Source of the DNA: Chrysomallon squamiferum | Taxonomy: Eukaryota; Animalia; Mollusca | DNA: 64,000 nucleotides | Direction of reading: 5' to 3' | NCBI GenBank assembly: GCA_012295275.1 | Contig: CM022676.1 | Coordinates: 1,364,001-1,428,000, forward strand | In this document: piece after piece, positions 1 to 64,000 of the stretch | How positions within the stretch are numbered: the first letter of the stretch is position 1 | Layout: every line of letters begins with the position of its first letter | Translations under genes and position numbers: made by a program | Notes under the pieces: generated by a model | What the model was told of the DNA's origin: nothing | The model's input: only the letters and a program-made list of their open reading frames with translations | Databases searched by the model: none

Positions 1-708
1 AAACTCAAATTATTCTTGTTCGCAAAAACACAACAGTTTCCTATTATACAGAATATAAATCTGGGCAATTCAAAACAAGGACAAAAATTACAAACCCACA
101 GTGTTTGAATTCAGACTTCAGTAATAATGTAAAGGATAAAATAATAATTAAGAATGTACAAAATCTGTTATTTTTTGATTATTAATGACATTTTTTTTCA
201 CTAGGAAAGGTAAAAAAATATTAATATTAACAATAAATAAATAAATTAAAAAAAGGCCAAGTAAATGGCTGTTGATAGAAATAAGATAATGGCTATGGTT
301 TGTTACAGTACATTTCATATTTGTGCATCATTACTCACACACTTTTCTGGTGTTGAACTCAGCATGCAATAATCTTATCTTTTAAAATCCAAATGTTGTA
401 TTTTATGATATTAGCATGATAAAACAGAAAATAACAAGAATTATGATTTATATGAAATGAAATTACAACAGGCACATTTAATTTTCATTTTTATTTGCTA
501 TCTTATATCATTTTATGCTTCTTCATTAATGGCTGAAATTTATATAGTCAGCAGGAGCTGTTTTTCAGTTCAGTGAATGTGTCTTTCATTGTTGTCTCAT
601 TTCTTTCTTTTTCTGTTTGTTTGTTTATTTGGTTTTTTTGTTTAAAACAATTCAGTGATGTTATTTTTGGGTTGATAAATAAATTATAACAATTTGTTTT
701 AATTTCAG

Positions 709-870
709 ATATCCTTACTATTTTGTAAATCGAACTCTTTGCCCGATGAACCCAGAACAAAGAAAGAAAATGAGAAAGGAGCAGTCAATTTATGTAGAAT
801 TGTCAACCATGGCTCAAAATAACACTCCATTTATGTTCCAGGCAAAGTTTTTGAAAGATTTTAAAATAGG
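709..870 (+). CDS. SIDT1: SIDT exon (extracellular domain) [12 protein letters not shown]...FKIG
   Basis: tttcag acceptor, gtaatg donor, phase 2-2; RTLC motif. Confidence 0.88.
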
Positions 871-1542
871 GTAATGCAAAAATGATCTTCTTTATTACTG
901 TGTTGATCGTATGTTAGTGTATGTTCAGTTACTGAGTTTTATTTATATCTGTGTGTGTGTGGAAATATAATTTGTTTCTATATATATGTTAAGAGTATGA
1001 ACTTCACTATAGATGTTTCTGTTTTTTAGATAATAAAGTTATTAATACTGAGATTTTTTATCTTGTTAACTCTGTAGTTAATTTAATTTACAAAAAAATA
1101 AAAGGTTTCTTTCACATACATGAATACTTGGATATTTCTATTTTCCTGTGTTTCAGAAAAAATTAATAACATTATCAATTTTAACAGCCATTTATAAATT
1201 TAATATTCAAAGTTCTTTAAATTACACTGGCCTCTGTTATTTCTAATATTTCTGGTTTAAAAATAATTTTTTTGTTTCAGTCATGAGGAATCAAAAACTG
1301 TGAATATAACACCATCTGAACCTTGGTACTTCATGTACACATTTCCAAAAGGTGTGTCATCAGTTCACTTGAAAGTGAATTCATCCAGTAAGCTTTGTAT
1401 GGAAGTGTCAGTTCAAAAGATTGAGGTTTGTTTTAAACAGTATTTAAATATAGCGGTAACATATTGATTAACTTGTTCTTATTATTATAAATTAAAACTC
1501 TGATTGGTTAATTGGCATATGCGTAAATATGTTTCTATGAAG

Positions 1543-1592
<50 letters not shown>

Positions 1593-4500
1593 TGGTAATC
1601 ACATTAAAACAAAATATGTATTTTATGAAAGGAAAAATGATTGAATTTGTTTGCAGTGTCCTGTGTTTGACCTGGACAGAGATGTAGGTTTCCGTGGGAA
1701 ACATCAAACTATGACAACAAAGGCAGCCATGTTTCTGGAGGTATAAAAAATAATTCCTTTAAATTTTCTATAGAATGATAATGTTTTTTTGTTTGTTTTT
1801 TCTTGAAAATCTTTTATAATCTGAACTGACAGTTACTATTATTATTATTTTTATTAATTATTATTAAGTATTATTATTAATTGTGTTATTATTAGTCTGC
1901 TTAATAGAAATGCTATTACAGCAATAGAAAAAACATAAAATAGATATGAATAACATTATTTATACATGTGATAATATATGTGTTAATTTTGAGAAGAATT
2001 AATTATTTTTTATTATTATTATTTTTTTCTTTATCAAATAACAATGATATTAGTAAATAGTACCACAGAAGTAATCGTTATTGTAATAATAGTATTAGTA
2101 AGAAGTAGACATAGAAGTAATAATAGTAGCATTAGTAAGTAGTAACCGAAGCAGAACATTGTAGTGGCAGTTATAATACTGTTAGTAAACATGTACCACT
2201 GTAGTGGTATTGGTAGCAGTAACAGTAGCATTAGTAAGTAGGTGCTGTAACATTAATAACAGTAGTAACTTTAGCAGTAACAGTAATAACTGTAATAGTA
2301 ATATTAATAAGTAATAGCCACAGAAGTAACAGTAGTATTAGTAAGTGGTAGCCACAATAGTAGAAGTATTAGTAACTAGTAGTATTAATAAATAATAGTG
2401 ACAGTAGTAACAGTATTATTAGTAGGTAGTAGTCAGAGTAGTAACAATTATATTACTAAATAGTAATTGTTCATTTGTTCTGTTGGAATACTTTGTTTTT
2501 ATTAAAGTATTGTTTCTGTATTTTCAGCAAAGTGACAACTTGTCTGAGTCTCTGTACATTGTACTTGTTCTCAAAACACTCGACTTGGACTGTGCTGGAA
2601 TAGAAACAATCAGAGAGGCCCAAAGTCTTCGTCAAAAAAGTGTCACCGTTTATATCAAAACTGCACTGTCCAGTAAGTAATGTCCATACACACTGTTCTG
2701 TTTCGTTTTGTTTTGTTTCATTTCATTTCTCATTATTTTTATTTTTATTGTATTTTACTTATTTCATAGTTAAATTATATGACATTATATCATGCATATT
2801 GTATGTATATTATTTTAATTTATGTATATTTGAATTTCTTTTTATATAGTTAATTTAATACTGCAAGTCTTTTTTTAACTGATCAACTTTATATTATCAA
2901 ACAATAGGACTGACAGTCATAGCTATTTATCACAAGCACTGTTTAAGAAATCATTTTCTATTTATGCAGGTTCTGAATATTACAAAGCTGTTTTTGCTGC
3001 CCTTGGAGTCTTTCTGTCATTTTATGTGATTGCAGCTGTCATTGGTTGTGTCTATCATGGATGGTTTGTAAATTTTAAATTCTAATAAATGGCCTATTAA
3101 AATTATTTATAAATCCAAGATATTTATTGTTTTGACTGTCATTAAACACTATGATAGTAAAATAATACAATTACAAAACATCTGAATGCTGCCATTTTAC
3201 TTTTTTAACAACTGATAGTCTTGATATCATCACATATTTTGATTTTATGTGTGGTTTTATGTGTTATTTTTTATTTTTTTATTATATATAGTGCAGTGAA
3301 AAGTATTTTATTTAAAGAAAATTTTTATTCCATCTCAAATTATGTTTTTATGTTATCTGTAAAATTATTATCTATAATATGTCAAATTGTTTATTTTTTA
3401 TTTCATGTCAAACTATGTTTTATTTTATGTGTTTATGTCAAATTAAATTATTACATTTTTCAGTGGATGGAGCAGAGATCTTACAGATTTGACTGAAACA
3501 GAAAAAGGTAAAATAATTGAAGATTCTAAATTATTCTGTGTTTAATTCAAAATGTTCTTATTAATTTTTTAAATGCCCATTAATCAAGCCATGACATGAG
3601 AAAGATTTAAAATATTTAATGAAGAATAAAATAAATATATAGTTTTAGAACTTTTACAAATATGAATTATGTTATTTGGTCGTTCATTTAAGAATCCAGT
3701 TTTTTGTTTTAAGTTACAATTGAACAGTTACTTATTGTCTAATAAACATACATATTAAAATACTTATTTTCCTACATACTAAGTATACTTTCTATACTAT
3801 CTAATCTATCTATAATATACATTCCATGGCAGAGTAAAATCAGGGTTTGATGTTAATTTTTTTATTTACTAGACCAGTGGACTAGTATGTCTTAGAATTT
3901 ACAAGACCTGACCTAATATCAACTAGACCAAACTGTTGAATGACACAATAAACCTTAAGCTTGGATAATTTTGCTAAACTTTGCTTCATATTGCATATTA
4001 TTTGAAGAGTATTACATAATAATTAACCAATGTAACTATATTTGAATAGAACATTGAAAAAAAGCATCATATTGTAACATTTTTTTTATATTTTTGCATA
4101 TTGTACTTACGACTGAACAATATTTAACATTAAAAGTTAATGCTCATAGTCTTATTACCCTGAAATAAGCTAAACTCTCTCTGTGGCAGACAATACAATA
4201 TCAGTTCTCACAGAATATTCATATAGACTTTTCAGATGGTTTGGGATAATTCTTTCAGTTTGAGTTAGAATAGCCACCTTTGTACATGGATATTTTTACC
4301 TACATCAGTTCCATGGGAACATGCACACCATGCCACCACAGTTCCAATGCTTGTTGTGCATTGTAATCTGAAACAATTGACTTGTGCTTTGTGAAAACTG
4401 TGCCTGATGACTTTCCACATTTGATGTCAAAATTTTGTGTATTTTTGTTTGTTTGTGATGTGGATTCAGAGTGGCTTTTTATTGCATTAATCCTAAAATT

Positions 4501-5493
4501 ATTTGTACAAATCTCCGTACAGTTTCCTATTTTCTACATGGATGTACAACATGGTATCGCTTTCTTCATCCTAGTCCAGCCACGAGATCACGTCTTTCCA
4601 TTTTTGGCAGATCTGTTGTTTTCGCTTTTCTGTTTCTTATTTTTCTTCAGATTCTTCCTTACCCTTTCTTTTGTTGGACAAATCAATTTCTGGCGGGTTT
4701 TTGTCAGATGAAAATGTCATCTGCTTGATCACGACTGTAACCATGTGTAATCAACCCAGAAACGGAATCAATTGTCGTATATTTGAAAAAATCGGAAAAT
4801 ATTTATTCAAAGAATGTACACAATTGTATGTTTTGCATTTTATTGCCTTATTCCATTTATTGAACCAAAAAAAAAAAAAAAAAAAATAAAACAAAAAAAC
4901 AACAAAAAAATAACAACAAAAAAACAACAACAAAAAATTGATAGTATATACAACATTGATTTATACTAAACATTCTATATTCAGCAAATCTCGGTCGATT
5001 CCGGTCAGTCGGAACACCTCATCACATTCCACTACGTTTGTATTTCATAGAAATGTATGAGGTGTTCCAAATGTATCATGAGGTACGGAATTGACCGCGT
5101 TGTAACAAATGCTGCCTCTACAAACATGTCCACATCCGTCAGCACCAAGTCTCGATTGTTTAGTTGTTCTCTGCCCACAGCCACACCTCATGTCTAATTA
5201 TAGAACCTGGGATTTCTGCGTCCTTAGAGTAATAATTCGTGAATCCTCTGATGAATGAAAATAGAAGATATTAATGTTTGTAGGATCACTGCAGAGCAAA
5301 TTAATTCACTGTTCATATATTATTGATACGACCAGTCGGGCTAGTCACAAACAGTTGCAATTAGTCCGAACCAGCTGTTTACTTGACAACATCGTTCAGG
5401 TGTGCCTTACTGTCAAAGCCTGTAATTGTAAACATTCTGTAACAATACTATAACATTTTTGTACCCTGTTATATGCTACACAGCACTGAAAAT

Positions 5494-5539
<46 letters not shown>

Positions 5540-6008
5540 TGAAAGTACAAAGAATTGTATTGTACTTTTTATTTATACCACCAAACTTACACTTGAAGAT
5601 AATTTCAGTACTTAATTCTTAGTTTTCAAAATTATTGTATCAAAAATGTGATAACCATTGTTAACAATAATCCACTTTTTAAAGCAGACAGATTATATTT
5701 TCCCTGTTAAAATTAATTAAAAGCACACTGAATCCCTCCTTCCCACAGATAAACTACTACCCTATCATTCAATCAACCATGAAGCCAGTCCTGCCCCTTC
5801 CAGTCATTCAGGTGAGAACATTAGCTTCTTTATTTACTTCCTCCATTTGCTTGACACACTAATCTTTTCTGCAGTAATTGTTGTTTTTGTTATTATTTAC
5901 ATCTGTAAATATTTTATTATTATTATTATCATCTTCATCATCATGATTGAGGATTACCATTTTCATAATCATGAATAAATATTGTTATTATTGTTATAAT
6001 TATTATTA

Positions 6009-6049
<41 letters not shown>

Positions 6050-9000
6050 AAGTAGTAGTAACAGTAGTAATAGTAGTAGTAGTATAGAAATTAAATGTAT
6101 TTATTACTATTACACCAGTTTTCATGATTAACTGATACACATAAAAAAGCATGTTAAATTAAACTGTGTTAAAAATTAAAAAAACAGTAACAATAAGTAA
6201 AAAGATAACAAAAACTAAAAATAATAATTTAAATTATTAATTTATTTTGCACTGTTTTTGTTTTTGTTTTTATCATTTTTAATTAAAATTTTAAAGTTTT
6301 AATTATTTATTTATTTTTTATTCAGTTATAAGATTTATCATAACTTTTAAATAATTTGGTTTTTGAAAAAATCATAAAATTATAAATAATATAACAGTTT
6401 TCACAGACACTGTTTTCGATGTTCATCAGACTTTCATCTATTTTTTATATATTTATTTATTTATTACTATATTTTTTTAGTTTTAACTTGCTTATTTTTA
6501 CAAACGTAGGGGGGGGTTCTTTCTTTGTTTTATTTTTTTTTTTTTTTTAAATTACCAAATTACTAATTATTAAGATTATTGGGTGTCAGTAGTTTAATTT
6601 TGCTACTTTCCTTTCCCCTTTTTTTTTTTTCTCACTTGGTTGTTTAATTCAATTATACTACATTAAAGTTCACATAATTAGCATTTAGCTATGGTCATTT
6701 TGCTGTCTAAACAGTGTTTTCCTATTAATTTATAAAAATCTATGATATATGTGAAAAACATGTTGCAGCTAATGCAATTAAAATATATAAATTTATATAA
6801 TTGAAACAACTATCTTTTTTCTTTAACACAAATAATAACATTAATGTATTTATAGCTATAATAAAATATTTATAAATTTAATTAATTGAAACCAATTTCT
6901 TTTTTCTTTTACCATTAACACAAGTAACAACATTAATGTATTCACAGATATAATAAAATGTATTTTTGAAATAATTTGTTTTACAGATATAATCCAAGGC
7001 AGACTGATTTCGGAATCTGCACAACATTCTCAGTATGGCTCGTTAGAAAACAGACAGAAAGGTAAAATTAAAGAAACAATAATTTAACTCAACCATGATT
7101 ATTTTAATCATGAACTGAAACTTTGTGAGTTAGAGAGACCTGGTGAAAAATGCTCTGACTTTGCTTTGATTTACACTTTCCTAAAATACTTTTTACAGTT
7201 TATGAATTTGTACAATTCTCATAACCTGAGAAACAGATACATCTAACATTAAAAACATCTCACATAGGTATGTTCTTACAGAAATTATTAAGGCATATTT
7301 TGTCTTCAACCCTTATCTGAATATTCACTTACGAAAAATCACAGTTGGTGAATACTATTATATATGGGTAGTGTAAAAAAACAAACAACATAATATCATT
7401 TCAGCTTCCTCTGTTTTCTTTTTTTTTCTTTCTAATTTTAGTATATACTAAGCTTGGAACTAGTATAGTAAATATTGTTTGATTTCATTGAATTAATTAA
7501 TATAAAAAAATAAGGTAAGACATAAATGATATTAATATCATAATATGTATAATATTTAATATAGTTTTGGGGTATTATCATTTCACAAAAATTTCACAGT
7601 AAAAAGATAATAATAATAATAATATTAATAATAATAATTATGAAAAACTAGCTTTTTGCACCAATATTAACATATTCAGTATATAGTATGCAGTGTAGAG
7701 CAATGATCCTTAATTTTATTTTTCATTACCTCATATTAAATAGTTTTATACCATACTTTAAATATTAGTTATGAATAGAGATACAGGATTAATTATAAAT
7801 ATAGAGCTTTCACAAGGGTGCTCTGCTGCCCAGATTGTGAATAACCAGTAACAAGTGCAAATTCTGAATATATCTAAATTATTCTTTTTAAAGCTGTTTC
7901 GAGGTGAATTAATAGAAAATAAAGAAGACTTTTCCTCTGTTGTTTATTGCAGACATAATGTCAGGATCAAAGGAGTTGAGTCCGGTGTCATCCAGTACGT
8001 CTGACAGCGTGGTTGACGTCACGCAGCACACACACCTCGAAGACAGCACCGACATGTCAGATGTCGACTTCCTGCCTGATGCAGACCAAGAGAAACAAAT
8101 CATCAGAACTAAAGTCTGTGAATTTTTTAAATGTACTTATTTTACCACAGAGATCATTTCATCTGTTATTAATATAGAACAACACATATAACAACCAGGA
8201 ACTACTACAAATGGGATAATTTAAGATTTAGAACAGTTACAAGTGTAGACTGTGAATTACAAATGAGATAAACTTTTACATGGTTAATTTAGATAAAATA
8301 TATATCAAATGAGATAATTTAATTTAATAGGTTAATTTAGAACAAATATATAACATCTGTGAATTATTATAAATGGGATAATTTAATATGTTAATTTGGT
8401 TTAGAAGAAACTGGTAACAAAGAGAAGTCTCCTCAGTCTGTCACTGTTCATCACTTCTTCGTTCACAGACCGCCATGTTTGTCAGTGATCTTGCTAGGAA
8501 GAGTGCGAAGAGGCTGGGGAAGATGTATAAAGTTTATCACTGGAATCTGCTCACCATCGCTATTTTCTACGGGTTACCAGTAGCACAGCTTGTCATTACA
8601 TACCAAAACGTAAATTGTATATTAATTTTCATGTTAATATTCAGATAAGTCACAAGTTTCACAATAATTGAGAGATTATAAAAATTCTATAACTTTCAGT
8701 TTATTTGACACAATTTTGTACAAAACGTACAATCATAATTCCAACAACTTTGTTTTATTCACCGTCATTTTTTAAAAAGTGCTGATTTTAGGTTCATGAC
8801 AAACTAAATTTTAATTATTTATTTTAAGTTCTACAACAAACTAAATTTTAAATGTTATTTATTTTAGGTTCTGTGACAAACTAAATTTTAATTATTTATT
8901 TTAGGTTCTATGACAAACTAAATTTTCAATATTATTTATTTTAGGTTCTATGACAAACTCAATTTTAAATAATATTTATTTTAGGTTCTATGACAAACTC

Positions 9001-10026
9001 AATTTTAAATAATATTTATTTTAGGTTTTATGACAAACTAAATTTTAAATGTTATTTATTTTAGGTTCTATGACAAACTAAATTTTAAATATTATTTATT
9101 TTAGGTTCTATGACAAACTAAATTTTAAATATTATTTATTTAAGATGCTACGACTGACTGGAGATGATGATCTGTGCTACTACAACTTCAACTGTGCACA
9201 TCCTTTTGGTGTACTGAGTTCATTCAACAACGTCTTCAGCAACATCGGCTATGTCATGCTTGGCTTTCTTTTCTTATTTCTTGTCTGGAGACGGTAGGGA
9301 AATATCTCCCTTGTGCTTATTTTTAAATCAGTATTTTAAAACTGTTAATAAAGAAGATAATTAAGATTATCACATTTTGAACTAATGCAGTTGTTATTAT
9401 AATTGCATTACAGATGTAACTTCCTCAGATATGATGTGTTTTTGTTTGTTAAATATACATACCAGGATATGCATATTTCACAATGATTATTAAAAATAAA
9501 GTACAGTTTTAACAACAATCACAATAACAACATCAACATCAACACACTGGTAACACATAAATAAAAACAGCATCACATTAATCATGAAAGTCGCAATAAT
9601 TACAATAAGTTAACATTATGTGGTAACTAACAATACAGCAACTCAGTGACACAGAGAAATAACTGAAGTGTTTATTTGATTTTTCAGAGACTTGATACAC
9701 AAAAAAGTGGTAGCCTCTGATCCTCAGCTGGAAAAGGTATTTTTAAATCTTTGTTCTTGTTACAATTAATCAACTAATTAATATAATGTATCTTAAAGAA
9801 GACTGTAAGTATTTTAAATGAGAACTAAGAAACATGCTACAGAATTTTATGTCTGTTTGATATATGGTGATGAATGTAGATGTGGGTGCACTGTGTTGGT
9901 TTCAGTTATATGTACCTCAGTCACATTTCAGTATTTCTGTTATTTTTTTATTTATTAATAAAAAAAGAGAAAGATTATATGTGTTGTAAATGTGTACTTT
10001 CTGAGTATTTTGAAAGAGAGAGGGGA

Positions 10027-10102
<76 letters not shown>

Positions 10103-10389
10103 ACAGAAGTTCAACAAAACCTTGTTATGAAAAACAGATTGTAAAACTGTTTCATACAGGTGTAATATGTGTGTCTGTAAGTTGTTTTTGCTAATGTTTA
10201 AATAGACTGTGATGTGACTGATAATTAATGTTGTTTCAGTTGCTAGGAATTCCACAACACTTTGGACTGTTCTATGCAATGGGACTTGCACTTGTAATGG
10301 AGGGAATTATGAGCGCCTGTTATCATGTCTGTCCAAACTATTCAAACTTCCAGTTTGGTATGAATGTCTGTCTGTCTATCTAATCTATA

Positions 10390-10434
<45 letters not shown>

Positions 10435-13400
10435 GTCTGTCTGTCTAATCTATCTATTTATCCATCTGTCTAATCTATCTATCTCACTGTCTCTCTGTTT
10501 ATCCATCTATCTATATATACCTATAATAAACAATAAAATAAATGAGGAGCAGTTGGCATAATGTTGTTGAGTGAATGAAAGAATAAATGAAAAAATAATT
10601 GACAAAAAAAACAAGCCTGATATGTTGTAGATAGATTGTTAGATTACTTGTACAGAAAATTGTGTTTGTTTGTTTGTTTATTTATTTGTTTGTTCATTTA
10701 TTTATTTATTTATTTGTTTGTTCATTTATTTATTTATTTATTTATTTATAGATAATTTGTGAAATGCTTGTGCATGTGTGTGTGGTTATATGCGGGTGCA
10801 AAAAACAGCCAACAATTCCATTAAATAAAAAATGAATCTTCAGTGCACACCAAAGTCAATATTTATAATATCAAATATATATATATATACATATACATGA
10901 AACTGCAGATTTCTTATTGCAAATGCTATCATGGATGACTGAAAAACAAACAAGAGAATCTTCACAGAATGTTACATGACTGGCTAAGCATGTGAAATTT
11001 AGTGAAATTACTTTTCAAAATGAGATGTTTAACGATGATGAATTAGCCATTGCTTTTGCTAGTTTTAGCTTACTTCAGGCAACTGTGCGTGTGTGCCTTA
11101 CTGGTTTATTATTATTATTATTTGTTTTTCTTTTTATTATTTTATTTTTCAGTTGAATTATAGGAGAAGTCTTCATTTTATTTTAAATATGTTTGTCTGT
11201 TATAATAAATCATTTCCTTTGGAAATATTTGTTATACACCTTTCAAGGTGATCAGAAACAAGAAACAAGAAATAGAATTTACATGCTACATATTTTCAAT
11301 ACTTGTGTTATTTGAACATTTCCTTCTATGTTTTATACAGATCTCATTAACTAGTACTTTGAGACAAATTACTTTCAACAGAACTGTTTGTGCTCAATGT
11401 AGTTACATCCTTTGTAGAAAAATAATGAGAAGTAACACTGAAGGTTATAAACCCTGTTTATGGAAGGCATAGTTTTTCTATTTGCAAATATGTTAGTGTG
11501 TCTGTAGAGTGCTCATTTCTCATTCCAACCAGTGCTCTACATTTTTTATCAAATATTTAATATGTGCATTTCTGGCTGTGCTAACATACTTTCCTGTTCA
11601 AAAGTGATCAGAGCAGATTTTTATCCTTGTCTTGTTTGGCATGACACCATAACTGTGTGTTAAAACTGTCAGGTCCATCACCAAATAATCATTGTGGTCT
11701 TTTTGTAGATACATCTTTCATGTACATCATAGCCTGTCTGAATATCCTCAAAATATACCAGACGCGACATCCAGACATCAATGCCAAGGCTTACCAAACC
11801 TACTTCTTCATGGCTGTTGTCATCTTCATTGCTGTTGTTGGTGTGGTAAGTAATCAAATTTTCATAAACTTTTTTCACATACTTGTTACAGATGAAATTC
11901 ATGCTAATACGGCCTCTTCTAATAAGTAACGTTTTGATAATGGTAAATGGTTTTGTTTCAGATTTATACAAAAATAAATCATGTGATAAATATGTTTCAT
12001 GTTTACTCAGTTCTATTCAATAATGAATCTGTTTTGGCTTTACTCAGTGATAATTGTGTTCTGATTTTGCAATGATAAATATTCAGTCTGTTTGACATTT
12101 ACTTGCTGATGAATATGTTTCAGTTTTGTGTAAGGATAAATCTGTTTCATTTTTACATCATGATAAATCATCAATATGTTTCAGTTTTTTGAACACTTTT
12201 GCATTCCACCTGTTTCAGGTTTATACAACAGGTTTGGTGTGGATTACTTATGGTGTAGTTCACATGTTGGCCAGTTTGCTTCTCACTGGACAAGTTTACT
12301 ACATGGGCACATGGAAAATAGGTAATAACACTCTAAAGAGAAACCAATAAATTAAATTTACAAATCAAGTCTCCATGGTTCTTGGACAAAATCTTCAAAA
12401 CACTGAAAAGCTTTATTGAATTTTGAACTTTACTGACAACAAAACAAAATATGTTAATTCTGTATAAAATTAAAAAATAACTACAGTACACGCGTGTTTA
12501 GAAAATTAACAAACTTAATGTATCAAGATATCTGCTAGAGAGAAAAGTGAATATTATACTTCATTATTAGAAAAGGTATGTCACATTAAATGATTTCAGT
12601 AATAAATAATAAGTTAAAATCTAGTGTCTATTGTATAATGATTTTACAGTGGTCGAGGCAGAATTTATAAAGTTGTATTTCTGTTTTCATTTTTAGACCG
12701 TTATGTGTTCAGAAGAATTTTTCACATTTTTATTACTGATGGAATTCAGTGTGCCAAACCAGTTTACATGGTAACAGTTCTGAAATTTTATTTATTTATT
12801 TTTACTTGTTTATCAACCAATACAAGACATTTCTGTTTGCAGCATAACGAGACACGAGAGAGAATCTAAAGCTCTGAAGTCTGAATCTATTGTGGTGCAT
12901 CTGACATTATAGTAGCTTTTAGTTTTTGATTGCTTTATAAAAATATATAAACTACCTGCAGACTGACGAAGTTGTATAGAAAATATAAACAGGTTTCATA
13001 CATAGACTTGAATGTGCACAAAATGTAAATGGATTTCATATTCAAATTATATGCATGCATTCCTAAATCCTGAGATTTGGTAAGTGTTGTCTGTCATTCA
13101 TAACATCAGTCTTCTAGGTCAAATGGCCACTTCTGTTTTGTAAACACATTTGGCTGTTTCCCATTCCAAAGTCCAGGATGTTTTCTGTTTTGTATTTTTC
13201 TTTCTGGGAAATTTATGAAAATGACAAAAGTAGCTCATTGTATTTTCCATTCCAAAGCAATGTCTATTTTATCAATGAAATGTATTCTTTCTGAGGTGAT
13301 TTTCATATAACTTTTCCACTCTTTTTCTGTCCGATCCATAAATGGTACAGAACTGTAAAACCACAAGTAAAAATGATTTAGCATTTTATTCAGTAAACCA

Positions 13401-16400
13401 TTTTATCTTTACTTCAGCATGAGAGTCCAGTTATTCATATACCACTATAAGAGTTGTATGGTGAATCTAATGAAAGAAGAAATTTAATTTGTAGATGTGA
13501 ACTGAATTCAACATAATTTAGATCACATTAAGTTTTTATTACTAGTTTTCTGTTCCTAATAATAATTGATTTAAAGTAATTTTCTTTTATAAATTATCTA
13601 ATGATTATATAAAAAATGTTTTATATATATAAAGAATCAGAGTTTAAATATTGTTTTCTATACTGAAACTGATAAAGTACAAAAAGTTTGGAATTAGAAT
13701 TTATTTTTATTAATTTTTATTTTTATTAATTTTTATTTTTATTTATTTTCCAGAGTCGTTTCTTACTGCTTCTTATAGGAAATATTATAAACTGGTCATT
13801 GTAAGTGTTCATTTTATATATATGTATATTAAAATTACTTTCTGTTTATTTAATTTTCCACAAAGTCTCTCACTCTTTCTTTCTCATTCTCTCTCTCCTC
13901 TTTCTTTCACCCTCACTTTATATTTCTCTCAATCTCTCACATACAAGAACATTAAATCAGTTTCAGTTTCATTTCTCAGTACTTAATGGTCCATATTCAA
14001 AATACAAATATCACTTTCAGTGCTTTATATGGGGCTATAAAACAACCTGGTGACTTTGCTACGTATCTGCTGGCTGTGTTCATTGGAAATCTTCTACTTT
14101 ACAGCTTATTTTACATTATTATGAAGGTGGGTATATTTTGTATTAGTTATTATGAAAATATTTTTATTTTACATTATTATGAAAACAGGTATTTTTAAGA
14201 TTACTAAGAAAGCAGGTCAGTTTTTATGTTTTTATGAAAAGACGTCTGTTTTGAATTATTTATACCATGTATGATAAATATTAATTAGCACTTTTTGTTG
14301 TTGTTTTTGTTGTTTTTGTTGTTTTTATATATTCTATGCTTAAATAGCCAGAGAAGAGAGAGAGATAGTCTGATTTGAAAATGGAGAAAAACAATAGATT
14401 TAAAATCAGTTCGTTCATTTTTCTCATTCCAGCTGTTGTCAGGGGAGACACTGCGGACTCTTCCACTGACTTGTATTATTCTTGCTACAATAACTTGGGC
14501 TGCAGCGCTCTTCTTTTTCTTCTCTCATCTGACTTCATGGCAGGTGTGTTATTTAATTTCTTAAGATATATTTCTTCTTCTTGATTTTTTAACTTAAATA
14601 TTATAATGTACTAAATGTACTATGTACAGATGTAAAATGTTACTTTCTTCCTCTCATGGAGCAAAGCAGTTAACATAATGTGTATAAATCAAGTACAATC
14701 TAGATAATATTGAGAGTAAAATTATAATTAAAGCTTTTGTTACTTCTAAACTAAAAACTGATAAATCCTCTAAAGGTGAAGGTTAGAGAGAAGGAAGACA
14801 GGGAAGGGTTAGAGAGGAATGACTTTGTGAGTGATATTTGTTTATGTAGAAAACTCCCAGAGAGTTCTGTGATTAACTGACGTGTTTGTTTATGTAGAAA
14901 ACTCCCAGAGTGAGAGTTCAGTAATTAATTGATGTGTTTGTTTATGTAGAAGACTCCCAGAGTGAGAGTTCAGTAATTAATTGATGTGTTTGTTTATGTA
15001 GAAGACTCCCAGAGTGAGAGTTCAGTGATTAATTGACCTGTTTGTTTATGTAGAAGACTCCCAGAGTGAGAGTTCAGTAATTAATTGATGTGTTTGTTTA
15101 TGTAGAAGACTCCCAGAGTGAGAGTTCAGTGATTAATTGATGTGTTTATGTAGAAAACTCCCAGAGTGAGAGTTCAGTAATTAATTGATGTGTTTGTTTA
15201 TGTAGAAGACTCCCAGAGTGAGAGTTCAGTGATTAATTGATGTGTTTATGTAGAAAACTTTGTTTATGTAGAAGACTCCCAGAGTGAGAGTTCAGTAATT
15301 AATTGATGTGTTTGTTTATGTAGAAAACTCCCAGAGTGAGAGTTCAGTGATTAATTGACCTGTTTGTTTATGTAGAAAACTCCCAGAGTGAGAGTTCAGT
15401 GATTAATTGACCTGTTTGTTTATGTAGAAGACTCCCAGAGTGAGAGTTCAGTGATTAATTGATGTGTTTGTTTATGTAGAAGACTCCCAGAGTGAGAGTT
15501 CAGTAATTAATTGATGTGTTTGTTTATGTAGAAGACTCCCAGAGTGAGAGTTCAGTAATTAATTGATGTGTTTATGTAGAAGACTCCCAGAGTGAGAGTT
15601 CAGTGATTAATTGACCTGTTTGTTTATGTAGAAAACTCCCAGAGTGAGAGTTCTGTGTTTAACTGACGTGTTTATTAGAAAACTCCCAGAGTGAGAGTTC
15701 AGTGTTTGTTTATGTAGAAGACTCCCAGAGTGAGAGTTCAGTGATTAATTGATGTGTTTGTTTACGTAGAAGACTTTGAGAGTTCAGTAATTAATTGATG
15801 TGTTTGTTTATGTAGAAGACTCCCAGAGTGAGAGTTCAGTAATTAATTGATGTGTTTGTTTATGTAGAAAACTCCCAGAGTGAGAGTTCAGTGATTAATT
15901 GATGTGTTTGTTTATGTAGAAGACTCCCAGAGTGAGAGTTCAGTGATTAATTGATGTGTTTGTTTATGTAGAAAACTCCCAGAGTGAGTTCTGTGTTTAA
16001 TTGATGTGTTTGTTTATGTAGAAAACTCCCAGAGTGAGTTCTGTGTTTAATTGATGTGTTTGTTTATGTAGAAGACTCCCAGAGTGAGAGTTCAGTAATT
16101 AATTGATGTGTTTGTTTATGTAGAAGGCTCCCAGAGTGAGAGTTCTGTGTTTAACTGACGTGTTTGTTTATGTAGAAAACTCCCAGAGTGAGTTCTGTGT
16201 TTAATTGATGTGTTTGTTTATGTAGAAGACTCCCAGAGTGAGAGTTCAGTGATTAATTGATGTGTTTGTTTATGTAGAAGACTCCCGCTGGTTCCAGGGA
16301 ATGGAATCGTGACTGCATTATACTGCAGTTCTATGACGCTCATGACATCTGGCACTTCCTGTCTGCCATTAGTTTGTTTTTTTCATTTCTCGTGAGTGTT

Positions 16401-17022
16401 TTACATTTTATGATTTAACAGTGAAAGTAATTTATAAAGCTATGACTGTGCAGTGTAATAGTAAATGGAATGAGCACACAAAAATACTGTTACATGTGTG
16501 AAAAGAAAACTACCTATTCAAAACACATATTTTAAAATAAGTAAAGCAGACAGGTTATATTTAAAAACAACACACGGCTTTAGATATACAGTGATATTGA
16601 AAGTAAGTACACCATATACATTTAAACTGTTATAAAGTAAGTAAATTATATTTAAACTGTTATGTTTAAAATGTAAGTAAATTATAGAAGTTATATTTAT
16701 ACTGTTATGTTTAAAAAGTAAGTAAATTATAGTTATATTTAAATGTTTATATTTCAAAAATAAGTTGAACATACAGTACCTGTTGAGTTATGTGAGTTTC
16801 TTTGTGATTGTTATAACAGTAACATTAGCATACACTGAAATCACACGTTCATCTACCTCACTGATGAACTCTTTGCTGTTCCCCATGTCTGTAGTAAACA
16901 TTTTCAATCGGTTGTTGTTAATTCTATTTATATGTTGTAATTCTTTTTTCATTTTCTAGATTTTGTTAACTCTCGATGATGACCTGACCTTCACCAGACG
17001 TGATAAAATTCCAGTGTTTTGA
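709..17022 (+). CDS. SIDT1: SID1 transmembrane family member (SIDT1/SIDT2/CHUP-1-like), 5'-partial, 20 exons in window
   Basis: Exons 709-870, 1281-1425, 1657-1740, 2528-2672, 2970-3063, 3464-3507, 6987-7061, 7953-8113, 8469-8609, 9145-9293, 9688-9736, 10240-10357, 11709-11845, 12219-12321, 12697-12770, 13754-13800, 14021-14126, 14433-14543, 16278-16391, 16960-17022 all have AG/GT ends and matching phases, giving about 706 aa. Hallmarks: [87 protein letters not shown]...[12 protein letters not shown]1 vs SIDT2 cannot be resolved in an invertebrate. Confidence 0.96.
1281..1425 (+). CDS. SIDT1: SIDT exon [28 protein letters not shown]...VQKIE
   Basis: tttcag/gtttg; matches SIDT PS.P.YF.Y.FP.GV.SV motif. 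Confidence 0.92.
1543..1590. repeat. (CA)n microsatellite
   Basis: Perfect dinucleotide run; similar runs at about 17225-17262, 17546-17570 and 20010-20070. Confidence 0.95.
1657..1740 (+). CDS. SIDT1: SIDT exon [28 protein letters not shown]
   Basis: ttgcag/gtataa; conserved CPV.DLD..QTMT.KAA. Confidence 0.95.
2050..2470. repeat. Degenerate (AGT/AAT/AGC)n low-complexity tract
   Basis: Decayed trinucleotide repeat; explains the Leu-rich minus-strand ORF 2034-2231. Confidence 0.8.
2528..2672 (+). CDS. SIDT1: SIDT exon [16 protein letters not shown]...KTALS
   Basis: tttcag/gtaagt; phase 0-1. Confidence 0.9.
2970..3063 (+). CDS. SIDT1: SIDT exon encoding TM1 ([24 protein letters not shown])
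   Basis: atgcag/gtttgt; LG.FLSFY motif. Confidence 0.93.
3464..3507 (+). CDS. SIDT1: SIDT exon (cytosolic loop) [14 protein letters not shown]
   Basis: tttcag/gtaaaa; phase 2-1 fits neighbours. Confidence 0.85.
3841..5422 (-). mobile_element. Internally deleted hAT element (ZNF862/TTF zinc-finger type) in a SIDT intron
   Basis: Imperfect TIRs CAGGGTTTGA (3841) and TCAAAGCCTG (ends 5422), with subterminal ACCAGT.G..CTAGT motifs at both ends. Minus-strand remnants [44 protein letters not shown] (TTF zinc finger) and [12 protein letters not shown] (hAT C-terminus). No clean TSD. Confidence 0.6.
5749..5811 (+). CDS. SIDT1: Candidate SIDT cassette exon [21 protein letters not shown]
   Basis: ccctccttcccacag acceptor, CAG|gtgaga donor, 63 nt, symmetric phase 1-1, open, GC-richer than the intron. 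Confidence 0.6.
6987..7061 (+). CDS. SIDT1: SIDT exon [25 protein letters not shown]
   Basis: ttacag/gtaaaa; phase 1-1; YGS motif of the SIDT cytosolic loop. Confidence 0.85.
7953..8113 (+). CDS. SIDT1: SIDT exon ...[18 protein letters not shown]
   Basis: ttgcag/gtctgt; conserved D.L.D.D.EK.IIRTK. Confidence 0.92.
8469..8609 (+). CDS. SIDT1: SIDT exon [11 protein letters not shown]...[23 protein letters not shown] (TM2)
   Basis: tcacag/gtaaat; strong family motif. Confidence 0.95.
8786..9144 (+). repeat. 40-bp minisatellite (about 9 units) built from the acceptor of SIDT exon 9145
   Basis: Unit gttctatgacaaactaaattttaaatattatttattttag, ending in register at the true acceptor. Confidence 0.95.
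9145..9293 (+). CDS. SIDT1: SIDT exon [22 protein letters not shown]...SNIGYVMLG
   Basis: AAG acceptor at 9142-9144 (required by phase and alignment length), gtaggg donor. Confidence 0.93.
9688..9736 (+). CDS. SIDT1: SIDT exon [17 protein letters not shown]
   Basis: tttcag/gtattt; phase 2-0. Confidence 0.9.
10029..10098. repeat. (GA)n microsatellite
   Basis: Perfect run; followed by (CTAT)n/(CTGT)n at about 10365-10510. Confidence 0.95.
10240..10357 (+). CDS. SIDT1: SIDT exon [39 protein letters not shown]
   Basis: tttcag/gtatga; contains catalytic Ser/Zn His (SACYH). Confidence 0.97.
11709..11845 (+). CDS. SIDT1: SIDT exon [29 protein letters not shown]...VGV
   Basis: ttgtag/gtaagt; RHPDINA motif. 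Confidence 0.96.
12219..12321 (+). CDS. SIDT1: SIDT exon [34 protein letters not shown]
   Basis: tttcag/gtaata; QxYYMG.W motif. Confidence 0.95.
12697..12770 (+). CDS. SIDT1: SIDT exon [25 protein letters not shown]
   Basis: ttttag/gtaaca; phase 1-0. Confidence 0.92.
13754..13800 (+). CDS. SIDT1: SIDT exon [15 protein letters not shown]
   Basis: ttccag/gtaagt; R..LL..GN..NW motif. Confidence 0.94.
14021..14126 (+). CDS. SIDT1: SIDT exon [36 protein letters not shown]
   Basis: tttcag/gtgggt; DFA.YLL..NLLLY..FYIIMK. Confidence 0.96.
14433..14543 (+). CDS. SIDT1: SIDT exon [37 protein letters not shown]
   Basis: ttccag/gtgtgt; phase 0-0. Confidence 0.94.
14836..16286 (+). repeat. 52-bp minisatellite (about 29 units) containing acceptor plus first 9 nt of SIDT exon 16278
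   Basis: Unit aa(g/a)actcccagagtgagagttcagt(g/a)attaattgatgtgtttgtttatgtag; the last unit runs directly into the real exon. Confidence 0.97.
16278..16391 (+). CDS. SIDT1: SIDT exon [38 protein letters not shown]
   Basis: atgtag/gtgagt; two Zn-binding His (HDIWH). Confidence 0.96.
16960..17022 (+). CDS. SIDT1: SIDT last coding exon [20 protein letters not shown]
   Basis: ttctag acceptor; canonical SIDT C-terminus, TGA at 17020-17022. Confidence 0.96.
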   Translation: MLLTLDDDLTFTRRDKIPVF

Positions 17023-17223
17023 CCGAAGCTGTGATAAAGTTGTGAAAGTGAAAGTTTGTGTTTTGCTAGAACTAGATAATATTTAAATATTCGCAAAGAA
17101 TTAATTACTTATTTTTTATGTACTCGTTATAACATAAGGTCATACAGTATATCTCTATTTTTAGTTGTATACATATTTTTTATGTTATTGTATCCATTAG
17201 GAAATAGTTTGTTATTTGATGTG

Positions 17224-17264
<41 letters not shown>

Positions 17265-20008
17265 TATGTAACAGAATAACTGTAATATTTGAGAAATGAT
17301 ACTTTGATTCTAACAATGAAACAGTTGATGTTTTATTTGACCACTGATAAAAAAGATACAATAATTATAGTATTAGTCAGTTTTAGTAATTTGTAAAGTT
17401 GTTTTTTTATGAAAAAAGTGTTAAGATTTAATTTAGTCAATAAAAAAATATTTATAATTCTGTATAGTGTAAATTGTGTGTAATGTTATTTAGCAAACAA
17501 TAAAAGAAATAGAAATGTATTTACCCACAGAAAAAGAGATGTTATGTGTGTGTGTGTGTGTGTGTGTGTGGTAAAAGACAATAACATTATATATCCTGCA
17601 ATTATATTAAAATTAAGGTGCAAAAGAAACTGCTTTAGATATAAACATGTGAAATTTTATCTTGTGAATTCTTTTACTTAGGATTATTACAAAAAAGGAT
17701 TTTGAAATTATTAAGTAATCAATATTTTTGTTTTGATGTTAATAAATGACTTGTATTACTTTTGTGATTGTAACTGTAGATTTTTGGATATGCGGATGTT
17801 CTGGTTTTGATATTAATATGTTGTTATTAAACAAATTATTTATAATAGCTGATGATAAACAACATAGAGGTATCTTACATATATCAGAAACAACACTGTT
17901 CAAAATAATCACAGGCTGTACTAAGTAGATATTGTGTTCTGTAAATACTTACCATTTAATATAATTTGTTACCTCACCTCCAGAATCAGTCATCCTGGAT
18001 TAGAATATAAATTCTTTAAAGTAATTTTATTTCCAGAAAAATCTTCATGAATATTATTATTAACATCAGTTCAAATTTTCATTGTAAGTTCAGAAGGAAT
18101 TTATCTAATAATTATATTGGAAGCATTAGGCATATCTGTTTCTGTTCCTTTAATTTTAGTGTCATTTGGAAAATGTACTTTCGTTACAAAATTATTTTTG
18201 GGGGAAAGTGTTATGAAAATAGAAATTTTACTAATAATAAAAATAAAAATAAATGTTCAGAAAATAAATGAAACATGAATACTTACTGACAGATGTCACA
18301 AAATAACTTTTTAGAATGTTACTCAGTGTGTTCATAATTTGATTTAAAATCTGTTGTGAAAATGTATGTGTCTATGTGTCTATATATATTAAGTCCTTGT
18401 GCAGTTTTAAATTTTTATAACTTCTGATCTATAATGATAAAAATTCTTCTGTGAAAAAGATAAGAAAAAATAATTTCTGGATTTCTAAAAATATGTATTG
18501 TTGAATTTCTTAGTTTTCTACATGACCACCAGCGTTTACTGTATTTTGCCTTGTATATGTTTGTCTTTCATTATGATGGACTAACGCTCTTTTATTTTGG
18601 TTGTTATATAAAAAGCATTTTAAATTTGTTTGCATAATAGCAAAAGGAATAATTTATTGCCTAATAAAGTATTTTAAATTTAGTTTGTTTAGTTTTTCAA
18701 TCACATGACAATAGGTACCTAAAAACATAAAAATAAAACAAGGGTCAGTTGCTATATATAAGAAAATTTTATAAATGTAACACGAAGTAGCTTAATGACA
18801 GTGATATATAAAATGTTCAAAAGGAAATGTGCAGTGAAGAATTGCTTACAGATGTGTGATGTTTGTGTTTAGAAGCAGAAACCATCAGTGAGAGAGTGTC
18901 TGAATTTGAAAGGAATTCATGTACGTAAGTTTATATGTTCTAACATTATAAAGATGATAATGTGTGTGTGTGTGTGTGTGTGGACTAACCAGTGTAGGAT
19001 GGTTGGAGGTCACCACATCTAGAAGGACATTATTTTTTAAAAGGTCCCCAAAAGGACAAATTAATTACTTTTTTTACATCTTTTCTTTTCTGAATATTCA
19101 TTTTTTCCAGTTATTTATTTTTACTTATGAATATATGTATGTGACAAAATTTTCAAAATTATTATATTCCTATCACCCCAAAATATTATACATCATTAGA
19201 AAGAGATAATGAACAAAAACAAAACAAAATAAACAAACAAAAAAGAAACACATAAAATGACACCAAGATCTCCTTGATACAAAAAAGTTACGAATTTTTA
19301 TTGGAATAAAATTTGCGGGTATTTTCCCTTCATAATCTACCGAGAAAGTGTGATCCGTTTCTGTCTTTTTGCAGCATAACCACTGAATATCTCGTAGAGC
19401 TTCAATCTACTATACATGTATTATATATCAACATGAAGCTTTTATGAGTTCTAAACCTGTACTCTATTTTTAAGCAAGTTGGAAACATTTTTCTCCCTCC
19501 TAAATGACATCTGGAAATCTTTGTTATAAGAAATAATAAATTGTCATGAATTTCTTGTAATGCATATTGGTTTTGTTTATAAGGGTGGGGGGGAAATTGA
19601 AGAAAAGAAATAAAAGAAATTTAAAAAATATAACGTATAAATGTCTATTCTGATAGAAACGATATCCACTGATTACAGTCATGTAATAATAATAACCTTT
19701 ACTTTCAATTTTTCTTTTCTTTTATTGTATGGAAACTTAATGAATAAACTGGGTGATGTTGGAAAGGAACCATCTTGTAAAGTTTAACTCCAAATAAGTA
19801 TGATGACATGATGTTGATTTATTTGTGTTTTCTTTTTAATCTTCTCAGGTGTATGCACTTCTGTATGCTTATTATATGTAAATGTGTGTATGCGTATAAA
19901 TATTTTGTTTACTACTTTTGCTTATGATATTTCTGATTAATGTTTTATTTGGATTTTGGATTTGAAACAAATATAGACAACAACAACAAAATTAATTAAT
20001 TAATAATA

Positions 20009-20047
<39 letters not shown>

Positions 20048-20540
20048 CACACACACACACACACACACACATACCCCCAAAGACCATAAACTGATGCGAG
20101 CATTGCAGCTTTAATACCCAGCAGTACCGCCATCTTTTCCCCGAGTTTAACTGCATTCGTCAAATGTGGTCCGATTCAGGCGGATGCACGTGAAACTCTG
20201 ATAAAAGACTGCAGTACATTTTCTTTTTATCGTTCACTAATGAACAGTTTTGTCAGCGTCTAGTAGGTTCTGAAAGGATTACTCTGCTTGGCAGTTTGTA
20301 TGAACGAATTGGTAGGTGATATTTCTATCTCATGTTTCAGCTGAACATTTATTTTTGTCTGACGATGTCACTGTGATTGTTCCACCACTGCTGCAGACGA
20401 TACATGACATATACATTTTTTTATTTATTTTTTATCCTATTTTACCACACTATGAAAAACTAAACAATGGACTGTTTTACATCGCCTTCAAGTGTAACGA
20501 TAATAAAAAATAAAAAAAGTTATAAACAAAATGTATAAAC

Positions 20541-20792
20541 CAGTGGCGTGCAGAGAGGGGGGCGGAGGGGCGGTAGCTCAGGGCGTCCAAATGGGGAGAA
20601 TCCACTCAGAGAAAGAAATTAATAAATTTGGTTCAGTTGTATGTAAATCGAATACAGTGTTTATTTTATGTTTCATCTGTGTTTACGTATTCAAAATATT
20701 TTCCTTTCTCATAATATTTCTCACTTCTAGGTCTTATACTTGAGTCTTTGGGGCATACAATCAGGTTGACCCCAGACCTATGCACGCCACTG
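20541..20792. mobile_element. hAT-type MITE (about 250 bp)
   Basis: 12-bp TIRs CAGTGGCGTGCA / TGCACGCCACTG; 8-bp TSD gtataaac / ctataaac (7/8). Confidence 0.85.
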
Positions 20793-22260
20793 CTATAAAC
20801 TGACCCGTCCAGCGTCTTCTCTGACAAAAGTGCTAGCACATTTCTTCACAATCTGAGTTTGTACAATGAATTACTAAACTGAACATAATTGAATAATGTG
20901 ACAAGAAAGATTGTCAAAGAGGAAAATAATCTCTTCACATCTGAGCATGTCTCTTATTCACAGTACTAGAAATTTAAACTAAACAGTTATTAAATATAAA
21001 TGAAATTCATTAGTGTAAACGGTACAAGTTTAATACTGAAATGGTCGATGCTTTCAGTTTTTAATTTTTAAAATATTATTTGCAGTTCAACTTAAGTGAT
21101 AAAATTTCAAATGTACTGAAAACTATATTCATTTAAAAGTTACTTTCTGTATCTAAAACTTTAACATTAAAATTATTGTACTGATTTATAATGTATAGTT
21201 ATGTGTTGTGAAAAGTAATAAAAGCATGCATTATTTGAGTTTCACAAAGATTTATAAAATCATCAGACAATAACCCGAAAACAGCTAATAACAGTTTAAA
21301 CAGTCATTTTGTTGTTATTAATACTAGAATTTGAAAACAGTTATATTTCCTGTTTATTTCTAATCAGTTTTCTCATCTCATATTATTTTGATGTTTAAAG
21401 AATCACATTATGGCTGATGGTGGTTGTTGGATACATGGTCCTAACGTCACTTAAATTAACAAATGTAAAATATGATATAGGATGCTGTTATTTTTGTTAA
21501 AAAAAAATTTCTGCTTTTTATATGAAAATTTGCACATTATTTTTATGGTTTTCATATTTATTTATAAATTTGTTTATTTTTAAAATATTTCAATAAATAT
21601 TTTTTTTTTCACAAAAACATTTAAAAATTTATTTGTAAATTCTGTGATTTGTTTAAGTTATAATTATATTTCTCGTGCTTGAAATATGCATGTATGTATG
21701 TACTAAAATAAACTCTTTCATAATACAGAAATATTAATTTGTTCTACGTTTTGGTGATTTCCTGCAAACACAATTGTTCTCAAGCATGCTGCTTCTGTCT
21801 CAGCAAGCAATTTATTTTAAAACAATAATTTGTAATTATTTTTATTTATTTATTTATTTATTTTTTATAAATCCGTGTCTTTCTTGTTAGGCTGCTAGTG
21901 ATGCACTGGTGATATTTTCAGCATTGAAAAATGAAACATGAGATAGTTGTTTTAGTCTAAACAATAACTAATAATAAGTTTGTGAAACTGTTTATCTGTC
22001 ATAAGCAGTATGGGGAGTGGTTATGTTTAAATTCTGGTTCCATTCACACCAGCTCCATAAACACACATAAACACAGTGACACCACACAACACAGCGTTTC
22101 TCCATCAACCAGGCAATTTTCCATTTTCATTTTCAAGATAATTATGAAGGAGAAATTTAAAATACTTTTAGGTTGTTTTTTTCTGCATTTCACACAAATG
22201 ATTAATTAAAGGAAATGTAACTGGATACTTTTACGATTTTCTTTTATTAACAGCAAGGAG

Positions 22261-22620
22261 AATATCTCCATAATGAGGAAATGTATACCATAGACTGATA
22301 CTTAACTGTGAATGGAAGCTTATACCCATAATGAGGAAATGTATACCATGGTCTGTGATAATTAACTGTGAATGGAAGCTTATACCCATAATGAGGAAAT
22401 GTATACCATAGTCTGTGATAATTAACTGTGAATGGAAGCTTATACCCATAATGAGGACATGTATACCATGGTCTGTGATAATTAACTGTGAATGGAAGCT
22501 TATACCCATAATGAGGACATGTATACCATGGTCTGTGATAATTAACTGTGAATGGAAGCTTATACCCATAATGAGGAAATGTATACCATAGACTGTGATA
22601 CTTAACCGAGTGGAAGCTGT
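22261..22620. repeat. 60-bp minisatellite, about 6 copies
   Basis: Unit tatacccataatgagga(a/c)atgtataccat(g/a)gtctgtgataattaactgtgaatggaagct. Confidence 0.95.
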
Positions 22621-23169
22621 GCAGTGAGTGAGCATCGAGGAATGAAGAATAACAATAAGCATCATAAAGTACTGAGTACTCCAACAAGAAAAAGGTAAGT
22701 GAAGCTGCTTAAAAATATTTGTATTAATACTTCAGCTAATTTTCAAAATTCAACTATTGTCATTATGCTATTAGTCAAACTTCTTTGATGTATATTGTTG
22801 TTGTATATTTGTATTTTGTGTCCTATGTTATTTGCCTAATGTATATATTGTGTATGTTTGTTGTTTTTGTATGTTTGTATTTTTTCTCAGGAGTTGTCTG
22901 TTTTGGGTCAGACCTGTGTGCAGTTTGTGTGTATACTGTGTGATGTGGTATGTGTTGTGTGGTCTGTTGTTTTGAATGCTGCAGTGTGATGTTACTTGTT
23001 CTCTATGGTGTGTGTAATGGTATCAGGAAAATGACCAGAATGATTTTCAAGTAACATTCCAATCAATTATTCAAAGTCTTATCCAAAACTTGCCTTCAAA
23101 AAAACTATGACCAATGGAAGGAACTCCGTGATGGAGTGAAGGAAGAAGGCAACATGTCTGTAAAGCTAA

Positions 23170-23450
23170 ATTGTGCTGTTACTGGATGCTTCTTTCATTT
23201 GAGCCAATGCATCTGGTGCCAAGTTCAACTCATTAGTCTGGCAGTTCATTGCAATACTGATGAAGCATTTGCTTTACTGATCCATCAAATCGCAGATGTT
23301 ATTCATGTTACAATGTTCGTATGTGGAACATGCACCAGTGGTTGTAAAAAAAAATGTGCCTGGGTTTAACAACTTCGTGGAAGGGTGGCACCATTGCTTC
23401 CAGTCAAACATTGGCACCTGCCATCTGAATTTCTGGAAGTTTAGACATTG
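23170..23450 (+). mobile_element. Mutator (MULE) transposase remnant
   Basis: VTGCFFHLSQCIW.QVQ..L...(D)..F (MULE CxxH block), then WN and NNFVEGWHH.FQS.IG..H.NFWKF in another frame; no TIRs seen. Confidence 0.75.
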
Positions 23451-24721
23451 TAAACCATGAACATGCACTAATGAACTGGACTATACACCACACTGGACAC
23501 AAAAAATACAGATAAAAAATATCAACAAGTTCAAATTGAATCAAAGATGAGAAAAAGATGAGAAAAGGAACCTGATTAATAACGTCAAAGATAGATACAG
23601 ACAAGTGATTATCTTTTCCTGATGCTCATTTTACTCTCCAGGATCTCAAAAAATAAATGATTTTCATACTGAACATGTCAAGTCTAACATGCTTTACAAC
23701 AACAAGTTCTGAATATTTTAAGGTTTATAATTTAGTTGTTTCCACAGAACCTTTTTAGATGTTTAATTATTATCATTATTATTACTACTACTACTACTAC
23801 TGTTATTATTATATTTTTTATTGTCTTACACGAGTAATTACAAATCAAAACTCATTTTCACTTAGGTAATATTTTGATCACATCTGAAAGCTTTCATTTC
23901 TTCACCTACTAAATAAAGAACATAGGGTTCTGAATGAAAACAAATTACATAAATTCCACTCTGTGTGTTACTTGTATCTCTGTCCCAATTATCAGAACCT
24001 GAAGAAAAAAGTGTGGCTTTAAGACCTAAAGGAGGAATTTGTCCATTTTTGCTCTATGTTTTTACTGGTGTTTGTGGTTTTGTTGATGTTTATGTATGTA
24101 TTTGTTGTATGTGTAATGGTGTGAGTTTATGTATGGTGTGAGTTTGATTTTTCTGCAAACTTAATCCTATTTTAATTGTGTGTACTGAAATATTTAAATA
24201 CTCTGTCTATATTCAGTCATGTTTAATTATTGTTAATAAAGGAAATTAATCTTGTTTTTTTGTAACTATAAAAATTTCTACAAAAATACAGTTTTAATTT
24301 AGAGATGAGTTATTTTTCTTCTTTGTCCTCTTTTGTTTATTCATTTTAATTTAAATAAATTTCAATTGCATCATTACTGCTAGAAAAACAATTTATTACT
24401 GCACTAGTTGCTGTAAAATCAAATTCTCTCGACTAAATCATCTGTTGCAGTTTTCCAGTTTTCTATGCACTGCTTACTCCTGATTCTGAAAGATGAAGAA
24501 ACAATGAATGAAATTTTGCAGGATATAAGTAAATAATTATTAATAGAAAATAAAAAAATAAATGATTTTCATACTGAACATGTCAAGTCTATCATGCTTT
24601 ACAAGAACAAGTTCGGAATATTTTAAGGTTTATAATTTAGTTGTTTTCACAGAACCTTTTTAGATGTTTCATTATTATGATTATTATTATCATTATTACT
24701 ATTACTACCAGTACAAACAAA

Positions 24722-24770
<49 letters not shown>

Positions 24771-25509
24771 TTATTAAGCATTACATGAGTAATTACAAAT
24801 CAAAAATCATTTTCACTTAGGCAAGCAAGCCATCATTTTAATTCTTTAGTCACATGTGAAAAGTTTCATTTCCAGATAATATTCTTCATCAGCTAAATAA
24901 AGAACATAGGATTATGAATGAAAGTAATCGCATAAATGCGTAAGTATCATCCATCTGGTGTATTTGTGTTGTCTTGTGGCTGGTATATGTGGAGTATGTT
25001 TCTGTTTATGTTCAGTGTTTTCAGTGTGCTTGTTTTGTGTGTAGATGAGTGTTTATGATGTGGTGAGGTGATTTCAATGTCTAATCACCAGAGAGATATG
25101 CCAGCAAGAATGACAGCTCCTGACAGATTCCCCAGGTTGGAATGTTCAAAGTGTAGTGTCTAGGCCAAAATGGGTGCCTAATCCTAGTTAAATGCTAATT
25201 CTGTCATGTGACATTCAACTACAGAAACTTGAGAGATGAAGCTGAACAACTGGAGACCCACCAGGGTGGAAGAATGATGGGTTCTATGCCATAAGCTACA
25301 GGTAATTCTGTAATCCGTTTAGTGATGCTAGGTTATGAAATCTATGGGATAAAGCTACTGGTGGTGAAAAAGAAAACAACAAGATATCAAAAGCAAAAAA
25401 CTAAATATAACACAATGGAATATTGAAGAAATCTCAAAAACAGACACATTTGAGAGTGAGACTTCACAGCAGACATCTATCCTTGCTGTCATTGGGTATT
25501 AATAGAGAG

Positions 25510-26340
25510 AAGAGAATTGCCATGGAGAGATTTTAATAGCCATTCACACCATAAAAATATTTTTATAAAGATTTCCAAAACAGGTTGGATTAGTAGCTCT
25601 GTCAGGAGCATGGAGAGAGGCAACCATGATTCCAATCCACTAAAGGGAAAAGACAAATCCAAATGGGATGGCTACATATCCACAAGTTTAACCAGATGTG
25701 TTAGAAAGTTGATGAAAAGTATGATCAACAAACATCAGGCTAACACAGAAAAGAAGCAGCTCATTTTCCCAAAGGATGCTGGATCTAGACAGAATAGATA
25801 GAATAGATCCATTGAAAATCAGGTCACCTATATATCACTAGAAACTGAAAAAGCATACTAATCAAAATAATAATGCCTACTGTCTGGATAAATCTAGGAA
25901 ATGCTAAATATGCACCAGTCTGGAATGTCAGTCCACACCTATAGGTGGATTTGTCAATAACTAGCAAATCAAAAAGCATGACTCCACTATCAAATACAAA
26001 AAAGAAACAATTGAGAAAGAAATCTTTGGTATGTGTCACTACTAATCTCATTTTTATTTTTTATGACATATTAAATATGCTGAGATGAAATCCTAAGATC
26101 CTGAAAGGTATGCCTACAGGCAATATCAATATACAAATAAGATTGTCAAAGAATTCAATATACTCATTCTCAAAACTTCAAAGGAAACCATACAAAGAAG
26201 AGCAAGGTGAAATTATTCACCTTACTGGATAGAACAGCTGCAGAATCTAATGTCTAAGATAAATAAAGCCATAGAAATTGTGGAACAAGAACCAACTGTT
26301 GAAGGCAACATTCATCTGAAGGCAGTAATTGCAGAGTAAT
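25510..26340 (+). mobile_element. Degenerate LINE (I/Nimb-like) ORF2 remnant
   Basis: (G)DFNSHS endonuclease motif at about 25525. The segment LKTSKETIQRRAR*NYSPYWIEQLQNL...AIEIVEQEPTVEGNIHLKA (about 26170-26335) resembles the EN-RT linker of I-clade LINEs. Many stops. Confidence 0.55.
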
Positions 26341-28757
26341 TTCTGCTTCTGTTCAAACAGCAATAAAGGCATCCTTGTAATATTTTGGTCACATCTGAAA
26401 TCTGCAAAGCTTTCATTTCCAAATTATGTTGTTCTTCACCTGCTAAATAAACAACATAGCATTATGAATGAAAACAAATCCCATTGAGGTGTTTCATAAA
26501 TGTGACAAATGAACTTATATAATTATTATTTGTTTTCCTTTTTCCATTATAAATTTTTATGTTCATTAACCAATATTTATTATTTATTTTATTTCAAAGC
26601 ATTCAGTGTCTTTCTAGGCAGTCTGACTTCAAAAATTTTAAAATTTACATTTGATAATGCTGTGAAAGATTTAAATCAAAAGTGTAAATAATAATTTAAG
26701 TGTGAATAAATAACTTTAATATTTCACTTGGTTTAAGTTTTTAATTTGTCTACCCTTATTATTACTGTTGTTATAATTGTTATAATTGTAATTAATAATA
26801 ATAATAATAATAATTATTATTATTATTATCATTATTATTATTTGTGTTTGTCTTTTTTTTTTTTTTTTTTTTTAAATGTTCTGTTTTAAAGAAAGTTCAG
26901 TTCCAGAAAAAGGGAAATTTTATGAAGCAGGCATTAATAAATTAACTTTATGAACTGGATGGATAAACAGCAGACCTGTTACTACTGACTTAGTAACAAG
27001 TCATATTAATCACACATGGATTATGGGCAAGTCTGTTAAAGATGTTGGAGCAGCTAATCTCTAACACGTCTGCCATATTTTCAAACAACAAACAAGAATA
27101 AAAGTGTTTTAAACATTACAACAGTAATATCAGTAACAAGTCTGCATAATTCACCAAAATATCAATAATATCACGGGCAGGGTAACATTATTGATGTTCT
27201 GATTTATACCACTTTTAAAATTTTAAAATGCTTAATTTCACAATCTACCTGCTTGTCATTTCTCCTTTTCTAGAGCTAACTATTAGATTATATTGTTTTT
27301 AAGACTGAGAAAGGATTGGTTCATTGTTTCTATTAAAAAAATAATAATAATAATATAAAAACAAAAATGTTATTATGCTTAATATTTTCAGTAAACAACA
27401 TCACATAAAATTTTTATATTTACACATTTTGCTTTTTCATTCAGTCATTATTAATGTTTACAATTAAACATAAAGATAATTAAGTAAATCTTGTTAGAAT
27501 AAATAAAGCAATTCTAATGATATTCAAAACAAAAACAGAACATCACTTTTTTTTTTTTTTTTAATTTTACATGATTATTATTTATTTAGTCGTTCATTTA
27601 TTTTATTTTTATTTATTTTTTTTGGATGAAAGGTATTTATATTAAGTAAACCAAATAATTTTCATGTTGTTGAAATATCTTTGAAATTCTTAAGATATTC
27701 TAAAGGTGATTTCATTTCTGTGCCTGTAAATAAAAAAATAGAACTGCTATGTCATAAAATCATACAAACATATTTTCTAATTGCATAGAACTGTATTGAT
27801 TATTGTATACTTTATAAATTTTTATATTCTAATGTAAAGCATCAAGAAATTAAATATATAAAGAATAAGAAATAATTTAAAATATTTAAATAATAAAATT
27901 CAAGTTCTACAAGACAGTTTTTAGTTAGTGAATTCAGTTTGAAATGAATGATTATGTATCACAGTAGCTTGAAAGAATGATCAGATATTTGCTGATAGAC
28001 ACAGTTCAATGAATGATTCACAAAAACTAAATATGTACTGATTTTTTTGTCATTCTTTGATCTATTTACTTCTTAAAATAGATACACACTCCAAGAAAAA
28101 GGAAATTTGGCAAAGCAGGAACTAAAGAAATTAACTTTATTAACAGATAAACAGCAGACCTGTTAATAATTTCCACTGCCAGGATTAATTAGACCACAGA
28201 TAACAGGTAAGTCTGTTAAAGATACTGGAGCAGCTAATCTCTAACACGTCTGCCACATTTTCAAACAAAACAAGAATAAAAGTCTTCTAAATATTACAAC
28301 AGTGTAAAATCAGTAACAAGTCTGCATAATTCACCAAAATATCAATAATATCAGTTAAACATTATTGATATTCCCATTTACACCACTTTTGAAGTTTTAA
28401 AACATTTAATTTAATAATGTCCCTGCTTGTCATTTCTCCTTTCCAGCAGTTCGAATTGAGATTATGATAGAAAGTTTTAATACAGATTAAATAAATTGTA
28501 ACTGTAATATTGTATCTGTTTTATCTATTTTTCAATAATTTCTTATATTAAGAAATACAGCTGTAGTTTTTAAGCAATGATTCAAGTTCAGTCTGGTTTT
28601 AATTTTTGGATCAAATCATTCATAGCTGGTGCACCATATTCTCAATTTGTCTGACAATATTTAAAAATAAAACTAGTTACAGCAGTTATTTAGATCAAAA
28701 ACAACTATCAGTAAGTTATTTATTTTCTGTTTTTACTGTCTTGAATAAACTCTACTA

Positions 28758-28806
<49 letters not shown>

Positions 28807-31800
28807 ATATCTAGTTTTGTTTATATACTTATCTTATATGGGTTTATTTGCCTTTTTTCTTCTCTTCTGTAATGACTTCTGCTTATTTATGAAATGAATT
28901 CTGTGATCGGAGAAGTAGTGTAGCCGCACACTGCTAATTTGTAAAAGAATGTTCTTTCTTCAGTTCATGGTGAAAATATATTGATAAAGATAATGTTTAT
29001 ATTTGAATTTCTGTTATTAATGTTGCGTGATTACAATTAAAACATATTCCGATATCGGGTATACTGCAAAATTAGTTACTTTATATGATCTCAGACACTG
29101 AAAACCTGCGTTGAATGTATTAATACGTAGTGAATACATTCTGCGCTTTACACATTAATAAAATATACATTCAAAACGTTTAGTTACTACTGAAAGGACA
29201 AATTAAAAAATATTAGTGGTTAAAATCAGTTTGTTCAGTAACATGTGCATGCTTACATCGGTAAATAAGACAAGTTTCGTCTAATTACTTGAGACGTTTT
29301 CAAAAATTAACCAAATGATATTGATTAGAGCTATTTATTGACAAAAATAAACACAGAACTTAGAAGTTAAACGAATGAGAAAATAATATAAAGTATATAA
29401 CAATATAAAGAGAAATTTACTTACAACATGTAATACTTCTTTATTGGCGTCTCCCAGTGATGGTCACATAATACTTGAGCAGATGTTAGTTTCACTGAAC
29501 ATATTATAAAACCTGTAATTTAGTTTCCAAACTACTCCGAAAAATGATGATAATATCATTCTTAACCACATGGATTGCTGTAATTAACATTATTTATTTT
29601 GTTTAATCTCTACAATAAGTAAATAATCCTATATCTTTATTAAGTACAATAAAACAACACATTATCGAAACAAACAATTAAGCACGGGGAAGTAATCAAA
29701 TTAAAGAAACCAAGACTGAGGGTCGTGGTTTATTTTTATTCCAGCGATGTTTTAATTTTTGGTTAAAATAAATAAATAAAAAATAAATAAATAAATAAAT
29801 AATAAGAAGGAGAGAATAAAATAAACAAACAAATAATTGAAAAAATATTTTGAAAAATTAAAAAATTATTATTATTTGTTTTTTCAAAAAGGCACAAATA
29901 CCATTGTTAATAATTCACAAAGGTTTTATTTGTTTGTTTGTTTTTGTTTATTCCAAGGCACTATACATTTTGACATGAAATTATATGTAGAGTAAATAAA
30001 AAAATTAATGATAAACTGCATTTCATCAAAAATATATGTATGTTAGTTCCTGAAGTAGACATGTGATTTTATTTTTGTGTTTTACTGACAGTAAGATTAA
30101 CTTTGATTACAGTTTTGTTTGTAACATAGGTCAAAGTGATATAAATTACCAGCAGTTAGATAATGTGTGAAGTGTTGTGGAACTTTATTTCTGTAAATTA
30201 TGCATGTTCATCTTTTTATTTTTATTTTTAAATTTATTGTTTATTTATTTATTTATTTATCTATTATTATTATTATTGTTATTATTATTATTATTATTAT
30301 TTTTTTTTATTTTATTTTTTTATTATTTATTGCTATTTAAGATATTAATTGTTATATTAATACTAAGTAACAGACAAGCTAAAGAATAACAAATAGAAAC
30401 ATTTGGGCTAGAATTTTAAGTCTGGATCACAATAAACCAACAACCATATAGTATTACACAGTGTTAACTAAATGCCTGTTACCATGCCTACATTTCTTTT
30501 TACATTATCATCATGTGTTATAGATTAATTTATGGTTATAAATTTTAGATTAACATGTTTGCTAATCTTTCTCAGTATGTTTCCAATTTATCTACAACCT
30601 TCTGATGCCCTCCACACAAAATGTTAATTCTTCTTAATAACTTATAAACCAGCCTTGCTGCTACTTCTCTATGAAGATGGGGGTATAGAAGAAATGATAC
30701 TATGTAAATATGGGAGAAATGGTACTTACTTATATTTTCTGTATAGCTGCTTTAATAACTTAAATTACTTTTGAAAATACACTTTATTCATGCAATAATT
30801 CTACATTCATGTATGTTAATATATAGCATCACTCATCTATTTGGTTTTGCTTAACAAAGTACAGTATTATATCAGTTTAATATTAGTTATCACATTATTA
30901 TCACATTTAAAAATATAATATACATAGCATCACTCAAGCACTAGGTTTTGGTTACATGAGGTTTCCAGTGGATGTTGTGACCAGCAATTATGAACTGTTT
31001 TTGTAAGCAGGATTTCACCTACTACCAATAAGTAAATGTCAGCAAGCAATAAAAACAGTATTTTTCTGGGGCCATTTTTCCTACACCCATGAAGATGTTG
31101 GGGTAATTCGTCATACTCTGAATCAGTACAAATCTCTTACTGCTGTGACAGGTAGAAGAAATGTGCGATAAAATCAGTTAACAGATATAAATTATCTTCC
31201 TGCCAATGGTTCCAATTAAAATAAGGATGTGATTATCATAAATTAAATAGCAAATGCCAGATTTTCCATTTCCCATTATAAGTAACCATAATTCTTTCTG
31301 GGTGCCGCCTAATAGGTCATGGGTAGCAGAATAACCCAAAACATTTTTTGTCTCCATAGATGATTCTCCTGCTAATAGTCATAATTCACATTACTCAGAA
31401 GGCTCTGTGGTAAAATATCTTCTTCTGACCTTCGCCTGACAGTAAAGTGTGACTGTGACAGTAAAGCGCTGAAGTATGTCTGTCTTAGTCATACTTTCTA
31501 TCCAGTGGAAAATACTTCAACTGTGATAGTAAACAGATGGAGTGTGTTTGTTATAGTCACTCTCCAACCTTCACCTGATAGTAAAGGGTTGGACTAATGA
31601 TGCAAAGTACTGTGACTGTGTACAACAACAGGTGTTGTTAATGACAGTGATTTTAAACAGTTCAGTTTGGCCTGATTTATTCACTAGGACACAACACTTC
31701 ATTAAAAGAATTACAAGAGTTTTGCCAGGAAAGCAAGAATATTATGGCCGATCAGTAACCGATCAAGTCAAAAGTTTTAAGCATATTTAGCAAACATTTT

Positions 31801-31955
31801 TAAAAAGTGAAAAACAAATTTAAATAAATAAATGAAAAGTAAATAAATAAATAAATAAAATAAAAATGCCTAGATAAGTTTTCTATTACATACACAAATC
31901 AAATACATCTTAGAATGAAAACACGCATCTAGCAAAGTCTTTTTCCCCACCCCAG

Positions 31956-32073
31956 AATGATATTCTGTAAATGATAATGTAATGATATTCTGTAAATGAT
32001 AATGTAATGATATTCTGTAAATGATAATGTAATGATATTCTGTAAATGATAATGTAATGATATTCTGTAAATG
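31956..32073. repeat. 25-bp minisatellite (about 4.7 copies)
   Basis: aatgatattctgtaaatgataatgt repeated perfectly. Confidence 0.93.
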
Positions 32074-35000
32074 GAGTGAGAAAAAAAAATGTAAGGAATA
32101 AATGGAATTTCCTAATGGAATAAAAATAATAATAATAAAGAGGACTGTTAAAAGATGAGGAATTTTTTTTCAATTTTTTTAATTTTTATTATTATTATTA
32201 TTTAAAATTATTTTATTTCAGTTTATTTATATATTTTTCTTATAAATAATAATTATTATTATGTTGCTTTTATTTCAATGGCTTATCGTATTGCAAGGAA
32301 TCTTATGTCACCTTTCAACAAAAGTTTGTGTGTGGATATGTGTCCGAGTTTGTACATGTGTTTTTAGCATGTGTGTTTGTTAACTGGTGTACTTTGATGA
32401 GTTGACGTCAGAATATTCAATTATTTCTTTTGGAAATTAAGAATTTTCTAGAGAAAATATGAAAATTTTATATTTTTTCCATTGAATAACACTTTTCAAG
32501 ATTACAAGTAACCTAACAAAACTGTTAGCTGGACACTTTGATTTAAGAAGACAAAAGATTGCACTATGAAAAAAACTGAGTTAGAAACTTAATGCAGAAT
32601 GAATAATTAATACTGTGATGCCAGAACAATCTACAATATGACAGAATAGTGGTTATCTTAATAATTTTTTCTGAGTATATGAAGAGTCATAGAGAATTCC
32701 CAGATGATAAGCTGAAACACTGAAAGGAAGTTATAAAATTTTTTGTTTTTAATAAAAATAGGTTTCTATGGCAGACTGATACATGAAATAAGTAACTAAT
32801 TTTCAGACTGCACAGAGAAGATATTCTTAATTCAGATAAAAGCAAGAGAGAACAGAAGAATGGTACACAAATATAAAAAATAAATTCAACAAAAATTAGT
32901 TATTTTCATTAACTTTCAGGATTGGGCAGTTATTCCGAATTCCCAGGACAGCAAGCTAAACAAGAAATTTACAAGGATGTATAAATATCAAGAATAACCT
33001 ATGACTGACAGACTTGAGAAATACTTCTATTAATCTTCAACAAAAAGCACAGAGAAGATATTGTGAATTTCCAGGACAGTAAGGTATAATAAAATAATGT
33101 TTCTATGAAATTTACTAAGTTGTATAAATACACATGAAAAACACAGGGTCTTTAGAGTTGAAAAATACTTTCATTGACTTTCAGTTCTGGCAAACAGCAC
33201 AATTTTCAAAAAGTATATGTAGCAAAGTCTATTTCCCCACCCCGGAATGATATTCTGTGTATAGATGGGGTGAAAAAATACAAAAAAAAAACAACCCAAA
33301 AAACAAACAAATAAACCCATATACACACACATACACATGTAAGGAATGTAAAGAATAAATGGAATTTCCTAATGGAATAAAAAATAATAATAAACAGTAA
33401 TTAGAAGAATGTTTATGTAAAAGATGAATTCTCTTATATTATTAAGAAATAACTGTTGCAATGAAGTCGCATTTAACCTGCATTCTGAGCAGACTGAATT
33501 CCCTGAGCAGCAACTTTGAGAAGCTAAACTGAAATACCAGATAACAATTTAAATCTTAATATATATGTAGTTAAAAAAATATATATATGTATTCAGATAT
33601 TATGAAACAAACATTCAGACATTATACAAACAAGCTAGAACAATATGTGATTACTATTATTACTACTATCACTATTACTAATTTCAGTCTGTAATGTTAT
33701 TAGCTGAGTTTTATTTTTCACTACATTAAAAAATACCTGTTGCTCCATGAACTACTCCCAGTAATGATCATCAACCCCTTTTTTTGTGAGAACCAATCCA
33801 AATACAAATGATAAGATATCAGTGTTTTAAACACATCAGTTATGGTTAATGGAATTGTTGAATTAAGCCTCTTGGTATACAGAGTGGTAATGTTGTGATT
33901 TATTAATTTTAAAAATAAAGAAACTTACAGCAGAGATAATAAATATGGCTTGAATAATCTCATTTAATGTTTTCTGGGAATACAAATGAGGTGCCATTAT
34001 TGAATTCCGAGGAAACAATTAAAATAGTCGAACACGAAAATCAGTGAGAAGTAAGTAAAGATCAAATTCAAAAAAAAAGGAAGGAAATGTATGTAGGTGT
34101 GTTGTGTGAGTGTGTGTGTGTACATTTTGTTTTTTCAATTCTTTTATCTTGTTAATAAATTTCACTTACCCAATAAAAATAGTATAAGAGTTGAAATTTG
34201 CAGATTGTGACTTTATAAATATATATTAACATTTTGTACTGAACATCTGTGGTTTTTACTTGTTACGGCATATTTCAAATTTTTATTTTATTTTATTTTT
34301 TTTTTTCTAAAATTAATCTGTTTATAAAATATATTTTTAACACCAAGTAAAAATGTGAAATAAATAATTATATAACCAATAAACAAAAATTATATATATA
34401 TATATATAATATATATAATAAATAAGCAGGAATACTGTTCTAAACATATTAAAATAATATTAATAAAATTTAAATAAATCACCTCTCATTTTATTCACAC
34501 AAACACAGACACACAAATTATGTAACTCTGATCTCTAATATAAAATTTGGCAAATGTTTTTGAAGTTATAATTTATATATTTAGCCCTGTGTCATTTGCA
34601 GAATGTATATATTAAAAAAATCATTAATATTTTTAAGGTTATTTATCATTTGAAAAAACTATGTAGAATATACCTTTCTATATACCTTCAATATAACCTT
34701 TCTACAGTTGGAATGAAGATATTCAATCCTGAGTTAAAGAAACAAATATTGATAAGATCTGAGTTAAAATGTAATGTGTAAACTCACTGTTTTATGAGGA
34801 AGAAAATTTCTATAACTTTTCTTGTCCAAACAGTCACGTACATTTTTTGTTTTTTCCCCATAATCTATTAAAGCTTATAAAAATAAAATAAATATTATGA
34901 ACAATTTAAACCATAAACAATATTATTGACTGCAACAAACTCTTTTCCAGTTTAATCACTGTAATAAACAGGTAGTGTCTGATAAGTTTCTTTTTTGTTT

Positions 35001-36849
35001 TTTCTTTTTTTCTGTCTGTGTCTGTTATGTGTTTGTGTTGTCGTTTATATGTATGTCAGTGTGTGTATGTGTGTGTGTGAGTGTGTGCATGTTTCTGTGT
35101 GTGTGAGTTTATCACTGAAATTCAACAGTGCAACTTGATGACACTCCCAGCATCTGTTGACATCAATCATGAGATATTCCCCATGTGTAATATTCCCAGT
35201 CCAAGAACACAGGACAGGAGTGACCCACCAGGGGGATAGATGCCCCCCCAACAGCAGCATCACCACCCAGACAATCCCTGTCACCGAAGGAGCGACCTCA
35301 CAAGCCACCACCAGTCCTGAGTATGTGCACCCCACCCATGGAACCCTGACATGAGCGCATTCATCCTGCATCCATTGTACAGAAATGTCATGCTTACAGA
35401 AATCTGAATCACACATGTAAACTCTGGCTCTTACTTGTTGTTAGTAGTATGTGCTCAATAGAGATGTGCTGATTATTAGTAGTATTAGTAAATTATGTTA
35501 AATAAATATCAGTCTCTCTTGAAAGAAATAGTGATTATAGTCCTACAGCAAATGTTGTAAAGCCACTATTTACTTTGCCAACTATAATTGAACTAGATAA
35601 ATGAAATACTAAGTGTGCATCATATGAATAAAGTTTGAAACTATTTTGTTAACAATCACAGAGACATCTCCTGTCACTGTATCACTATTTCTTTCACCAT
35701 AGATTAATAATAAAACAAGTGAAAGAGGGAAAACAAATATCTATGATGACCTGGCTGCTCCACAGGAACAGTGATTTCATCCCAGAAAGTTTTCTGATCA
35801 TTCACTGCTCCTGCTCAGACCATCACAGAGTGAAATGTGATATTAAACAAAATTAAAAAAAAAGAAAACAAAAAAAAAAGAGTAATTTTAAAGATTTTAG
35901 AAAATAAGGAAATATATCTTATTTTGCAGTTTAATATCAAACAAATGTTAGTAAAAACTTTTAAATCTCTGATTGTCTGTCTGCCCTACAGGAAAAATGA
36001 CTTCATTCCAATATCTGCTGGTCACTCGTTATTCCTGCCCAGACTATCAAAGATACAAAATGTTTAAATAATAATAATAATAATAACTATATTACAATTA
36101 TGTTAATTCTAATTATGTATTTTTAACATCAGAAATTTATTAGACATTCATAGAGAAAAAATCCATGCTCACATACATACAAATACTGGCATAGGTATAG
36201 TAACACAAACACACACACACACACTGACACACATTAATATATATACACACTGCTACATACTAATACATAAACACTATCACACATTTTATATCCAAACCAA
36301 GTTCAGAAATATTAGTCAACACATTCACTGATATACATATCAATATCATACACACTGAAAAACATATCAGTATACCCTAACACACATTAGTACACATACA
36401 TACTGAAACACATTAATATATACACAACACTCATTAATACACATACACACACTGACATACATTATTTCACTCACACAAATATTAGAAATCATACACAAAT
36501 AACAACCAGACTGACATGCTGATGTCAGAGTTGTCTGTAACCATGACATATATCTACAAAGGGTGCATCAATGGGTGATGATACTGGTGATGTGACATCT
36601 GCTCACCTGATGGGACCTACCCACCCAGTGTTCTTGAATGTTGGTTGAAGTATTACATGGAGAATACCTGATCACGAATGCTCAAAGATGACTGAGAAAA
36701 TGTCATTAAATTACACTGCTGAGTTCCAGTGATAAACAGATGGAGTGATGTGGTGTGTGAAGTGAAAGGGGAAAAAAAAAGAAAACAAAAAGAAAAAGAC
36801 AGTATTAAGAAGAAAAAAGGAACATTACACCCCTACTCTACCATTAACT

Positions 36850-37250
36850 GGTTCTAGTGTTTTACAAGTACAATAACACCAGACATGTGGTTAGTGCCTA
36901 ACAACAATTAAAAATATAATCACAGTGTTTTACCACCATAACAATGGATGACATGTGTCTAACAACAATTAAAAGCATAATCTCCATAAACAGCAGACAT
37001 GTAGTCGATGTCTGTCAATAAATAAGTGTATCACTAGTGCTTTACCACAACAACAACATCAGACGTAGTCAATGTCTAACAATAAATAAGTGTATCACTA
37101 GTGCTTTACCACAACAACAACATCAGACGTAGTCGATGTCTAACAATAAATAAGTGTATCACTAGTGCTTACCACTATAATGATAGGTGACATGAAGCCT
37201 TTATCCGACAACAGTTAAAAAGGTAATCATATTTGGAATGTCTGACAGTG
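36850..37250. repeat. About 63-bp minisatellite (2-3 near-perfect plus degenerate copies)
   Basis: aacaataaataagtgtatcactagtgctttaccacaacaacaacatcagacgtagtc(g/a)atgtct. Confidence 0.85.
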
Positions 37251-38104
37251 ATTAAAATAGCTATTGCTAGTGGTGACCAATGTGACCAATGTGACCAAGG
37301 TCTGCCAAAACCTAATAAAGAAGACTTCTGAAACAGTCTCCTCTTTGCTTAATGAAGTCCTACACTGAATCAGGTTCTCCAAAGACCACTTTTCAAAAGT
37401 CACTTCTTATATGAACTTCAACTTTTGCTTCATTTATATTCAAATAATCATACACTGTAATAAACTATTACAATATAATTCATAATCAGTCAATTGTTTA
37501 AATTTTTTTGTCTGTTTTCTTCTTTCTTTCTCACTGTAAAGTGCTTTGAGCCTGCATTGAGGAGGAAAAGGCACAACTGTTGCTAGTGCTGAAGAAAACT
37601 GGAGTTTACAAATGTTCATCAATTTAATTTTTGACCACATGAATCAATGAGGAATTTGACATAGGCTGAAATGACAGAGTGAGGTAAGCTTGTCACTTTA
37701 AACTGGTTTTTATACAGTTTGATACCACTACAACATTTAATAAAATTAACATACTGATTTCGCTACCGATATACACATCATCAACCAAAGTGTTTGTGAT
37801 GACCTAACCAATCTAACATTGTCAGCATTTATTAGAAAGAGAAGATTTTTAAGTTTTTACTCTAAACCACAACTTGGCAATCATCTTTGGGAAACAACTG
37901 GACTCCCAGTAAGTTTATTCTATCCCAATCCAGGCACCACCACCTTTTTTTATTTCTGGCTCTGCCACTGAATTGGTTATTCCTGTTTGACCTATGACCA
38001 ATGTTTTGCAGTGATTAAACTGGTTATTCCTGATGTTTGGTGCTAGAAATTCACTCATATCAGATATTTTATTACTTTAATCAAGGGGATATTATAATCT
38101 TTAT

Positions 38105-38300
38105 GATCCAAAAAATATTCTAAGATCTGCTATACAAACATGAAGATATCTGAATTATTCTACAAATCTGCCATGGAAACATGAAGATATCAGAATTATG
38201 TAAACATGCCAGACAAATATGAAGATATCTGAACATTCTACAAATGTACCACACAAAAATGAAGTTACCTTCATTTATTCTACAAATCTGCCATATAAAT
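38105..38300. repeat. Degenerate about 40-bp tandem repeat
   Basis: Recurring atgaagatatctgaa..ttctacaaatctgccat units. Confidence 0.7.
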
Positions 38301-41300
38301 ATAATGCCAAAATTATAAAGAAGAAAGCAGATAAATTTGGATTATTATCTTAAGCAAGCTATTTCAAACTGTTTTCTGAGAAAACAATAGGGGCCCTTTA
38401 CTGAAATCCCAGGACACAAAATTAAAACTGACAACCAAATATCTGATGAAAAATTAAATTAATAAATAAAATAATGTTTATAGACAAATAAAAATAAAAT
38501 AACATTTAAAGTGTTTATAGACAAATAAATAAAATAAAATAACATTTAAAATATTTAAAATATAAAATAAAAAAATCATCAGTATTCACAGTGAAATTAG
38601 AAAGAGGAAATGAGAGAAACAAGACTGTTCACACATCACTTCTGTGTGATGCATGTAAAATATCAATTGCTGTTAACTGGTAAGAATAAAACTACCAAAC
38701 AGTTTCATCATCATACAAGAAAACATTAATTTCATTCAAAGATGCTTTTACAAAGACGTATATAATTCTGAAATTCTCCATTTTATTATTATTTCTGAGC
38801 TAATGGTGAAATGTCTTATTTCTTTAAATATGTCATTTATTAATTTGTATTTATTTATTATTTGTTTGTTGTTGTTGTTTCTTTTTTCTTCTTTCTTCTT
38901 TTTCTTTTTAATAGTATATTTAAATGTTTTTTGTATGGCAGGCTGATGTAAACAAAATCCACCAGACAATATGAAATATCTGAACGATGGTCCAACATGG
39001 TTCAACTGAATAAAATAATTATTTTGAAACTGGACATTAATTATTTTATCTATGTTTATAATATATCTGTTTGAGGCACACATGACAAATGGGCTGTGGA
39101 TCAATATAACCTTTTATAAAATTCTGAAACTGTTTGTCCAGTCTGTGTCTACTACCAAGATTAAATCTCGTGAAAAGTTCATTTTTGTAATTACATAAAA
39201 TCAACTTAACCTCCACTGAAATAGGCTTTCATCATCTAACAGCAAACAGTAAACTAATAATAAACACAACCTGTTGTAATTCAATGTATAATACAGGTTA
39301 AAACTGGGACCATTTATCAGCAAATATAATAACTGAAAAATCTCAGGATCTTTACAATAAAAACATTCCGAAAGATTTAGGTCAATTAGATAAAAATAAT
39401 ACAGGGATTAAATAAAAATCATTGCTATGCAAGACCCCTCAAAAATACAAAATGTAATAGAGGTGTCTAAGCTAAATTTCAAATAACTGACCAGCCACTG
39501 GCTATCATCCAGGACAAGGAACTCTTAGATCAGTCTGCATTCTGACACATTGACTTGTCAGACTGACAGCTCCAGATAAAAAACAGTGTGAGCATACACA
39601 AAAGAACATAAAGTTAAAAATAAAATACAGACCTTTTCTTTTTTTAAATTTAAAAATAAATAAATAAATAAATAACATCCATTCATGTTTTTGGAAATAT
39701 ATTTAAAAAATTATCATAGATTTAAAACTACATATAAAAATAAATAAAATATTAAAAGATTTGTGATTAAAACAACATTTATAACAAGTATACAGTAATT
39801 AACAAATGTTGCATGTAAGATAATCGCTATCAAGTCCATTATTTTAGAACAACTTTAATTCATATTAATTCTATAAACTGGGAGTAGTTATTATTAATAT
39901 ACCAATGTACTTACTACATGTTTGTTATATCTAAGACAAAGACTGCAATAAAAATAAATAAATAAAATGTTATCCAGTTAAAAAGATCTATACTGTTTAA
40001 ATAGTATTTTTCAACTATGGTAATTAAATTAAGATAAAAACTATATTTAACATTCTTAATTTTTAAAATTATTTTAATAAAAGGATTTTTCTCTTTAAAG
40101 ACCTTTTCTTTTTGCACATGTATGTGCATATGTTTGTTTGATATTAATATTTGTAACTGACCTGCTAGGACATTTTACTGTAATCAGAACAAAAATGCAT
40201 TCCTTTTTGTTGATGGCTTTCAAATGATTGTCTTCAATCCATAAAATAACTAGCAAAAGAAAAATATTCTTATTTTAAGTATAACTGATTATTAATAAAT
40301 TACAACAAAAATTCTAAAATTAAAATATAAATAAATTAAAAGCATTTTTTCCATCTTCTTTAAAATATTATAAAAATACTTTTTAAAATATTACTGACTT
40401 CATTCAATTACCAATTTTTTTAATTTTTGTTTTATTATATTTCATAATATAGTTCAGCTTGAAAAAAATATGGTGGATTTTAATGTAATAAAAAATAGAA
40501 ATCGTATGTTGTTACAAAGCCTGTGTAGTACTAAATCTGCATTTCCAGAAGCTTTCTTCAACCATTTCTTCATTTTGCAGCACAGAAGTTGTTTTTTATT
40601 TCTGCTGTAAGACTAAAAAACACAAATAAATCAATTAGTTATAAAATGTCCATTTGATGTAAATAAATACAGTGTGAAATGTTTTCAGCTATACCTGAAA
40701 AGTTTAAATCAAATTTCATTGCACAGAACAAAATGCCAAAACTAGATTATAATTATACTATAAAACTCTTTAGGACGACGAACTGATATTTTAGGATGTA
40801 GAATCATTCACTAGTCAATTTTTCTAAACTCAATAATTACTTAGTTTAAACTACAATTCAGAAAAAACTGAAGATAAAATACCAAAATACAAAATGGCCA
40901 ATTACTTGAAATTTAGTCAGTATTTCCAAATTCAAAACTGCTGTCCATCTTATAATATTGAAAAAAAAAAAATAATAATATTAATACTGAAAAGGGAAAA
41001 GATCTAAAATAATAATATATATGCCAAACAATATTTATGAATTATAAAAAATTAAATATGATATTTTTTAGGATTTCCAGAGATTTAAAACCATGAATAG
41101 AATTAAAAACATGACTCCACATAATTATATACGGAAATTCAAATGTGATTCTGAGGTCTTAAAAGAATAGTAAACAAGAAGTGAAGCTGCTACATCATAA
41201 CTAATGAAACAATACTAATATTATAAAATTACAAAATGGCCATCTTGTAATACTGAAAAAGAAGGAAAAGATCTAAAATAATAATATATTTTTTAGGAAT

Positions 41301-41755
41301 TCCTCCTGACCGAAAATAAAAAGTATGGTTATTAGCAAAGTAATTAATAGTAATTAATGGCAAAAATATACTTACCTACAATTATGAATGTTTTCATGTT
41401 TTTCAACTTATTTAAAAAAAAAAAATTAACATAGTTTTTGTTAAAACTGACTACCTAGTAAAACTGTCTTAATAGTTCAATTGTCACTTCAAAAAGGAAC
41501 AATGACACAAGGTGACAAACAACTCACAGACCAAGCCAATGGCCAGGTGTCTATGGAGACTTAACTAAGCAGCTTCACTAATTAGATTTCAAGCTGTATC
41601 AAACAGTGGCCCATTGTGTTAACCTTTTATACCATCCAATCAAAATTTCAGAATAGTGATATCAGTTCAGCATACCATAAATTGATTATTATAAAAAGTT
41701 CAGCTCCAGTGATAAATGATTTCTTTATTTCTTTATTTGTTTGTTTAGTTTTGTT

Positions 41756-41807
<52 letters not shown>

Positions 41808-42040
41808 TTGTGTTTGTTGATGTAGATGCTCGCGTGTGCTATTTTTATTATTATTATTATTATTTTGTTGTTCTTTTTTGAGTTCCTCATGTCACTTGAT
41901 TGTTCAACATCGAACATGGGTCAATAAATTCCAAATTATTATGATAGCTGAAAAACACATTTTCGCCTTGTTTACCGAATGCTATAGGTAACTAATAATC
42001 AATAAAAATTTAAAAAAAAATTAAATTAATTAATTAATTA

Positions 42041-42129
<89 letters not shown>

Positions 42130-42305
42130 TTATGTATTTACCAGTTTAATTTAATTCATTTCTGAGCTGTCAGGACACACGCTATTTTTTCCAGTAATTC
42201 CTGCCAATTTAGCAAAAATGCGTCTGTCTGATACTCTGTTATTTTTAAAGTAATTCACTGCAGGCGCAGTGTAAACGGTCACCAGTTTGATTTTATATAT
42301 ATATA

Positions 42306-42996
42306 CAGTATTCCCTCGCTATTCGCGGGGGTTACGTTCTTTACCCCCCCGCGAATAGCGAAAAACCGCGAATATTGGATGCAGTTTTAAAACGTCTATT
42401 ATGAGATTATATACGGTACTAAATGCTTCCCAAATACTTTCTAAAGACACTCTTACTCATTAATACAGTAATAATGCAGTTATGTATTTCACTAATGTAG
42501 TAATGATAATGTAAACACATTTTAATTTTGTACTGAAACAATATTTTAATCAGAAAGAAACGTAAGTACATGAGGACAGTAACACCGCATAGCATAGTTA
42601 CCCATACAGTATTACTGCACCGTAAAGTCATTTTCTATGCGTACAACATATGTATTAGAATTGACAGAAAGTGGAACAAATTTAAAGGCAAAACAGACAG
42701 ATAAATACAGTACGCACAGTTCAGGTAATAATATGCAATTAAAAACATTATTAATACACGGTCACAAAAAATATGCACTGTATATACAGTGTATGCATTT
42801 ATAAAAAAAATACGTACTGTATTGCAATAATAATTGAAAAAATTTGATATTGTTTGTGCGGTTTACCGAGCATTTGTTTTTATGACGTTATGACGCTAGC
42901 CTGGTATACCAGCATACGATGCGATATGGTTAAGAGCCTAACCCGCGAATATGAGGGGCCGCGAATGGGGAACCGCGAATAGGTGAGGGTATACTG
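42306..42996. mobile_element. Non-autonomous Tc1/mariner (Tigger/pogo-like) element
   Basis: TIRs CAGTATTCCCTCGCTATTCGCGG / CCGCGAATAGGTGAGGGTATACTG, repeated subterminal CCGCGAAT motifs, TA TSD inside a (TA)n run. Confidence 0.88.
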
Positions 42997-43297
42997 TATA
43001 TATATAATTTTTATTTATTTATATATTTATTTATTTTTCAGTTTCGGAAATAAAATAAAAATAAATAAATAAATAAATAAATAAAAGAAAGTAAAAAATG
43101 AGAAAAAAAAATGCGAGTTGCCGTTCTTGATAATGTTTTACGAAAAACTCATCATGTTTTGCATTGTAATAAATAAATATAATATGAATAATATAACATT
43201 CATTGATCATCGGGAATGTTAAAACTACAATAAAACTTTTTTGTACCATTATTTATTTTAGTTTCTTTTTTTTCTTTTCTTTTTTTTTCTTTCTTAA

Positions 43298-43337
<40 letters not shown>

Positions 43338-44727
43338 ATTTAATCCATATTTAGTGACTACTCAGAAATGCCGAAACTGATGAAATCTGATAATTCCAAG
43401 AAATGTTAATTTTGAAAAATCTGATAATTTAATAACCTTTATTTTTCTTCTCTTTTTAAAAGACCGGGTTTTTTTCTTTGGTTTTTTTTTTTTGGGGGGG
43501 GGGTTCAGATACATATGTCAGTTAACAATAAATACTGTTCAATGATCTGACCGTGACCCTGACCCTAGCTAGGCTATAACGGCATATATATATATATAAG
43601 AACAACAACAACCACAACAACAGCAGCAAAAACAACAACAACAACAACAATAATAACAATAATAAGCACGATAATAAGAACGATAATAACAACTATAAGA
43701 AGCTTTTAAAATATCACATTAAACTGGCGCCTTCTCTAATATGTCTAAATACCCACTATTTAAATTGTGCAGTTGGTATTAAAATTAACATTATATTTAT
43801 TTATTTATTTATGTAAAAACAACAATTACTACAATAATACTAATTAAAATGATAAATAAAATAATAATTAAGAAAGAATACTGAAACAAGGGAAAAAGAA
43901 AACCTTAAGAAACGAAATAAAATGATTATTTAAGGCATATATTTATTATAAAGAAACAGTTACATTAAATACAAATAAAAAATGATAAACAAGTTTAAAT
44001 AAAATCATTTTAGTGAATTTAGTAAATTATGTGAATGATCTCTATCCAGCAGACTTAAGATGTCTTCTGAATCTTTCTCATTTATTGAAAACAAATATAT
44101 TTCTTTTGGTTTTGGTTTTTTTTTTTAAATAGTTTACTCAATACTCAGTCTTTTTTTTTAATTTTACCAACGTATTAAATAGTTATTTCCCTTAGACCAC
44201 AAACTTCTGAAATATACTACTCCTCGCATATGCGATGTGACGGTAAATTAGTTTTGCTTTTTTTAAATGAAAAAACTAATTCTGTATAATGTTTTGTAGC
44301 AGAAAGAACCAGCTTATTAACATTCCCTCCGTTTTCTTTGTCTTTTAAATAACCAGTTTCCTTTATTCTTGATTTATTTAATGTGCTATTATTATTTATT
44401 GAATTATTGTAAAATGCCTATTTCATTTTAATATTTTTCATTTAATTTTATTTATTTATTTTCGATTTGTCTCTAAAAACAATTAATTTATTTACAAGTT
44501 ATTTTTATTTTTTTGTTTATTTGCACATATACAATACCCAGTATTTAGGATATTATTTGAAAGCTATTTAAAAAATAATAAAAGCAAAGTCAAAATGTTT
44601 TAAATTCGACTAACAATTTCGAGTAGAATACTCGTAACGGTACAAGTTACGTCATTGGACAAAATGCCCCCAGAACTTCGCCGATTTAATGGGTACAAAC
44701 GACACCTGATACTTCTTTTCTGTAGGG

Positions 44728-47610
44728 CAGTGATTCTCAACCGACGTGTCGCGACACACAAGTGTGTCGCGAGGCTCCGTCAGGTGTGTCGCGAAACTTT
44801 GTGACGAACACCTGAAAACACGGACAATGTGCATAAATCTCCGTTTCATGTTCTACTAATATGCCTTGGAGGAAGGAACTTCCTTTCTCCAGTGAATATG
44901 CACACATTCAAAGTCCACCAATCAGTGGCCGCCACCAACCTTTGCACCTTTCACTCAAGGTCGATCAGTTGCCCATGAGACGTCAGTGTGACAGGTTGTG
45001 TGTGTGGTGTTGTTCCGCACTGGTCGTGTGTGCGCGTGCGTAATGCCGATTGCCGAATTAACTTCGCTGTGTTTTAAATTATTGTCATTCTTAAACACTT
45101 ATTAGTAAAGAGATGTAGCTAACTAGGTGTATTTAGTTAAGAAATTATGCTAGTTAGAACAGACTTTGCAAATCTGTCGTCTCGGCAAATCTGTTCAGTT
45201 AACAGTGTTTACTATTTACTTACATCGAATTCAATCGTACTGCACACTCAATTTTGACCTCTAAATTACAGATGAATTTGAACTAAATTAGCTTGTGACT
45301 AATCATAACTAGAACTGAACGCTGTTTTCTGTGCTTGCATATTTTTCAATTTGTTTATCTCAGAATCAGTGTTGTTCACGCACTTTCAAACTATTGTTTT
45401 TAGCTCGCAACACTTGAGTTAAATCACATGGTGAATTAATTAAATAAGGATATTCAGTTTTTGTTATTGCAATGGTAGAATAAAGGTTAGTTTTTACCAT
45501 ATATTTCAGAAGGTGATAGAGTGAAAAAAAATTGGAACACTACTTAATGTTCCAGTTTGACACAGGAGGCTGACAGTTGACACACGGATCAGTTTAACAC
45601 TGCCTGTTGTTTACTATTATTGGTTAGAGTACGCGCGTGTTAATTGCTTATGAATACATCTTCACAATGGATAAATTTGTTAAAAGGAAGGATTAGTGAC
45701 GGGTGTGAGGTTGAAACAGAACATACAATGAAGCCCACAAAATCCAGCACAAAAAAGGCAAAAGTTCACCATAATAGACGGTATTGTGATGATTATTTGA
45801 AGTTTGGATTTTCTTGGTCAGAAGATGTTGCTCAACCATGTCCATTATGAATAGTTTGTGGTGAAAAAATGGCCAATGAATCCATGGTACCAAATAAATT
45901 ACAAAGACATTTCACGACTAAACATTCCTACCTACAAGATAAAGATCTGAATTATTTTCAAAGACTGTTACAACAGCAATCAAAGCAACGCAATGTTTTT
46001 CAGAAAACAATGACCGTGTCTGAACGGGCTCAACTCGCTTCAATTGAGGTAGCTGAAATAATAGCAATGAAATCCAAATCCCACACTTTTGCTGAGTCAG
46101 TTATCCTTCCCGCTTGTAAAAAGATGGTGAAATCCATGTTAGGCGAAACAGCTGAAAAAGAAATTAGTAAAATTCCGCTTTCAAATGATACAATACACAG
46201 GAGAATTGTAGATTTATCTGAAAACATTGAAACTAATGTTCAGAAAAAACTTGAAGGATCTAAATTTGCTTTAATAGTTGATGAATCGACCGATATCAGT
46301 AACTGCTCAGTTGCTTGTATTTGTTCGTTTCATTAATGACGATGAAATAATCAATCAGTTTGTGTGTTGTAAAGAAAGGCCAACCACTACTAGAGGTCAA
46401 GATATTTTTGATATGATAACCGGCTATCTTAAAAAAATGAATTTGACGTGGAAGTTTTGTGTTGGTATTTGTATTGATGGTGCACCATGTACGGTAGGCT
46501 GCATTAAAGGTTTTGCAACACTAGCACAGAAAGAAAATCCAAATCTTGTTCGTAGTCATTGCTTTTTACATAGAGAAGTTTTAGTTTCAAAAGTATCACA
46601 AGAAGATTTGAAGCAAGTGTTACATCAAGTAGTTGAAATTGTCAATTCTCAACATGTTCGCTTACTCATGCATACCGACGTTCGATGGCTGTCAAAAGGT
46701 AAAGTGTTAACTCGCGTTCATGAATTACAGAAGGAATTAATAGTATTTTTTGATAAAGAAAAGCACGAAAGATTTTGTAAATATCTTCGATGTGAATTTT
46801 GGATGGCCAAAATGGAATATTTAACGGAAATATTTGGTCAACTTAATATTGTGAACAGTAGTATGCAAGGTCGAAACGAAAATATTCTAACTTCGACAGA
46901 TAAATTGGTTGCCCTTAAAAAGAAAATTGTTATTTGGAAAAACAGAGCAAAGTTGGGTGAGTTTGATGTTTCCTACAACGCGTACTAACTGCACTAAAGA
47001 AATGATCCCTATCGTGGTGGAGCATCTGACAGCGCTCGAAGAAAACATCGACCACTACTTTCCGTCGCTGAACACTGAAAAGTACGACTGGGTTCGTAAT
47101 CCTTTTGTAGATGTTCCTTCTAATATTGGGTTTAAATTATGCGAAGAAGAAGAATTGGCTACCATTTCAAGTGACTGCAGTCTTAAAATAAAGCATTCTG
47201 GGGTAGATATCGACACATTTTGGATTTCAATACAAAAGGAATTTCCCGCATTAGCTGAAAAAGCCCTGTTCTTTTACAATTCTCTACTCCTTATTTGTGT
47301 GAATTGGGCTTTTCAACCTTAAATAATATAAAAACAAGAAGAGAGAAAGACTACGTTCCACTGAAGAAGAAATGAGAGTTTGCTTATCGCACATACGACC
47401 AAATATTCAAGAAGTCATAAGACAACACCAGGCACAAGTTTCACACTACGTAAGTGGCAATTCTGGGATACTAACATAATAAACTGTATCAGACAAGTCC
47501 ATATATTTATTTTACGATCTCATTATATAATATTTAAAATTATTACTGTGTCGCGACAGTTTCATGCGCTCGTAGGTATGTCGAGAGTAAAAAAAGGTTG
47601 AGAAACACTG
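44728..47610 (+). mobile_element. Full-length hAT Buster/Charlie-family DNA transposon (2883 bp)
   Basis: TIRs CAGTGATTCTCAACC / GGTTGAGAAACACTG (14/15). Perfect 8-bp TSD CTGTAGGG (44720-44727, 47611-47618) with central TA typical of Buster. Subterminal GTGTCGCGA repeats. Confidence 0.97.
45667..47450 (+). pseudogene. Decayed Buster-type (ZBED5/SCAND3-like) transposase
   Basis: BED finger RRYCDDYLKFGF..P.P*IVC..MANESM.P.KL.RH..TKH, DESTD, ICIDGA, HCFLH, VRWLSKG, LCELGFS, QAQVSH. Has a stop, several frameshifts and an in-frame deletion after VEIVN. Confidence 0.93.
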
Positions 47611-49429
47611 CTGTAGGGGAACACTGCCAGCTAAAAAAGTTGTTACATTAATCTTATAACAAATTATAATTTCAGTTTATTATGCATGAATTTGCATAAA
47701 AATAATCTAGTTTGAAAAGTTTGATTAAGTTCAGTAACTTGTTAGGAAAGGCACAGGAGATCATGGTTTGGTAATATGAACAGCCATCCTTTTCATTAAT
47801 GTAATTCATAAAACGTTAACAAAATAGACGTAAAATAGTTGAAATTGGAATTTAAAAATCAGATCAGACGGTTACCGAGCGCTCACGGAAACTTCCGATC
47901 GAATCCAATATGGTTGCGTCGAACGCCGATCGGTGTTTACAAACTTTTGAACATGTATTCCTTCATAATGCAATCAATTCTACATGGATAATTAAAAGTA
48001 ATTTGGGATTTATATTATATAACCAATACCGCTTATACATAGATTTTCTTTTTAAATAGTTTACTCAATACTCAGTCTTTTTTTTTAATTTTACCAACGT
48101 ATTAAATAGTTATTTCCCTTAGACCACAAACTTCTGAAATATACTACTCCTCGCATATGCAATGTGACGGTAAATTAGTTTTGCTTTTTTTAAATGAAAA
48201 AACTAATTCTGTATAATGTTTTGTAGCAGAAAGAACCAGCTTATTAACATTCCCTCCGTTTTCTTTGTCTTTTAAATAACCAGTTTCCTTTATTCTTGAT
48301 TTATTTAATGTGTTATTATTATTTATTGAATTATTGTAAAATGCCTATTTCATTTTAATATTTTTCATTTAATTTTATTTATTTATTTTCGATTTGTCTC
48401 TAAAAACAATTAATTTATTTACAAATTATTTTTATTTGAATTTTTTTTTTTTTTTTTTTTTTATTTGCACATGTACAATACCCAGTATTTAGGATATTAT
48501 TTGAAAGCTATTTAAAAAATAATAAAAGCAAAGTCAAAATGTTTTAAATTCGACTAACAATTTCGAATACTCGTAACGGTACAAGTTACCTCATTGGACA
48601 AAATGCCCCCAGAACTTCGCCGATTTAATGGGTACAAACGACACCTGATACTTCTTTTCTGTAGGGGAACACTGCCAGCTAAAAAAGTTGTTACATTAAT
48701 CTTATAACAAATTATAATTTCAGTTTATTATGCATGAATTTGCATAAAAATAATCTAGTTTGAAAAGTTTGATTAAGTTCAGTAAGTTGTTAGGAAAGGC
48801 ACAGGAGATCATGGTTTGGTAATATGAATAGCCATCCTTTTCGTTAATGTAATTCATAAAACGTTAACAAAATAGACGTAAAATAGCTGAAATTGGAATT
48901 TAAAAATCAGATCAGACGGTTACCGAGCGCTCACGGAAACTTCCGATCGAAATCCAATATGGTAGCGTCGAACGCCGATCGGTGTTTACAAACTTTTGAA
49001 CATGTATTCCTTCATAATGCAATCAATTCTACATGGATAATTAAAAGTAATTTGGGATTTATATTATATAACCAATACCGCTTATACATAGATGTCTGTT
49101 ACTGATTTTTGCTTTCCAAAGCAGTTTCCAGACAGATAACTTGTTGACAATACACATCAATGTTGATTGATTATTCTCCAGTAGTTAACAGTGGATGATT
49201 CTTGTTTATCAGGAAGGGAACAAAACAATTCCACTGTGATGACTAATGACGCTGTAAAAGTTATGTGTGGTTCTACATTACAAATTAGAATTTAGTGCAG
49301 AAGAAATGAAAAGATGTGGAGCAATATTCCAGAGCGAGAGCAGGTTCCAGATTAATGTTATCAATTAAGTGAGAGCAGCAGTTTAATGAAATGGAGAGAT
49401 GATTGACAGAGACTGCCTGATGGGAGGTT

Positions 49430-50420
49430 AACAGGTAAAGAGATAAACAGAAAGATACACAGAAAGAAAAAGAGATAGACAATTAGATCTGTAAAAGTTA
49501 GCAAATGAACTGATGTAGATGAAGTTAGGCAGATAGGTAATCATGAATCTGTTGTGTGTTAGAGAGAGTGTTGCTTATGTATATGGGTTAAATAGATAGA
49601 TAAATAGATAGAAAGAGTACTTAAAAAGGGTTTAAATAGAGAGAGTGTATACGTACCATGTGTGTGTATGTGCAAGATAGACTGCTGTGTGTAACAGAGA
49701 GAGAGCGAGATAGATTGATAGAGAGATAGTTAGACCTATTGATAGGTTGGGTAGACAGTAAATAGTACATATATAGATAGATATACACAGATACATAGAT
49801 AAATTGATGTGAATGTGTCTGTGTATGTATAAATATATGTTTGTGTTAGAGAGAATGGGTATATAAATGTGTGTGACAGATGTGCTTTTTATGGATTTTT
49901 GAGAGTCAGAGATGATGATAGATAAATATAAATAAATACATGAGTGAATACATGTGTGTGTGTGTGTGTGTGTGTGTAGAGAGGGTAGATCTAGATGGAT
50001 AGATGGACACACACACACACTATATATGTGCAAACTACATACAGAGACACATAGATAGGTTCATAATATATGTTAGAGGATATGTATGTAATATGAATGT
50101 GTGAATAAGAGTATGTTTATAGTTGAATATATGTTGAATATATGTTGAATAAAGAAAGGCTAGATATAGATAGATAGATATACTGAAAGAGAGACTGATA
50201 TATAGGTGTGGTTATATGTTTGTGTGTTACAGAGAGAACAGATATTGACCTGTCAATGAAACAGAGAAGTATGTGTGTTATTTTTCAGAGAATGAGAGAT
50301 AATAGATAGATAGATAGATAGATTGATAGATATTGATATAGATAGACAAACAGACAGACAGAAAGACAGAGGACTGATAGGTACATGGATATAGCAATGG
50401 GTAAATAGTTAGCTAGACAG
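49430..50420. repeat. Degenerate (GATA/GACA/GT)n satellite-like tract
   Basis: Decayed tetranucleotide repeats; similar tracts at 52180-52700 and, on the opposite strand, 55320-55855. Confidence 0.75.
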
Positions 50421-50898
50421 AGAGGTGATAAGCATGTGGATATGAGTAAGAAAATCATATGATTTCTTCATTAAAGTCTATTTCTAAAGAGGTGAGCAGG
50501 TGCAAGATTAAGCTATACCACAGGTTGACCATCAAACAGACATAGAGATAGAAAGACAAATAGAGAAATTGATGATGAAATTCATCGATTGAGTAATATG
50601 TTGATGGGGGTTGGCTTAATCTATAAACTATGATGATTAATGTATGGTGTTAGGAGGGAGGCATGACTGGAGGTACCAATAAATTGTTAATGAGAGATTA
50701 GTGATTTCTGGTATTGTTTATGAAGAGAACATTAATCTGGAAATCTTGTCTGTCTTTGTTTACTGAAAGCACAGTCTTCACCTGTTGATAAGAAGGTAAA
50801 TATGATAAGATAAGAAGGTATCTATAATCACAGAACCTACAATACTTAAATACCATAATATCTGGTAAAATAAAATAATCCATCTAATTAGAGTAATT

Positions 50899-50938
<40 letters not shown>

Positions 50939-51009
50939 GAGAGATATGTTTATATGTCCTAACTTATTCTTAACTACATGGCAATGTGTATATCTCACAG
51001 TTTCCATCT

Positions 51010-51326
51010 CTTATGTTGTGCACAATGATGGTGAATCATTCATAGCAAACTGGACAAGTTCTTCTGCTTCTAGACCACCTCGCATCTGTGTGACAATTAT
51101 CTAAAAATTCTTCTAGACATATACAACAAATACCTGACTTATCTGAAGTTTCAGTCTGTTGTGTTGATGCAGCAGCGGTGGGTGATGCTGATTTTGATGT
51201 CACTGTGATGATTCTCCAGAGTCACATTTGGATGATTTTTGAACTTCTGGAGGCTTATCTGGGCATCCATCATCCTCTGCTTTCCGTTTCCTAGAGACTC
51301 TTTCTTTTACCATTTTGTCTTAGTAG
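51010..51326 (-). pseudogene. Pseudo-exons of a possible nuclear RING/TRIM-like gene
   Basis: Exon 51326-51134 (gttacag/gtattt) reads MVKERVSRKRKAEDDG...SS/TVTSKSASPTAAASTQQTETSDKS with one frameshift. The adjacent segment reads LEAEEL/CPVCYE*F, resembling a RING start. Confidence 0.35.
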
Positions 51327-53250
51327 CTGTAACTAAATAATATTGTAGGAGAAAACTAAATAATATATCTAAAAATATCTATTAATTTTATTTTTGTTGT
51401 TAGAACTATTTCTATTTTTATTTTATTTTTTTGTAGCAGTAAAGCTTCTTTGATTAATGTTGTCTGATTAATGTTGATCTTTTCACATTGTTTTTACATA
51501 ATGAACATATAGCTTGGAACTTTGAATGAATTAATTATATAATGTCAGTTTCGCAATCTAAAATGACAGATGTACAGAGTTTAAACTGTTTCTGGATGGT
51601 GATTTTAAAAATGTATTCAAAATCAATTAAAATCTGTTATAACACACACACACATTTAAAGTTTACATGTGATGTGGTTTCATATCATAAAAGTTATTAT
51701 TTTTATTTTGTTTGCTGTTTATGGTGCCATAGCTTTTAAACCTTGTTTTTTTATCTATTTTATTATTGTTGTTCTTTTTGTTATTGATGGTCTTGTTAGG
51801 TGCTCAAAAGTGATTTTCAATTTGGGAAATTCAAGGTTGACTACACTTGACTATAGTTCCAAAGTTATGGATTTTTTAATATTGCCATTTTGAAGAAATC
51901 TGTGTTTATAATCTTGTTTCATACTATGTCATACTATGTGTTCCAAACTCTGCAAAGTATATTTACATTGATATATAAAGATAAAGTTGGCAAAATCAGA
52001 AACATAATTAATGGTGGCTCTCAAAGACATTTCTGATTGATGTTACATTGTGATTATTTTTGTAACATTTATGCAATAAACATAACAATAAAGATACAAG
52101 CATCAGTAGAAATAAGTTGAAACAGTATGGAAGACCAAAAATAGAAGTGCTTTGGAATACCTTCACAGAGACACGCTGACAGGGAGAGATATAGATACAT
52201 AGATGGATATGCAGATCAGTATATAGACAGATTGATAGCCATATGTATATTTGTAAGGGAATATTGGTAGGTTGGTATTTAGGGAGGTAGGTATGAAGAC
52301 AGCTGATAAATTGCTATAGTTTAGGTTAAATTGATAATTGTGGATAGATACACAGACAGCTATGCAGGCATATATTGATATAGGTAAGTAGGTAGATGAA
52401 TAGGTATATAGATACCTAAATACCTATTTATCTACCTACTTACCTATATCAGTCTATGTAGGCAGATGTGACTGATCTGACAAATGCTAGACAGTTAAGA
52501 AGTGGTTATAGATAGTCATGATGAGAGTGCAGACACACACACAAACACAGAGACTGAGAGACAGAGAGAGAGAGTAGATTAAAGAGGTCATACAGATACA
52601 TGGAGAGATGTATAGCAGGTAGGAGGGTAGATGTACAGACACATTGATAGATGGATCAGTAAATATGAATGGACCAGTATATAAATAAGGAATAAATACA
52701 GATATTTGAGTTCCTGTTGTTATTGTTTTATGATTATTTGTTGTAACATAGTCTGAACTCCTGTGATCTACTTTGAACATTTTCGTTAGTGTTCTTTGTT
52801 TACAATGTAATCCCATATTTTGTTTCATTTTATTTAATCTTTAAATTTTAAAATCACATAATTGACTTTCAAAAGTTATATAATTTCTGACACCTGCTCA
52901 GGTTCCTTATAATTATAAAATGTTTAGCTTTACCCATTCCTGGATTGGATAAAAAATCAAAAACAATGTGTCTGTAATTGTAACAATAAAAATAAATAAA
53001 TATATTATTAAATAAATAATAAATTTACCTGAATTAACTGCTTCTTCTGGGATAAAAATAACAACAATTTTAAACTGTCAAGTTTTTATTTGTTTCATAC
53101 AGCACGGAGGGCAGTTTCATGGTGTGCAAACTAGTAAATGTTCTTTTCATTAACCTATTTACTTTATATTTCAGTTATTTATTTCAATTTTGTATTTATT
53201 TATTTTATTTTTTTTTTAATTATTATTTTTATGATTTATTTTTAGTTTGA

Positions 53251-53286
<36 letters not shown>

Positions 53287-54749
53287 CATTTTTTTATTAT
53301 TATTTTTTGATGATGGAATTTCCTAATTGCATTTTAAAATAATGTCTTCAGAATTATTTTATTTGTTCCATTGCATCAATACTGAAAACCTTTACCAAAA
53401 TGGTCTCGCCCAATGAATATGTTTGTATTGACTGGCAGTAGTTGACAAATTTCACGAGTCTCTGTTATTTAACATAGGTTATAGTTAGTTTGTGTATAAA
53501 CATCCGGAAATCAAAAACCCCACAGTTATTGTGACATAGAACAGATGTTCAAATTAAAATAATAATAATAATTATAAATATAAAATTAAAATAATTAGAA
53601 AGTTTTATTTGAATTCAGTTCAGAATTGTTCTTATAATAGAATAATAATTATTTATAATGATAATAATATTTTATTAGTACTTATTAAATATATAGTTAA
53701 CTGCTATTATTGATTATATTCAATTTAAAAAAAAAAATCGCTTTGGACTAACATTAAATTTTTAAAAAAAGAGAAAAAAAGTGACCATCTTATTTTGGCA
53801 TTTGTATGTCAACCAACGTAAAACCAAAGGATATTTTTATTTATACCTGAAATTAAATCCGCTGATGTAAATCTTAATAGACTGCATGTGCATGGGTGTC
53901 AAATAATAATAAAAAGACATTATTAACTTCCATTTTTCAAAATACCATATTTTAGTTATTAATTTATTTAACATTTTAAAAATAGTTATTTACATCCATC
54001 AAAATATGTATTTTATTTAAACATATGGATACACATTGCTATCTGTCTGTCTAAATTTTCCAGAAAATGTACATTCCAATACGTTATGTTTGGTTCATTA
54101 ATAAAAAAAAATGAAAAGAAAAGAAAAGAAAAGTAACAATAAAATGAATACCTATAAATAAAAAATGAAAATGAAAAAGAATATTTTTTTTTTACTTTTC
54201 ACTGAAAAAATGAAAATAAAATAAAATATATTTATTTTACACACACACATGCACACACACGCTGTGGTGATTTTAAATCCATGATAATAAACAAAACCGT
54301 AACATATTTTCAAGCTGGGTTGTGGGATTATCATATTTACTTCTTCAGCTTTACTGTAAACAAAAAGAAAGAAATGTTTAGTAACCTTCCATTGTTTATG
54401 AAATTGAAAATTATTTACATAAACATGATTAGAATCTTCCAAAAATGCAATTTCTACAGTTTAAAAAAGCACATTAATTTACATTTTTCAATTTTTAAAG
54501 ACAAATAATAACTCCCCCTCTACCTCTAAATATATGTAATGAAATATTACGTCATTGCCATACAGTTTGCTGGTTTTGTTACCCATCATTATCATGAATA
54601 AAAAAACACGTAGCTCTAATGCTACTAATTGAAAGATAAACTGTTTTGCTTTGTTAAATTATCGACAGAGAAGGTTATAAAATAAGCAGATGTACTACCA
54701 ATAAAAATCTTAAAAACTTTGCTAATCTCATTTTTATCTTATAAAGGCT

Positions 54750-55265
54750 ATTCCTTATACTTTCTGAATGGGTGCATTTAATATTAAAATATATTATTAT
54801 TATCTCTATTAATGTTGCTGTCATTGCCATTGTAAAGGGGTTGTTCCTAATATTTTAGTTGCATTCATCATTCTTTTGCTTTTTATTAACTATTATTCAC
54901 ATTTTCTTATTATTCAAATCCTGTACTAAAATGTATTATTACTATTTCTATTGATATCACCATCATTAGCAACAGTGTTGATCCTACTTCTCATTACTGT
55001 TTAGCACTTTTTATTAAATATTCTTCATACTTTCTGAACGGGCACAGCACCTACTAAAATACATATTGTAAATTCTGTTAATGTCATTGAGTTGCTGTCA
55101 TAACGGCATTGTTCTCAACGTTCTTGGTGATCTTCTCCTTATTCTTTTGCTTGTTATTAACTATTATTCAAACTTTTTTAGCATTCAGATCCTATACTAA
55201 ACTCTATTAATGCTATTTCTATTAATATCGCCATATTTTTCTGTGTTAACGGCATTGATCCTAGC
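54750..55265. repeat. Diverged about 270-bp tandem duplication
   Basis: Shared blocks atactttctgaa.ggg, attcttttgctt.ttattaactattattca, ttgatccta in both halves. Confidence 0.75.
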
Positions 55266-55595
55266 TTTGTTGGAGTGATATTTTGGGTGATTTGACACAG
55301 AATGACCCATAACTATCTTCTGCTGTCTATCTAAGTTTATGAGTATAATATACCTACTTGTCTCATTTGCTATCTATACATAATTCTATTTCCTTTCATC
55401 CACCTTTCATCTGGCTATTTGCTTACAGTGAGAAAAAGTAGTTTTGAGAAATGTAGTTGGATTTCTATATCTTTCATTACATTCCTCTATGGCTTTCTAC
55501 TTAACTTTGTTCCTTTCTATCAATCTATTGATCTGTTTATAAATATTTGTATAATCTGTCAGTCTCTCCATCAGTCTGTCTGTCTCTCTCTGTTT

Positions 55596-55638
<43 letters not shown>

Positions 55639-58549
55639 AACATATCAACTGACACAGCTAGTGACCTACCTACATAACTGCCTATCTTATCTATTTTTCT
55701 TGTATATATCCATCAACTGTACAATCCAGATTACAATGAACGTCTGTCAGTCATCTATCAATCCATCTCCTTGCTTACCTATCTACATAACCTTCCATCA
55801 AATCTCCCTCATTTTCTATTGATCAGTACATAGTTCTGTATATCTACCTATCAATTTATTTTATTTTTTGAAAAATGTGTTTTTTAATGTTCATTTTACA
55901 CTATAAGATTTCGCTGTTTATTGTGAATGAAACAGGATTTTTGAAATGAATATATATATTCCATTGTTGATAATGAAAAATGCAGACTATTTTGAGTTAA
56001 TTTTCATATTCATTAGACTTATTTTATAAACTTAACATTTTACAGCCAAAATTTAATACATTTATTATAATTTAATATATTATTATTATTATTATTATTT
56101 TTATACTCTCATTCAACAAACTTATTCTCTTTTTTTTGGAAAACAAAAATAATACCATTAATAACTCCTAATTAGTGAAAATTTATTATAAAATTTAATA
56201 TGATCTTTAAAAATAATTTTACTTTTCTTGATCCCATTTGTTTTTCTTTTTTCATAAGAAAATAAAGTTTGCTGTCCAAAAAATATTTTTTAAAATGTAA
56301 TTATTAAGTAAGAATGAAAGACGACAAATGTTAATTTAAAAAGAACAAAACATTTTTTATTTTTTTTCATTGTAAAAGTAGTATAACTTACTGCTTCAGT
56401 TAATTATAACTATTTTGTCCTGTGTGGACTGAAAAAACAAATTAACTGACAAATAAATAAAAATAATAAATCATTAAATTCTTGCAGTGCAGAAAAACAA
56501 ATAAGAATATTTATGAAAATGAAAATTGATATAAATATTAATATCCTATTTCAATTGTTGATTTGTTCTGTCCTGTTTCTTTGTCTGTTTTGATGATATA
56601 TATAATATTATTAATAAATGAATAGTTCTTATTATACCATCTGCTTTTATTATTTAAAATGTTTTGTAGCAGACATAAAGTGACATGCCAGTCAAAAACA
56701 GGTCTCAATTATGTCATTAGTTTCACACTATCAAAAAAATCTACCATGCATGAAAATAATTGAGACAAAGATGAAGTAAAAATGACACTAATTTCACTGT
56801 TCAGCAAGCATTATAATATTATTTTAGATGTCATAATATGTGGCAGTTTCAGCAGCTGGAAAATAATGAATGATCCTATTTCAATTGAGATTGTTAAAAA
56901 ATATTGCCAGATAATATATTCAATTGTTTTCAGTTGCACTCATAGCTCTCCAAGTAGAATTAAATTTAAATATGTATAATTAATTCTTATGTTTTCCTAT
57001 AAAAAGCTTTGGATACTATCACCGCTATTAACTATAATGATACATTTTTTATTGAGTGATCTTTAAAAAACTTTTCTGATGAATACATCAGCTTACTTCA
57101 TCACAATCTTGCAAAAGTTTCTGCCAGTAACTTGAAATAGCATATCAGTAATTTTTCTTTGATTTATTAGTAACAGAGGACCGTCTGCACTATTTATCTA
57201 ATATTTATGATATTTTATTAAAGTTTTTATGCCTGCATAATAAAAAATATCAAAGTTTATAGTGTTCATATGACAGTGTTGCTATATTGTACTATGTGCA
57301 CTAAAAAAGGAATACCCTACACTATGTAAATGTTTAGATTTTTGATCATTTTCTGTTTTTCATAGCTTACAGTTACGCAGATCTTGTTTATGGAACTGGA
57401 AAATATAATTAAAAATATGGAGGAGTTTCTATATTAATATTAATTAACAAATTATGTTGAGAGTTATTAATAAAATATTGTTATTTTCATTAATTTTAAA
57501 TTTTGTTGTATAAACTCTGCTTCTGATAACTTGAGAATAAAAGACAAAGCATGCCTTTTCTTCTTTTTTAAATTTTTTATCAGCATATTTAAACTTGAGA
57601 TTATTTTGTAATACAAGCACTGTTCATCAAAAATAAATTGAGACTGACCAAAAATAATATGATATTTACAGTGAAGAATATTGCTATAAGCACTGATAAT
57701 TTTTTACAAGATGTAATGTTAATACCATCTGCACTATTTACCTTGTTTATTACCATTTTATTGTCTACATGTAGAATGTAGTCATATTTACTTCTGGTAC
57801 TAGCATTTTATATTATAGAAGAAGCCCAGAATGTTTAATAAATATGGAACATAGCTAACAAAATAGTGAATGAATAAAATATAACAAAATCTCAGTGTAT
57901 TCACTAAAAACAGTTCTATTAGCAGTAATTATAAAATTGGCATTCAATAAATTTGCAGAAAATTATTCATGCTATTAAATTATGATGTTTATAATAAAAT
58001 TTCCTTTTTCTCCGTAACCTTTTACTGTGCAATGTCTCCAGCATCTCTCCCTTTGCTGATTACTGCATGATGTACATAATAAAATCACTGCCCCATTATG
58101 TAGTTTTTATTAAAATAAAACCTCACGTTACTTTTTACTCTATTGCTAGTAACCAAATGATAAATACTGTTGTGTTATTCAAGATATCGGCAGAAATTTA
58201 GGTTAGGCTTTTAGGCAAGAAGTGAGAATTAATTACATAGTGATTCCTTTGAAAGTCCTTTTTATGTGAACATTTTTAGAGTGAAAGGGCTTTATCACTA
58301 GAAATTAATGTGCTTTTCTGTTCCAAAACATATTAGAGTGATAATTACACATGCAGCGTAATTTCAAATGGTGCTATCTTCTTTAATTAACAAATATTGC
58401 AAAAACATGAGATACATTTTGTTATCTATCACAGTTTATGATTTATAATTACATCTTCTAGAGTCATAACAGTTACATTAAAAAGTTGAGATATATTAAT
58501 GTGAGTAATGTTGTATGAATGAATAAATTGAGTTTCAACTATAATAATG

Positions 58550-58586
<37 letters not shown>

Positions 58587-59073
58587 TGAGAACAATGAAA
58601 AGAAGACATTTGGAATACTTCAAAGAGCTTTCTTGTGAATATTACAGATCTGACAAACTCAGTGATCTTGGAAATTTCATGACAGGAAAACTTGATTTTA
58701 ATGACTAAAAAAACCATTTCTAGTTAGGATTCCATGGTAGACTGACAGCTGATACCCTGTGAGGATGTACGTTTCTCTACAGCAGCTGGTTTTTTTTTTT
58801 ATCTTATTTAATTTGTTCCTTTCTCCTTTCATTTTCATATTTGAGTAAACATATTTGTCTGGTGATCTGTTTAGGTTTTGTTCTTTTTAAATTTTCATTG
58901 TTCAAAAAGAAATCCATTTAGGAAAAACCAACATATAAATAACAATAGCAATAAATAAAAATAAAAAAACATCAAGAACTATGAATATTAAAAGTATAAC
59001 AAATTCAAAGTGAAAATATAATAATAATAATAATAATAATAAAATTCAAATAAAAATATAATAATAATAATAA

Positions 59074-59108
<35 letters not shown>

Positions 59109-60201
59109 AGATAACTGAATAAATATAGATTTTAATTTATTCTATTCCGTAAATCAATTTATCATTTAAGTGATGGTTTTTCAATAAAGCAAACAAGAGC
59201 TCTTTGTTTATCGAAACAATTTGACGTCAGTTTTATGTATATGTAACAGGTGCTGCGCTCAATTCAAATTAAAAAAAAACAAGAAAAAAAAAACACATTT
59301 ATTTAAATGAAGTAATCTAATACTGCTCTCTAGTGATGGAAATAGGTTTAGGAACCTGGGTAGGTGGAGGTTGGTAAAAAAAACCCAATGAAACTGTCAA
59401 ATTACATGTGGATTATAAACATAAAAAAATAATGTATAAAGAAATATAATTTAATTTCAGGTGTTACTTATTATTATTTTTTTTTCACCTGTTTTAAATT
59501 ATTACATTGGATAATTAATTACTTTATTTAACAGGAGCTAGTATCAAAAATTAATCTAGATAGCTGGTTTTTGTTTTTTTAAAGTCTGCTAAATAAATTG
59601 ATTTTATACTTTATTTGCTGAGATTTTTTCTATTTTATGCATTCATATACAGGCACATAAATGCACGCAGTCACATAACACACATACTAGACAAAACAAA
59701 ACACAGAAAATGACACATATACAAACATTACAATAAACAACAGAAAATACACGTTTTATCATGTTTTTATCATGAAATTCTGAATGCATTCACAGACCTA
59801 TATCAGAATACTGGATAGAGTAGAAATTATCATCAGAAGTGTATTAATCATCATTTGTGTCATCTTTTATACAGAAAAGCATTTTTAAAATCATTTTCGT
59901 TGAAATTATCATTCTTTGTGTCAGAAAATGTTTACAGAAATTATCTATATCAGACAATACTTAATGGCAAAGAAAACTTAACCTCTGTAATCAGGGAAAA
60001 AACTGGATATATTATTAACAATACTGCTTTATTATCAGACAAAAGAAAATATTAATGTCTATACAAGAAAATACTGGATACAATATTAAGATAAGTTGGG
60101 CAAAAGAAAATATGTCAGAAAATACTGAATTTATTATTAATAATGTTATGTTATCCCCATACAAACTGGACAAGAGAAAATACTATTCTCTCAGAATGTA
60201 C

Positions 60202-60340
60202 CTGATAGAACTGTAATTGAAAACAATATTCTTTCATCAGATAAGCTACACAATTGCTGCCATCAATTCTACCATCAGTGTACATGGGGTGAGCTAAATC
60301 TTCAGCTTGTCTTGCTTTCATCCTCTTCTCCACTTCTTGT
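60202..60340 (-). CDS. Orphan exon QEVEKRMKARQAEDLAHPMYTDGRIDGSNCVAYLMKEYCFQLQFYQ (unidentified gene or pseudogene)
   Basis: ttttctcag acceptor, CAG|gtacat donor, open phase 2-0; joins in phase with a 24-nt exon at 61302-61325. Confidence 0.4.
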
Positions 60341-60399
60341 CTGAGAAAACCATTTCAGTATTTAATATTAATTAGGTATTGGTTTGTATAGTTTGTTAT

Positions 60400-60473
60400 A
60401 TTTGCCTTTGTTTGTCACCCAGTAGCTGATATTTTTCATGCTGGGGTGGCCTTAAACATTTATTCATTCATTT
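60400..60473 (+). mobile_element. SINE 3' tail fragment
   Basis: gtttgtcacccagtagctgat..tgctggggtggccttaaacatttattcattcatt resembles gastropod SINE 3' ends with a (CATT)n tail (recognised from memory). Confidence 0.5.
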
Positions 60474-61091
60474 GTATAGTTTGTAAAAACAATGGCTATC
60501 AAAAATCTCAGTTATTTAAAGATAAGCTTTCATTCCTGGCCATTTCACAAAAAGAATTGACATAATTTTATAAGCAAATGATACCAATGCATATAATTAC
60601 AAATGAAATGATTTTTTTTTTTCTGTGAGCCTTCCCATGAGCATCAAGGCAAAAAACAGCTCCTTAGTTTAAATCAGATGTAGAACAGACACACCTAGGT
60701 ATCATAATTATGCATTATGAACAGAGAAAGAGAATGAAAGAAAGTAAGAAAGTGAAAGAGAGAATCAGAAAGGCTAGGAGAAAATTAGAGATAAGTAAAA
60801 AGATTATGACATCATGCCTGACTTTTGCCTCCAGTTCTGAACTTTAATGTTAATTCTTGACACTATGACTGGTCGTCCAAATATCTCAGCCTAGATAACA
60901 ATAAACACGTTACAGAACCAGACATCAGTATCCATGCTATTATTTTAATAGTCATAGCTGTAATACAAGTAGTAATAATAAAAGTAATACATTATAATAA
61001 CAATTGTAAATAATAGTAATCAGTAATAATAATATTTTAATAATAGTAATAGTAGTAGTAATAAAAAAAGAAATATATAACACTAATAATA

Positions 61092-61131
<40 letters not shown>

Positions 61132-61817
61132 TGTTTAAATAATAATCACAATAAGCTATTATATTAACAATAAAATTCACAATTAAATAACAGAATTCCA
61201 AAAGAAGAAGAAAAGAATGAATGCCACTTTAATTTATTAACAATCAAGAATTATAAAAAAAAAAAAAAATCAAGAACAAAGAATAGAATTAAAATATCTA
61301 CTTGGCTTTCTCTGAATTTTTCTCACTAGGACAGACATTTAATTAAAAAAAAAATATAAAAAAAATATAGAAAAACATATCTTCACCTTCATAAGAGCTA
61401 TTTCCTCTACAGTGCAGACTGCCTCCTCACTGGTGCGGGAAGTCGACAGATCTGTTTTGTTTAGTTTAGACATATCTAATTGGTTTGTAGTTCTGCACTG
61501 CAGTTATGAGACGCTGTTTTTTTAACAACGAGATGAGAGTAGGGCTTCCAAAACGTGAGCAGTGTGTAATGGAAGTCAAATTGCACCAAGTGGATGGTTA
61601 CTGGCAAGCTCCAGCACGAAAACCCCAACACCACACCATCAATGCCTGAATCCGCTCTCTGAAAGATGAGCTGATGAACAACACACGGAGAACACAGATC
61701 ACATAGGAAAACTTCTACACTGCGAGAACAAAATATGTTTTTGAACAACAAACTACAAATACAAATACTGTTATAACTAAAATTTATTTTAAAAATAATT
61801 CTATCTATGTAATATTC

Positions 61818-61945
61818 TTGCTATGGGAAAATGCATATAAAAGATCCCTTGCTGGGGTTTTTTTTGGGAACAAGTAGCGCATTCAGTGGGTTTCTTATTA
61901 TTATCTCCATGATCCTTAACCATATAATGTGATGCCAATATAATT
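61818..61945 (+). mobile_element. MESC/Meta-domain SINE fragment
   Basis: tgggaaaatgcatataaaagatcccttgctg...gtagc...gggtttc...ccttaaccatat matches the conserved core of molluscan SINEs. Confidence 0.65.
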
Positions 61946-62283
61946 AATTAATTAATTTATTAGTACTGTAATAGCAACAATGTAACCAGTGGTGTAACTA
62001 GCTCGATCAGTATAGAATTCCTATGGGATACTTGACACATAGGATCAAACCTCTTTAGTGGCCCCATTATGGTTTTGGTGTGTGTAAGTGTGTGTTTGAC
62101 AGTGGAGGCTTTGAAGATGAATTCTATTTTGTATGGCTTGTTCATTTTATAATCATATTTAAAGAAATATTTATATATAAGACCATCTACTTTTAATATA
62201 ATCAATATTTTTACTTCAGAAAATATAAAAGCTTTAAGGAATCTTGATAAATATATAATTTAATTTGTAACTACGTATATATA

Positions 62284-63725
62284 TAGTCTACCAAAAAAGA
62301 AATGCAAAATGGTTGATTTCTTAGATAACTATTGTAAACTGACACATATCGATGTACAAACTATGAATATAATGACATTTGGTGATTTAAATGTACAGCT
62401 TTTGTTACAGTCGCCAAAAAGCAATAAATAAAGGCTATGATCATGTTTATTAGCCAAAACGTCCCCCATGCAAACCACGTTACCAGTGCATGTTCACGTG
62501 CAGCACATCAAACTTGAATATGAGGGTTATAAAAATGCAAGATTTTGGAATACTTCTGTTCATTATTTTTGTTCTGACCCAACATCAAACAAATGCCACA
62601 ACTGAGTGAACGCATCAAAACAACACCATTGGCCATTTACAAGCTGGCGAATCCTTCTTGGCCATAGCCCAGGTGTTCCATGTATCCCCAAGCACCATCT
62701 TGAGAATGTGGTATGGGTTCCAGCAACACCAAACAACACATGACTGTCCCAGATCAGGTAGACCACGTGAAACCACCAGGGCCCAGGCCCACTACATACG
62801 GGTACTTCATCTACAGGAAAGAACCATAACAGCAACCTCTACTGCTTCAGGAATACCAGGTCTGCTTAGATTATCAGCTCAGACAGTGCGTAATCGTTTA
62901 TGCGAGGCAGGTATTCGAGCCAGACGGCCTGTAAGAAGAGTGGTTTTGACTAAACAACATCATCGACTACAACATCAGTGGTGTCAAGTGCACAGAATCT
63001 GGCCTCAATTACGATGGAAAACTATCTCGATTTCTGCTTCGTCGAGTTTACAGACATTGTGGTGAATGTTTTGCTGCAAACTGCATACAGGAAGCGGACA
63101 GATTTGGCTGTGGTAGTGTGATGGTGTGGGCAGCAATCTCATACACTGGCAGGACCAATCTGGTTCACATCCAAGGCAACTTAACGGCACAGAGATACCG
63201 AGATGAAATTATGCAGCCACGTGTTGCTCCAATTATGAATATGGTAACACTGTATTCCAGCACGTCAATGCGAGTCCACATACAGCCAGACTCACTACAA
63301 CATACACAACAACATTCAGGTCCTGCCCTGGCCCTCTAAATATCCTGATCTAAACCCTATAGAGCATTTATGGGATGAGTTGGATAAACGACTGAGGCAG
63401 CACCAACCACAGCCACAGAATTGTGCTCAGTTGGCATTATTACTACAGAGTGGGCCACCATTCCACAAGGTGTAATTCATAATGTCATTACTGCCATGGG
63501 AAGGATATGTCAGGCAGTTCTGGACTCCCATGGTGGGCACACAAGGTATTGATATTATACTGTTATAACCTTGAACTTTAACCTTTTCAATACAATATCA
63601 TCAATATTAATGAATTGCGAAAGTGTGTGTAAAATGTGAACATTCTGCTGCATTTTGTTGATCCATTTGATAGATATTCCCAATGTCAATAAAATCTACC
63701 TTTGCGTTTCTTTTTTGTAAGAGTA
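62284..63725 (+). mobile_element. Tc1-family DNA transposon, full length, decayed
   Basis: Imperfect TIRs TAGTCTACCAAAAAAGAAATGCAAA / TTTGCGTTTCTTTTTTGTAAGAGTA in TA context. Confidence 0.92.
62593..63552 (+). pseudogene. Tc1 (DD34E-type) transposase pseudogene
   Basis: HTH ..HVSPSTI.., RSGRPR.TT, SAQTVRNRL.EAG.RARRP, GSVMVWAAI, FQH(V)[25 protein letters not shown]. The first catalytic Asp region is deleted and there are several frameshifts. Confidence 0.93.
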
Positions 63726-64000
63726 TATACACACACACAAACACACATATATGTACTTATATATACATATATATATATACATACATATATACATATAAAT
63801 ATATATATATAACAACTATATGTTTATATTTTTATTATCCTAATTCTTACATTTCATTTTTTTATTTTTCCTGTATTTGTATACTGTAACCTATTACACA
63901 ACTGTTTGTGTTTTATAACTGTATTCTTGTCTGTTCTGTGTTTATAGCTGACTTTGGCAAATAAATAAACTAAACTGAAATTGTATTGTAGTAATAGTAG

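Follow-up and report, generated by a model that had tools for sequence, protein, structure and literature searches.

A splice acceptor amplified into a 52-bp minisatellite in a mollusc SIDT gene is probably a mirage of which only the last copy is used in the assembled mRNA

We analysed a window of 64,000 nucleotides from Chrysomallon squamiferum (contig CM022676.1, positions 1,364,001 to 1,428,000), which carries on its forward strand a gene of the SIDT/SID-1 family with two tandem arrays across splice acceptors (Table 1). The joined frame of the 20 exons contains a single stop codon, the one at its end, and four of the splice junctions are listed as joints in RNA contigs. Among 121 homologous proteins the best blastp matches of the product were SIDT1-like proteins of abalone, at about 60%. 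The 114-nt exon that follows the longer array matched human SIDT1 (phmmer E value of 1.4e-14) and residues 775-812 of SIDT2 (4.9e-14), and its HDxWH zinc motif and the loop cysteine upstream of it align in register with H796, H800, and C787 of SIDT2. Human SIDT2 has ceramidase activity. Its zinc site consists of H796, H800, H568, S564, and D579, and immediately above this site C787, in loop 10-11, takes part in a disulfide (PMC10272179; this and the other papers given by PMC or bioRxiv identifier are cited for the parts of their text that were available). Among the true introns of the gene the shortest measures 220 nt, and those on either side of the 114-nt exon have 1734 and 568 nt.

Table 1. 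Coordinates within the window of the SIDT gene and of its two arrays
Feature	Position	Strand	Basis
SIDT/SID-1-family gene; 20 exons in window, 706-aa open frame to IPVF-stop; 5' part outside map	709..17022	+	tblastn exon map, joined frame
Second minisatellite across an acceptor, about nine 40-bp units; nine decoy AG and the true acceptor (9145); no donor within the unit	8785..9154	+	TRF; acceptor placed by homology
Upstream exon, ends in LTSWQ; donor CAG/GTGTGT, phase 0	14433..14543	+	Sequence; one spliced contig per run
Intron with array, 1734 nt; whole intron absent from assembled mRNA	14544..16277	+	RNA contigs, 4/4 runs
Degenerate 5' edge of array; contains GTGAGT, the same T-rich tract, and TAG	14826..14849	+	Sequence
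52-bp minisatellite, 29 decoy copies and the true acceptor	14837..16286	+	TRF and parsing
True exon, 114 nt (HDIWH to FSFL); donor CTC/GTGAGT; corresponds to human SIDT2 775-812 with the equivalents of C787, H796, and H800	16278..16391	+	Homology; start in RNA contigs
Last coding exon, up to the stop codon	16960..17022	+	tblastn exon map, joined frame

The array before the 114-nt exon is a repeat far beyond chance expectation. TRF reported a period of 52 with 28.4 copies and a score of 1754, together with higher-order periods of 104, 154, and 204 bp. When the array was parsed, we found 30 acceptors of the form TAG-AA(G/A), which comprise 29 decoys, with their first exon-like base at positions from 14850 to 16226, and the true acceptor at 16278. 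The repeat unit consists of the 43 nt that precede the true acceptor and the first 9 nt of the exon, and the array ends with the true acceptor as its final unit. An earlier note on this DNA, made from the sequence alone, had described about 29 units with a 52-bp period in front of a SIDT exon and had taken the 30th TAG for the real acceptor; TRF, parsing, and the phmmer matches agree with the former, and the RNA contigs of four out of four runs with the latter. The same note had presented all of the roughly 29 acceptors as identical to the true one, which is not the case, as only 10/29 decoys are identical to it over positions -20 to +9 and 2/29 over -43 to +9.

Most units have the look of a microexon. 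TAG is present in all 29 decoy units and is followed after 12 nt by GTGAG in 26 of them. The 12-mer is in phase 0-0 and free of stops in 26/29 units; it encodes KTPR before GTGAG in 25 units and KAPR before GTGAGA in one. In unit 1 the 12-mer is not followed by a GT, unit 9 is reduced to 18 nt, and unit 20 has KTLR followed by GTTCAG. As the earlier note recognized, the commonest variant of the 12-mer (AAG/AAA, in 12/29 units) is synonymous. Other details given there held in part. The 40-nt spacer ascribed to intact units is found in 18/29, with spacers of 27-38 nt in nine units and none in two. GTGAGT does occur in three decoy units (at 15972, 16022, and 16176), each with an A at -1, so that the donor is perfect on its intron side only. 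The real exon begins with the same nine bases as the 12-nt piece and then continues with GCT where the unit has AGA; the last codon of KTPR and the GTGAG lie in the part of the unit that corresponds to the intron tail. The array contains 16 unit types and nested deletions, and unit 1 and the 5' edge are divergent; judging by its letters, the edge is likely to be an older, decayed copy of the unit. The true acceptor is itself a tandem TAG-AAG (NAGNAG, window positions 16275-16280) of which the RNA contigs use the first AG, and the G-to-A variant carried by 12/29 decoys abolishes the second.

A search of sequencing runs listed eleven, nine of which contain part of the stretch, and we compared four of them (X6 to X9) in detail over positions 11640-14897. 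X8 and X9 are recorded as RNA; X6 and X7 come from one sample with an unrecorded library type, but are spliced, which gives a total of three samples from two studies. Each of the four runs has a single unbroken contig of 1092-1150 nt that covers the upstream exons, joined across GT..AG introns, and beyond 14543 its end matches the initial 30 nt of the true exon (from 16278), hence position 14543 is joined directly to 16278 and KTPR is absent. A length of 401-404 nt past the donor can be accounted for by the 114-nt exon followed by the last exon and a UTR that runs into an AC repeat, whose start is 379 nt away. The depth in the donor bin (14474-14582) was 8.1, 10.1, 34.8, and 21.5 in the four runs, compared with 8.09, 10.08, 34.81, and 21.51 expected from the main contig alone. 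No second contig was present at the 14543 donor in any of the four runs among the matches listed. The array intron is removed whole and the last acceptor is used in the major mRNA form, and the donor at 14543/14544 with its phase 0, proposed in the earlier note, is right by sequence and by the joined frame. That note had also suggested that 12-nt insertions at the 14543/16278 junction be looked for at depth; the contigs of the four runs contain none, but contigs cannot show minor isoforms. Assembly loses rare variants and collapses bubbles, so that only the major splice form is seen, and the tissues of the runs are unrecorded. Because contigs hide minor isoforms, there is room for leaky inclusion of KTPR.

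The RNA contigs gave three further observations on the gene. Upstream of the exon at 14021 its frame is open for another 41 nt (13980-14020), with an AG at 13979-13980; the contigs of all four runs use 14021. The spliced contigs of X6, X7, and X8 start 112 nt ahead of 11708, close to where the exon at 10240 begins (around 10240-10250), and the spliced contig of X9 extends 55 nt beyond these starts, possibly by a branch or by alternative splicing. The joint 12770-13754 is absent from the table of RNA joints, likely dropped at a skipped repeat, with no bearing on the array.

The runs also bear on whether the array is real, since a short duplication could have been inflated by the assembler, with few or no extra copies in the genome. 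It is true that no run contig spans the array. However, array-type letters were present at unit 1 in two of the four runs (X7 and X9, the latter from another study) at intron-level depth, like other intron pieces, and X7 has an 82-nt unspliced contig with an array-type unit at a depth of 5.17, compared with 33.5 for the mRNA. X6 (mRNA depth of 54.2) and X8 had no array-type letters, a contig gap that is weak by itself. Five other runs, four of them guessed to be DNA and one of unrecorded kind, contain 0.62-0.73 of the sampled words of 13750-17300. Moreover, a collapsed or looped assembly would not be expected to show 16 distinct unit types, nested deletions, and higher-order periods, and we regard an artefact as highly improbable.

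The earlier note had favoured a cassette of microexons encoded by a variable number of tandem repeats. In its selected and regulated form, non-adjacent units would be spliced in, and a variable number of basic KTPR peptides would tune the handling of nucleic acids or lipids by SIDT. If inserted, KTPR would enter 12 residues upstream of the loop cysteine equivalent to C787. The 12-mer with its phase 0-0, its freedom from stops, and its synonymous commonest variant fits this reading, as does the preference of true microexons for in-frame, charged insertions in loops (PMC13149111). To assess the microexon look, we scored the unit donors with a small position weight matrix made from the 19 donors of this gene. 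AGA/GTGAGA scored 4.4, above 5/19 real donors, and AGA/GTGAGT scored 5.0, above 7/19; of 699 intronic GTs, 9% and 6%, respectively, score as high. We then simulated duplications across the 18 other acceptors of the gene, requiring a piece of 30 nt or less, and 849 of 20,664 duplications (4.1%) yielded a microexon that is in frame, lacks stops, and has such a donor; 17/18 acceptors gave at least one geometry of this kind. The in-frame microexon look is an uncommon outcome of such a duplication, roughly one in 25, which can be expected occasionally if mirages are common.

The letters of the 12-mer give no sign of coding constraint. There are two types of substitution in the 12-mer and eight in the 40-nt spacer, which amounts to a similar density, and KTPR or the GT is lost in 4/29 units. 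The synonymy of AAG/AAA was considered as a signal of selection and rejected, as 9/36 changes in the 12-mer, and 4/12 transitions, would be synonymous by chance. Neighbouring decoy units lie 27-40 nt apart, in contrast to at least 220 nt for true introns of the gene and 0.2-5 kb in the micro-exon genes (MEGs) of schistosomes (bioRxiv 10.1101/2023.06.21.545858); the use of non-adjacent units is geometrically possible.

We compared the loop in the 121 homologues, of which two lack HDxWH. Among the 119 scored, the spacing of W/Y (-23), P (-19), and C (-9) before HDxWH is kept in 115, and one more keeps the spacing with P replaced by A. Three of the 119 lack the upstream exon, leaving 116 comparable homologues; none of these has an insertion in the loop, and none of the 121 contains KTPR. 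P0090 had appeared to have a long loop, which proved to be an artefact of the pattern, its spacing being normal. For genomic comparison we inspected 80 of 177 relatives in metagenome contigs. None of the 80 was a genomic locus of the same species, and ten were genomic with an intron at the codon in question, all distant, with a best DNA identity to the window of about 80-83% (L033, L055, L059, L061, L067, L071, and L073-L076; L061 was included though its intron lacks an in-frame stop, and L037, L040, L042, and L043 were excluded because their coding sequence is contiguous). All ten SIDT loci share the intron before the K/L-(T/S)PA codon, and none of them has boundary copies or a repeat in this same-codon intron. 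Hence, the intron position is old and the array is not. The direct 14543-16278 contigs without KTPR in four out of four runs (for the major form), the loops free of insertions, and the absence of the array from 10/10 other loci speak against a cassette, and the lack of conservation contrasts with the high conservation ascribed to functional microexons (PMC13149111). We consider a selected cassette very unlikely.

The SIDT gene has a second array of this type, which lacks the microexon feature and which is a further point against a selected cassette. Seven of its nine decoys reach a stop at codon 3, three of the nine outscore the true site (5.8), and the decoys read TAG/GT at the boundary compared with AAG/AT at the true site. 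The array is tolerated despite decoys that run into stops. We considered recursive re-splicing via the AG/GT of these units and rejected it, as the regenerated donor scores -1.1, under all 19 real donors. Across the gene, boundary copies are found at 2/20 acceptors and at 0/19 donors. The gene thus shows two cases of acceptor copying, of which one has the look of a microexon and the other does not.

Overall, the 52-bp array is likely to be a "mirage" minisatellite of the acceptor type that ordinary repeat turnover has amplified and of which only the last copy is used in the assembled mRNA. Neutral amplification had been the fallback of the earlier note, and it both fits the evidence and matches a known class of repeats. 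The array may have originated from a short duplication across the acceptor, and slippage or unequal crossing-over with homogenisation could then have produced the 16 unit types, the higher-order periods, and the decayed 5' edge. The last acceptor would be chosen by exon definition, being the sole copy with a full exon and a donor behind it, while the decoys would offer a 12-nt pseudo-exon only. Because ten decoys equal the true site over -20 to +9, the deciding splice signal should lie downstream of +9, in the body of the 114-nt exon and its donor. We also considered an RNA structure that masks the decoys and rejected it (z of 0.23; 115/200 shuffles fold equally well), and the lack of a masking fold likewise points to a downstream signal. 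Use of a decoy without the unit donor would lead to a stop, in most cases after 9 to 14 codons and in 13/16 unit types no further than 14 codons on; such RNAs are likely to be degraded and hence hidden. Use of a decoy with the unit donor would yield in-frame KTPR, which is not seen in the contigs. The KTPR frame would be a by-product of the position of GTGAG in the copied intron tail. In human genes, exon definition favours the splice sites that lie closest across the exon (PMC9225289). Competing human 3' sites nevertheless show an overall preference for the upstream site, which is merely reduced by exon definition (PMC9225289), and therefore 29 decoys would not be skipped cleanly as a matter of course.

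Counting against this explanation, the unit donors are not weak by the standard of the gene and only 4.1% of the simulated duplications take on the look of a microexon, and a leaky mirage deserves consideration. Here the origin would be neutral as well, but a decoy acceptor and its unit donor would be used at a level of at least 5% in some tissue or allele, adding one or a few KTPR units to the loop before the zinc site, and it is the in-frame state that would have let the array reach 29 copies. The arrangement AG, 12 nt, and GTGAG in phase 0 is kept by 25/29 units, the unit donors lie within the range of the real ones, the null rate of the microexon look is 4.1%, and the in-frame array with its 29 decoys is longer than the stop-containing array with nine in the same gene. 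In addition, human repeats across exon-intron boundaries often come with alternative transcripts (PMC2812944). On the other hand, the main contig is unbroken at the donor and is the only one there in all four runs among the matches listed, the loop that is free of insertions in 116/116 comparable homologues bears the disulfide cysteine above the zinc site, and in amphioxus, mirages that carry cryptic AG/GT yielded no aberrant mRNA in the accounts available (PMC3087553, PMC3902484). We consider leaky use of this kind unlikely. It is a little less probable still that the mirage is becoming exons, in which case a bank of 25 frame-keeping KTPR microexons would be spliced in appreciably in some tissue, and the length of the array would set the share of SIDT with extra basic residues beside the disulfide above the zinc site. 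If true, this would be a direct view of the birth of an exon from a mirage, which in PMC3087553, as far as its available text goes, is proposed only as a model.

With the mirage as the preferred reading, the SIDT locus offers a natural test bed for acceptor choice, as ten decoys equal to the true acceptor over -20 to +9 are skipped, so that the locus isolates the sequence downstream as the deciding signal, and the twin array at 8785-9154 provides a stop-containing control in the same gene. The locus also calls for caution in gene prediction, because the copying of acceptors can produce units that resemble microexons as a by-product. The locus would gain in importance only if real inclusion of KTPR appeared in raw reads. 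We inspected the flanks of the other arrays in the window (at 22268, 31956, 37001, and 38116) and found no tie to an exon. The first of these, a 60-bp minisatellite of 5.7 copies (22268-22606), has open frames on the minus strand, and about 85 nt further on there is a strong donor-like AAG/GTAAGT on the plus strand. Elsewhere in the window there are three overlapping, broken ORFs at 45851-47322, whose residues presumably mark them as resembling a hAT-type (ZBED/SCAN-like) transposase, and frameshifted ORFs at 62610-63475, which we take to resemble a remnant of a Tc1/mariner transposase.

The class of mirages is already published, and the SIDT array adds an example from a mollusc; our literature search, which covered titles and had most subscription papers outside its reach, found neither mollusc mirages nor arrays of microexons built from repeats or VNTRs. 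Amphioxus mirages are described in the globin genes BflGb6 (acceptor type) and BflGb9, and in Adh3, troponin C, and PGBD5 (PMC3087553, PMC3902484). Those of BflGb6 combine the 3' end of an intron with the 5' part of the exon and contain cryptic AG/GT, and splicing was normal by RT-PCR (PMC3087553, PMC3902484). The SIDT array is alike in its tandem copies of intron end and exon start, in the cryptic AG/GT of many units, and in the normal main mRNA; its 52-bp unit falls within the range of Adh3 (10-72 bp), and more than one array per locus is possible in amphioxus also. It differs in belonging to a mollusc, in having 29 decoys compared with 3-6 at BflGb6, and in that most of its units frame a stop-free 12-nt pseudo-exon.

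Among human genes, the 37-bp VNTR in intron 7 of F7 has an end unit that spans the exon-intron boundary, and its identical pseudo-sites, though functional, are normally silent (PMC1557585). F7 concerns the donor side, where the first copy is used, whereas SIDT concerns the acceptor side, where the last copy is used; in both, the copy that adjoins the true exon wins (PMC1557585). The repeats at the boundaries of human segmental duplications are likewise minisatellites across exon-intron boundaries and can activate cryptic sites, but 66% of their intron modifications come with alternative transcripts, in contrast to none in the SIDT contigs (PMC2812944). With the MEGs of Schistosoma (bioRxiv 10.1101/2023.06.21.545858) and vertebrate neural microexons (PMC13149111), the SIDT units share a very short, frame-keeping form. 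Those microexons, however, are spliced in, and they either lie far apart, as in MEGs (0.2-5 kb), or are both regulated and conserved, the functional ones often being neural (PMC13149111), whereas the SIDT units are skipped, lie 27-40 nt apart, and are restricted in lineage. Human CBS 844ins68, a 68-bp duplication (PMC2630376), resembles SIDT in duplicating a 3' splice site together with the head of the exon, and differs in having one extra copy and no array. In 844ins68 the downstream copy is reportedly used and the insert spliced out (Romano et al., 2002), and truncated exons are said to silence duplicated acceptors (Reed and Maniatis, 1986).
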